In this document: in pieces, positions 1 through 64,000 of the stretch
How the letters are laid out: each line of letters begins with the position of its first letter
How positions within the stretch are numbered: position 1 is the first letter of the stretch
Assembly (NCBI RefSeq): GCF_964194025.1
Contig: NC_134469.1
Coordinates: 52,886,001-52,950,000, forward strand
Length of the DNA: 64,000 bases
From: Convolutriloba macropyga
Lineage: Eukaryota
Direction: 5' to 3'
Translations under genes and position numbers: made by a program
The notes under the pieces: model-generated
Database searches by the model: none
Told to the model about the DNA's origin: nothing
What the model saw: only the letters and a program-made list of their open reading frames with translations

Positions 1-729
1 ATAGTCCTGTTATAATTGTGCTGATAATGGAAGTCTCGCAACGAGAATTTGGCGGAATTATATATGAATTTACTTATATTCTCACTTGTCGCAAAAACAT
101 TAAATTCTTCGTTCAACTGAAAAACAAAAATAAAAAGTTCGGTTAAATTTTGCGTCATTCCACGACAACATCGTTTCAGCGAATTTTTCCGAATCGATAA
201 AACTTCACGATGATCAGTAATTCTTGATATGATTTTCAGATAAGTAAAAATTTCCTACTTATAGAAACTTCATCGAAGAACGTTAGGTTTAAAGTTATAA
301 CTCAGTTCTATTTTACCTTTCTTCTTTCCAAGTAGGGGACCGCGATGAGAATGCAATTGTTTTCAAGCGCTTCATAGTGCACTAATGAACAGCAGTGCCT
401 AAGTCAGCTGTCGAAGCTTTAAAATTGGTTCGCGTTTCCATGTTGAGTTCATAGCACTTTTCAGTTGTATTCAATATTTGTTGTTTAGTGCATTCAAAAT
501 AATGAACATGTTTAATTCTCCGATTGAATTCGATTGATTTTTTCATTCAGAATGAAAAGGGATTTGATTGGCCAAAATCCCTTTTGTATGCCGAAATGTA
601 CGTATCTCAGCCATTTGAATTTCGCTCACTGAAGTAGTTTCTGTCAGTATTTTAAATTTTGTTTTGAATCTGTATGTGCCAAACAAAATTAAAATTTCAA
701 TGACGAGCTTGTTCAGGAAGTAACGTTCA

Positions 730-875
730 GAAAGTTTTTTTTCAGCCAAGACGTTTTTTCGATCAGTTTTGACGGTTTTTTCGGTCATTTTTGACGTTTT
801 TTTTTCGGCTATTTTTGAAGTTTTTTCGATCATTTTTGACGTTTTTTTCGGTTATTTTTGACGTATTTTTCGGCA
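730..875. repeat. Degenerate ~22-bp T-rich tandem repeat (TTTTTGACGTTTTTTTCGGTCA-like)
   Basis: About 6 imperfect copies are visible; they explain the spurious KTSK-repeat ORF 543..833. Confidence 0.75.
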
Positions 876-881
876 ATTAAA

Positions 882-980
882 ACTTGGATTAAGACTTGGC
901 AAGTCTGGGCCAAGACTTGGATTAAGACTTGGCAAGTCTTGGCCAAGACTTGGATTAAGACTTGGCAAGTCTTGGCCAAG
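882..980. repeat. 33-bp tandem repeat x3 built from quasi-palindromic CCAAGACTTGG subunits
   Basis: ACTTGGATTAAGACTTGGCAAGTCTTGGCCAAG starts at 882, 915 and 948 with one mismatch. Probably the interior of a MITE. Confidence 0.9.
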
Positions 981-1205
981 TCTGACAAGTCTTAAAAGTG
1001 TTATGATCATAGCTCTGAATCAGTACTGATACCTAGACTTAGAATTAGACTTGCCCAGTACTGATATTGACTTGCCGTTCGGTACGGGAATATACTTGAC
1101 AGTACTCGCACTGAAAACCCAGATGTGTAAAATGCTGTTTTTATTACACAATTCATTAAAGTTTTTGCATAATAGGGTTCATCAATTATTCCAAAATTGG
1201 CAGCT

Positions 1206-4200
1206 GAGATTTGTTTTTATAAGTACATTTAATTAGGACACTGAGTCTACGGCTATTTTTGCTCACTTCGCGCTTTAAATCTGATGAGTAGTTTTGGTCT
1301 GACTTTTTTGTTTCAGAACAGACTTTTGTTTTCATTTACAACTCATTTGGTGAGTAGGTGTGGATAATTTGTGGAAACACTTAGAACAAGTTATATGGTT
1401 TTTTGTCTCGCCAATACTTGTAACAAATGAAGGAAAATTTTGTATCTAATGAATATTGATGAATAAATGTTGAGATTTGTTTTTATAGGTACATTTAATT
1501 AGGACACTGAGTCTACGGCTATTTTTGCTCAATTCGCGCTTTAAATCTGATGAGTAGTTTTGTTCTGACTTTTTTGTTTCAGAACAGACTTTTGTTTTCA
1601 TCTACAACTCATTTGGTGAGTAGGTGTGGATAATTTGTGGAAACACTTAGAACAAGTTATATGGTTTTTTGTCTCGCCAATACTTGTAACAAATGCAGGA
1701 AAATTTTGTATCTAATGAATATTGATGAATAAATGTTTGGATTTTGCTCAACTGGAATCGATCGACAATCGATTTTATCAGTCACTTTACGAATAATTTG
1801 AAAATGTATTTAGATTTTCAATTGCGAGTCGCTTATCTAAAATAAAGAACGGATCGTTTGATTGTTTTTTGTTGGTTAAATTTTTAATAGCTTTTGTAGA
1901 TAATTGAATGCACCTTCCCGCAATGCATTTTTAAGGTCAGTGGTTCTGCCTCATAAACAGGATATAATGAGGAATAGTTAGAATTGTAATTCAGAAAAAA
2001 TTTTTAGGCATTGGAGTAATCTGATCAATTTTTGATAAAGTTATGGCTTCATCTTCAACAATATTGACCCTTTTGGCTAATGTTTTGTTGATGTTTTTGG
2101 CTATTGTCTTGTTAATTTTATTGATCTTTTTGGCTGCCGACAAAATTTGGAATACTGAATGTTAAAACCGATTTTCTGACAAAGCTTTCCTTGTGCAGTA
2201 CATGATTTTTTGTGTTTGATATTCCCAAGGTTGGCTTACAATTTTTTGTCGTGGGCTATCAGAGATCAATTTTTCAAATTGACTGGTATTGGCATTGCCA
2301 ATGCGGTCCTCATTAGATACTGAGCACCGCATGAACGGAGTTATAAAAAATAATAAATTTTTTAAAGATTGAGAGATCATATTTTTCCGCAAAATTATGC
2401 AATCCGGTCAGATACAGTTAAAAAATTGGTCTTTTTCGTTTGTCTGGTAAGACGAGCCAAAAACTGACATATTGAAAATTGATTCTAAGAGCCATGATGA
2501 TATCCTTTTTTTTGTTTTCTCAGCATCACATTTCAGATAAACCTTTTTTATAATAACTATGAGAAATTCTAAAATTAGTGCACCAGAAAATAGTGATATT
2601 TTTAAAAATTTCCTAGGAATAATAAATTTGTTTAAATTAGCGAATCATTTCTTCTGTCTTTGTGAATATTTCTCAATGAGTTCCAAAAACCCACACAAAA
2701 CGTTCAAACGTTTATCAAAAAAAAATTTACATTCTTTTTTTTTAATGAAAACGTAAGATCGCTTAACATAACGTAAAATAATTTCAAATATCATAATAAA
2801 TTAACTAAAAGTCCTCAAAAGTCCACCAAATTGCAAGTTGGGACCTGGCAAGATTTCATTTCAGATATTTCTGGAATAACGCTTCGGATTCATGTAGCTA
2901 CTTTGATGTTTTGAATGCAGAATTTTTCGCATTAGTCTTCCAGACATTTCCGAAATCTTTTTCCGGATTTGTCTTAAGTTGGTTGTTGATCAATTTTTTG
3001 TAGAGTTAATTTTGCTCCAAAAAATTACACAATGATTTCACTTACAATTGTACTTCGGGGAATTTTGAGCGGGAAACTCTTTAACGTCAATTTCAGATGA
3101 CATTTGAACGATATTTTTCTTCATTTTTGATCAAATAGCCGTTTTGATCTAAAATTTTTGATCGAAAAATTCCTTTCACACCAAGCATTTCTGTCTCATC
3201 ACTTTTGGTGAACGTCGCATTTAGCGTCGAGCATATCAACTTAACGCCCTCGGGCTCTGACATTTTATTCCAAAAGAAAAGTGGCAGTTGAGATTTGTTT
3301 TTATAAGTACATTTAATTAGGACACTGAGTCTACGGCTATTTTTGCTCACTTCGCGCTTTAAATCTGATGAGTAGTTTTGTTCTGACTTTTTTGTTTCAG
3401 AACAAACTTTTGTTTTCATCTACAACTCATTTGGTGAGTAGGTGTGGATAATTTGTGGAAACAATTAGAACAAGTTATATGGTTTTTTGTCTCGCCAATA
3501 CTTGTAACAAATGCAGGTAAATTTTGTATCTAATGAATATTGATGAATAAATGTTTGGATTTTGCTCTACTGAAATTGGTCGACAATCGATTTTATCAGT
3601 CACTTTACGAATAATTTGAAAATGTATTTAGATTTTCAATTGCGAGTCGCTTATCTAAAATAAAGAACGGATCGTTTGATTGTTTTTTGTTGGTTAAATT
3701 TTTAGTAGCTTTTGTAGATAATTGAATGCACCTTCCCGCAATGCATTTTTAAGGTCAGTGGTTCTGCCTCATAAACAGAATATAATGAGGAGTAGTTAGA
3801 ATTGTAATTCAGAATAAATTTTTAGGCATTGGAGTGATCTGATCAATTTTTGATAAAGTTATGGCTTCATCTTCAACAATATTGAACCTTTTGGCTAATG
3901 TTTTGTTGATGTTTTTGGCTATTGTCTTGTTAAATTTATTGATCTTTTTGGCTGCCGTTAAAATTTGGAATACTGAATGTTAAAACCGATTTTCTGACAA
4001 AGCTTTCCTTGTGCAGTACATGATTTTTTGTGTTTGATATTCCCAAGGTTGGCTTACAATTTTTTGTCGTGGGCTATCAGAGATCAATTTTTCAAATTGA
4101 CTGGTATTGGCATTGCCAATGCGGTCCTCATTAGATACTGAGAACCGCATGAATGGACTTATAAAAAATAATAAATCTATTAAAGATTGAGAGATAATAA

Positions 4201-5067
4201 TTTTCCGCAAAATTATGCAATCCGGTCAGATACAGTTAAAAAATTGGTCTTTTTCGTTTGTCTGGTAAGACGAGCCAAAAACTGACATATTGAAAATTGA
4301 TTCTAAGAGCCATGATGATATCCTTTTTTTTGTTTTCTCAGCATCACATTTCAGATAAACCTTTTTTATAATAACTATGAGAAATTCTAAAATTAGTGCA
4401 CCAGAAAATAGTGATATTTTTAAAAATTTCCTAGGAATAATAAATTTGTTTAAATTAGCGAATCATTTCTTCTGTCTTTGTGAATATTTCTCAATGAGTT
4501 CCAAAAACCCACACAAAACGTTCAAACGTTTATCAAAAAAAAATTTACATTCTTTTTTTTTAATGAAAACGTAAGATCGCTTAACATAACGTAAAATAAT
4601 TTCAAGTATCATAATAAATTAACTAAAAGTCCTCAAAAGTCCACCAAATTGCAGGTTGGGACCTGCCAAGATCTCATTTCACATATTTTTAGAATAACGC
4701 TTCGGATTCATGTAGCTACTTTGATGTTTTGAATGCAGAATTTTTCGCATTAGTCTTCCAGACATTTCCGAAATCTTTTTCCGGATTTGTCTTAAGTTGG
4801 TTGTTGATCAATTTTTTGTAGAGTTAATATTGCACTTACAATTGTACTTCGGGGAATTTTGAGCGGGAAACTCTTTAACGTCAATTTCAGATGACATTTG
4901 AACGATATTTTTCTTCATTTTTGATCAAATAGCCGTTTTGATCTAAAATTTTTGATCGAAAAATTCCTTTCACACCAAGCATTTCTGTCTCATCACTTTT
5001 AGTGAACCTCGCATTTAGCGTCGAGCATATCAACTTAACGCCCTCGGGCTCTGACATTTTATTCCAG
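1206..5067. repeat. Recent tandem segmental duplication: 266-bp partial copy plus two ~1.8-kb copies
   Basis: TGAGATTTGTTTTTATA(A/G)GTACATTTAATTAGGACACTG recurs at ~1206, ~1472 and ~3290. Paired ORFs are offset by 1818 bp (2162/3980, 2559/4377), then by 1794 bp (3093/4887) after a 24-bp indel. Confidence 0.95.
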
Positions 5068-7104
5068 TTATTCAGAAAAAAGGCAAATCGACCAGACAAA
5101 GAACTATCAAGCAAAAATAAATGGAAGAACAGACCAACAAGAACTAGATTATTTCCACAATATTTGAAAGCAATTTTTCAGAAAATCAGTTTCTTGTCTC
5201 CCCTTTTTTATCTTTTGTCTTTGAACAACGGGCATCATTTTCGTGACTTTGTCCAGCAATTTGTCGACTATATTTATTGTGCTCCGCATACAGCATCCGT
5301 TCAATTTAACGCTTCTTTCTATAATTAGACCATCATTTTCTGGTGAAAAATTATGTCACCTAATACGTCATGGTTTTATAGTCTGCGGCGTTTTGGCCCT
5401 GAAAATCTAAAGTTGCCTAGCACTGCGAACTGTATGAAAACATCCTGGTGCCGTACAACCAAGGCACAGACAGCAATAAAAACTTGTCTTTCTGACTAAT
5501 AGTGATTAAAATTAACTAAAAATTGATAAGCAAAACTTACGTTTTCTCAATCCTCAAAATCATCATAGAAGTGAAAAACAAGAAAAGTACGCTAGTCGAT
5601 TTTCCTTGTTACTAAAATTCCAAATCTCATCTTGAAAGCATGAAAAATTGAAAATATTATTTGATTAAAAACATAACACAGTCATTGAAGACAATAAGAC
5701 AAAATTTAAATTACTTTACCTGAAACTCAAATGAAAAATAAGAGAAAAAACAACATTTGGTCCCAACTAAATTTTAAAAACCATTTGATCAATATCGAGA
5801 GATTGCTTTTTCGCTGCTGCCTACGCACCGAACAGGTTCTGAGTCAGCTTTATTTATAATAAATTTGACAAATTTGACAATAAACGAAGCAGCGGTCACA
5901 AAAACTTTGTTTGTTAATGCATAACTTCGTGTTGATCTTTCTGGCCAGATACCATCCAATTTTTTCGAGCAACAGCTTTTAACACTCTTCGGAGCAATTA
6001 TTCACCTTTGTGATATAAAACTTTGAACGATTTAACCAAAAGAAATTATCTGCGCGAACTCACAATTTGCTCTTCATTGGTCAATTTTATGTTTGAAAAG
6101 AGGTTAAACAACATGCTTCAGAAGAAAAGCAGTCAACAAAGTGCAAAGAACTTAAATGTATTCAGTTCATTAAGTTTGCGTTTTATGTTATAAGGCCAAG
6201 GTAAGTCCAAACTTTTCTGAAAAACTACAAAAAATGAAAGTTTTCATGACCAAATTTTAATCAGTCATTTTTTTCTTATTGTTTTCGGCTGAGATAGTCA
6301 TGGCTATAACCAACTGCTAACCTGTGAGCTGGTAAACAACTGGCTATGGGAAATACAATAAATATGAATTAAAATATCCAATGCTTTGTTCAAAAAAATC
6401 CAGGCATCTTTGTTACCCACCGGAGGGAATTGTTGATTTCTCCTTTCTAAAATTGAAATTTAAAATTAATTTTAAGAAAATTGGGAAAAGTACGAAAAAT
6501 TGAAAAAGGTAATATCTAAGGGGAAAAATTCTATAGTTATAAAGACAAGATAAAAAATACTCACAATTTGATAGGTACTTCTGTCAATTTGCGTCTATTC
6601 TTCTAATCTACGCCTCTATAGAAACAAATTTTGACTGGGTGCTCGGATTTCTACTTTTGCTAATGTTAAAGATTTTTAGATTTGACGTAAAATAGTGAAA
6701 AAATTAAAAACTAAAAATTGGAATCAATTGGTGCTCCTAAATCTTTAATTAATGGCTGGCTTGGTTCGCTATCTCCCACTTTAAAAAATTGAATGTTACT
6801 AATTTATGAGGAGGAGGGGTTAAGTATTTACCAAATTTATAATTGCTTTGAATAAAAAAATAATTAAAAATGTTTTTCAAGTTGGAGAGAAAATTTTGGA
6901 CATCTGAGACCTCGGTTTTGAGATATTTGGAAGTAACCGACTCGTATGCGATTTGCTGGGGAAAAATGTTAACTCGGGTGACTCTCACAAATTATAGTTT
7001 GTTTATTATCCGCTGTCGCTTCGCGGCCATTACAAAATTACAAACTCAATTAATGAGAGTTTGAACCAAGATCGAACCAATGTAAAAAAAAATAAGCAGG
7101 AGTG

Positions 7105-7648
7105 CACACTAAAAAAAGTTCAGGTAAATTTACCTGAACCAAGTTCAGGTAACTAGAAGTTCAGGTGAAGTTAAGGTGTAAAAGCACCTGAAATACACCT
7201 GAACTGTATTTCAGGTAAAATTTTACCCGAACAAGTTCAGGCGTGGTTACCTGAAAACACCTTTTTTGTATTCAGCAGTGAGACAGCAAAAATTTAGCAG
7301 TAAATTAAAAAAAAATACAAATACAAACTTTAGGAGAAACATCAACACATTTATTATAGGCAGTGTCCAGCTTTTTTTAAATTTTGCAAAGTTACGGATA
7401 ATTTTGTCATCAAATTTTCCCACTCTTCAGCTCTACTGATGTTTCTAGTTTGATTAAGCATTTTTGGAATCATTAGGGGTTTCTGAAATGAACAACAATA
7501 GCGAAGTTTTAAAGAAATGGTTTAAAGAAACTTTCAGGTATTTTTCAGGTGTGTTCAGGTATGGTTCAGGTGAGACAAATCTACCTGAACTGTTCAGGTA
7601 AGTTCAGGTGTTTTTTCAGGTAAATTTACCTGAACTTTTTTTGGTGTG
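7105..7648. mobile_element. Non-autonomous CACTA/EnSpm (CMC)-like DNA transposon
   Basis: 34-bp TIRs CACAC(T/C)AAAAAAAGTTCAGGTAAATTTACCTGAA at 7105-7138 and 7615-7648 with one mismatch; 2-bp TG TSD; many subterminal TTCAGGT/ACCTGAA repeats. Confidence 0.85.
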
Positions 7649-8600
7649 TGGATAAACTTGTTGACTTTCTGCTCAATTAGTTTTAATTATCCGGTCGATA
7701 TTTTTGATGGAGAAAGATATGAGTGGTTTCATTAGAAAGCCCAATAAGCGTACAATGTTAGGCAGATTGAAATCTCGAACTTCGTCTTTTTCGAGAAGTT
7801 ATCAACCTTTAAAATTGCAGTGAACATTAATTGGTATGTATTATTTATTGTTTACAATTTTTTCTAATTATTTATTGTTTACAATGTTTTACGTTATCAT
7901 CGTCGGTTTTTTCAAAATGTTTATCAAACTGTTCTAATATTAATTACCAGTAAGGAGCACAAGATAATGTTAATACAAAATTGTTGACCTTGAAAATTCG
8001 TAGATTAAAAAAATAATATCTAACTTTCTTTTTAGGCAAAAAATGCAATTTAGGCTGCGACATAGGGATTTTTTTCCCAATGTCCCTATGCAACTCAAAG
8101 AAATTGAGTGCATTCGTGCTGTTTTTATGACTTCTGCATTTTTCCCATCTTTTAAAATCACTTTCGAGGTAGTTATGTGATTTTGAGGCAGTATTAGCAG
8201 TAAATACGCAAGTGAAAGTTTGAGGCTTCCTTTTCAAAAGATATGAAAGTTGAGTCTAATGCATATATTTGACATCTGCTTTTAATGTTTCCTTCGACAT
8301 TGTGAAGGCCTAATTACATTTTTTGTTAAGATTTGAGTTTTGCATGGTTTTTCTCAATGGGTGGAAAACAGTGCGGGTGACAAAATGATCAAAAGTGTTT
8401 TCTATTATTGACGTCAAAATTATGAAAGCCTACCTCCTCATCAGTTCCAGAGAAATATGTACTCAGAGAGTATTGAGTTCAAAAATATTCGCAAGAGCTT
8501 AACTCCCTCGACATTATTCAGCTTATCTCGTTATACTAAAGACAGGAACTCAACAAACACTGACTGACAAACGCGTAAACGAAGGGCAACCAGCTACAAA

Positions 8601-10758
8601 TTTTTTTCCGACCCACTTTAGTGGGGGAAGAACTATATACTCAAATGGGTTTCTTTTTTGTTCAGATAATTTCTGCCAATCGATATACTCGTAGAGGGCT
8701 GTGAGTGGTATCATTAGAAAGCCTGTCCAGCGTAAAATACGCAACTAAAATGATTTTTTGCCAGTTGTTTGCTAATTGAACCCATATTAACTCTTTTGGC
8801 AAATAATCCATATGCATAATATTCGGAACAAAAAAGTGTTCCCAAAAGACGAACGGTAATAGCAAGGCTAGTTTTGGTGTAATCGAAAAGCAGTCTCGCG
8901 CTAACCTATTTCCCTTTTTAATCGAAAGCTTATGGTCGTTTTGACTTTTAAAAATTCATTTTTTAAATTAAACAATGTATTATTGAGCTTTGGGAGTTTC
9001 TTCTCTTTTTTCTTCTATGGTATTTCAAATTGAATAAAATGAAATAACTCTTGCGGTTTTACGTTTTAAGTAATGGATTTTCTGCTTTGATACTACTAGT
9101 TTTCGTACAAAAAATTCTGATTTTTGGACATTTTCCCATCTTTGATTTTTTTGCTCTTGTTAAATTATTGACAGGTCAGATGACGTATTATTGGCATTTA
9201 AAAAGATGGAAAATAAGAATAGATCAATTTTTCAGTGAATAGATTATGGTTTTAACATGTTCGGCACTGTCTTCTAGAATTAAATAATTATTGCTATTTA
9301 GTCGTTTGACAAATTCTGGATAATTGCAAGTATTAACGTCTGCCTGTGGTAGCACAAAGGAACCTATGTACCGATTTCGGTTCATAGCTAAAGCATTTCA
9401 TGACTTTGAAATCAAAAATTTTAAAAAGCATGTAAACGTACTTTTTAAATTTCCTTATTGCTGTTTTTTTTGTCTACTTGTTACCTACTTTCTTTGAAAA
9501 CAGGTTGCATGTCAAATTGTTGGTGTAAAAAAGCACAGTTGAAAATATTGAATATTTTTGGTGCATCGCTTATTGTTTTAACGGCCTCGATACCGGTTTT
9601 TCAAAGAAGAATAAATTTTTTTCAGATTTTCTTTTTCGTTTGTCGTTCTTTTTGGAAGTCGAATAAGAAACACTGTATAAAAGCAGCTATTAGTGGCTTG
9701 CTAAGGAAATACTTATTTAAATTTGCCTTTTTTGTTTTCTTGTTGCCTAGTCTCATTAACTATAAGTCACATATCAATTTATCGGTTTTGAAGAAAGGCA
9801 CAATTGAAGATATCTAAGTTTTTAATGCTCTGTTTTTGCTCCTTCATTACCTGTTTTTTTTGCAATTTGTTTATCATTCTGCTTATCGTTTTTTTGCAGA
9901 AGTATGACGAATTCTGGTAAATGGCAGATCTTAACGGTTTCGCTTTGAGAAAAAGACATTAAGTGATCTCAAATGCTATCTAAAGTTTTGATGTGCTTGA
10001 AACTGATTGTTTTTTTAAATGTAGCTTTTCGCTTTTCCGTTTTAATCTCTTATTAAAAATTTTAATTAGTCTCATTATTCAGCGTTAACAGATCTCATTT
10101 TTGGTTTTAAAAGAACGCAAAGTTAGTTATATCTTACTTTTTATGGATTAGCTTATAGTTTAAACGGCTTCGACGCCGTTTCTTGCAAAATTTAGAGGAA
10201 TGTTTGTTTTTCATCTAAATTTGTCGCAATTTCTTTTTATAAGGGTAAGAATTAAAAAAAACACTTAAAGATTTCAATTGAGATCTAATGTTTTTCATTG
10301 AAATTATTTGTTTTCGAGAAAACAAACGTATTTTTTTTAACTTTGTCATTTCTGTTCTCTTTTGTCTGCTTGTTACCGAGCCTCAACCAGGACTGGTCCC
10401 ATGTTTTTCTAGTGAAACAAAAAACTAGTTTCTAGAAATTAGGTTTTATTTGAAACTATTTTGACTTTGTTACTATTTAGTTTTTCTCGAAAAAAATAGA
10501 CATTGAGATTTGGATGTAAATATTTGTTGTTATTTAATTTTTAGTTGCCTTGTCTCGTAGCCTTAACAATGGCAAGTCTCATCTGCCCACTAGTGTGGCT
10601 TTATTTAGTTCACTAAGCAATTTGAGTTCGACGATATTTTTTTGAGAATTTTTGTAAGTTTTCTATCTCTTCCTCATTTGGTAGACAATTAAGCCAAATT
10701 TGTGGATAAGCCGAGTTGGAATCTTATGTGCAAACGCACATTACTGAGCCTCCTTGTT
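8601..10758 (+). mobile_element. Helentron-associated non-autonomous element (HINE/DINE-1-like), copy A
   Basis: 5' TTCCGACCCAC...GAACTATATACTCA head shared with the other copies; 3' degenerate subTIR, ATGTGC-AAAC-GCACAT hairpin and GCCTCCTTGTT end. Confidence 0.7.
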
Positions 10759-11009
10759 TGAACTTAATTTCAAATTTGAAAAATGGATGGTAGTTTAAAG
10801 GTTTTTTCTATTAATTATTTTGACGCATTAATAAAAAATTGTATGTGATTTAAAAATTACGTTGGGTTTTTATCGTGAAATGTTCTAATGGTAAACATTT
10901 GCATCGATATTAAAACAATTTCGTACAAGCACAATTTTACAATTTTCGAGTTTTGTCCGCGGATTCGGGTAAATATTGACATGCCTTCTATTGTTTAGTA
11001 TTCAAAATT

Positions 11010-11168
11010 CTGATTTCTTCCGTTTGTGCCCCCAGTACGTTATGATCCCCAGTTACACAGCACGTGTCATTACATGTTAAACCACCCTGTAAAAGTATGA
11101 CATGTGCCTCTTGGGGGGCGCAAATAATATGCAACCACTAAGCTGGGGGCACAAACGGAAAAGATCCC
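11010..11168. mobile_element. MITE (~160 bp)
   Basis: 24-bp TIR GAT(T/C)T(C/T)TTCCGTTTGTGCCCCCAG at 11012-11035 and 11143-11166 (22/24). Shares internal ACCACTAAGCT with the MITE at 27735. Confidence 0.8.
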
Positions 11169-14100
11169 AATTTTCTAAGAAAGTTTGTGTAGCTAACGCT
11201 TTCAGTTAATTTCAAAACACTTGTAAAAAAATATCAGAACTTTTGGCATTTGTTCAGTCAAATAATAATTGACAAAATACACAATCGAAAAAAAAATGAA
11301 ATATAGTTTAATTTTCTTGTCAGAAGTCCTTTTGATCCTTACGGCTGGATGATCATAATTTTAAATCGAGAAATTATACTCTCAACTATTTTGGTGAAAA
11401 CTATACTTGAAGCGAATTGAATCACAGAGAAGTGCACAGCGTTCTAATATTTCTGGACCTGCAGCTTAACACGTGATCGCCGTTGATGATACACAAAGGT
11501 GGAAAAAATGAGCATGAAAAAACGCATAAAAATTAAGATGTAAAAACAATAAATGTAAAAAAAAATTAAGATGTAAAAAAATTGAATTTCTTAAGTTGCC
11601 TGCATTTTTTCACCTCAGTGCTTTGTCTCGTTAACCAAATGTAGAAGCTGTCTTGGAGATTTTTCGATCTTCGTGGTTTGAGTACTCTAGAAAATAACGA
11701 GTTAATTTTTCAGAAGTTTCCTCCTATTTTTCTAACGGTTCTTTGCCGCATAGTTGAATTCAGAAAAATTACCTATATTTTTGCGTTACTTTGTCCTTCA
11801 GTTGTGTAAACACCTTTATTCTGACGATGGAAAACTTAAAGGACAATCCGTTATGCGCGGTCCCACAATGCTCCCACGGTTCAAGGTATATACTCCGAAA
11901 AAGTTCATAATTTAATAAAAATTAAAACTTACCTTCGCCCTCAATATTAAACTCAGCTATGTCTCTAAAAACGATCTACATTTTTATGATTCTTTACGAG
12001 TTGCTTAATTAATCGCATTAAAAACTTTTGTAGATGAATTTTGGTGTTCTATTCTCTGGATTATTTTAGGGTTTAATCATACAGCAAATAACATGATGGC
12101 TCGTCCATTTAAAAAGTCAAATTGAAATTTTTTGTTTGCTGTTGTTTATACTGCGACCAGTATCCGAATTAGCGAAAAACTTTGTATCCAAATTTTGTTT
12201 AAATTTTTACGTTTCAAAAGAATCGATGGGTAGGTCATTGAAGGTCTGGAGCCAATTTCTTCCAAAAATAGCTGATTTGTTTTCGAATCTTTATTAACTT
12301 TATACTTTGCTCCGGCATTTTTCTTCTTGGTATAGGGTTTAAGTTTGCTAATGGTGTAGTTTTACGTGGTAAAGCATCGGATTACACGTCTTCGTGTTCA
12401 TGGCATTGACAATTGACAACATTAGCTATTTGAAAGTTGTGTGTAATTATTTTCCATTTTTGCTGCTGTTAAGAGGTTGTAATTATTTCTTCAATTAAAT
12501 TTTTTTAGGAACATGACAGTGAGAAGTTTCTATAAACTTCTCTGGAATGTAATTCAGGACTGTCCCTGTCGTTTTCTAAACTTTTAAATTTCTATTTATA
12601 ACTTAAACTTAGCGTTTTGAAGGAAATTAAAAAGGGGAAACTTATTTTCGGCGATCCTCATCGTTATTTTTTTTCAGTTTGATACCCAAAAATTCTTCAG
12701 AACGCAATTTCTGAAAACGTTTGTTTGGTTTAAAAAAATGTAATATAAAAACTTGATACCCCATTAATATTTTTTCAATCTGATACCCCAAATTCTTTTA
12801 GAGCACCTTTTATCAAAATGTTTCACTGGTTATAGGAGGAGCTATTAAAAAGTTTTGAGAGAACTTACTAAAGACGTTTTCCTGAAGCGAAGTATGTCCA
12901 TTTGAAAAGCCTATAAATTCGCAATATTCATGCTCTGAAGCATTTTTTGGTTTCAAACTCTTGCACATCAGAAGAGTCGGTATAAAATGTGCAAACGTAC
13001 ATAACCAAGCCTCCTTTTTCAAATTTCAAATCTGATTATTTTTTAGCAACTTTTAGCTTTAAAAATGCAAAACAATTAATAATAATAATAAATTGTTTCC
13101 AGTTAAGTTAGCATTGCTGTACAAAACAAGGCCGCACAGAACCGCCACTTACTTGATAGGTCATCAAAAGGTTCGATGGTCCTCGTCAAGTGATGCCAGT
13201 AGCAGTACAAAGAAACTTAAAATAGCAGTCAGATGCCAAAGATGCAAGGGATTAGAAAAGGTAACCCTAATATATTTACAAAACCATTTGTTCGTTATTG
13301 ATAATGTAATTGTCTCAAAAAGTATACTGATAACGTCTTAAATCATTTTTTTACTCCGGATTTGTGCTTCTGAAATGAAATCGGGGTTAAACTTCAAGAT
13401 AAATTTCAACAATTTCCTTATTTTTACAACTAGTCGGTTAGGGCTAAGTAAAGGAACCGCGTTTGTATTTTCAACTGACGGTAAGATATTCTTTTTGACA
13501 TGACTGAATCAATTTCATTCCTTTTAATCAGAAAATTTAGACTGTTTATTTCCCATTGCGATCTAAGTATGTCTGTTATTTTTTTAAACAATTCAAAAAA
13601 GAGCAAATCTTTGATCGAAGGATTTTATACTTTTCTAGAATTTGCAGCTTGATTATTTTTTAATGATTCCATAGACTAAAACGCCAAAGTCTAGTATTGG
13701 CTGTACGTAATTTTTATAGGTTACAAGAAGTTGTGCAGTTGTTAAAATAGATCAACTTATAAAACAAATCAGAAAATTGGGATAGTTTCAAATATTATCC
13801 AAGGATATGCCGCTTAAAATTAAATTTTTCGTCAATATGTACTCCTAATTACTTTAGAGACGCTTTCTGACTGATCCGACCATTCTGAAACATTATCTCT
13901 GGTTGATAACATTTTCTGTTTGCTTTTACATTCAAAAGATGCGTGTTTTTTTCTAAATTGAGGGTCAGTTTATTCCGCAGAAAAAAAGTCGGCAACAGAT
14001 TCATTTAACTTTTCTTTACTTGAATACGCATTTTGCTTCAAAACAGCGTCATCAGCGAACAAATTTGCAATTGAGTAACCGCAGAGTTAAAAATATTGAA

Positions 14101-16255
14101 GTTCACTTCTTATAGAAGCAGCAGTGTGATTTTTGGCTATGAAGCAGACATGGCTAATAATTTGGGTTTCCGTTTACCAAATAATGATTTATGCTCAGTT
14201 TATCAGTTTATGAACTAATACGGTGACTATTCAATTCCTTAGACCAAAAAATTCAGCAGACAAGCTGCTAAAAAAATTCTTCCCATTGATCTCTCAACAA
14301 ATCTTATCTACCAAAGCGAGTTGAGAGAAAAACCAGAGACAAAAACACATCAACAAGTGAACAACTTTTCTGGTGCAAGTTAGCCGCAGACTTAAAAGTG
14401 AATATGGCAAAAAATGATGATCAGTTCTGAAAAACATACCAGACAAACTATTTTGCATATATCGCTTTGGCAAATGTTTCTATCAAGTGAGCGCAAATTC
14501 TTTTACAGTTAGATAACAGAAACGTTTCTCTTTTTAAAAATGCATTTAATCGAGTCAGCTCAAAAATCAGCAAATATATGTTCAAAATGTTTAGTAAATT
14601 GTAACAATGATGACAAAAATTGCCAAAATTTTGAACTTATTAATTTGCGTTTATTTAATATAGGTGTGACTGTAGTCTGCAGCATGAAGCTTTACTTACA
14701 AGCACTCCGTCTTATTAATAGATATGCAGTGACATCATAAGCACCATTTTTTTACATGCAGACTAGTACCAGTGTATATTAAGTCCATCAATGCACTTTA
14801 TATGCATAATAAGATTTTTTTTATTATTACGCAAAACCAGTTTGATAAAAATATATGTCTACCACGCGATATGGCCAACAAAGAGAATATCAAGTTAGTA
14901 GGCTCAAAATAACGTACAGCGCTGTCTAGAAGATACAATGTCCTGTTTCACTTCTTAAAACGAGAAAGCTAAGCTTTGAAACCATGAAATCCAACCACTA
15001 GATTCTATCCTGTCCAGAAAGCTCTACCAAAAGTGCATTGGGCTTACTTCTTTAAAATGAAGAGCTCGATGACCAATGAATGAAATCTTCCTAAAGCATA
15101 CTTCAGATCTATCTTAGCATGAAAAATGACTAAATACATCTGTTTTTTTTTAATTAGCCCACATAATTTTCCGACCCCCCTCATCAGGAAAACTTGTTCA
15201 CCCACAACAATTTTTTAAACAGTACCGATTGATCATTCGAGCAATGATTATTCGTATCAAAAAGTTCACATTCGGTTTATTTTAAGCCGCAGCAAGTAAA
15301 AATTTTCGGTTTTATGTTCAAGGTCCTTTTATGACACGAATATCAGTCTCTTTTGAGACCAGACTGAAAAATCTTTAAAATCAGACAATCAATTGAGGCT
15401 ATGCAGAGTGGGTATGCATATCATGCTTATTCATTGTAAACTCACTCCATTTTCGGGAGTCAGATTTCATTAACACAACATTCAATGACAGTTTCACCGC
15501 GTAAACATCAACATGATTAAAAATTGACAATTAGTCGAACGACTGACCCAAGTTTATTTTTTAGATGGTCATTCAAATAAAAGCTGAAAGATTACTTTTT
15601 AAATTAAGAACTATCAGAATCCTAACTCACTATCAGTCGAGCCTCGTAACACATGAAATAATTAATTTTAAAAGTGAGACATCTGAGTGAACACTTTTTC
15701 CTCTCGTGAATTTAGCAAGCAATTGAATTGGTTCAACTTCATTGACCCTTTGGTCAAAAGTTTTAAATAGTTGCCGTGACTTTAGAAGTGACTTCTTTTT
15801 TTTGCAGTTCAACTATCACAGGACAATTCAAAAAGTGAATTGAGTTCACGGAAAAAACTGAGGGAAAAATTAAATGGTATTTGCAGTCACAATTGACTTC
15901 ATCTGAACATTTAAACCATTTAGAGTTACCGTAGAGAAATGGCAATGGGCAGATAGAAATTGCCCGTGGAGTATCTGATCTTGAAATGTGTCTACTACTT
16001 TTGACTCATAATAGGGTTCTTCATACTTGTTCACGATCAGCAGTTACAAGGTCGAAATTGCAGAGTTTAGCTCTAAATTTTGAACCAAAACTTTATGCTC
16101 ATCAACCTCTAAACTAAATATTGATGAAAGAGAAAAAATTTAATCATCTAAGAAAATTTCTAAATAAAAGAAGAGATTAAATGATAAAAATCCAAGCTAA
16201 CAATGCAAAATTTGATCCCGAATTTCCTGTACTCCTCCGGAAGTAGAGATAAAAA

Positions 16256-17818
16256 TTATTGATATGCACTCTGGGAATAGAGTTTGAGAACTCGGGTCGT
16301 CTCGTTCAATTCAGGGAGCCCCAATTTCTCTAAAACATCTAAGACCTTGTAGAGAAACGCAAAAGCTTCAAAAGTTTCTTTCAAACCGCCAACCCTCCGG
16401 GTGTTTGATTCTGAATTGCTTTCTATCAACTCCTCAAGGCGTCTCAGTTGCATCTCATGTTGCTGCTCAAAATTCAAATCGCTGTCGCTTCTAACCACAT
16501 CCACGGCGCTTGAACAAAGAATGCGCACTAAGTGAGTGCACATATCCTGAAACTGAGTTTTCACTGATTGATTATTCGAGATAAATTTCAAATTGATTCC
16601 CGGTATTTGCGCAATGAACGACACAACAGCCTCAGAAGATATCTCAAGAGTTTCCCGCGGACTTGATTCGGGATCCCTGATAATGTCAAGGACGGATCTT
16701 AGAGCAGTCTTGTAAAGGTTACTAATATACAGCTTGAACACGTCTAAAATTGCCCTATCTTTAGTGTCGATTTGTGAAGATGCTTCCTCATGTTTCGGTA
16801 ACTGTGGAGTTGGGCTTCTTGATCGGTCCGCGTGGTAGTGAGCAGAGGGAGAGTTATATCTTGGGTTTGAGAAGCCATCTAGGGATGGTGATGTTGATTT
16901 GGAAGAATGGAAAGAAACGTCAAGACTATTTGAGGGTGAGCAATGTCCCGAAAAATCACAACCAGAGTCGTCACTAGAGTTAATAGTTGAGCCTGAATCC
17001 TTGGACTGAGGTTCTGAAGCTGGCGTCTCATTCAAGGTAGGGTTGTTCCAGCTTAACTTTGTGACCAATGATGCCAGGTTCTCGTCTGGATTGGGTTGGG
17101 GGTGTGCCCTGGCTTGCTTCCTCGCATCTCGTCCAAGCTTAATCATACTAGAAGACATGCCCATTTGTACGCATCGATTGAAGCGACAGAACTTACATTT
17201 AGTTCTGTTGGCACCTGACACGTCACAATTGTTGCCTCCAGTTTTACAGAAGAGCTTTTTGATACCACCAACAATGGCCCTTTGAAAAAAGCGCTTGCAT
17301 CCTTCGCAGCAAAAAATTCCGAAATGGACCCCCGATGCAACGTCTTCACAAATTCGGCAAAACTCTCCGGGAAGAGTCTTGGAATACTTTTTCTTCAAAG
17401 GCATCGTCCCCTCTTCGTCACAATTATCGTTCCCAATTGGTTTCCTCTTCTTCTCACATTCAACTACATCTACATAATCGACTGATCTGCTTGAGTCCAA
17501 CTCTCCGTTCACTGATTCCCCACTAATAGGTAGCAAATGATCCGATAATTCACTCGATACCGAAGACTCGCCCATTGACGAGAAATTGCTCTGCGAATGC
17601 CGTCCGCTGAGGTCTTCGCGATAGTTTGGAAGACTGGAAATAGAGTTGGCATAGTCCAAAATGCTATCAGTAACTGTTCCAGGCTCGGTTTCAATACCCT
17701 CATAATCCGCAGGTTTATAAAGCGAGGGTAACTGGGGATAACTGAGGGGAGGGATGGCAGGGTTTTGAGGTGAAGAAAGCATGGCGAGGTAAAAATTATA
17801 CAAATCAAACGACGACAT
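16256..17818 (-). CDS. Nuclear hormone receptor (C4 zinc-finger DBD, divergent LBD), NR1-like, single coding exon, ~520 aa
   Basis: Uninterrupted ORF with first ATG at 17818. DBD CRICEDVASGVHFGIFCCEGCKRFFQR...CKTGGNNC...RTKCKFCRFNRCVQMGM, then a GRIP-box-like KLGR. LBD H3-H4-like VSFIAQIPG...NQ. Confidence 0.92.
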   Translation of the reverse strand: MSSFDLYNFYLAMLSSPQNPAIPPLSYPQLPSLYKPADYEGIETEPGTVTDSILDYANSISSLPNYREDLSGRHSQSNFSSMGESSVSSELSDHLLPISGESVNGELDSSRSVDYVDVVECEKKRKPIGNDNCDEEGTMPLKKKYSKTLPGEFCRICEDVASGVHFGIFCCEGCKRFFQRAIVGGIKKLFCKTGGNNCDVSGANRTKCKFCRFNRCVQMGMSSSMIKLGRDARKQARAHPQPNPDENLASLVTKLSWNNPTLNETPASEPQSKDSGSTINSSDDSGCDFSGHCSPSNSLDVSFHSSKSTSPSLDGFSNPRYNSPSAHYHADRSRSPTPQLPKHEEASSQIDTKDRAILDVFKLYISNLYKTALRSVLDIIRDPESSPRETLEISSEAVVSFIAQIPGINLKFISNNQSVKTQFQDMCTHLVRILCSSAVDVVRSDSDLNFEQQHEMQLRRLEELIESNSESNTRRVGGLKETFEAFAFLYKVLDVLEKLGLPELNETTRVLKLYSQSAYQ

Positions 17819-20800
17819 CCTATTCCTCGTAGGCAGTATCGGCCAATTTGTAGCCAGAAAATTTATTAAGTTCAACAAAGTGTAACTCGTCGATCAATGT
17901 ATAAGATACGTAAATCAAGAAAACTGGCACAGAGCTGATTTTTAGCAGCGCAAAATAAGAGAATGAACCGAATGAACCAAATAATTAGCTGTTGATTCAA
18001 ACATTCAATTAAGTTTAAAATTTAACCACTACAACGTAGAAACTCAACTTGGCTTTAATAAAAAACAGAACCAAGTAAAAAGAATGAGTTTTCAAGACAA
18101 CAAATAATGAGGCTTTTTGCGAAAGCAGGTCAACTCAACAAATTCAGTTTGCTGCTTACCGTATTGCTCAAACTAGTTCGAATGATTTTTTCATCGGAAA
18201 GAAATTTAGCGGGTAACTGAAATGATGTTTATCCAGTTCACTTGCTTGCATAGAAAATCAGGAAATTTCCCGCTTTAAACTTCATTTATTGACTTCTATG
18301 ACTGCTCTATTTTAACCGATCAGGATAATGAACTGTCCTGACCTTTCACTTATTTCAACTCAAAATTTAAAGTGCTCACGAAAAACGTGACTTCTCATCG
18401 AAAGCGATGCATGTAACACTAGAGTAAGTTTTTGACTTTAATACGAAAAGACGGCAGCATTCGCTTTCAAGATTTATGTTTGATATTTATAAAAAATATA
18501 TCTAAAAATTGAGGAATATCAGAACCAAAACGTACGCAGGATAATGGGGTCAAGAATAGAAGAATGGCATTTGAATTCGTTAAAATTATTTCCGCACGGA
18601 TCCGCTCCAAGGCTTTGTTTAAAAGGACATTTGATTGTCGGCCGCCTCTTTGATATTGCAATAAGTTGCTCTTCCCGAACTGCAACATATTGACATGCGG
18701 AGTGTTCGCTTTCAGGATGAGTGCAAGTAAGTCTGTGAATGAACTCATGAGTAGACATCATTGTAGCGAGAACACTTTGATAGCCTCTAAACTGATCTCA
18801 AGAGTCTTTTGAAAGTGTAAATCATCACAGGACGATCTAGTAGTCTGTTCGAGACATAGTGTCGTCAACGTCGTTTCTTTTCTTCCAAAAAAATTACGCA
18901 ATACGGCGCATTAAAAACAATGAACTCAATGAAAAAAATTATTTACTTATCTTGTTATAAAAGCACAAAAACTCATTCCCGAGCCCGAGAAACTTTTCCT
19001 TTTGACAGCAAAGAAAACGAGGAAAAATAAAATTCTCACAAAAAAGGAAACTTTTCTTGGCATATTTTAACATGCGCTATCTTTTTGCCAGGACAGCTTG
19101 AGCCTGAGAATTTGCTGTGCCAGTTCCACAGTAGCATGTTCCCGATTTTTCTAACACCGGAAACCAAATAATAGGAGAGCCAAGTTCCTAAGTTAAAGCT
19201 AAAGGTATACAATCAAATTAATTAGCAAGCACCATTGAAATCCACCCAGCTGTTTAAACGTAAGCTTATCAACAAAATTCGATTAAATTCTTTCAAAATA
19301 TGTCTTTAAATGGTACCAAAAACTTAAATTCCTCGATGCGAGTTAATTTAAAGAAACCGAATGCACAAATCCCTAAAATTTAAAAACGAAGAGATCCTAA
19401 AATTCAAAGATATTTATGAAAAGATTGTTCTAGAGTAAAGAAAAAGCGGTCATCATGAGGTTAACATTTGGTGTTTGATAGAATACATTTATAATTGGTA
19501 AAAAAAACAGTGCTAATAAAGATTTGTAGGTCTTGATAATTCTATTAAAAATACTTTTAAGAATTATTAAATAATTTAAAAAATACACAAAAATTGGCAT
19601 AAAATTAACTGAAAACAAGTCAATTTAAAAGAAATTGAACTAATCTTTCGCAGTGAGGAAATAAAAAGAGTCAGTCATTCGCACTCTCGAATTGAAAATG
19701 AGCTCAGTAATGACTTCGGCTGAATGTTGGACCCCAAATAAATTATTTTCATTGTCCAGTGTTAGTGGGTCCAATCAGGCTCAACGTACTGAATTCCATC
19801 CCGCAATCTCACTTGCCAGCCTATTGCTCTAACCATCACTCGACTTAAGCTCTCAAACTTTGGCATATTTTAACAAAGCCGGCAGACTGCCAGAATAGCT
19901 GCGAAATAGACTTGCGTGTCGTATAAAACAGATACAGATATATAAGTTGAAAAAGCTATCGACGCCGCTCAAAAAAACTATTTAAAATTCAGCGATAAAT
20001 TAATCAGACTTCACTCTAAAGAAGCTTTTTTAATAGGTACCTTGATTACACAAAAACTTATGTTTTAGTGTAAAAATCATTTTATTGAGTGAGTAAGTCA
20101 CGTATGATCAAAATCTAATCACACGAATGGCCTGAAAGCTTTTGCTAGAGTGAGTGAGAAATGACCTCACGCGCGCAAATGCAGTTAGTGAGAGCAAAAG
20201 TCATTGACTTTTCCAGCTTTGCGGTGTGAATAAAACGAAAAAAGAGCATCAGACGACGAAACAAAAAACATAGCAGGAAAGTCCTGAATTACAATTCAAC
20301 GAATTGAACAAACAGAAGACAATACTATCAACCTCCGTCCAAGAGCAGCCTCCGATAAGGAATTAGTTATAAACCGAGCCATCCTGGAAAGTAAACAGAA
20401 CATTACAAATATCTCAAAACAAAATTATTTCATTTCACTTTTAGAAAAATGGGGTTATCGAAGTTATTATGTCCAACAAAGTCAACTTCCAAAAACTTTA
20501 ACTTAATGAGATTTTAGAAAGCAAACAATAATGTTGCAGAAAACCACTAAGAGGCGAAGTAAAAGGACAACAAACGTTTGGAAAAAACCGGTTTTAACAA
20601 CTTCATTGAAAAAAGGTGGCCTCAGAGTAATTGAAACATGCAGAAAACATGAATTTTTTCCCAATTATTTAAAAATAGAAAACATAAATCAACTTCAATT
20701 AAAAGAATCAAAAATTTTTGGTCAATGTAACAATTACAATAGTGGGTGGAAACAAATAAAGACCAATCAAAAGTTCAAAATTTTTAATATGTTGCCAAAG

Positions 20801-21658
20801 TCAATAAAAGAAATAATAATCAACAGAAAAACTTACTTAAGTGGTTTTAATTACTCCTAATTAGAAAGCAAGCGAGACCTACTTTTACTTTTTTTGCGAC
20901 AGAAAAACGAAAAACAATTACGAAAAACGAGCAAAATCCAAAATCAAAAATAATTTTTAAAGCAAGTCGTGTCAAAAAGGTGAGAACTGTTAGGTATGAA
21001 TGAAACGAAAAACAGATTCAACTGGGACTCAAGAGAAAACCTAGCGACATGTTTTTAGTTGGAATAAGTGCCAGAATAAAGAAAAGACTACCTGAACTCG
21101 AAAAATCTTTTTAAAAAATGGGAAAAAATTTAAATTAAAAATTTGTAATCTTTTGAAACCCAGTATTATCGAATTCTTACAACCCTTTGATTTCTATCCA
21201 AAAAAGAAAATTAATTGGCATAGACCTCAACGGAGATCCATTGACACCCTCATTAATGAAATAATAAACACCCTCATTAATGAAATAATAAACATTAATG
21301 AAATAATAAACAATAAGAAAATTTTTTTTCAAATTGACATTTTGAAAGTGTCACGCGTTGTAACTACTCGTTTTCGAGCCATTTACTAATTCGCTCTGAT
21401 TATAGTAATCACTCCAATTTGGCTTCTCAATGACAAGACAAGGTGAAAAAAAGAACAGAAAGCCAGCGCACCAAAACAATTCAAATTCTTCGAACGAAAC
21501 AGGAGCACAATAATAGCCCGCTGAGAAGCTTAGGTCGGCTGTTAAAAACAAAAAAAAAACAAACCAAACATAAACCGACTAACGTCGGCCAAATAGTATT
21601 CGAACGACAAGCGAGACAATTTAATTCAGGGGCTGTGGCCTAGAATTTTTAGGGGCGC

Positions 21659-21740
21659 AAAAAACCCCACCGAGGCGGGATTCAAATCCCTGACCACTGG
21701 AGTCCTCTGCAGAATCATTAGCCACTCGGCTAACGGGGCC
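21659..21740 (-). other. tRNA-derived (SINE-head-like) sequence with Pol III A/B boxes
   Basis: Minus strand GGCCCCGTTAGCCGAGTGGCTAA (A box TAGCCGAGTGG), GGATTTGAATCCC (degenerate B box), then TTTTTT. It does not fold into a clean cloverleaf. Confidence 0.55.
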
Positions 21741-24700
21741 TTGTTATTTATTTCCTATGCTACAATCACTTTTATTTTAGCCAACAAACTTTACATCAGA
21801 GTGAGCGATTAATATCACTCAAAAATGAAGAAGACAAGAGTGAAATAGTCCCTTGAGAACTCAAAGAATCTTCTAGAACAAACGAGCTTCAAAATCAAAG
21901 TCATCAAAACACATCAAATTATCTGACACCAGAAAGCACAAAGTGTTCACAACTCGCAAAATGAACAAAGTTCATAAAAAATCGCGTCAACGTCAGAAAT
22001 ACCATTAGCAATCAACTAAGACGCCTTAACGAAAATGAAAATCAAAACGAACAAAAACTATTCACTATTTTATGAAAAGAAACACAAAGTACAAAAATCA
22101 TTAGCCATCAACATAAACACCTAAAACAGAAACACTTATATCGCTTTATTGAAAAGCCCCTAAGATCTGTAATTATTGAGATTAAGTGATAAACATCAAA
22201 CAAAAAGAATAAAACGTACCAGGTAAATTGTCGAAAATAGCCACCATTCATTCTCATAACCCTGATTGTGGTTCAAAACAGAAAAAGGAAAAACGATTTT
22301 CATACAAACATTTTAACAGAACGACTATTTTGATGTCATTTTTTAGTTGCACATACTACTACTTCCTAATGAGAGTATCCAGGGGGAAAAGTTGCTCGAG
22401 AGAGGGTAACTAAGGGCTGCCATAAAAAAAATTGGGCAAACGGATTTATGTCGTACGAACCTTTGCACTAAGATAAAGCAAAACAAATTTTTGTTAGACC
22501 AAATACAAAAACGTAACAGGACAAGTCCTGACAGAACATTGAGTTAACCAAGAAACTGCAGTCAATATATATCCAACAACATCAAACTATAACAGTAAAC
22601 ATAGCACATGATCCTATATGCGCAATAAAAAATAAACCAAAGTATCTTAAAAACTTTTTCAAAGAACTAAATTAATAAAGAACACTTTACATAAAAACTG
22701 ACACTTCGCTTCCTAAGTATGGGTACACAATAAAACAGACATTGAGGACATCAATACCCGATCAGGTAAAATTGGCAAAATCAGAAATTAGGCAAAAATC
22801 AGAAAACCTTTCAAATTAAATCACGTCAAAATAAGAAAACAAAACAAAAAACTACATGCTTAATGGTTATTCACAGCACAGCATACAAACTGAACAATTC
22901 AAAGCAGTTCCGTTACAAAATTTACCAAAACCTTTCAAGAACCTATATCAATGAAAGCAATAGCTAAAAGCTGAATTCCATGGGAAGACGGCAGTTAAGC
23001 CGCTCTGGAAGCCCAATGAAAACAGTCATTTTTGAGACTCTGGGACAAGATCATACAGAAAGCAACAAACGGGCAGTACTCAAGAATATTCCTAAAACCC
23101 CCTGCTATGAAATCAAATATCTATTTCGATTCTTTACGCTTCATAGCAAGCGATGGCGATATTCAAAAATGGTTTTGAAACCGTTAATAAAAAAATGTTC
23201 AACGTCATAGAAAGCGTTCGCTATGAAACGAAACAATTACTTCGAACAGAACTTTCATTAAAAATACTCAGTGTTTACATAACAAAGACAATTTCAAAAC
23301 CGGGCAAGACGCCAAAAATTACCTCATATTTATGAAAACCAAGTTAAAATTAAAACCTTTGAAAATTATTCGGAACTATTCAATAGCTTCTCTTACACTT
23401 CCTCAGAGAGGCAATGAGACCAGCCATTAATGAGACTAAGAAACGATATAACAAAAATGGGCAAAAAATCTCCGATGCTTTTTAAACGAAACCATAGGTT
23501 ATAGAAATATGATAACCCATTTGATGAAGTCAAAAAATACAACTATGCATTATTTGAATAAATTTAAGTCCTTTCCAAAGAATTTATTTTTCAAACAAAA
23601 AACGGCGAAAAACCGAAGGAAATAGCCGCACGTGATCAAAATGGCTTTTCGAAAACATAAATTTTTTAATATACCACTTTCTCATAGCACTTAAGATAAT
23701 TGAAAAATTTAACCTCAAAGCTACTCACTTTTTCGCTCTCAATAATAAATTTTTAAATTTTAAAAACATAGCCAAAGGATTTCTGAGAACGACTCGAAGA
23801 GTCTTTGCTGCGAAAGAATCTAACCTTCGAAAGAACTAGTACCTCATGAAACCCAAAATGAAAATAAAAAACATGAACTAGAAAATAGCCCATAAAATTA
23901 ACAGAAAACATCCCTAGCAGATTGCCCGACAAGAGCCGCTCTTGATTTCCATAACACAGATTGTGAATGAAGGAACAGAAAAACAAGGATAAAAACTGAT
24001 TTTTGTGCAAAAACATTTTTAAAATGAGAACTAATTTGATTGCAATTCATAGTTATGCATACTCCTGTTTGTTGATGAGACGATAAAGGGGCTACTATCA
24101 AGACCAATAAGCATTGGAGATGGTAACTACGACTTATGTGAACAAAGTTCAAGTAGAGGGCTTCTAAAATTGGGCTTTGTTTTTATAACGTTTCTATTTT
24201 GATTTCGTTTTTCGATGCCAATTCCGGTCATTTTAGATTGCTTTGTTGAGCAGCTGCTGTTTAATATAGCATGAGCGAAGAATGAAACTAGCCTAGAGAA
24301 CTCAAAAAGATTTCATGCAAAATTTTGAGCAAACTGAGAACTAAGGGAAAGCGAAACAAATTCTTGTTCGCCGAATTAAAAAACATAGCAGGACAAGTCC
24401 TGAATTAAAATCCAAAAAATGAGATTTAAAAAGGACTCGACAACCAAAACGTTACCAGCAAGATCGAACAAAGACAGACAACAACGTCCCTTGATCATAT
24501 ATGCGCGAAAATGCACAAAAATTCTTAAAACAATTAGAAATTTTTCTTTAAGATTTAGTATTTTAGGAATCTCTAATAACAGCAAAACTGTAATTCTACG
24601 CATCGTTAGATTGGGTGCACAAAACAACATTTTGGGAATCATTGACAGAAATAAAAAAGTGGCAGAACTAAAGAGAATGACAGCACTCAGAATCTCTGAC

Positions 24701-27700
24701 GGTGGCGTCAAGTAAGAGAACCTCAAAGCTACATGCCAATATCCTTAACCACAGCATATCATAAAACTCTAGAAATAATAAAATACATTCTATCATCTCT
24801 AAATAAGAATTGTTACTTTTGTGAATAACCGATAAAAACACAAGATAAACAACAAAACAAAAAATAAAAATAATTTTTCATTTCTTTTAAGTGCCAATAT
24901 GAAAACGAATGTTAAGAACTCAGGCTACTACTTTGGTCAAATTAGTCCTCATTAACAAACAAAACCTTTCAGTGAGTCTAAATAATATGAAAAAATAAAT
25001 TTCCCACTGAAAGTTTGCTAATACTTTTTAAAACAAATAAAGTCACAGAAAGAATTAGCTTCCGACTGAAACAATTTAGTCAATTAACCAAATAACTTAT
25101 TGCAATTGAATTCGCATTAACAACCGATGAGATCTGTCATCAATGACATTAGGTGATAAGACAGCAATTAGTAACAAATACCAGTAAAACTCAAAAATTT
25201 ACAAAAATTTTCTGAAAACTAACAGCGTATAAGACATAAAGTCGATTACTTTGAGCCTTCTTAGCAACATAAGTGAACTGTCGTTAATGAGACTGAGACA
25301 TAAGACAAAAAAGTGATCAAAAAGCCATAAGAATTATAGATAGTGTTTCCTGTAAACAATTAGTGTCAAATTCATTGAAAGCATTAGCTTTGAACTAAAA
25401 CAACGAAATCAATTGAATCTAACCGTATTGGCGACCAATGAAACCCATCCTTGATGATATTAAATGATAACACAAAAAAAACGTACATCAAGCGGTCCGA
25501 AAACTCGAAAAACCAATAAAAATGTTTGAGATCAAAGAGTGGCAAAGTCATGAAAATCAATAGCCATGAACTCAAATAATTAATTAGGTTCATTTAAGCC
25601 TCATCAGAAACCAATGAGACCTGTCAAAAAATATATCAAATGATAAGAAAACAAAAATATTAATAAAAAAAGGCAAAAATCAAATATTCACTAATATTTT
25701 ATGACAACAAATAGTGTCAAAGCCAATAAAACATTAACTTGCGCATTATAAATTCAAGCAACTATAAAGAGACGCAATTCGAACTCATATGTATTACTAC
25801 AGAGAAGAAACGCTGAAATCACAATGAAATCACGAACGCTGAAGTAAAATTGCTGCACGTGAAAAAAATTCGCTTTCAAAAACCGAAAATTTGTTCAAAT
25901 ACCAATTTCTCACTCAACTTTAAATGCACTTTGATTGAAAAACCACGCCTCAAACCTTCTCCCTTCTTCACTCTGTGTACTCCTCCACCGTGATTAAAAT
26001 CAACACTCTGATTTGTCTTCTTACTGAGGTGAAGTTCGAAAAAATTGAGAACAGATCTAAAAAACAGCATACCAATACAATCCAAATACTGGATTAAATT
26101 AAATTTATCGCAATAATTGCAGCTGAGGGCAAAGAAGCTGAGGACGGCTATCAAAAAAGAAATAGAGAAGGAGCACCTACAAGTTTAAACCTTTCATTAA
26201 TTTCTTTTCGGGTTAAATTCTTTCGGGTGTAATAGACAGGCGAAAAAGGAATAATTGCAAGGAATTCAAGCGTTTCTTTATTTTATCGTCATATTTCTCA
26301 AAGGAAAATAGTTTTTTATACCATGAAAATCGTAACAAATTGATACCTAAAAATGCCAATAAGCCGATGACCAGTAAACTTATTCGCTCCTCAATGAATG
26401 CCACGAAACAACAAAAACAGCTAGCAAAAAATGCCTCGAAGTGAAATCGAAAGAATGTTCTAAAACAAAACAATCAAGCGTAAATTTTGAATTTAAAAAG
26501 ATACACGTAATAAATGCTTCAAACATGACTTGCGAACACAGCCGGCCAGTTGCTGGAATTGATGCGACATAAAAGACTTGTGTGCCGTATAAAAGAGATC
26601 GAAACAAATGCAGATAAGTTGAAAAAGTTATCGACTTAGCTCAAACAGATATGTAAGTCACTTAAACATGCCAAGTTAATTTCTGAACTATTCAATTTCT
26701 TGCCAGTCAACTATAGATAGAAAGCACATAAAGAATCGAACACATTACGAGCTTCCTTAAATGAGAAGCTTCGATAATGAATAGCCTCGATAATGAATAA
26801 GTCATAAACCAAGAAGTCCAAAAGTTAAACAGAACACTACAAAAAATCTAAACCCAAAATTATTTCATTTCGCTTTTAGAATTAGGCATAAAGGTTGTCA
26901 AAGTTATCATGTTCAAGAACGTTAGTTTCGAAAGATCTTGACATCTCTGGAGTTTAGACAGCAAACTCAAACTTTTTAGAAAACCAAAGCGACATAAAAG
27001 GACAAAAATTTGGCAAAACCTGTTCTCATGATTGCATTGAAAAAATTGGCTTCAAAAACATTGAAACGTGCAACAAAAACCTGACCTTTCAACACCTTAC
27101 CCACTACCTATAGATCAAAAGCATATATCAACTTAAATTAAAACGATAAATGAAGATTGGGGGCCACGTAACAAAAGTAGCAACAAAATGCAGACAATTA
27201 AAAGTTAAAAAAATTAAAAAATCGAAGGCCTCGAACTGCATATTACTATTGGCAATAAACTGAATCCCATAAATGGACTCAGGGCTAATTGGAGATCAAA
27301 TCAGAGCTATTTTTAAAGACTAAGGAACCGAAGAGGAAGAAACAGTTCAAAAACCATAATTATTTTTCAAAAGAAGTAGTTTCAAAGTCGTGAAAACTGT
27401 TAGCATTGAATGAAACAAACAAATAAAATCAAATATGAGTAATTAGAGAGCAAAGGAGCGCTATTCTAATGACTAAGAGACCGAAGAGGAAAAGTTACGA
27501 AAAAGGGCAACATTCGAAGAACCATAATTATTTTTCAAAAGAAGTCGAGTCAAAGTCAAGAAATTTGTAAGCTATAAATGAAACAAATAAACATAGACAA
27601 ACATGACTAATTAAACAACCTGTTAACATATCATTAGTGAGACTAAGTGACAAAAATAAAACTACCAGAAATTGCAAAATCTAAAAAAAATTCACGAACT

Positions 27701-27734
27701 ATTCGAAAAACTCTGTTAAATTCGTTAAAACTTT

Positions 27735-27857
27735 CGGATTTTTCCCATTATAGCCCCTCCATGAAATTAGAGCCCCCCATTATGGTAAAATTACAATGTT
27801 TGGGGGCTATAGGTTATCTGACCACTAAGCTACGGGGGCTATAATGGGAGAGAACCC
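27735..27857. mobile_element. MITE (~120 bp), same family as 11010..11168
   Basis: TIR core TCCCATTATAGCCCC / GGGGCTATAATGGGA; flanked by the direct repeat AAACTTT(C), a 7-8 bp TSD. Confidence 0.8.
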
Positions 27858-30800
27858 AAACTTTCAGTTTGGAAATGAAAAATTAGATTAAGCCAAAAAT
27901 ACCTAATAAAAAAGCAGTGGGATCTATCAATGAGATGAACAGCAAAAACGTATTCGTAGAAGAGAAAATGAAGAGAAAACAGCAAACTCAGAAGTCAAAT
28001 TGACGCACATAAAAAAATTCTCCTGCTCTCAAAAATCACAAATCTGTTTAAACCACTTTTTCAAAACTGACTGTAAAGCAGTTTGAAACATTTTCACGCC
28101 TTAAAACTAAGTGCATTTTGCTCCTCTTACTACTACGGCGTGATTAAAATCAATACTCATATTTGACGTCTCATTGACAACAAAAAGCAGAACAAGAAGT
28201 GTGAACAGATCATAAAAAAGTGCACCATTACAATTCAAATTCTTTGAATTGTAGACATTTCAACTCAAAGCGCCAGAACTTCACAACGAAAACCCTAATT
28301 ACAGCTGGAACTACTACCTTGTGTCCCAAAACATTAACTCTCCATCTCATCAGATTTGATTCAGAAAATGGTCAAGCTTACACACCACTGTCACCAAGAA
28401 AAAGATATGAGCATTGACATAATGGGAGAAAGTTAAAGTAAAAGCAAGTACAACACCATTCAGTGATAACACAAAAACACCAACAATTAATACATAAAAT
28501 TTTGACAGAAAAACACACTCAAACCTTGATACCGTGAAACATTCTGTGAAGTTGAAAAAGGACCAAAAAACTTAGATGGTCAAACACCAATAATATCAAA
28601 AAACTAAGTGGCTGCAATTTATTATGAACAAACTCATGATACTAACCGGGAAAAGATTCAATTGCGAGACCCAAAAGACACATTTTGGAAGCAAAAGGCA
28701 GGTAATAATTACAGGAACTCAACCGAATTTTTCAAAAGAAAAGAATACTAAAACATAGGACTTTGAAACACCAGATTTTTATTATTTTTGGAGTCTCTAC
28801 AAACAAGGGAAAAATAAGATATAATTCGCCGTTATTGGAGATATCACAGACAAAATGAGTTCAAACTTTTGCAAGAACTAAATTAAACTAAAAGACAAAA
28901 TAAGCAGAATATAATTCAAAAGCATAAAATCGTTCATCATCAGGACACCAAAATTATTCGCAAAAAATAATTATCACTGAAACGGCATTTATAAACGGCA
29001 TTTCAGCGATTTCTCGGTGCAGCGCTATGTTAAATGAAATCAATTACAAAACAAAAATCTAAGAAAGCTTAAATCATTAGTCTTTCAACAACTAATAAAA
29101 TCAGATCTAATAAAACTATAGTTCATAGCATAATGATAATATGATACGAGCTAGAAGGCGGATAAAAGAACTGAAGCAAAACGCGTAAAAATCAACTATA
29201 CTAGTTCTCGAGTTAAAAATCAAATTACAAAAAATGAAGTAGAAAAACAACTATTTTTCATTTAGCATTCGAGGCTAAGAAAAAAATATAGCTATTCTCC
29301 TGTATATAGACTTAAAAGAAGAAACATAGTTCAACTATTGAAAACAAAAAAATATTTGGTTATAAAATTGTCATTTTTTTTAAAAAAAAAATCCAATTGT
29401 GAAAAATTTGTTGATGAAATTCAAATACAGAACGCCTCAAAACAAATCAATTAATAGTAAAAAAAATTAAGATCCCTGACGGTGCAGACAAAGACTCACT
29501 TACAATTAAAATTTAAAAAAAAAATAAAAACAGAAAAATTGGACAAAAACTGCCAAAATTGAGCAAGCATGAACAATTCTACAGACAAAAAAATCTCACG
29601 TTATGAAAACCTCGCCTTATGCATGAAATATAACAGGCAAGTTGTCATATGCAATGATTTTTAAAAAGTCCGCTTTGGGATAAAAAAAAATGAAGAATTT
29701 AATTCAGAAAAACCACAATTGAACTAAACAATCGACAAATATGCTCAGTCAGAATTTGAAACGCATTATTATACTCTCAAAAACGCTGTGGTATCAATTT
29801 CTCAGGTTCACATAATAAAACTGCTTCCATTAAAAATTATTTCCACGAAAAACTAAATAAGCAAAAAAATTGGCCAATTGGACGAAAAACGGCTAAAATG
29901 ATTATCTATATGGGGCATTCTGTCAAAAAACATTTTGCAGAGTCAAAAAGTCGTTCACTGATCGAAGCAGATGATCAAAACACTTCTCTTGCACAGAAAA
30001 ATTAGTTCACACGGCAATTTTACCCTTTCGCTTTTAAGTCAAAATGTTGTCGGCACGAATAGTACTTCCGGATAAAAAACCTTACGAAAACCAATACTCG
30101 TCTTAGAGTCGTAAAAAACCAAGAGCACTGCAATATAGCGCCGCTCAGCTTACAACACTGCAACTATAATGACAAACTGTATTGTTCTTTCGAGTTCCTC
30201 AAGGTCTCAGCTCTCTAACCAAGCATACGTTAGAAAAATAGAGCTTATTGCCAAGCTTACGGTTTGCACAATTCACATTAGGTCGTTCTTTTGACATTTT
30301 TCTCTAACATTAAAAACGCTTTAGTGATAAGGCTGACATTGATTTCACAAAATAAAAATGTTATCCAAGTCTAATTCGTAGGGCTGAAAACCTAAAATTC
30401 GCAATACGTTTTCCCCCTCAGACCTGTGGTATTTCGGGATACCAAAAAAGAATATGAGCAACAAAAGAATTTTCAATCTGATTTTAAAATTATACATTTG
30501 ACCTTTCGACGCCTTAAAAACCTGATCAATCTTTCGTAAATTTTCAGATTTTCTTATTGTTCAAACTGAATTGCTCATCGCGAAACATCTTTCTTAGCGA
30601 TAATAGGTCCCAACCGCAATACTTGGTGCTGTGAGGTTTGGCACAACAAGAAAAAGGTTTCTGCTAGTTAGCATTGCATAATTGTCCCAACAAATTGGGA
30701 ATATATATGCGGGGCCGGCTTTTCTTCTTCAGCCAAATTTCATTTTTTGTTTATGCACCCTAGAGAAAAAAACATCATATTGTACCGTTTAGAGGCTAGA

Positions 30801-32977
30801 TTTGACTTTTTAAAAAATACTTAGTTTATTTCAGGTTGGAAAAAAGGAGCTGTTTAAATAATTGAAACAAAACCAGGAAAGGAAAAGTTTTGGAGGGTTG
30901 AGGAGCATTTTAAATCAATAAATTATATTCATATAACAGCTAGAAAATGGTCATGAAACCATATAATTATGCAATATATTTGATTATACAGAGTTGTTTG
31001 GAACAGAGAACATTTCAAAACAGAGAATATTAAAAGAAAAAATTGAACGAAGGTTAATTTTTCATTTCGCGATCTCCTCTTATTCTCGTGACCCATCTTA
31101 GGCATCAAATTTTTTATTTCAATAGATTTTGGATCAAAGCAAAAACGGGAACATTAATTGCACAGAAATCAAAATGTTCAACAGACGATTAACGATTAAA
31201 ATTTTATGAAGAAAAAGAAAAAACATTTTTTTCTTTGGAGCTATTAGAATTTGGAAATTTTATCATTTTTATGGCCGTACAAAAAAGTTATCGGATATCA
31301 TTTTCCAGAGGCCGTAACCAAAGGAACAATTGATATACTCTATAAAACAGAATATTACAGAAAACACCTAGAGAAAAGAAAACCCAAAAAAGTTTTAAAT
31401 TTCGTTCATCTCTTTGGTGGTTTCTCTGTTCTCTCAAACAAAAAATATTTTGCGTGAACATTAGAGCCTCCACCTCAGAGACTACTTGATTCACAGATAC
31501 GCAGAATTATGGGGTATTTCAGGCAACACAAAATAAGAAAAAAACAATCAGATCAGCGGTACACTTTCGCTTTAAATAAAGAAGACGGAATTCAAATGGA
31601 AAATTCGGAAAAGTAGGTCTTATTTTTCTTTTATTATTTTGCACAAATTAATGCTATGCATCGTAAACCATCCGTACTGTAACCCAATATCATGAGTCAA
31701 TATTACCTACTAACAACACGTTCATTAAGGGACATTCAAAAAGACAACAGCAAGAGCAACCACTTGTGGAGAGCAGATTTTTTTTCAACCTCCTTACTCA
31801 AGGCTGAAGTTGACCCTGATATTTGCGCTGCTCATCAAGTGGTTTTATTTCAATTACTGGTTTAATTTAACGGTATTCTTATATGCGGCCATCATAACTT
31901 TTCACTTCAATTAATAAAACCAGGTAAATTTTTCATTTATATAGAAAATGTTTTTTTTCTTCTAACTTGCTGAAATACACAGGCCAAATTTAACTCGAAC
32001 AGTTAATCAGGGGTTCTATAGGACTATATTGAGCCAAATGGATCACATTTGGGGAACTTGTAACAAGACGAATGAGAAAAATATAGTCATTTGGCAAAAA
32101 CAAAGCAAATTATATTTGCCGGCATTGCAACTGTCATCTCAACTTATGCTTGGTTGACTAAATGCACTTTCTCCAGTCGACTCAAAATTGAATAAATCGA
32201 CAAAATACTGAATCCACTTACTTGAAAAAGCATTAGTATTTCAGTACGATGATGTAGAAAACGTTTATTTCATACTCATAATTCGTTCATACTAATTGCC
32301 ACGTTAAATTTGAATAGAAACTTTTTCGTTGTCCAAAATTTATCCAAAATTATAAATTCTCCGATACAGGACAAATGAAATGAAAGCAGAGTTCTTACCA
32401 AAAAATTAAACTTCTCATAATCAACAACTATTTTTTCATGCTTGCTGGATATTCAGTGACGTTCTCAGAGCAAAATTTTCAACTTGATCTTGAGGCCAAC
32501 TATTTGGTAAATAATTAATCAAGGGGGCAGATTTTCATCGAGATAAAGATTATATGAGTAAACTATTACTAATTTATTTATTTGCTGCCTCCAAGGTTTA
32601 AACTGATCGCTTCACTTTTATTTTGCAAATGAGTGTCTGTGTTTCTTTAAGATGAATTTTATCTGCGACTAATTGCTCTCACTGAACTTTATGTTGCAAA
32701 AAAACCATATGCAACTATGCGTTTTTGTATCAAAGTTTTCGCTTCTCCAAAAAAACTGCTTAAATTTATGTTTTTAAAAAAGTGAAAAGAGCTTTTCCTT
32801 TCAGAGCAACAACAAAAATTTCACAAATTTGAGACGCATAATGCAACATTATGTGCTACGCACAGTCTCCTACAATAAGTGTGTTTAAAAAGAGTTTGGA
32901 GGTTATAAAACTGAATTTTTTGAAACTATTGAAGTAAAATCTTGCATTAGAATTTTTTTCAGTTGAATCAGGAAAAC

Positions 32978-33248
32978 TCAAGGAGCTATTCTGTAAATGA
33001 TCCATCCGTCAGAGCCTTTATGCATAACTTTTTCATCACAGTCCGCATGCTGAATTCTTCTGTCAAAAACGTATCTGTCGTGTAGCCTGTCTGTGTTGCC
33101 AGCCCAAAACTCAAAGTAGTCAGGCACTACTCGGAATCCACTCCAGTCATCAGGAAGAGGTAGTGAGTCTTTCTCAGAGTACTCTGACTCCAACTTTGCG
33201 TACGCATCTTCTAGAAATTTCCGATCGAGAATTGGGTCACTTTGAGGA
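32978..33248 (-). CDS. PNPO: Pyridoxamine/pyridoxine 5'-phosphate oxidase, exon 2
   Basis: Encodes (S)PQSDPILDRKFLEDAYAKLESEY...PDDWSGFRVVPDYFEFWAGNTDRLHDR...WIIYRIAP*, matching the PNPO motifs QS, EFWxGxxxRLHDR and RLAP. Confidence 0.93.
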
Positions 33249-33716
33249 CTGTTAGCAAAACGGTTTTCAGTTCTCCATGTAGATCCGAACCATAATTAAC
33301 CCTATATTTAGCACATTGAAATACTTCCTAGTTTTGAAGACCAATAATTCAATTGTTCCAACCCGCTAGGATCATTACGCTAGTTCGACCTTGTTCAACC
33401 AATTCTTTGTTAAGCCAATGTTGACCGACCAACAATTTTTGCGGAAAGATACAACAGTGGTATCATTAAAAAAATCTTGAAAAACAATCGACTTCGAAAA
33501 ATTTATTTTCGTTAAATAGTGCCGGTATTGCTTAAATGAGCATAGATATCAACAAACGTGAGGTGCAATAATCATATAGCGTTAAAATTAACCCCTGGAT
33601 ACTGATAATTACATTTTAAGATCTTATTAGGTTATACGGGCTTGCCGATGTAGTTTTCAATAGGCTATTTATACAATCCCATGAAAAACGTTCTACTTGG
33701 GGAAGAGAAAACATCC
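33249..33716 (-). other. PNPO intron, 468 nt, non-canonical GG-AG (equivalently AG-AC, 33251..33718)
   Basis: This junction (ATC AG|GGATGT...GCTAACAG|T CCT CAA AGT) gives SQISAAISPQS, colinear with conserved SQIGAxxSxQS. CAG is repeated at both ends, so the register is ambiguous. Confidence 0.75.
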
Positions 33717-34204
33717 CTGATTGCCGCACTGATCTGACTACCCTTTGGTCTGGAAACAAAATACGTGTTTGTCTGCTCGCGGGTTACTTCTACGGCTTTG
33801 CCTTCGATTCGAACTTGTCTATGAAAAAATTCCCAGTAAAAGTTGAGGGCTACAAATGGATTAGACTGTATTTCTTTGGATTTCTTGCTGTTTAGACAAG
33901 AGTAGAAAACGTATCCTTCTTGATCATACTCCTTAAGAAGTACATAACGGCTGGAGGGTCGGCCCAATGAACTGCACGTGGCAAGTACCATCTTGTTGGG
34001 CTGTTTAATCGACTTCTCAGCTACGGCCTCTTTCATCCATTGCTTGAAGAGACTGAAGGGATTGAGCGTCTTCACATTTTGATCATTCAGAGCTGCGTTG
34101 CCTTCGTAGTCGTAGGGGACTCGAATGTCTTTGAGAGAGCTCATGCTCCGTGTGAGGATATAACTTTTCGGCAGAGGAAATATTGACGCTCTTATAAAGA
34201 ACAT
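33717..34204 (-). CDS. PNPO: Pyridoxamine/pyridoxine 5'-phosphate oxidase, exon 1
   Basis: NPFSLFKQW, PNKMVLAT, GRPSSRYVLLK, NPFVALNFYW, RQVRIEG and YFVSRPKGSQI motifs. Spliced CDS is 759 nt (252 aa). A second in-frame ATG lies at 34144. Confidence 0.95.
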
Positions 34205-34377
34205 TCACATAAAACAATCTAAAATATCTAAAATAGAAAGAACTTGGTTAAGTATCAATGACTGTCCATTAGATCCTAGACTACAGTAACTGTTGAAATT
34301 TTACAACAATGAGCCGAACAGCACAAGTTAAGACAGATCTAAATGACTATTTTGCTTATCTTTAATAGCCGATCAAA

Positions 34378-37251
34378 AACACGGATGCTCGCTTATGTGC
34401 GATGGCAAATAATGTTCCGAACCCACTGATAAAAATATTTTCTCAATTGCCTAACAATTGTCAGCGATAGAATGATTTTAATGTGGTATTTAATGTTTTG
34501 TTCTTAAACTTTGATATATTCTTAAGAAAGGTCCGACGTCTATACAATAAAGATTTCATACCAGTGAGATCAAATATCTTTAATTCATTGAATGAGCACT
34601 CAAACAAACGAAACGAACGACATGAAATCGAATTTAATGCAATTGCTCAAGAAGAGAAAAAATAACTTCATCAAGTGAACACCTAATGTTATCCAAAAAG
34701 AAACGAAAATAGCGACCCAAAACTCAAGATCTAGGCCGTTTTGAATTTAAATCTAAAACTTTATTTGTTTTTATAAAAGTTACAGGTGGTCTCTATTTAT
34801 TTTCGAATATATAATATATTCTCAATTTAGACTTAAATGAGGGTTCACAAAAAATCTAAAGTGAAAACAAAAATATGTTCAAATGCAAATAGAGGTAACT
34901 CAAGCTAATCATGAGGTGAGTCACGATTCGAAATTGTCTATGAAAAAAAACCAGTGCAAATTGAGGGCTACAAATAGATTAGAAAAGTAGAGAAGCATAT
35001 CTGAAAACAAAATACAACCACGTATAACCCAAAATTTGAAACAACTAATCAAAAGCAGAGGCGTTTGAGTATGCAGTACTTTTGACAACTGGCTTCTGAG
35101 ATTTTACAAAACATTTTTGAACGGCATCATATCAAAATATGTTAACTTTGAAACAAAACTTTAAAACTAAACAATGTCAAAAGGACACATTCAGAAGTTT
35201 CAGTTCTGCCTCCTAAGAAAAACAACTGGACTTGTCAGCAATAAAAATAACTGATGAGTTCAAAACTAACCAAGAAACTAAATGAGTGAAAAATCAATAC
35301 AAAAGACCCAAAATATCTACAAATTTATAAGTAAATAAAGAGTCTCAAACATAAATCTATGACTAAATATCAAAATGTCGACTCAAACATGCCTCATTAT
35401 TGACTTGTAACTACATAATTGAAAGATTGAAGTGCAACAAAACAAGAAATTAACAAAAGCCGTTAGAACACAAATTTCAATTAAACTTTTTTGGAAACAT
35501 TTAGCGTCCAAACATAAATTTTTGCTGTAAACTGAAGCCATTCCTATATGTAATCTCGGCCACTGCCGTTAAGGAGGAGGTACTGACAGAATATACATTA
35601 CTCGGACTGTAACAAGTCAACAGAAAAAAAACCATCTAAAGTCAGAATTCAGAAATTAAAAAAAATTACCAGAACAAACTATTTCCAAGTGATCAATACC
35701 AAAGACTATATCAAAGAAACCTTATGAAGGTTAACTATACCTCACTGGAACTTCAACGAGAACTCAAAAGTATTGGGATTTATCAACATTACAATATCAG
35801 ATAAAAAAAGACAAAAAGACAAAACTAAGAAAATATTAAGTAAAACACGTAGTGTTAACGTGAAGAAAATAATCAATTATCAACAGACAAATTGAGACAA
35901 AAACAACTATACAAGAGTGAGACAAACATCGCACCTGCTAGATTCCCTAGTTCATATTTTCTAATACTTAACTTTGATAGACTCGTCAAGACGTGTTTAA
36001 AAGTGGTACTACTAGTGAAATCAATTTCCCTTATTTGACGCAAAAAAACAGACAGAAATGAGACGAGAGACATGAGATTTCAACCAATGCAGTTTTACAA
36101 TTTAAAAAAGAACAACTTTCTCGAACAACTGATTTTTATCAAACAACAAAAAATAAAATCCAGAAATCAATATCTATCCCTTTTCAAGACAAATTTCAAA
36201 CCGTAAATTCTCAAGTAATAGCAACCTTTTCAATGAGCTTGCTTCTAACCAGTTTTGATTAGAATCAAAAAGTTCAACTTAAATTTTTTAGTTAGTGCAG
36301 AAGTAAAAATGACCTGTGCATTCAACAATGCAAATTGAGAATGCAAATTCAAAGCTAGATAATCACAAGTTGTCATGAGTGAGGTATGTCAAGATTTAAA
36401 ATAAAACTAACCAAACGCTTGTTGCAACAAACTAGTTAACAAATCATGTAAACACGTAAATGAGAACAGCAGAAAAATCCTCAGCAAAGTTTGTTCAAAA
36501 CTTTCCTAAAAACAAGCACATAGTTTTGAGTATTAAGCAGCTAGAACCCCTTAATAAAAAAATTAATTTACAAGCCGAAAAACCAATATTGAGGGGCAAA
36601 TTTTTATCCTGTAGTCTTGTTATTTCAAAAACAAAGTTTAGAACAATTTATTAACACTGGACATAATCAGAAGCTTCAGTTATAATTCTTTATAACGCGA
36701 TTTGATCTTGAAAGCAGTCAGAATAAACAACAAGTCCTATTGTAAATAAGTAACTTTCACCAGAAAACCAAATGAGTTGAGAACCAAAAAGTCAAACTCA
36801 AAAATTCCGCCAATTTTTACGAAGTTGAATGGCGACAATTTAATATCTACGATAAGTTATCAATTAAGAAAAAAAAACTTAGATTTAAAAATGCCGCATC
36901 AATGACCTGTGGAGACTTTCATAAATAAGATTCAAGGGCAAAACAACACAAAATGCTCACAAGTTCAAATTCTTTGCATCTTTTAAAACCGTTTAGTGTC
37001 CAGTCATAAAACCCTTAGCTACAATATCATGCCATTAATGATCTTCGTTTACTGCTGAAATTGAAATATTCACACAAAAATTTAAGGATTCGAAAAAGAA
37101 ATTTTGGAAAAAAAACTTAATTTCACACTTCACTTGATCGGCTTTTTAGTGATACCACTCAAATCTCGACAATATATCGATCGGCCAAAATTGACTAAAC
37201 AAAAAAACAGTTGAGAATATAGTTCCTCCCCCACAACTGGGCTTGGAACAA
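34378..37251 (-). mobile_element. HINE/DINE-1-like element, copy B
   Basis: 3' end AACACGGATGCTC...ATGTGCGATGGCAAATAATGTTCCGAACCC at 34378-34425; 5' head GAGAATATAGTTCCTCCCCCAC...TTGGAACAA at 37213-37251. Confidence 0.65.
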
Positions 37252-37492
37252 TTATCGTCATGACAGTGAGGTATCATTCAAGTTGGATTTCGCACGTCGC
37301 GTCGTGTCATAATTGGAGAAAGGAATACCGAAAATTTTATTCTAGCTGCAGTCATCCCGGAAAAAACTTGAGACTAACAGAAAATTTATTAAACATAATA
37401 CGCACAACAAAGCACAGAGTTTAAATGAATTGGCGTAATTATTTGTCCTGCCATGAGTTGCCGCAATTAATTGTTATGCGATTCTTCATCAT

Positions 37493-37666
37493 TCAAATTT
37501 TGTCGATAGTCATTCTCTGGAAGACGTCCATTGACTCTACGACCTTGCAGAACTCATCGAACGATATCCGGTCGTCACCATCCAGGTCAGTCAAGTACAT
37601 AGTTTTATCCACTATCTGCTGGATCTCTTTTGGTTCCAGATTCTTCCCCACCATAGTTCTAAGTAC
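37493..37666 (-). CDS. PPP3R1: Calcineurin subunit B-like, exon 4 (EF4 and C-terminus)
   Basis: Acceptor TTTTGCTCCCACAG|GTA; VLRTMVGKNL...QQIVDKT...DLDGDDRISFDEFCKVV...*; AATAAA on the minus strand at 37385-37390. Confidence 0.93.
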   Translation of the reverse strand, partial: VLRTMVGKNLEPKEIQQIVDKTMYLTDLDGDDRISFDEFCKVVESMDVFQRMTIDKI

Positions 37667-37894
37667 CTGTGGGAGCAAAACCAAGATTCCAACAACAAGT
37701 CTATTCATTTAATCCTTTACAATCATAGCAATGCATTCTGTGCAGTCAAATTTCCTGATCTTCGATTCAGAATTTCATTAGTTGACAAAAAGCCGTTTTC
37801 AGCGAAAAGACCACAGGACGAATATAATTGCTACAAACTTCGTTTCAGAGCAATTAATTATGCTAGCACTGAAAGGATTTCGTCAATTGAAATT

Positions 37895-38242
37895 AGGGCT
37901 ACATGAAAATTTACACAATTCCATTTTACCCAACCTGCCATTTTATCCCATGCCAACTTACCCAATGCTCTTTGATCCCATCGTTCAATTATCCGATGTT
38001 CGGTTGTGATTGTTTCATATCAAGTCCCATGGGCCGAGTAATTATATATAGCCTTTAAAAATCCCATGTTCGGTTGTGATAGTTTCATATCAAGTCCCAT
38101 GGGCCATTTAATTATTTAGTCGGTTAAATAGTACTTCTGGTAATTTTAACAATAGGGTAAATGAAGTTGGCATTGGGTAAGATGGCAGGTTGGGTATAAT
38201 GACATTGCATAGAATGGAATTGGGCAAATTGTCCTGACACCG
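37895..38242. mobile_element. MITE with long degenerate TIRs, AATT TSD (Sola-like) and an internal ~70-bp duplication
   Basis: CAATTCCATT...ACCCAACCTGCCAT...ATGCCAACT is mirrored by AGTTGGCAT...ATGGCAGGTTGGGT...AATGGAATTG. ATGTTCGGTTGTGAT(T/A)GTTTCATATCAAGTCCCATGGGCC occurs twice. Confidence 0.7.
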
Positions 38243-38547
38243 AATTAGGACAAAGGATGAAAGAACTGAATTCAACAATTACAGATTCAAAATTACAGAT
38301 TCAGGAGAAAATTGAGCAAACTAAGGACACGTCTCACGTTCCAAAAATTTCATGTCTTTGCACTAATAGGGACGGATTAAAAATACAAAATATTACAAAC
38401 GTATATTATACTTCTAAGACCCTTTCGTTATTTGAATAAGGTTGTAAGTAATTAGGTTTATTCATTGAACTGATATTTAAGCTAATTGAAGATTTTCCTG
38501 ACAAAAACAATCCTAGGCTTTTAGCTAGTTACTTTGATGCTGGAACA

Positions 38548-41145
38548 AACAAGGAGGCTCATTAATTAGCGTTCGCATAATGTTCCGACCCCACTCATCT
38601 ACATTTTTCGCTTAATTGTCTACCACAGGACAATTAAATTTTTAAAATTAATATACCGTTAAACAAACCATTAAACGAATAAAACAATCTACTTTATAGG
38701 GCCAAGGAGACCTGTCATTGACTGCCGTTGCTAAAAAACGTTTAAAAAAGTTCATCAAAGAAACGTTGCTTTTTTGAAAAAAAAATCAGAAAAATTAAAC
38801 TCATTATGTGTCGACAGAAATCATTGAATAATTCATTTATACCTCGATAGAAAGTAATTGCGACCTCTCATTATCCAGTATATATCATACGACCACAAAA
38901 ACAACGACAAAAACAGGTGAAAAAAAACTAAAGTTTGCACGAAAACTATGACCCAGCCACTAACACTTTAAGCTGCTCACTAAGAACACTAATATTTTTT
39001 CTCAAATGGCAACGGGACTACAATTTATTGTGATACTGCAAAGAAAACAAAAACCTAAAAAATGGGCTAATGTCCAAAAATCACGAACATCTTATGAAAA
39101 CTCTAATTCCAAGAACAGAAACCTTCCTTGCAAAACAAAATCGTTAAAAAGGATAAGCTGTAGTTCACTAGATGAGGGAAGTGACTTGTTTATACAGATA
39201 CTAAGCCACAATTCAACAGGATAAGATTTATAAAATGGGCAAAGCTCAAACATCCATCAACTTTTTTGAAAACAATTACTTTCGAAAGTCATAAAAAAAT
39301 AAGCTTTCAACTAAAAGAACAGACAATTTATCTTGCAACTTCTCAGAAATTAAATTGCGCCTATTATTAATGAGCCTAAGGAATGAGACTACAAAAACAA
39401 ATACAAGCAGAACTTAAATATTTTACGAACCAACAGCGTTGAAGCCATTAAAACTATAAGACATAAGCCGCGACAAATTTATATCTTCACTTGTGTCTTT
39501 CTTGAACATCAAAAAGTCGTCATTGTAAATGGACTAGATCAAAAAGACAAAAAAACCCACAAATATTGAAAAAAATCTTAAACTCACATAAATTCGAATA
39601 CAAATTGTCGAAGCACTTAAGTCAAAACGTTTAACCATCAGAAAAAATGTTGTTTGATGCAACAGAAACTGAAAGCTGTCAAAAATTAGCCTAACTTATA
39701 AAAATGCGACGAAAACGATACCAAAAAAATTAAATAATTTAAAGTAATTTGAAAGTCAATAGAATCATTAGCTATCAACTTATGTCATTCATCAGGTTCA
39801 ATTATACATCTATAGTTGGCTATTGAGACAGTTGTTTACCGTATACATTGCTAAAGACAACAAAATTAACAAATACGGGCGAAAAAACTCTGAAAATCCG
39901 CAAGACAACGGTGTTGCAGCCCTTAAACCATAAATTATACACTAAAAATATGAAATGAGTTCAATTCTGTATTCATAAACCTGAATTCTTTTTGCTTTTA
40001 TTTGCTTAGTACTTTAAGAATTAAAAAAAGCAAAAATGGTCAGTTATAAACAAAAATCAAAATATTTTGTATGAAAACTCGTAGTACCAAAGCCATGAAG
40101 TCGTTATATAAAAAAGGCTGACCGGTTATTACCAAAATTAAGCTACAAGTTGACGGAAATAAGATAAATTAACAAAACAAAAAATCACTGTAATTTTCTT
40201 AAAACAAATATTGTATCGGTTTACTTACACCACGTAAGGAAACCAATTGGATTTTTGGTTAGTGAGACAGAGGAACCAGACTGCGAAAAGAATAAATGAA
40301 GGCAAAACCCAAGAATTCAGTTTAAGTTTACTAAAGCTCTTCGTCAGCGCCAGTAGCCTTTCTCTGGGATCAAACTATATTCAATCGGTCTCCTTTTTAC
40401 GTAAAAAGGAGCGGTCTTTAATTGGGTCGTTATTTGGAAAATTTCTCGGTAATCAACATTAAAAGAAGCAACAGCAAACTTTAAGTCAGCGAGCGCCCTA
40501 ATGAAATTTGAAATTCTTATTGCAAGAATTCATGATGCCATCAAACCTATCCCTGAGTTTGCCGCGCGTGTAGGAGACCACCTTATTGCTCCAAATGTCT
40601 GCGAATTAGATCAATAAATAGTAAAGTGAGTTAATTCAAGAACAAAAAAAGGTGCATTTTGTATATTTATCGAGACAAATTTGCAAAAAACCGGCAAAAT
40701 TTTAACCCAAGATGACTCTTATAGGAAGCCGACGTTCAAATAGCTCTCTTGTGGAATTGACGGAGCTGGTGTCAGAGGTTTTTGGATCTCAATTTCCACC
40801 AAATCTAATTAAATTGTACCAAAAAGCCTATTTTGTGCTATTTTTGATGAAAAAATTTAGACAAAGAAACGGATATCAAACAATTCAGCAACCCTCCCAT
40901 ATCCTTAACAGTTAAAATAACATATTTTTAAGTAAATTAGCAAAATTGACGAATATTCACAAAACTTCAAACCTCGATAACTCTGTAAAAACGAAATTAA
41001 AAAAACTTTTTAATTCCATATTCTACAATGTACGGGCTGTCTAATGATACGACTCACAACTCTCTGCGATGAATATATTGACTGAACGAAAAACTCATTT
41101 GAGTATATAGTTCCTCCCTGCCCACTAAACAGGCGGTCGGAACAA
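38548..41145 (-). mobile_element. HINE/DINE-1-like element, copy C (in calcineurin B intron 3)
   Basis: Perfect asymmetric subTIR TGTTCCGACC (38581-38590) / GGTCGGAACA (41135-41144); AACAAGGAGGCTC terminus; head shared with copies A, B and D. Confidence 0.75.
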
Positions 41146-41344
41146 TAAGTGTCCAAAACCGTAGATAATAACAAATCTCAGGTAGTAGTGATAATATCCC
41201 CTCATTGGTTTTCACGTTGCTGCGAAATTGTCTTGCGCGGATACTTGTGACGGATTAATCCAATTTCCAGGCAGCTATAACAAACGAAAATATTTACTCC
41301 TACAAGCCTATTTTAAAAATGAGGACAAAAATCTGTTTCAAGTG

Positions 41345-41347
<3 letters not shown>

Positions 41348-41399
<52 letters not shown>
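41348..41399. repeat. (AT)26 microsatellite
   Basis: Perfect alternating AT run. Confidence 0.98.
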
Positions 41400-41401
<2 letters not shown>

Positions 41402-42291
41402 GTTGAAATAGGATAGTTGACACGAAATGTGTTGATAGAGAACTGCGTCAACACACCAAGATCTGAGCTACTAATTAACTAGGCACTTGTTGCAAGATCT
41501 TTTAAGCAACAATTCTTCGCTCATTACTTCAGTAGAGGCAATTGACTATTAAAGACGAAGCAAATATTTGAGCAACTTTTTACAGAACAAGATGCCCTGA
41601 CCACCTCTTAGCTCCTGTTAAGTCGGAAACAGCTGGGAAGCACAGACGCGTGGGTCTCGTTCTTGTTGACAGTTTTTATTACTCCTCAGAATTGGCTATA
41701 GATTGTAAAATTTAGCAGACTAGTTGGTGGTTCCGTTACACAGATGTACAGTTTTTTCATGTCCAGAAACCTTTGTTTCCTGAAGAAACATATTTCGTTT
41801 TGACTCATTCATGTCATTTTATCTGAGCGCACAAAAATTATATAAGATGAACAGATGTATATATTACCCCAATTTACTTTTTTCTTTTTCATTTTTCATT
41901 TGTTTCCTTGGCAAACCTACGAAAACGATTCTTGTATTTTTTATGAAATAATTGCTTGTTAGTCTGCAGATTATGGGAAAAGCTTTATTAAAAAACTCCT
42001 TGTTGTAAGTACACTCTGAAATCTAACAATGTTTAATGTCCTGTTTTCTTTGCTCATATTTTGAAATTAACCGTGCAATTTAAAAATACAATTTTAATAC
42101 CAATTTCATTTGAACTAAAGCAATTATAGGTACCTAAAGCAATTTCAAATTAATTAACAACCACGGAAGATTAACGGCTTTGTAGGGTTTTTTTGCTAAT
42201 TCATTGTTACTCCGAGCTACTGAGCTGGGCACCAATCGAGACAAACAATTGATTTTGTAGATGGCATAAAATTTGGAATCAGATGCATTAC

Positions 42292-42377
42292 CTGGTAAAG
42301 ATCGTTGTTTGATATATAGCCGTCCTTGTCCAGGTCGTAGATTTGAAACGAGAAACGAAGTTTGGCCATCTTGTCGC
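42292..42377 (-). CDS. PPP3R1: Calcineurin subunit B-like, exon 3 (EF3)
   Basis: Not in the ORF track. CTCAG|GC GAC AAG ATG GCC AAA CTT CGT TTC... encodes (G)[28 protein letters not shown], followed by |GTAATG. Both flanking splice sites are canonical. Confidence 0.93.
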
Positions 42378-42536
42378 CTGAGTAACATTAAGACAACTCG
42401 GTTCAAAACAATCTCAGCTCAATCCCGATCTTTCTCATTCAGAAAAGCGAATTAAAACAGTTATTGAACGTGGGGATGATTCGGGGAAAAATAACGGAAA
42501 AGCATAATAGCCATTGTATGCTTGTGTAAATTTTAC

Positions 42537-42624
42537 CTTTAACGCTAAACTGAGAGAGGCCTTGTATGAACTCCTCGAAATCTACCTCTCCATCACCATC
42601 AGTGTCCAGAATGTCTATGATTCT
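42537..42624 (-). CDS. PPP3R1: Calcineurin subunit B-like, exon 2 (EF2)
   Basis: [29 protein letters not shown](G), donor AAAG|GTAAAA. The 5' boundary assumes an AT-AC intron 1. Confidence 0.92.
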
Positions 42625-43169
42625 GTACAACCACACATTTTATCAACACTAAATATACTTCGCGAAAAAAAACTCAAACGTGTCAAATGGAATTCAATGT
42701 GATGTTGCCATTTTGTAAACTTTTAAAACACTGTTAAATTTTTTCTGGGCTGAGTTTTATCTTTGCAAGTATATTCAGCCATACGGCTATAATATTAAAT
42801 TACTTGTTTCAAAAGAAATCCGAAATTTTTGCTCTCAACAGATGCAATTGTAGATGCTCGTGGGTTGCGAGAGAACAACCTAATGTAAATTGTGCATAAG
42901 ATAAGCTTGACAAGAAGCTCTACTTGTTCAATGTATACTTCGCTAGAGAAAAGAAGCTTTGAGGAGCAAGAAAGAACATGAGAACGGGTTATAAGAGATG
43001 ACCCAAATCCAGAGCTTAAGACCAGATGGTTAGCACACTATGCTTGCAAGTAGATGCTAGTTCACATCCAGTAATGGTCCATTTTCACAGTAGTTGCACC
43101 TGCTTAGACGCCTAACAGTAGACAAAAGCGAACACACTGCTTCCAGTGAAACAAAAATTTTCATTGGGT

Positions 43170-46100
43170 GTAGTAGTAGTAGTAGTAGTAGTAGTAGTTC
43201 AGGCTTAAGGGTCTTCCCAGGGGTGCTCCAAGGCACCCTTGTTTTCGTGTCCTATTTCTAATCGATTTTCGATCGTGGGTTGCACTTCCCACATTTACAT
43301 AAGATTCTCCACGTACATTTGTTGTTAAAGTCGTAATTTGTTTTAAAGAAATTCCAGTAGATGTCACTCAGTTTTTTGCTCGATAGTTGCGTTGAATCAG
43401 AAAGAACTTTGGAAAAGATGTTGTAAAGTAGTTTGGCTTTTTGAAGGAAGTTTTCATCAGTCTTCCTTAGACAATTTTTTGCCATTTTTAATTCCCCTCT
43501 TGCGCTTTGTTTAGGGGAATTAAAGTCTTCATATTCGAAGTTTACTTTGATGTCGAATTTATTGTCAAGTAACGATAGTAAAAGTAGTAAATCGTGCAAT
43601 TCGACATACATGCTTAGGGGCAACAGTTTAAGCGCTATTAGCGTTTCTTTGTAGGTGCAGTTCCTTCTACTTAGTATCCATGAAGTGGCTCTTTTTTGTA
43701 GCTTTTCAATTTTCTTCATCTGCTGTCTGTTTGGGAGCCAAGCTTGAGAACAGTATGATAGTATTGGCACGACATAGCCAGTGTAGGCATTCAATTTATT
43801 TTTTAATGAGGCGATGTCGGTCATGTTTTATTTGGTAGAATGCTTTTGTTGCTTTCGAAAGCCAGTGATTACAGTTGCTATTCCAATTAAGATTTTTAGA
43901 GACAATAAAGCAAAGGTCCCGTTGACTATCAACCTCTCCTAGCGCCTGTTTTTTAGTGACGCTGTTGGTCGCTTTTAAGAGAGAGAAGTTTACATTTTGA
44001 TGCAATTAAGTCATGTGATTTCGATCGCACCAGTTTTCGATTCCTTCCACGCTCTTTTTTTAATTATTCCTGATTTACGCTAATCAGTTTGAAGTCTGCG
44101 AAACCGAAATTTTCAGTGAGAGGAGTTTCTGATGGAAGGTCATTTATGAAGATGAGGAAGAGCAGAGGACCTAAGATTGACCCTTGTGGAACACCGCTAG
44201 TGATTTCTAATTTTTCGGAAAAAGAATTATTAATCTTTACGTATTGTTACCTTCTATTAAGGTAGCTTTCCATCAGCTTTAAAAGATTTCCTCCAATTTC
44301 GAATAAAAGCAGTTTTTCAATTAGCTTGTTGTGGGAGACTTTGTCGAAGGCATTTGCAAAGTCTAAGTAGAGGACTGACAACTCTTTCGTTTTCACATCG
44401 TTAAATTTGGCGTACAAAGAGTTTAGAAAAAGTAGTAGTTGAGTTGTAGCAGACCTCCTCTGTCTAAATCCAAATTGGTTTTCAAAGAGATTGTCTTTGC
44501 AATGTGAGTATATTCGGTTGCAAATTATTCTGTCCAACAGCTTTGAGACGCAGCATAAAAGACTTATGGGCCTATAGCAGTTGACATTGGCTTCACTTCC
44601 CTCTTTATATACTGGCGTGATTTGACTTAGTTTCCAGAGTTCCGGGAAAATTCCTTTATTCAGGATTGTTTGGAGCAGTAATAGGAGAGATTTACTCAGA
44701 GTCTTAGCGCAATTTCTGAGGATAATATTTCCTAGGTTATCGGGGCCTGCTGATTTGTTCAGATCTAAATTTTGTGAGAGCTCTTCAATTTCCAGGCGCA
44801 AAATTTTTATAAAGAAAAGTTTGCTTTTTGTGTAACTCAGTAGACGAGGTTCTTTACTTTTATATACATTTTTGAACAAATTGAAAAGGGTGGCTTTTTC
44901 GCTGTCGCTACTGGCTTTTTCATTACCGAATTTGATTGTTGCTGGCAAAACTGAGGGATTTCGGATACATTTCAGGTAATTTTGTATACTGCTAAAACGC
45001 CTGCTTGTGAAAATTTTGTCTTCGAATATGTTTATATCGATGTCCAGTTGTTTCAAAATCTGCTTCTCCAGCTTCTTTAGTTTGAGGAGTCTACTGAGAT
45101 TCAAATTCAAAGATTTTTTTGGTGTTCAACTGCTTCATCATGTGAGAAGTTTCTTTACTGGCCCAAGGAGGCAATGCTGCTCGATATTTCGTTACTTTAG
45201 GAATGTGATTGTTGATATGGTGTCTAATTCATGTGTACCATTGGTTTAATAATGAGTCAACATTACTAAAACAGAAGAGTTTGAAGGCGTTTTCCTCAAT
45301 GGCTTGATTCAGTTTTTCCAGTCTGCTTTTTTGAAAGCAAATTTACGGCACGTGTTTGGAGTTTTTGACAACTGTGCCGAGAAACACAAAAGTCAGAATT
45401 GGTAGGTGATCTGAACACTGCTTCTTGTTCACCTCCTGTGAGGGTTTTGGTGTTGATAGCATTCTATCACTGGATGTGGATTATTTGTGAGGACACCATC
45501 TAGCGTTTGATTTGATATGTTCGAGAAGTTTGATTCTATCAGTTTATCCAGGACCTCTGATTCATAGTTATCATTAGAGTCCATTGCTTCCCAATTTTTC
45601 CCTGAGAGGTTTATTTCGCCTACAATCAGAGTGCATTGAATCATTTCCTGACTTGTTAAGTTGCATAATTCAGTCAGTAGCTTTAAAGTTTTCAGTAGTC
45701 CATTGATAGCGACTTCCGTGCGGGGGATCATACATGCAGGCCAATAGAATTGAGGTTTCGCTGATTGTTATTTTTAGTGCTAAAGTCATGAGTTAGTTTT
45801 AGGTTAACTGTTTCAAACGGAATGCCTTTTTGAGAGCTACTAAAACACTGCCATGGTTTGATTTGCGTTCAGTTGACTCTCTGTCCTTTCTGTTGATTAC
45901 ATAGTTCGGTATAAAAGCGCACTATTTGAAGTTTCAGCCGCCAGCCAGGTTTCCGTGAGACAGATGATATCAAAGTCAAAAGTTGTCAGGCAGTTCGTTA
46001 ATTTCATTCGACGCTCGGGTTTCAGAATACTACGGACGTTTTAAGATAAGATTGTTATTTTTCGTAGTCAGCTTTCGTCGGCTGACGATGCGCCAGCAAA

Positions 46101-47244
46101 ATCGTTTTCAATCAGATTGTCTTTATATTCTACCCATCTGTCACCTGGTTTGGTCTCAACGATCAAGTTTCGGACTGTAGCATCTGTGTTTGAGAACATG
46201 TGGTTGGCAATATACAGTAGTCTTTTTCTCAGACACTCATTTTCAATTTTTAATTGCTCTGGGGTAAGCTCAGGGCTTATGAAGACTCGCCGACTGAAGT
46301 TTTTAAGCCTGAAGGCTGATTTCAGCACTAGCTCTTTGCTAATAGGGCTTTCTAGATTTATGAGGATGGTTCTCGGACCATTTTCTGGGTTATATTTTCC
46401 TATACGCGTGACCTTACAGAGTCGCTTGTCTTCTACTTTCTTTAGGTAACACAAGATCTCTTCAATAGCATTCATATATTCATATCGGCATGAAGTCTTT
46501 CGTCTAGTGACTTTGATTCATTTTCTGGGATTCCTCTTACTCGAATACCCATTCCATTGTCGTTTGCGCTTGGGAGCAGAAGCGCTCGTTCGCGCGTAGA
46601 ACACTTTTCCCTTCGCAATTGTCCCCAAAGAAGCGGCATAAGATTGCGGCCTTATTTTTAACTGTGATAGTTCTGCTTTGATTGAGTTAATGAATTCGTT
46701 TGATTTTTCGATTTGCTTATTCAGTGATTCCACTTTCAAATTGAGATCATCTAGTTTTCCATCCATTTTTGTTGAGAGAGCCTGACTTTGGTCTCCTGAC
46801 CCCTTTTTTCTGTACAACTGTTGCAGACGTGAAGTATATTTGCATTAAATTTGATCAAGACTTTAATTTCTTCTACTGTAAAGCCTGTTTGAGTAATTCT
46901 CAAAAGATGCGCTTCCATGTAAAAAGGAATCCATAAACAGAGGCTGAACAAACAGGGCAACGCAAAAACTCGCATGATTCCGTGCGTGCAACAGATTGTT
47001 ACCACATTTAAAAAGAAACAAAAACAAAATAGGGGGTGCTAGTTGTTCAACCTGCCCTGCATACAGTGCAGCACCGTTGCTATAGCCACAATTCTTTTTT
47101 GCGGAGACAGTTATACTGCACGTTGAAAATGCAGCTTAGACCACCTCACTCCACTCCACACATCGCACACACTCCGTGCACCCCAAGCCCCACACGCTTG
47201 ACACTCACCCCGCTGCAAACCCAACCTCTAAACCACCCCTGAAC
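43170..47244 (-). mobile_element. Near full-length, frameshifted CR1/L2-clade LINE (ORF1 + EN/RT ORF2), within calcineurin B intron 1
   Basis: 3' (TAC)n tail at 43170-43198 preceded by the hairpin GGGTGC-CTTGGA-GCACCC. RT motifs YRPISLL, QFGFRQRRS, LYLDFANAFDKVSH and [22 protein letters not shown]; endonuclease DIICLTETWL (~45945-45975). ORF1 has PHD-like and coiled-coil parts and RIGK...GPR...FISPELT. Several frameshifts. Confidence 0.93.
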
Positions 47245-47423
47245 TTTACCTTTTAAGGTAGTCTCTAAGCCCCAGCATGATATTGACTTAAACCAACTGC
47301 TCACCAGTCGCTTCTAACATTTCTGGAAACTATTGGCATAACAACAGTTATCACAAATACGTACTGAAAGGGTTCAACAGACCACGGGGAAATCATAAGA
47401 AATCATTCATGGTGTTAAAATTG

Positions 47424-50000
47424 GACAAGAGGCGCGGTATAAGGTTCCGATCGCACATAATGTTCCGATCCCGCTCATCTAAATTTTTGTTCATTGTCCA
47501 ACAAATGAAGAGATTAGAGATATAAATAGATGTTAGTGTAAAAAAATTACAACCCAAACTACTAAATGAATTATGAATTATATAATGTCATACTGCATTC
47601 GAGAACTCATGCGAAAATAAAAATGCAAGAACTCAAACATTATAAACTCTAACTACTAAATGATTTATATAATGCCATACAACACATTGAGCTCTCATGA
47701 TACCTGTCATTATTAAAACTATGAGACAATGCAAACACAAAACAAACAAAAACCAACAAATACGGCAAAAACACAAAATCTATTTTTAAAAGCACTAACA
47801 AGACTCCTGTTCATAAAGGTACTAGATAGCCAGTCGACAAAAAGAAAAAAATAGGCAAAGTTCAAAGTACATCGAAATTTTTTAACCCAAATAATTTCAG
47901 AAGTCATAAAAACCGTTAGCTTTTAACTTAAATTTTCCATATCGACTTACTTATAGAACCTCGAGGGATCTGTCTTGGGTGAGACTAAGGCCGAGGACAG
48001 GAATACATAATAGCTGCAGATTCCGAATACCACAAAATTTACAAACAATTTACAAAAATACAATTGAAGCCATTAACGTCATATATCTTAAAAGTATATA
48101 ATATTCTTCAATTTCTACTATTTCAGTTAATATATAAACAGAAAATTGTATATGTTCACTCGAATCTCATTTGAAAATCAATGGGACTTGTTAACACGAA
48201 CATTTTAAAGGAAAACTAAAAACCTTACCAATCACAAAAATTTTAAGACAAAGCATAGTGTCCAAGATGAAACTAAAGGTTTAAGTTTAAATCACAAGAC
48301 AATGTACGGGACCTCTCATTGATAAGAATACGTTTCAATAGACAAAAAGAGGAACAAATCAGGAAATAAGGAAAAAATTCTGAAAACTTTAGAAACAAAC
48401 ACGATCAAAATCATCAAAACCATTAGCTGTCGACTGACCGATAGATTAGGTTCCTAATCCCCTTCCACTAAAAGGTAGCTATTGAGAACTGTAAAAAATA
48501 AGAAAAACCCTGCGACAAAACAAAAAAGCTTAAGACTACGAAAACAACAATTACAAACCTTAAGACTACAAAAACAACAATTACAGGCAAAAAACCAGAT
48601 ATCAAAAATGCGAGAAGTGTCGGAAGCAAAAAATAAAGGATTCCGTAAAAAAAAATTCATTTTCCTATCAACACCAATGGGATCTCTCGGCATTCTGAAA
48701 AGATGACTTCAAAAACAACGGCAATTATGACATGATATCAAAAAATCTCTTAAATTTTGGATATAGGTCGTAGTATCAGAGCCATTAAAAATAAGTATGA
48801 ACGCAAAACATCTAACAAGTTAATTCACACCTAAATTGGGACCCAGTGAGACCCTTTATTCATAACAACAAGTCTTCTGATTACAAAATACAACAAATAC
48901 AGGCAAAAACCAAAAATGCAATAGAAAAAAAAGCCAGAAAAAGTTGAAGCCATTAAAACATGAGTCGTTTGCTGCTAACTTTCTATGTGTTCATTAAAGA
49001 CTATGCTGAACGCCAATGGGAATGTTCAATATTGTTGTGATAAGACTTCTAATTAAAAACACAATTATACACAGAAATCCAAAAATCTTTATAAAAACAT
49101 AGCATCAAAGTCATAAAACAAAAATTTAAAAGACAAAACAACTAACCAAATAAATTTTTATTCAATATTAAACCTAGTGGACCTATAAATTTTGGGAAAG
49201 ACCTACAGGTTCACAGAAATGTCTTTAAGAACATTACGTGTTCAATTTTTGCTTCAAAAAATTATTTCAAAGTCTCAACAACCATTAGGTATACATGGAA
49301 AGCATTAGGTAGGTTAACTTGACCTTAGTTAGGAATCCAATTGCGATTTATGTTTATTGAATTTTTCCTGTAGACATTTAACAAGAAAAATGCAACAAAC
49401 GGTGGGAAAACACAAAAATTCACTAAAAATTACGAAAAAATTGTCGAAGCCATAAAAACCCATTAGCGATGGTTCCATGAAAAGAAAATAAATGTTCTTT
49501 AGGGACCAGTTGCTCGTAAATGAGATTTTTCATCACTGAAACTTCAATTTGAAAACGTACTTGCCTATAATGACATCAGAAAAATAAAAACTCGAAAGAA
49601 ATTCAAAAAAGGCACTCTCCGATATGAAATTAACAAAAAGTTTGTAAACTTCCCGGTGAGACCAAAACTAGTCTTTTTATTACTGCTCGTCTTCTGGAAC
49701 ACAAAATTGTTTCTTATTTTACTGTAAAAAACAATTTTTTACTAAAATTTTGATACAAAAAACTTAGATTTATCAAAAATGAGGTTACATGTGAACAGAA
49801 TCACACCCAAACATCAAATGTTCACAATTTTAAACCTCGATAACACCTCGAAAAAAAAATTCAAAACTTTTTAATTCAAACCGACGTTGGAGGAGCTTTC
49901 TAACGATACCACTCATGATTAATTACGATGAATATATCGATCGCCCAAAATTGGCTGAACAAAAAAAAACCTAACCTGTTAGAGAATATAGTTCCTCCCA
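47424..50000 (-). mobile_element. HINE/DINE-1-like element, copy D
   Basis: ACAAGAGGCGCG...GCACATAATGTTCCGATCCCGC end at 47425-47474; shared head GATACCACTCA...GAGAATATAGTTCCTCCC at 49905-49999, with the extreme 5' end lost. Confidence 0.65.
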
Positions 50001-51719
50001 ATAGTACATAGTGACTAATAGTACAAGAATTGAGAGCAAAACAGAACAAATCCTTAAAACCTTCAGATTATTAGTTACATATAAAAACACTCAATATGAA
50101 ATTACTCTTTGAGTATTTAAATAAGATATATCAAAAACAAAGAAAAATCTTCCATGGTGTTTTTTAAAATTTTCTTTTTAAAATTTTCATTAAAAACATT
50201 GGTGTCAAAATGACCAAATATCCTAGACTGATGCTCAGCAAAATTAAAGACTTTTCAACATTGTTGTTAGGATTCCTTTTTATTTTAAATATCAATGTTA
50301 CGAAGTAAAATTAAGGACATCAGGTCAGGCAACATAGAAAAATTTTTAAACACCGTGAAGAAAAAAAAATTGCATCGAAGTAATTAATTGCATTCACTAT
50401 AGAAATGAAAGATTAAATTGTTTAAATTGAGACTGATTGCAAAACACATAAGCCCTCTTTCTGATCTCAGTCAGTCAGTGTACTTGAAAGAACTCTAAAT
50501 ATAATAACAAAATATAGGGCAAAAAATATATAGGCAAAAGTAACAAATTCAAATTTTTCCGAATCATGCGCCCCCAAAATCGTTTAACAAATTAGCTACC
50601 CCTTGAATCATTCACAAGATTACGATAAAGCATCCTTAGAAACCTTGCAATCCTTTTTGTAGAATTCGTCAGAAAATCAGATAGCAAAAAGAGAAAATTG
50701 TGAACAAATGTGACAATAAGCGCGTGAACAAAAAAAAAGAATCAGTTGCTGTCACTCAGATGAAAAATAGTTTGAGAGAATTTTAAGCAGCTCCTTTTTG
50801 TCAAGACTATCGTTTTCCGTTCACTTTTCTGCTTCAAGGAAAATAAAATCGCCCAAAATTTGCGGCCAAATTAAAGAAAAATTCTCTTTGGAAAAATTTA
50901 ATCAATTTAATCTGAACTTCTTTTAGACGGTCAAAAGGAGCACAGGAAGAACCATCTCAACAGACGAAACGGCTATTAACGACGACTAATGCTGATAGTA
51001 TTTCAAAATATAACAGTAACTTAATGATTGAAAAATTTACACAAATCAAAAACTTGATTATTTTTAATCCAAAATTTGCAAATTTTTATTCCCCAACGAA
51101 AAATCATAGAAGACAATCGCAAGGCAAAAATTGATGTTTCGACATATTCAAATTGTTATATTTAATTTTCTTATCCACTTCAAGTTCGATAATTAACCAC
51201 AAAAACCTACGACAGCGGTACGCAGGAAACCAATTACCATAAAATTGCTCCAAGATACGACCAAAAATGTAAAAATGATTCAAATTTAGCTGCCAAAGTT
51301 AAAGTGAATTCTGACACCCTTTTTGTTATTTTCATGACTGCTGCATTTTGTCTGTTTCCTCATTGATAGTGCTCTTTAAGGTGTCTGCTAGTTAGCAGGT
51401 TTGTCATTTTGGCTAGTAATTACATTTCAAGTGTTTATACATTTCAACAATATAGATATATTTGCAATTTCTAACCTTCAGATAATTTTGTTAAGCTTTA
51501 TCTTGTCCAATTTGTCTGTTTGGCTCTAGGAATTTAGATACGGTTTCTGCTATTCCATCTGCTTTACCGTACAGGAACTTCTGCTTTATATATTTTTGAT
51601 GTAATAGATGTTGGGAACCATGTTTCTTTAAGTTACATTCCTCCTGTTATCTTGTAGTAGCTTCCAAGTTTGTCCACATTTGACAAAACTTTGAAAACTT
51701 ACTAAGATTTATTGAATTT

Positions 51720-54700
51720 CTGTTTTTTCGAGGAGTTATCGAGGATTGATGTTTTGTGTGAACACGCGATATTTAGCATGATTTTGTTCACTTTTAATGT
51801 AATTTTTCTTCAAATTAAGATATTTTTTATTAAATTATTAATTCGAAATTACGTTTCACGCCATAAAATGAAACTATTTTGAGTTCCTAATACACGAAAG
51901 GCGAAAAAAAGCTAGTTCTGGTCTCATAGGGAAGTTTACTATAAAAAAAATTCGAATTCTTTTTGCGAGCTTTTTCAAAAAAAAAGTTTTCATATTTTTC
52001 TTGGGTCAACTAGAGACTAGTCTTTTTTTCATATCTGGGTTCCATTAAAAAAAACCTGATTTACAGTCAAATAAAGCCCAATGAACAAAACAAATCATTT
52101 TCAAGGAATCGCTCGTGTTTTTTGGCTTCGACTCGTAATTTTAAATGTAATTTTAATTTTATTAATGAAGTTTTACTTTTTGGAGTCCTATGACATGGTC
52201 TTGTTGACTAACAGTGCAATAGGTTTCGTAATACCCATTAAGTGATCCTATCTAGAGCGTTCAGTGGACAGCTAATGGCTATTAAAACTTTCAAAAAGAT
52301 TTTTCGAGAACTTTCGAGATCATTAACCGATAATAAACCTATTTTCGTAAATTCTAAATTGGTTTCATTAATGATAGAACCCCTATCCTACTGCAATCAA
52401 AATAATTCTGGTTAGCGCTTTCATCTTCCAAATATTTGATATATGACTTCGATGCCACACATTTTCAAAAAAAAATTGAAAATTTTTTTTGGATATATTC
52501 CTATTGGTGGTTCCTCATGAAATCTTATCACTTTATCCTGATATTGACATCTCCCATTGGCTTGGAGAAGATTTTCAGAGGATCATGGATAAGGTTTTCA
52601 AGGACATGGTTTAAACTTATGGTTTAAATGGCTTCGACACTTTCCTCTCTCACATTTACTGATTTTTGGTTTTCGCCTGTATTTGTTGTTTTTTCTATAG
52701 TCAAAAGACTTATTGTGATGTCTTATTTATAACCTATAAATGTCAAATATCCTTGTCCTATAATTGAGGCATACTCTCCAATTGAAAGTATTCAATGACA
52801 TCCGTTGAAAGCTATTGAAATTAATGGCTGTTAAGACTTAAAAAACAATTTTTTGATTTTTTTTTAAATTAATCAATCTTAAACTTATTTTTGTGACCTG
52901 TTAGTCAGTCTCAGTATTGATCGGACCCCCTTCTTTTCTATTTCAACCAAATTAATTTGGTTAGCGGTTTTATCTGCTAAATATTGGTGTTATAACTTCG
53001 ATGAACGAGTTTTCATAATTTTTTTTAATTTGTGGATATCGTTTTCGTAATTTTTTTGGTTCCTTTTGGATTTTTAACACATTATTCTTTCATTGGTAGT
53101 CGCATTGGCTTGAGTTGACGTACAATAGATCACACATAAGTTTTCAAAAAAACTTATGGTTTAAATGGCTTCGACACTTTCTCGCACTTTTCTACTTAAT
53201 TTTTGGATTTTGCCTGTATTTATTGTTATTTTCATGGTCAAGGACCTTTTTTCATGGTCAAGGACCTTCGACACTTTCTCGCACTTTTCTACTTAATTTT
53301 TGGATTTTGCCTGTATTTATTGTTATTTTCATGGTCAAGGACCTATTGTAATGTCCTATTGATGACTTATGAATGAAAAACATCCTTGTTGTCTCATCGA
53401 GGCGTGATTTTGCTTATTCATTAGCTTCCGTTGAAAGCTATTGAACTAAAAGGCGTTGATGCTACGTGTTTTCTCAAAAATTTCGTGGTTTTAATGTATT
53501 TGTTCATGTTTGTGGATTATTGGAGTCAAATTGTTATAAAGAAAAATCTCATTTCTGTTAAAAAATTAATTGGAATTAGAAAAGCCGCAAAAGGTAGCCG
53601 TAAAATGTTGACCGGCCCACAAGCCTGTAATTGAGGATTGAATGAATGATGTAATCCGAAGCAGTCAGTTTATTGCGAATAGTCAAAGTTTACGGTATTA
53701 TACATGTACACTTTTAAAGATTTTTCAATTTTTTCAAATTTTGTTGCCCTTTTTGTCAATTTGTAACTTATTCTTATCATTGAGAGATCCCATTCAATTC
53801 CATGTATTTTAAAAATTAACATGCTTAATAATATTATGACGTAACTGATGTTTTGTTTGTCCGACAAAATGCATTTTTATAAAAAGTTAAGTGCATTTTT
53901 ATAAAAAGTTAAGTGATTGGTATATTTTTGTTTCTTTTTGTCTTCCTTTAGCACAATCTCGTAGTAAGAGATCCCAATGATTATCAAATGTTGCAATGTT
54001 GCTCAATTGAACTTATTTTTTAATTCAAGATAACTTTAACTGAAGTAGTATAAATAGAAGTTGAAATAAAAACAAAGCATTCAGATAATAGCTAATAGAT
54101 AATAATTTTAATGGCTTCACTAATTTGTGTTATCGCAATGTTTGTAATTTGTTGTTCGTATTTTTTGAGTTTTTTGCATCTTTAGTCCGTTCCTGTGGCT
54201 TAGTATAACCAGAGACAGTTCTTATTGGTTTCATGACTTTTTAGTAAACTTATCAAGAGTTATTTCGTTAGAAGCCAAGACTTTTGAAATTATGGTTTGA
54301 AAATGATGAGTGATTTTTGAATTTCGCTGATTATTTCTCTTTTTTGTCAACTTTTTACCTCGCCTCATTAAAGAAAAATCCCATCTGATGTGTAGTTAGA
54401 AAAAAGTAAATAAGTGTTGTTAGGGTTTTGTCTGATTGTAATTTGACGTTGTTACTAGGTGCTTTTAAATTAAGCTATTGAGTTTGACGTACCAAGAAAT
54501 TTTGTTTTTGCATTTTTGGTTTTGTTTTTTTCTCGTAATCTGTTCAATGGCAGATCCCGTTACAATGAGGCATGGCTTTATTTAGTTCAGTTATTATTTG
54601 GTTATGTAACGAGTTTTTTAACCTCAAACATCTATTCTTTGCAAAAATGTAAGTCAAAAGACAGATAAGTCAAAAATGTAGATGAAGGCGGGTCGGAACA

Positions 54701-54735
54701 TCATGTGCAAACGCACATTAACGAGTCTCCTTGTT
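51720..54735 (+). mobile_element. HINE/DINE-1-like element, copy E (5'-truncated, inverted relative to D)
   Basis: 3' GGGTCGGAACATCATGTGCAAACGCACATTAACGAGTCTCCTTGTT. 51722-51940 is reverse-similar to 49640-49860. Internal ~97-bp tandem duplication at 53169-53345. Confidence 0.65.
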
Positions 54736-55214
54736 GAAACTATTCTTTTACTACATTTTATCAGTGGATGAAAAAATCATAAAACCTGGTACTGGATAAA
54801 GTTTAAGTGCTATAAGGGACTTAATTCGATAGCAAACCCTCCTCGTCTGTATATGTCTGTCTCACTGCAGGGAAATCGGATGGTGATATGAGTCGATGAG
54901 GTCAGATGACGTACTTGATAAAGAGACGAGATAGTTGCAAGTCGGAAGGTCAAGTTCATCTATAGAACTCAGTTACCACTAGACCTTGTTAACATTTATG
55001 ATTTTAGATAGTTAGATTATAAGGGATTAGAAGACCGGATATCATAAGTTCACTCGGAGCAAAATCTGCCACTATGTATTTCAACTATATTTTCATCTGC
55101 ATACCGCATACACTCGTTATAAGGCATTTTTCGATGCAAAAATTTACCTTTATATAACTTTTTCCTTCAATAAACAGTTATTTTATAGATAATTTAATAA
55201 AAAGTACAACTTAT

Positions 55215-55400
55215 CTCTGTTAGAGGGTTACTTGTCATGTCCGGCAGAACTTTCAGCTCTTTGATGGACAAGCTTCCCGAGTTGTCAGAGTCCAGCTTTC
55301 TGAATCTCAACTTGAGCCGTCGGATTTCTTCATTAGTAAAGGTTTGACTAACATTTTTGGGCATGCTAACACGACTTTTCGCTCTTTCATTTTTTGACAT
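55215..55400 (-). CDS. PPP3R1: Calcineurin subunit B-like, exon 1 (EF1); spliced protein 177 aa
   Basis: FTNEEIRRLKLRFRKLDSDNSGSLSIKELKVLPDMTSNPLTE matches CnB [42 protein letters not shown]. Orthologue versus paralogue status is not resolved. Confidence 0.9.
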
Positions 55401-56482
55401 ATTGAGGCTAAATTTAGCAGGCTAAATTGAGAGAAGTAAACGTAAATTGCTTTGCTTTACTGAACCTGAAAAGAAATCATATCACAGCTATAGAAATCTT
55501 TAATCACTTCCTGTTTCAAATTATAAGCATGAAATATGATTTTGAAGAGCCGCGCTCGTAATTGCACTGAAAAAGAGACAAAAGCATTGGCGCGTTCTAA
55601 TCTCAAAAACACAGTAAATTAAGCAAAAAACAGGCATATCTCTAACTACAACACAAAAAGCAACATAAGGATGCTTCCTTTAGTTCGCTTTCCTCTCCAG
55701 AAGAACGGTAAATACAGACTCGCCACTTTAACGTCAGTCATTAAATTAAATTGACATCTCACCACTTGTAAATTTGCACATCAATTAACAAAACAAATTT
55801 GCACGTTTTTCTTAAGCTAAATTAAAGAGCCGTATTTAGTGAGGCTTTTACAAAGTGATAATCCCAAACTGTCCCAAATTTGGAACATAAGGTACATTAA
55901 CAGAATTAATCGATTAATTTAGTTTGGCATCATTATATATAACAACAGCGTCAGCTTACCTAAAAAACAAGCTCCGAGAAATTAATATGCAAAAATTTTT
56001 ACAAAGAAAGCACAACATAAATAAACACCGATCAAGCAATTACCTTTGAATTAATGATACAGGCTGGTTGAAATAGCGCGAAAACCTAAACCTACATAAC
56101 AACATATATTGTACATAACTCTGTTGTTGCGCCATAGAGCCTACCGGAAAAACCAAACACGTCTAAGAGTTTTGGCGTGTTCTGCATACCAGTGGCCATC
56201 GACATGTTCACGGCGACAATGTGCAAAATTGACGAATTAGTGAATTGGAAAAAGTTAGTATTACAAGTGTTGTAATATCAATATTGCAAAGGACCAACCA
56301 TTTGTGTATTTTATCCACTGATTGACATGCTAGCAATTCTAATGTAGTTGAAAACTGCAAACATGTGTTGTTGGAATTTTAAGTCCATTTTTAATCATTC
56401 AACCGAAAAGTAGTTTGCGTTTTCCAATTTAGTTAATAAGCACAAGTTAATAATTTTCCATTAAGTCTATCCTTCTAAAACG
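55401..56482. promoter_or_regulatory. Putative bidirectional promoter region (calcineurin B / SLC10)
   Basis: Divergent start codons 1.08 kb apart, with no recognisable TE in between. Inferred from gene arrangement only. Confidence 0.45.
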
Positions 56483-56792
56483 ATGCAAACAGTGTTGAGA
56501 AACTCTTCGTCAGCATGGTGCATTCTTTTGATACCACTCTTCAAGTTATTGGTGAGAGTTTCAGCTACTAACGACCCGTCAGGTCTTCAATTTACTTATT
56601 TAGTGCCAGAAAACACCTCCAGACCCTCTGCCATTAAGGAAGATGAAACAGTGCAATTTAGTGTTAGCCGGTCTCCCGGTGGATTATCAAGCGAAGTAAG
56701 ATGCTCCCAACAGAATGGCAAGGTGGTGAGGATGGAGAAGCTTTCACAGTCGAGAGAGGGCGCTCGTTTTCAAGTGACAGGGCGAAAACTAG
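56483..56792 (+). CDS. SLC10 (sodium/bile-acid symporter family, P3-like) exon 1: signal peptide and extracellular domain
   Basis: Hydrophobic N-terminus; ends FQVTGRKL-G with phase-1 donor CTAG|GTATGA, which matches the phase of the next exon. Confidence 0.75.
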
Positions 56793-57540
56793 GTATGAGA
56801 AGTTTTAAACTAACCCCCTTTTTTGCATCTAGATTATCAAAATTACAGGAGTTTTACTCATCAATAGCCAATGAGTATTGATACTGAAAGATGCTCTTTT
56901 ATATGATGCAATCCCATTGAAAAGGGTCAGCACTATAAAGCTAACTATCGCACTTCATTCAGAAATGCTTTCAAAGGTAAGTAACACCGACACATGAACA
57001 ATTAGAGACATACGCTGTCTAATGATACTGTCTCGTTGACATTAACGCCTTGTAGACATTAATGAAAAAAAAACAAACTTCTCCCAAAAATGCACTTGCG
57101 TTAGATCAACAAGAAAAAGCAATGAAGCAGAGTCATTTACAAAATCACAACTATAATTATCTAATCCAATGAGCGCAAGCGCGTGTTTTAACTGAGTATG
57201 CTGAAAAAATTATTTCGAAATAATTGTTGCAGAGGCGAGGAAATTAAAAACAATGCAGAACAAAAATACTAGCCGATCAATTTCTAGTGCGTAATACAGA
57301 AGGTTGTGTTCATGTCAGCCTTGCCGTTTATGCTAAACCTTCGCGTATCTGGACAACGGAATAGCAAAAACACGAAAACGACTCACAGGAATTCTGTGGT
57401 CTAAAGAGGTTTCACAAACACAAACAGCAGTTGTTAATGATGAAATGTAAACAAACTATTTAGTTGCACGAGAATGAATATCGTAAGAACCTACACATAA
57501 ACCGTTAACTTATAGCAACAGATCCAACAAAATTGAGATA

Positions 57541-57673
57541 TCCCTAGTGATCGAAGAATTCAAAATCTTGCTAGAATCTTGCAAGCAATCTTGGAAGGGA
57601 ATGCATACTACTTGCAAGCTTCTTGCAAGTTTTGAATCATCTTGCAAGATTGGAATCCGCTCATCACTAGGGA
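57541..57673. mobile_element. MITE (133 bp) with TA TSD
   Basis: Perfect TIR TCCCTAGTGAT/ATCACTAGGGA flanked by TA; internal CTTGCAAG palindromic repeats. Confidence 0.85.
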
Positions 57674-58561
57674 TACTAAATCTGCAAAGCCATCATCGGC
57701 TTTTCAGAAAATTTTCGTTATCTTTGACTTAAACTGTTTAAATTAGCAGCCAGCCGAAATTCGTTTTTCACAAAGTTAGGCTGACAGAAATAGAATTTCA
57801 GCAAAGTTTTTTCACTGCTGATCCAAACGAAATCTGTAATCGGATAACAGTGAGCTCTGATGATATCAAATAACGTATCAGCCTCCAGTACGTATTCTTT
57901 CCAAGAAACCACTTACGGCAGAACGACCGGAAACACAGATTTTAGCTTCATATATGATGTCAGAACAAAAATTAAAGCTTGTGTTCTTAAGCGAATAAAT
58001 TTACAGTGAAAATCGGGAAACATAAACCTGTCACCTAATTTCTGGAAAAAAAACTATTCAACATCATCAGAACAGATTTGTGAACAGAACAAAATTGTTA
58101 AGAGCGACTAAGCCAAAAATCAAGCAAGAACTTATTAAGATGAAGACCTCAATAGACCTCAAGAAAACACCATAGGCAACTACAAAGCTCAGCAATTTAT
58201 TTAAAATAAAAGGTTTTTTTAAAAGCTCCAAAAGTTATGTTGATATGAAATTTAAACTGGAGAAGTTTAGAGCAGAACTCATCCAAAAAATGCAACATAA
58301 AAATAGGCCTTGATAAACAATGTATTTTTGCAATTAAATGACCGTGAAAGCTTTCGCGGAGATTATCAAGATAAATAAATTAATGGTGTCAAGGGCTTAT
58401 TTCAATCCCCTCATTCACACGTGATATTCTTTGAATAGTTGCTTTAACTTAGTTCTTAATTAATTAGCGTCAAGGTCATATTTGATTCTTATTTCCTAGT
58501 ACCACAACAGTCCCTATTTTGATTATGTTTGCCAATAACAGTCGGATGACAACATAACTAT

Positions 58562-59049
58562 TGTATACGTAGGAACTTAGTATATCAAGTATACATAGTA
58601 AGTACTTAAACTGTTCGAAGATTTACCTTATAAAACTCTTCTTGAAGCTAAACTTGTATAATTGGTTAATGTTGTCAAGAATTAAAGCACTAGTTGAATT
58701 TATTATACTGATAGAGAAGTTGTCAATATTCGTATGTATTTAAAGAACACCAAGAAACGTGTAAGCCGGATATGGACTCGCTAGAGATGAAAATTTACGA
58801 TGGAGTATTACACCCCGAGTTACAGATCTACGGAACTAGTGAAGAGCAGAACACCAGAGAACCGAACCATCGTAGAATTCAATTGATAAAACTCTCTCTA
58901 GCACTTGAAACTTTCTTTTCCTTTGGAACTCTTGAAAATTTTGGAACTCTCCTTGGAAACCTCTAAACTAAACAGTGCGTAACAACCAAATAAAAGACAA
59001 CTTCTTATAACAAAACGGTGATTTCAAGCAAACCGAATGAATCATTACA
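58562..59049 (+). mobile_element. Probable solo LTR (488 bp)
   Basis: TGTA...TACA termini; flanks ACTAT/ACTAG (5-bp TSD, one mismatch); AATAAA about 60 bp from the 3' end. Confidence 0.55.
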
Positions 59050-60129
59050 ACTAGAATAAAAAAAGCAAGATAAAGGTGCAGGGCAAGGATATATTTTTTG
59101 CTAATTCATTAACATTGGTCATCAACACGAGAAGTCAAAAGTACTGGTGCAATGGTCGCTGAAAAACTTCAAATGTTAAAGAAGATGGGACATTAAGAAA
59201 AGACCGTAATCAATTACACAAAAAAATGCCCAAATTAGCATGTATCTTCATTTCAGGTCCACTCATAAGTTTAAGTTAGTCTTGCAAAAAACGCAAAAAA
59301 AAGATATGAAGCTGGGCCGACCAACAGGACGACGAATTAAACCGACGTCAGTGTACTTCCTTTCAACTGGACGACAAAAGCATACACTCTCTTTGTACAT
59401 TCCCCTCCTAACATTGTTAATTCCCTGGTAATGTAGCCTCAGGTTTCCACACTGACTAGAACTAATTAAAAAAAATCAAGGACACGTAACTTGAAAAATT
59501 CAGGATCCTTATCCACGGCGAAGCCTGTCACGCGCTGTGGGATGAAATCCGCACGCCAACCGGCCTGTCAACTAGGAATACATCAGCTTACATTGACATT
59601 TTGCATGCATTAATTTTGAAGATAGTCCAGTTGAAAAGCCCCCATAAAACGAATACTAATTTTCAGTTGACAGAAACAAGTAAGAGACCAAAAATTAGCC
59701 TCATAAAACACATCACCGCTCTCAATAAAGATTTTAAAAAAGCTGAAGAAAAAAATTGTGAAACAATTAAATGAAATTCTTAATTTTGATAAGTTTGCCT
59801 CACTAAGATAACGACAATTATTAAAGTTTCACACTTTCAAAAAATTACAAATTGAATTAGAAAAAAGCTAATGACAGCTGAATATCAGACAATTTTTTTT
59901 CAAGATAATTTTCCTCAAAACTGATTAAGACAAAAAAATTTTCGGCATCTAGTTTGTACATCGTTTCCAGAAAACGGATTCTAGAGATACATTACTTAAA
60001 ATTTTATGAAAGGTCGGGGCCCAACGAAATCAAAACAGAAACGTCGAAATTGTTTTAACCGGATTATTTCAAAATACCTCATGATATTGGGATGAAATAT
60101 ATCCAGGTTGCAATTCTATTTTTTAACAG

Positions 60130-60368
60130 GTGTTGAAACTCTGACATGCAGCGAACAGGACGAAATCGATGCCGTCGAGGTGTTAATTGAAGTGCTGCGG
60201 AAGACTAACAAAATAGACACATTCTTCGTGCCTTATGTCTTTACCATGGTCTGTCTGTTCAACTTGGCGTTTGGCACAGAGATAGAAGTAGGCGACTTGA
60301 GATTTATTATCAGCAAGCCTTTCATATTGGCCACTGCAGCCTTTTGCCAGTTCATCCTGTTACCTCCG
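60130..60368 (+). CDS. SLC10 family transporter exon 2 (first TM helices); gene continues beyond the window
   Basis: Acceptor TTTTTTAACAG|GT, donor CCG|GTAAGA. EVLRKTNKIDTFF...LAFGTEI...IISKPFILATAAFCQFILLPP resembles SLC10 G(C)x(L/V)...(R/K)P...CQF..MP. Confidence 0.8.
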
Positions 60369-60426
60369 GTAAGAACTTCGAAGTCATGAAAAACACTAAC
60401 TATTAATTAAACCATTAACTATACAA

Positions 60427-60774
60427 ATTTATGCCTCATTAGAAACCGATGACGATTGTCAATGTTGGGACCAAAACGATAAGAAAGTCATGAAAAACAA
60501 TAACTCTGAACTCAAACCATTAACTACTGCCTCATTAGCAAAGATGCGAACTGTAATTCAAGAAATTAAGAAATAACACAAAAACTTGCAGACTAAAAAC
60601 ATTTATGCCTCATTAGAAACCGATGACGATTGTCAATGTTGGGACCAAAACGATAAGAAAGTCATGAAAAACAATAACTCTGAACTCAAACCATTAACTA
60701 CTGCCTCATTAGCAAAGATGCGAACTGTAATTCAAGAAATTAAGAAATAACACAAAAACTTGCAGACTAAAAAC
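60427..60774. repeat. Perfect 174-bp tandem duplication
   Basis: Identical copies start at 60427 and 60601. Confidence 0.95.
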
Positions 60775-61349
60775 ATCACTGATAATTGGTGCAAACAAGG
60801 TGTGAAAAAGTAGTTAAAACCTTTATTAATTGAAAAATTACATAGCTTATATTACGTTTCATTTGAGAGCCAATGTAAGCAGTAATTAATGAGACTAAGA
60901 AACAAAAATAAAAACTCACTGAAATTGTTTTTAAAAGAAACAGTGTCCAATTCATACAAACCATTAACTGTGCTTTGATGAATTCAAAACACAAAATTGG
61001 GTACTATTAGAGCACACGAATGACCTATTATGACAATGCTGAATTTTGATTTGTTGAAAATGACTTTTGTGAATCTATACAGCACGAATTTATTATCTTG
61101 AAATTCAATCAGACTATTCTGCTCACTACAGTTCAGTTGGTTACTTGAATAATTGAAAAACTTTTAGAAGAAAAAGAGCGTTTTACCGGAACCGCGCTCC
61201 GAATAGCACTAAGCAAAAACCCGCAAACAGAAGCCGTTATTAGAAAGGAAATTGCAACGATAACTCAGTCTTCATACAATATAGAACTTGGCACTAGTAC
61301 CTACATTGCAGCTTCTAAAAGATAAAAACTAAGCAAAAAAGCTATCATA

Positions 61350-64000
61350 TGGCGACAGAGTTATTGAACGCTTACTTCTGCTACAAAGAGGACATAATTC
61401 GCAACTCAATGAATAAGCCATTAACGGAAAAACTTAAAATCTTCGAATCATCAGAAAAACAATTACTGGAATTAGCCTTTATTTTATCTCACAAGAAGAC
61501 AATCAAACAGACATCAAACGGATCCGTATTACAAAGAACTCAGAACTTTACAATTTCTTTCAAAATTACAGAACTCAAGAAATTAACAACACTACAAGCA
61601 CATAACAACCTTACCCATTCAAAATTATATGAGCAATCAACCTATTTATTTGCTAGAAAAGAGATAAAACCACGCAAGTTACAACAATACTTCTATGACA
61701 CTCTTGGGAGGCTATCAACCTAGAAAACCGTTCGTATTCTTCAACGACAAAACAGTCAGTAGAAAAGTAAGTCAAAAACTTAAAGAGAAGAACAAAAAAG
61801 ACCAACCAAACAGTCTAAACTGCATACTCTGACATAGCTAAATTGGAGAAGCTCAAAAATTGATCGTTCCACGAAAACACTTCACTAACAAACTGATTAA
61901 AACAAAATGGCAGACGAAAGTCCAACTCACGTACATCTGAAAAGATTCTCCGGACTGTCAAATGACAACTGGCCCGAACTTAAGGACTACTGAGTGCAAG
62001 CATGACGTATCTATAATTCTTGCAGCCAATCACCAACGTGCACAATATCTCCACCTACAATTAGCCCGTAATGCACTCGTATTTTCCAGTATTACCTTCG
62101 ACTCGCCAAAAACACAAGAAACGACCTAGAAGACTCTTAAACAACTACGCAACCGATATGCTGGGGCAGACCAAAGAAGAAACTTCGAGCTCAACCTGCA
62201 ATCAAGAAAGTTGGATCCGGTGAAGGAGCAACCAGATGACTTCCTCACAGATCTGCAGCGCCTCGCCAACAATCGTTGGCGACCCTGCAGCTCATAGACC
62301 GCACAGAAGAAAGAACAAGAAGAATAAGAGAACAATTCATACAAGGCATGTACAAGAAAATGTTGCTGGAAGAGAATGACAACATCACAGTAAACGAAAT
62401 GTGCAAAATCATCAAAAACCGAGTCCGAAATTGATCAGATAAAATCCGAATCACAATATACCACCTAATTCAATACATTAAACGCATCAGGAAACCTCGC
62501 AGTAGCCCAAGGCATAGATAGCATATTGGCGGCAGGAATAGCATCAATGCAACTAGCACAGCAACGGCATCAGCGCGTGGAGAGTACTCAGTACCCTCGC
62601 TACAGAGGTGGAAGTAACTACAGGGGCTATAATTACAACAGACAAACATACCAATATAAAGGAAACCAAAATGGCCGAGGAAAAAGTATCAACTACAACT
62701 GCGGAAGACGTTAACCTGGAATCTTTCATAGCGATCGCTCAAATTATTCGAGAGAGAGGTCAAACTTCCAAACGACTGAAGTAATGTAGGTATCCCACGC
62801 CATCGAGAACAATTTGCAGAACATGTGCTAGCAATGAGCACACTGCACGTGATTGTCCAGAACGTCAACGAGCATACCGCGATGGAAATATGCCATTTAA
62901 TCAGCAGTCAAAAAACTGAATAACCTGCATGTTCTTCTACAACATATTCCCGATTGCAAAACAAACTATAGCGAAAATGTATTTATAATACCTCTGCAAT
63001 TCGAAACATTGATAAGAAAAGAAGTAGCAGACACTGGAGCATTGAGCACCGCCAGGTCAAAAAAAACATTTTCATAAAATAAGCAGAACTCTCTTACAAA
63101 AACCAGAAAAAAACAAATCCTGAAATGAACGTTTCTACAAATGTCCTACATCAATCACCTATTTTATTCACAGTCCAAATGACATTCGAAATTGGTCATT
63201 TACAATTTGAGGAACAGTTCATGGTGTTTGAAACACTTTCCGCTGTCCTTCTTGGCTTTCCCTTCTTTGACGAGAATGAAATTATCATTGATGCCCACAA
63301 CAGACTACTTCAAACACCAGAACTCACTTTTCAGCTCAACCTTATGCACATAAAAGGCAACAACAAACAAAAACGTCTCAACAGCCGGAAAAAGATCATG
63401 CTAAAAACCAAAACAACTTAAAGCTCTCACCTGGAGAACAAAATTCTCTGGAACTAATCCCATCAGAGGAATCTGATACAGGAACCAATTGGACCAGTAG
63501 AGCCTATGTAAAGTTTGAAAAACTTGGCATTGGTCTAACAATCACGCTTGACAAACTTACAGAGAACCAAACTACCAACCTACTTAATATCAATACAACA
63601 GAAAATCCGCTTCACATTAGACAAGATTCTCCAGTGACAATATTTGCATTTATCACAAAAGCAAGCTCGCACCTGACACCAATTGAGCCGAAACTTTTCC
63701 TTTCCAATCAAGCGACCCAAAGAAAACAATAAAACAAATAGGAAAATCTATAGAAAGAACAGCAAAAGGCGAAATAAATCACAGAATAAAACACGAAAAC
63801 TGATTCTAGTTTCCGATCCCAGAAACCAATCCCAAAACATCTAAAAAGATTGCACTTGAAAAACGCATATATGACCAAATCGTCAAATTCATTAGAAGAA
63901 ATTCAACCACTCTTGAAACACGAAGGCAGGAATAGTTTTCTAAACTCGTTTAAGTTGAGCGACAGCGTGCTCTCTGACAATGACAAAGAAAGAACAGAAC
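61350..64000 (+). mobile_element. Decayed Ty3/Gypsy LTR retrotransposon (PBS, gag, protease), in SLC10 intron 2; runs off the window
   Basis: PBS-like TGGCGAC at 61350 just after a CA; gag ATG at 61907 (MADESPTHVHLKRFSG); zinc knuckle CRTCASNEHTARDC at 62815-62856; protease DTGA at ~63030 and VLLGFPF. Multiple stops and frameshifts. Confidence 0.85.

Follow-up and report, generated by a model that had tools for sequence, protein, structure and literature searches.

A GG-AG intron in the PNPO gene of the acoel Convolutriloba macropyga probably arose by insertion of a Merlin transposon

Introduction

How does a single-copy animal gene come to carry an intron that begins with GG and whose two ends are complementary to each other? 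Such an intron, 468 nt long, interrupts the pyridoxine 5'-phosphate oxidase (PNPO) gene of the acoel Convolutriloba macropyga, on the minus strand of a 64,000-nt stretch of contig NC_134469.1 (the window; all positions are counted from its first letter). A first-pass annotation of the letters had described the inverted repeat and a CAG direct repeat at the junctions, and had offered two explanations. Either an RNA stem brings weak splice sites together, as in euglenid nonconventional introns, or the repeats are the decayed terminal inverted repeats (TIRs) and target site duplication (TSD) of a DNA transposon that created the intron. Here we argue that the intron very probably arose by insertion of a non-autonomous Merlin element into coding sequence, with the terminal GG of the TIR becoming the donor and the CAG of the TSD becoming the acceptor.

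Results

The 468-nt intron is removed exactly from PNPO mRNA

The exons at the locus encode PNPO, as identified by the Pfam domains PNPOx_N and PNP_phzG_C (Table 1). Removal of positions 33716–33249 yields a 252-residue product that is exactly the RefSeq protein P0121, and the protein cluster of the window's open reading frame includes RefSeq XP_075239909.1 of C. macropyga. The nearest named PNPO homolog is from the acoel Symsagittifera roscoffensis. PNPO was found to be single-copy by genome search, with no intronless second copy; a partial duplicate of ~60 nt (87%) of exon 1 (33805–33865) is located at 34924–34983 in the window, 0.7 kb upstream of the start codon.

Table 1. Features of the PNPO locus in the window.
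Feature	Position	Strand	Evidence
PNPO coding exon 1	33717..34204	-	Pfam PNPOx_N
PNPO coding exon 2, including stop	32978..33248	-	Pfam PNP_phzG_C
Spliced-leader trans-splice acceptor AG	34219..34220	-	X5 contig departs from genome at 34221
GG-AG intron of 468 nt, likely Merlin relic (460 nt) plus right TSD copy	33249..33716	-	X5 joint 33248/33717; spliced translation equals P0121
Left TIR relic, starts GGATGTTTTC, supplies GG donor; contains the 5' arm (33712–33692) of the first-pass annotation	33692..33716	-	12.1 bits, profile of 41 TIR ends
Right TIR relic, the 3' arm of the first-pass annotation	33263..33283	-	17/21 complementary to left arm
CGTTTT where the TIR tip should read ATCC; short run of pyrimidines ahead of the acceptor	33257..33262	-	
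Left likely 8-bp TSD copy GCAATCAG, exonic	33717..33724	-	
Right likely TSD copy GCTAACAG, supplies CAG acceptor	33249..33256	-	6/8 to left copy
Common dispersed-repeat fragment in intron, without TIR link	33403..33508	-	8 genomic matches at 75–88%

An 874-nt contig from run X5 (depth 218) contains the exons only, skips exactly 468 nt (the joint is ambiguous by 3 nt) and starts with a spliced leader; the 19 loose nucleotides past 34221 match the S. roscoffensis spliced leader in the accessible text of PMC9911081. Run X5 carries the label 'DNA?'; the transcript nature of this contig is our inference, and a broken allele or an assembly error, without real non-canonical splicing, might be suspected from that label. 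This scarcely credible reading is largely refuted by the skipping contig itself, which is composed of exons only and carries the spliced leader. GG is also present in three other runs, no other letter being listed at the donor position in X2, X3 and X6 (X2 and X3 are possibly close to the assembly's own source), and the genome holds no second, intronless copy.

The CAG repeat lets the junction slide by 3 nt, giving four readings: CA-AA, AG-AC, GG-CA and GG-AG. GG-AG is the one with a YAG acceptor and canonical U1 pairing at −3 to +1, +3, +5 and +6. In its donor, CAG/GGATGT (the slash marks the splice junction), +2 is the sole departure from the canonical form, and canonical U1 fails to pair only with +2 and +4. 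The intron has the features of a copepod-type U2 GG-AG intron, namely an exon-end AG, A at +3 and an AG acceptor (CAG/GGATGT...AACAG/). U12-type donors have the motif RTATCCTT, with which none of the four slid readings starts, and a U12-type intron was rejected. A nested (stwintron) route to a GT donor was also rejected from the sequence, a GA donor still being needed.

U1 snRNA genes were found at 27 loci (L313–L339), 12 of which have the canonical 5' end. No variant with a base matching the +2 G was present in these 27 loci, in a scoring that covered 42 candidates; the mismatch is therefore likely tolerated, as proposed for Eurytemora (PMC5714493). Most of the other U1 loci keep ACCTG and differ where U1 reads donor +3 to +6. 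One variant is predicted to read GTTAGT, which is common among the cathepsin donors described below, and several are predicted to read GTTTT.

The left end of the intron resembles an abundant Merlin family

Merlin elements are defined by a terminal GG, TSDs of 8–9 bp and a DDE_Tnp_IS1595 domain, according to the accessible text of PMC8101967. The C. macropyga genome contains many Merlin elements (IS1595-type transposase) with the TIR GGATCTTTTC and 8-bp TSDs. The pattern AGGNNNGGATCTTTTCC gave 46 matches versus 4 for the control, and 34 TIR pairs with an 8-bp TSD (21 perfect, 13 with one mismatch; 141–804 bp long) were counted in 60 loci, some of which overlap or repeat. Searching for PF12762 (DDE_Tnp_IS1595) returned 19 matches, at least nine of them inside 1.16–1.31 kb elements that have paired GG-starting TIRs and matching 8-bp flanks. 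Autonomous partners are present, as in L204, L209, L213 and L217, which are flanked by GGATCTTTTC-type TIRs. A CAG preceding the TIR core was matched 189 times versus 46 for the control, and 23 of the 90 sites examined are intact elements. The window itself contains one end of a common Merlin MITE at 11144–11167.

The left end of the PNPO intron closely follows this TIR. GGATGTTTTC at intron +1 agrees with the family core at nine of ten positions, and the match to the Merlin TIR extends over +1 to +14. The score of 12.1 bits against the profile of 41 Merlin TIR ends has an iid P of 1e-4 given G at +1 and is reached at 5 of 127,968 window positions; the best among 51 GT-AG introns, which must begin with GT, is −1.4. 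The right end, where a TIR ending in CC flush with the TSD would be expected, does not match the TIR without gaps (best score −5.9 bits), and its tip CGTTTT is read as a decayed TIR tip. At TIR position 5 both arms carry one and the same variant base, corresponding in the left arm to the donor +5 G, and they share a distal part, CCA.GTAGA, that was not seen in the fetched Merlin subfamilies.

The inverted repeat itself is real: minus-strand 33712–33692 pairs with 33283–33263 at 17 of 21 positions, all Watson-Crick, with four mismatches and no G-U. The 5' arm thus delimited begins at intron +5 and the 3' arm stops 14 nt before the acceptor. This pairing stands as first described, except that the left arm really starts at +1. 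The best ungapped score between the two ends of the intron was taken as the inverted-repeat score, which is 13 for PNPO. Among 5000 dinucleotide shuffles and 5084 genomic window pairs, 13 was reached 2 and 3 times, respectively, when the first and last 40 nt were compared; the corresponding counts were 6 and 21 with 60-nt ends, and 39 and 72 with 100-nt ends. A shuffle test anywhere in the intron (347/500) counts palindromes twice and was set aside. None of the 51 GT-AG introns scored alike exceeds 12, a value attained by two of them, and the end-duplex energy of the PNPO intron (−19.4) ranks second of 52.

The CAG direct repeat noted earlier exists, yet its 3-bp length is better replaced by 8 bp with two mismatches (GCAATCAG / GCTAACAG). 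The last eight exon bases and the last eight intron bases agree at six of eight positions, above all 51 GT-AG introns (maximum 5), although by itself this agreement carries little weight (P = 0.055 when AG is fixed, 0.14 when CAG is fixed). The transposon explanation is supported by these data and can now be narrowed to the Merlin family, an 8-bp TSD and a donor made of the TIR's terminal GG.

In the mechanism that we propose, a non-autonomous Merlin element would have inserted after an exonic CAG and duplicated an 8-bp target. The left TSD copy would then provide the CAG at the exon end, the terminal GG of the TIR the donor CAG/GGATGT, and the right TSD copy the CAG acceptor. The ordinary U2 spliceosome presumably excises the element plus one TSD copy, and removal of exactly this segment would restore the old reading frame. 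The inverted repeat would be the relic of the two TIRs, the left tip having been kept as the donor and the right tip having decayed into a pyrimidine run.

No sister copy of the intron was found

The first-pass annotation had raised the idea of an Introner-like element with related copies elsewhere. Genome search detected only a 100-nt internal repeat (eight matches) and no copy of the body or the ends, and no TIR was found around the eight genomic copies of that repeat. The intron ends showed no added depth in the X2, X3 and X5 contigs at 80% likeness, and none of the fetched element loci has internal homology to the intron. In pattern searches of the genome, the exact left TIR of the intron occurs at this locus only, and the two exact matches of a two-arm consensus are the arms themselves. 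Allowing one mismatch in the two-arm pattern gave 15 matches versus 5 for the control, mostly acceptor-like, and the paired GGATGTTTTC pattern identified three loci, one of which is a 170-bp family member. C1813 (L026/L027) was rejected as the parent; its arm-like and core matches are ~1 kb apart and in the wrong order.

Several introns alike along their length, the hallmark of introners, were not found: the three insertions share TIRs only, and the PNPO body is unique. The absence of a sister copy places the PNPO intron outside a young multi-copy introner family, and the negative result of this multi-copy comparison led us to class it as a likely single, decayed Merlin-made intron.

Other predicted Merlin-type introns and the state of PNPO in relatives

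Splice junctions of cathepsin and DEG/ENaC (ASC) genes, called by HMM from the genome rather than from RNA, served as the intron background; HMM was used for ASC because protein searches gave mostly unspliced calls. GT-AG lies within 4 bits of the best reading at 38 of 42 cathepsin and 13 of 21 ASC junctions, and 21 of the 51 canonical introns follow an exon AG. Clear GG or GA donors are absent from the 42 cathepsin junctions, and three of the 21 ASC junctions (L040, L042 and L108) are best read as GA-AG. Two ASC junctions have no canonical candidate in range. L045, L109, L099 and the cathepsin L129 were ambiguous, L109 being GT-AG by eye. At least 98 matches to DEG/ENaC (PF00858) indicate that this family is strongly expanded genome-wide.

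In the DEG/ENaC paralogs L040/L130 and L042/L131 (G000:C8), a Merlin MITE of 238 or 202 bp is located in coding sequence. In L040 and L042 the TIRs match perfectly over 11 bp and the two copies of the 8-bp TSD agree at 7/8, and their paralog L047 is empty at the site. The MITE is predicted to be a GA-AG intron with both splice sites from the TSD and the GA donor inside it. The site is a phase-1 Gly position, at which the paralogs L051 (GC), L053 and L098 (GT) have introns.

Three of the 90 examined sites with CAG before the TIR core restore open reading frames of at least 80 codons on both sides: PNPO, L233 and L234. The latter two are ASC paralogs with 74% protein identity, one common insertion site and both TIRs kept, and are predicted to contain GG-AG introns of PNPO-like layout. 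Neither their later exons, within 30 kb, nor an empty-site paralog could be found. L233/L234 and L040/L042 were partly found through the TIR pattern itself. For the 1606-nt ASC intron L108:1643–3248, GA-AG outscores the canonical reading by 6 bits; its junction repeat agrees at 6/8, and it has no clear Merlin TIR. To judge from the gene models, the genome likely owes at least two further introns to the Merlin route.

Two further genes of the window were noted. Intron 1 of a calcineurin B-like gene (42625–55212, minus strand) reads AT..AC in phase 0 with a U2-like donor, ATAAGT; the last residue of exon 1 corresponds to human Q55 and the first of exon 2 to R56. Reads matched to this gene were dominated by repeats and showed no splice joint. 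An intronless 545-codon open reading frame (16256–17893, minus strand) encodes a C4 nuclear-receptor zinc finger and has no match to a Pfam ligand-binding domain.

Relatives were consulted for the age of the PNPO intron. Three ENA proteins in the S. roscoffensis cluster (P0125–P0127) are full length on contigs of 110–290 kb, and two of them start with M where RefSeq has V, typical of prokaryotic callers. For C. macropyga the same ENA source yields read-through truncations (P0001 and P0122). These unspliced protein calls suggest that PNPO is intronless in S. roscoffensis. The junction peptide after splicing is as in P0002–P0004, indicating that splicing restores the pre-insertion mRNA. A metagenome scan for PNPO returned no acoel locus and one distant locus at 50%.

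In a competing history, the intron has some other origin and its donor changed from GT to GG, with the TIR likeness, the junction repeat and the stem all due to chance. CAG/GGATGT is indeed one change from a strong donor, an exon-end AG is shared by the 21 canonical introns mentioned above, the parent copy was not found, and two GT-AG introns come within one point of the PNPO inverted-repeat score. Such a history nevertheless needs three coincidences, namely a TIR match exactly at +1 (P = 1e-4), the top inverted-repeat score and the top 8-nt repeat; it also has to contend with the apparent absence of the intron in S. roscoffensis and the same layout in L233/L234. We consider it unlikely.

The terminal stem in the RNA

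Folding of the whole region is no better than that of shuffled sequences (z 0.20, 49/100), although the terminal helix itself is present in both the MFE and the centroid structures. The predicted pair probability is 0.93–0.97 for 15 of the 17 stem pairs, and 0.47 and 0.86 for the end pairs. U1, U6 and U2 normally need +5/+6 and the −15 to −35 zone.

A euglenid-like, non-spliceosomal intron set by RNA structure alone would account for the non-GT donor, the end-to-end stem and the junction repeat. Against it, the acceptor is a normal YAG and the donor fits canonical U1. TGT at +4 to +6 and GCT at −8 to −6 do not fit the CAG/CTG motif in the accessible text of PMC11282704, and the stem would hide donor +5/+6 and the usual branch-point zone. 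In addition, GT-AG is the reading at 38 of 42 cathepsin junctions, and canonical U1 is present at 12 of 27 loci. The euglenid-like reading is thus very improbable.

A transposon origin could also be combined with later selection of the TIR-derived stem as a splicing aid, by looping out 408 nt or by masking an in-arm cryptic GT at +5 and an in-arm pyrimidine-AG. The high predicted pairing would fit this, as would the end-duplex energies, which lie between −19 and −47 kcal/mol in each of the five Merlin-type introns (best of the 51 GT-AG introns, −20), and the retention of both TIRs in L233/L234 despite changes at 26 of 46 fourfold sites and interiors without BLAST match. Pairing is, however, already produced by TIR origin alone, L233/L234 had been picked out by the pattern of their left TIR, the stem would cover +5/+6 and −15 to −35, and the whole-region z is only 0.20. 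Selection on the stem is a possibility to which we give less weight, a splicing role of the stem being the less likely case.

Discussion

A Merlin insertion very probably turned into an intron in PNPO, which links the rare GG donor of a needed single-copy animal gene to a transposon that is named, abundant and accompanied by autonomous partners. Since donor and transposon occur in the same genome, both the origin of GG/GA donors and their tolerance become directly testable. The case would extend transposon-made introns to acoels. It also has practical consequences: a screen that recognises introners by the likeness of introns to one another will miss single, decayed gains, and gene finders limited to GT/GC will break such genes.

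A broader and more speculative proposal, which we rate as doubtful at present, is that Merlin is a standing source of GG/GA-donor introns in convolutid acoels, that the spliceosome accepts them without a matching U1 and aided by a selected TIR stem, and that the same rule lies behind the exon AG of copepods. Every copy begins with GG and generates an 8-bp duplication, so that an insertion behind any exonic YAG would be a ready intron.

No report of Merlin-made introns, or of non-canonical or transposon-made introns in acoels, was found in the literature outside paywalled papers and bioRxiv supplements. Two introner surveys have no main-text match to 'Merlin', and a single supplement row that names it is finally classed Unknown, with a 4-bp TSD. 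Acoel names are absent from the 12 of 14 supplement files of PMC12130899 that the search covered. The Merlin paper PMC8101967 has no match to 'intron', and the acoel genome paper PMC6451197 states that no intron made only of transposable elements was found.

Relative to the superfamily as described in the accessible text of PMC8101967, the acoel elements share the terminal GG, the 8-bp TSD and, in autonomous partners, DDE_Tnp_IS1595; unlike them, the PNPO copy has no transposase, has lost its right tip and has no sister copy that we could find. Introners with TIR and TSD are known in the accessible parts of PMC9860276, PMC12130899 and PMC11282704 (Micromonas, Chrysochromulina and Florenciella types). 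Like these, the PNPO and L233/L234 elements would bring one splice site (5') and borrow the other (3') from the TSD, L040/L042 would co-opt both sites, and mRNA length would be unchanged in all. As far as those sources go, the acoel case differs in its GG donor and 8-bp TSD, and in that most of the Merlin family is located outside exons, an intron being a rare outcome of its insertion (3 of 90 CAG sites).

Fritillaria borealis has MITE-derived non-canonical introns, and more than 90% of its introns are non-GT/AG, mostly AG-AC or AG-AT, in the accessible text of 10.1101/2025.08.15.670264 and PMC11282704. An animal host and TIRs that form non-canonical splice sites are common to both systems, whereas most C. 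macropyga introns are canonical. Euglenid nonconventional introns, in the accessible portions of PMC11282704, PMC3935182 and PMC4770533, likewise have paired ends and junction repeats; the PNPO intron differs from them in missing the CAG/CTG motif and in having a canonical acceptor and spliceosomal signals.

The closest parallel in splice sites is the copepod Eurytemora affinis, in which GA/GG donors make up about 12% of introns and their origin is not given (PMC5714493). The acoel introns resemble these in the obligate exon-end AG, A at +3, normal acceptor, lineage-specific position and canonical U1, and differ in that GG/GA donors are rare and tied to a named transposon. By analogy, TSDs with a terminal AG might account for the obligate exon AG in the copepod.

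Follow-up and report, generated by a model that had tools for sequence, protein, structure and literature searches.

How is the full-length product of a conserved enzyme gene made when the single intron of its coding sequence begins with GG and has no GT donor? This question is raised by a PNPO gene on the minus strand of a 64,000-nt stretch of DNA (the window) from the acoel Convolutriloba macropyga. The protein encoded by its first exon falls in the same 90% cluster as RefSeq XP_075239909.1, a PNPO-like protein of C. macropyga. Letter-for-letter agreement with RefSeq proteins of this species extends to two more genes of the window, calcineurin B over the full protein and an SLC10-like transporter over its first two exons.

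The PNPO gene and its GG dinucleotide in genomic DNA

On the minus strand, PNPO exon 1 ends with ATCAG at 33717 and is followed by an insertion that begins with GGATGT at 33716 and closes with GCTAACAG at 33249, after which the frame picks up again at 33248 (Table 1). Removing 33716-33249 gives a spliced frame identical, letter for letter, to XP_075239909.1. As the original prediction had proposed, this join restores the conserved protein including its QS motif: three acoel orthologues read SAAISPQS across the junction, and the spliced protein aligns without gaps to human PNPO over the same stretch. Read-through does meet the stop expected at 33665 (codon 33667-33665). A second ATG in exon 1, at 34144, corresponds to the conserved start region of the orthologues. 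The same RefSeq annotation contains alternative isoforms of a neighbouring gene, which suggests that it drew on transcripts, but the PNPO junction itself could have been derived from protein homology. A literature search for the splice positions of human PNPO gave no match.

Table 1. Positions of the PNPO gene features, intron repeats and calcineurin B intron 1 within the window
Feature	Position	Strand	Remarks
PNPO coding exon 1	33717..34204	-	RefSeq start ATG 34204
PNPO intron	33249..33716	-	468 nt, GG-AG register, sole intron of coding sequence; splicing deduced from RefSeq model and orthologues
PNPO coding exon 2	32978..33248	-	Intact; 72-81% identity to acoel orthologues
Stop codon met on intron retention	33665..33667	-	Product of 159 or 179 aa without QS and C-terminal domain
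Donor CAG/GGATGT	33711..33719	-	Non-canonical; 7/9 to U1-type, 8/9 to GTATGT-type consensus
Acceptor region GTTTTGCTAACAG	33249..33261	-	Like canonical acceptors of the window
Left arm of subterminal inverted repeat	33692..33712	-	Intron +5 to +25; 17/21 complementary to right arm
Right arm of inverted repeat	33263..33283	-	Intron -35 to -15
Inner inverted segment	33655..33673	-	19 nt, 79%; pairs with 33303-33321, nearly in register with the arms
Decayed interspersed-repeat copy	33403..33472	-	Weak match, ~69% over 70 nt; alignment to ~33355
Calcineurin B intron 1	42625..55214	-	12,590 nt, AT-AC, major-type donor GAG/ATAAGT; RefSeq protein match

The PNPO gene looks alive and single-copy, because exon 2 is conserved like exon 1 (72-81% and 75-88% identity to acoel orthologues) and both exons have single-contig depth in four DNA runs. 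Among 18 protein matches at E<=1e-50, C. macropyga is represented by one cluster. Alleles in other runs differ at 33228 and 34033, changing residues L170P and K58E; the acoel orthologues carry P at residue 170 in two cases and E at residue 58 in all three. At 34924-34983, ~0.7 kb before the start codon, lies a 60-nt copy of part of exon 1 (33805-33865) in the same orientation, 87% identical and with a frameshift inside. A PNPO search of JGI metagenome contigs returned 8 loci at 36-45% identity and no DNA of C. macropyga, and was uninformative on the intron.

The GG at intron positions +1 and +2 is present in genomic DNA. The contig of run X2 covers 31231-37200 with no other letters and no gaps over the PNPO gene; the comparison draws on the contigs of four DNA runs from at most two samples of one study, and the closest run's contig may be the window's own source. 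No difference at 33715 or 33716 appears among those listed for the four runs, whose tables run to 74 further rows, and the contigs of X1, X3 and X4 have 1, 3 and 1 unplaced differences, respectively. Residue 58 distinguishes two splice-unaware gene calls as separate alleles, and each of them translates the donor region as I-R-D-V-F; with a GT there, the reading would be I-R-Y-V-F. A minus-strand T at genomic position 33715, named in the original prediction as the letter that would undo it, is found neither in the X2 contig nor in the gene calls of the two alleles, and its central claim of a PNPO intron without a GT donor stands. None of the 15 joints listed (145 more exist) comes from an intron-less allele, which is weak evidence.

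Splice signals and alternative junctions

The repeated CAG allows exactly four registers, those originally predicted: with first bases at 33719 to 33716 and a length of 468 nt each, enumeration gave CA-AA, AG-AC, GG-CA and GG-AG, all reading ...SAAISPQS.... Since all four yield an identical mRNA, AG-AC is not separable from GG-AG by cDNA. GG-AG is the best supported register, as had been proposed, because it alone resembles a donor, with 8/9 letters of the GTATGT-type consensus against 1-2/9 in the other three (1/9 for AG-AC). Within the window, CAG is followed by the G-N-A-W-G-T pattern at 4 of 1487 sites, and the donor combines an exon-end AG with an A at +3, as do copepod GA/GG donors (PMC5714493). 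The prediction had described a match to U1 and U6 at every position except +2; the +2 mismatch is there, and the U1-type consensus is also missed at +4 (7/9 letters). Calculated U1 duplex energy is -5.0 kcal/mol for the GG donor; four canonical donors lie between -5.6 and -8.2, and GTs in the vicinity at +1.1, +0.8 and -0.5. The value for the AG register, -5.1, uses the letters of the GG site and does not discriminate between registers.

We searched for canonical exits by pairing each GT or GC donor in 33800-33601 with each AG in 33400-33181. In-frame pairs either lose conserved residues or, from the donors at 33689 and 33674, keep QS and gain 9 or 14 residues. Nearby GT donors had been said to cause a stop or to delete QS; this was incomplete, as 33689 and 33674 stay in frame and retain the motif, and it is conservation, not stops, that excludes them. 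The distance from R152 to S166 is exactly 15 residues in all 119 other homologues listed, which are mostly bacterial, and Q165 and S166 are kept in 119 and 117 of 120 aligned rows (the matches listed, minus the read-through product and plus the RefSeq model). GT donors near the junction have 3-5/9 consensus letters and scarcely any pairing with U1. The two in-frame donors were rejected on these grounds: joined to the same AG, they would insert 9 or 14 residues where 0/119 homologues have an indel, and they fit both the consensus and U1 poorly.

At the other end, the acceptor is of the ordinary YAG type, ending in CAG and resembling three canonical acceptors in the window, and we take it to be ordinary for C. 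macropyga on sequence grounds. The canonical calcineurin B intron 3 ends with GTTTTGCTCCCACAG and the SLC10-like intron with TTAACAG. The 3' region of the PNPO intron is T/G-rich, and branch-like motifs occur as CTAAC at -4 and TTAAT at -48. The CTAAC noted earlier as abutting the final AG is indeed present, but it is not peculiar, given the ending of the SLC10-like GT-AG intron. A branch A four bases from the intron end is too close. CTAAC is thus probably not the branch point, which probably lies upstream, for example in TTAAT. Minor introns are marked by an RTATCCTT donor and a CCTTAAC-type branch site; both the PNPO intron and calcineurin B intron 1 lack these motifs.

That calcineurin B intron is also non-canonical. 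The RefSeq protein requires it to be cut as AT-AC or, one base on, as TA-CA, and the AC end is followed by exon AG. Read in this way, it falls into the known class of major-type AT-AC introns (PMC6280755). The AT-AC assignment is taken from the assembled sequence and could be imitated if the assembly had slipped by two bases at the donor; the read-through frame of exon 1 is absent from the protein collection, so that no second-allele match was obtained. A GA-AG reading of the same intron was rejected, as it would delete an arginine kept in 100/100 motif-matching homologues (of 154 proteins examined, 30 long ones were dropped, and 24 of the 124 short ones had no motif match). Introns 2 and 3 (42536-42378 and 42291-37667, minus strand) are GT-AG.

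The five complete introns in the window thus comprise one GG-AG, one AT-AC and three GT-AG, 2/5 not being GT-AG, and the six readable donors are 1 GG, 1 AT and 4 GT; the PNPO intron was chosen for its oddness, so the unselected tally is the AT-AC intron only, 1/4. The SLC10-like (bile acid cotransporter-like) gene, with its first two exons at 56483-60368 on the plus strand and a GT-AG intron 1 (56793-60129), lies head to head with calcineurin B, with ~1.1 kb between them. Within calcineurin B intron 1, a broken LINE-like retrotransposon (43258-46844, minus strand) has a reverse transcriptase match and a weak endonuclease match. Elsewhere in the window, 16259-17818 (minus strand) encodes in a single frame a protein of 520 aa that is identical to an NCBI entry; it carries a C4 zinc finger of the nuclear-receptor type and matched no Pfam ligand-binding domain. 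A ~1.8 kb tandem duplication of 97% identity, with a shorter repeat of 270-290 nt at its start, occupies 1193-5066.

Age and origin of the PNPO intron

Three ENA gene calls, on contigs of 110-290 kb and belonging to a Symsagittifera roscoffensis cluster, contain the whole PNPO protein in one unbroken frame, whereas the same kind of gene call on C. macropyga contigs stops within the intron. To judge from these proteins, the Symsagittifera coding sequence appears to be without the intron. Because Symsagittifera encodes PNPO as one unbroken frame, the intron was probably gained recently in the Convolutriloba line. This is the most economical interpretation, with loss of the intron in Symsagittifera as a possible alternative.

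The intron carries inverted repeats near its ends (Table 1). The arms are not terminal, lying 4 nt and 14 nt in, and a faint inverted match extends over ~100 nt (55/94 columns), a value reached by 61 of 5748 comparison windows. With 40-nt ends, the end-pairing score is reached by 8 of 9053 such windows and 2 of 5000 shuffles; the rank varies with the chosen end length, the windows reaching it numbering 154, 8, 54 and 145 of 9053 for 30, 40, 60 and 80 nt (0.1-1.7%). The score is 26 for the PNPO intron, compared with 16-19 for the three calcineurin B introns (40-80-nt ends). The pairing probability of the predicted stem falls from ~0.95 for the bare intron to ~0.4-0.67 when whole exons are attached, flanks of 100 nt giving 0.84-0.95, and the intron as a whole does not fold better than its shuffles (z -1.17; 12/100). 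A competing inverted match (33682-33697 with 33254-33269, 13/16) would pair the acceptor region with intron +20 to +35.

We found no further copies of the intron ends within the window, and both end bins have single-contig depth in 4/4 runs at 85% likeness, a level at which very short or older copies would escape. Because its ends look single-copy, the intron is not a member of a young introner family. Its interior holds one decayed copy of an interspersed repeat with other copies near 8600, 37140, 41000 and 49890, and the bin 33327-33583 has extra depth. These copies, at 37140-37280, 8600-8740, 40990-41150 and 49890-50000, belong to a very abundant short repeat; at 37197 the summed contig depth is ~25,000 times single-copy, and the 37140 copy has, by eye, short inverted ends. 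Rfam gave no matches in the window, and the repeat pattern had none in JGI metagenome contigs. CAG stands at both ends of the PNPO intron, and likewise in the canonical calcineurin B intron 3. Taken as a whole, these features leave a transposon origin of the intron evenly balanced.

Competing explanations and what the intron means

We consider it quite probable that the PNPO coding sequence, otherwise intron-free, has newly gained in the Convolutriloba line a single, constitutive and obligatory GG-AG intron that would be removed by the major (U2-type) spliceosome. Direct support comes from the GG in the DNA, the need to remove 468 nt for the conserved protein and the unbroken Symsagittifera frame. 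In human cells, just one non-canonical donor ranks below GG (PMC6280755), and constitutive use of so weak a donor in a housekeeping gene therefore needs explaining. In the proposed mechanism, U1 would be held mainly by the exon-side CAG together with +1, +3, +5 and +6, and U6 would read +4 to +6, contacts that would offset the G at +2. A normal first G and a normal last AG would let both chemical steps proceed, with the branch point upstream, for example in TTAAT at -48. The predicted stem between +5 to +25 and -35 to -15 would bring the intron ends together and may help, but it also covers +5 and +6, which U1 and U6 need. As for the source of the intron, there is perhaps an even chance that an old fold-back DNA element inserted at a CAG and duplicated it, one CAG then closing the exon and the other serving as acceptor; its arms would then have decayed since insertion.

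Alternative ways of removing the same segment have to be set against GG-AG splicing by the major spliceosome. Cutting two bases upstream at both ends, as in Fritillaria, would leave an A-C terminal pair and the identical mRNA. AG-AC is the commonest class in F. borealis, at 18% of introns as reported in 10.1101/2025.08.15.670264, and an AC acceptor seems usable in C. macropyga, where the calcineurin B AT-AC intron also ends in AC before an exon AG. We nevertheless regard AG-AC as very unlikely: its donor matches 1/9, a near-perfect consensus two bases on would be a ~0.3% coincidence, and the PNPO 3' region is T/G-rich where AC introns of F. borealis are described as C-rich (same source). Structure-guided removal, by SOS or hybrid SOS-spliceosome splicing set off by pairing of the inverted repeats, ranks about as low. 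The intron ends are predicted to pair, and SOS is described in PMC12779559 as acting without the spliceosome and cutting DNA transposons out of animal mRNA, at sites that are not GT-AG and lie close to paired inverted repeats, hybrids taking a canonical 3' site; the same source describes it as imprecise and leaving indels, of which the PNPO site tolerates none. Moreover, the PNPO stem is short and interrupted (17/21), and donor and acceptor look spliceosomal.

A conventional GT-AG intron starting at 33689 or 33674 would have the merit of canonical, in-frame donors that keep QS. Against it stand the 9- or 14-residue insertion in PNPO, without parallel among the 119 homologues, 3-5/9 consensus letters, near-absent U1 pairing and a RefSeq model that uses neither donor, and we give it even less credence. 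Least credible of all is that no splicing occurs, PNPO being dead or truncated or the GG an assembly error for GT. The closest DNA run may be the window's source, which leaves some room for error, but GG stands in the identical contig and in two alleles; a dead gene is hard to reconcile with an intact, conserved exon 2 beside decayed inserted arms, with the lack of a second copy by depth or with a single C. macropyga cluster. A further scenario shares the splicing of our preferred explanation and differs in origin alone: a GT-AG intron was gained first and +2 later mutated to GG, the inverted repeats being incidental or a later insertion. We hold this order of events to be possible but doubtful. 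A single substitution would turn the site into a perfect GTATGT donor, and the arms are neither terminal nor multi-copy; however, GG is found in both sampled alleles, and the left arm begins within the donor (+5), tying donor and repeat together.

A GG-AG intron is not without precedent. Such introns are already known and very rare in humans (PMC5714493, and as reported in PMC4176328 and PMC7072748), with 32 GG donors among 222,263 introns in the count cited in PMC5714493 and a testis-specific CPSF3 site as an example (PMC4176328). The PNPO intron shares with these a major-type consensus around GG, but human sites are mostly minor alternatives and production of the full enzyme depends entirely on the PNPO GG. 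The closest parallel in detail is the copepod Eurytemora affinis, in which RNA-seq-backed GA/GG introns make up 10-12% of those sampled, with an obligate exon AG, A at +3 nearly always and lineage-specific positions (PMC5714493). The PNPO intron resembles them in its GG donor, exon-end AG, +3 A, ordinary acceptor, constitutive use, lineage-specific position and being missed by gene callers; unlike that class, it is one GG intron known from DNA and protein models, and the window's other odd intron is AT-AC, not GA-AG.

Larvaceans offer a second comparison. About 12% of Oikopleura introns are GA/AG, enriched among new introns (reported in PMC4122922), and GX/AG introns are common among larvaceans, Fritillariidae included (10.1101/2025.08.15.670264); U2AF duplication, with divergent subunits in the Fritillaria AG/AC type, and loss of the minor spliceosome go with this larvacean kind. 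The PNPO intron is likewise new, with a non-GT donor, a normal AG and major-spliceosome features, but C. macropyga belongs to another phylum and is known here from one window's introns. The C-rich tract described as preceding AC in Fritillaria is absent from the T/G-rich 3' end of the PNPO intron. In introners and MITE-derived introns (Micromonas IE, F. borealis), the duplicated target supplies a splice site, as reported in PMC11282704; the PNPO intron is similar in its new position, its 3-nt direct repeat able to supply the acceptor AG and its inverted repeats near the ends, but its arms are decayed and subterminal and no copy family was found. Like the SOS substrates of PMC12779559, it is an insert with paired inverted repeats in coding sequence and lacks GT; unlike them, as far as that account goes, it has a splice consensus and needs an exact cut. 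None of the papers that we found deals with non-canonical acoel splice sites, though supplementary species tables of introner or splice-site surveys may include acoels; the available parts of PMC9911081, PMC12130899, 10.1101/2024.12.01.626237 and 10.64898/2026.04.26.720859 hold nothing on the subject.

Even taken singly, the PNPO intron offers a clear case of a GG donor on which a conserved enzyme depends, and it probably represents a gain that has kept traces of where it came from. Because GG donors are weak in human cells, the PNPO site is a natural test of tolerance for G at +2. Its occurrence near an AT-AC intron hints at loose splice-site rules in C. macropyga. It is conceivable, if on present evidence unlikely, that Convolutriloba, perhaps with its acoel family, is a further animal lineage, next to the copepod Eurytemora and the larvacean tunicates, whose major spliceosome routinely accepts non-GT donors, so that old fold-back transposon insertions in essential genes could become fixed as introns spliced exactly and constitutively; the PNPO and calcineurin B introns would then sample a genome-wide class. 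If the 2/5 share seen here held genome-wide, splice-unaware or GT-only gene calling would truncate many acoel genes, and acoels, as early-branching bilaterians, would be an independent case of spliceosome relaxation.
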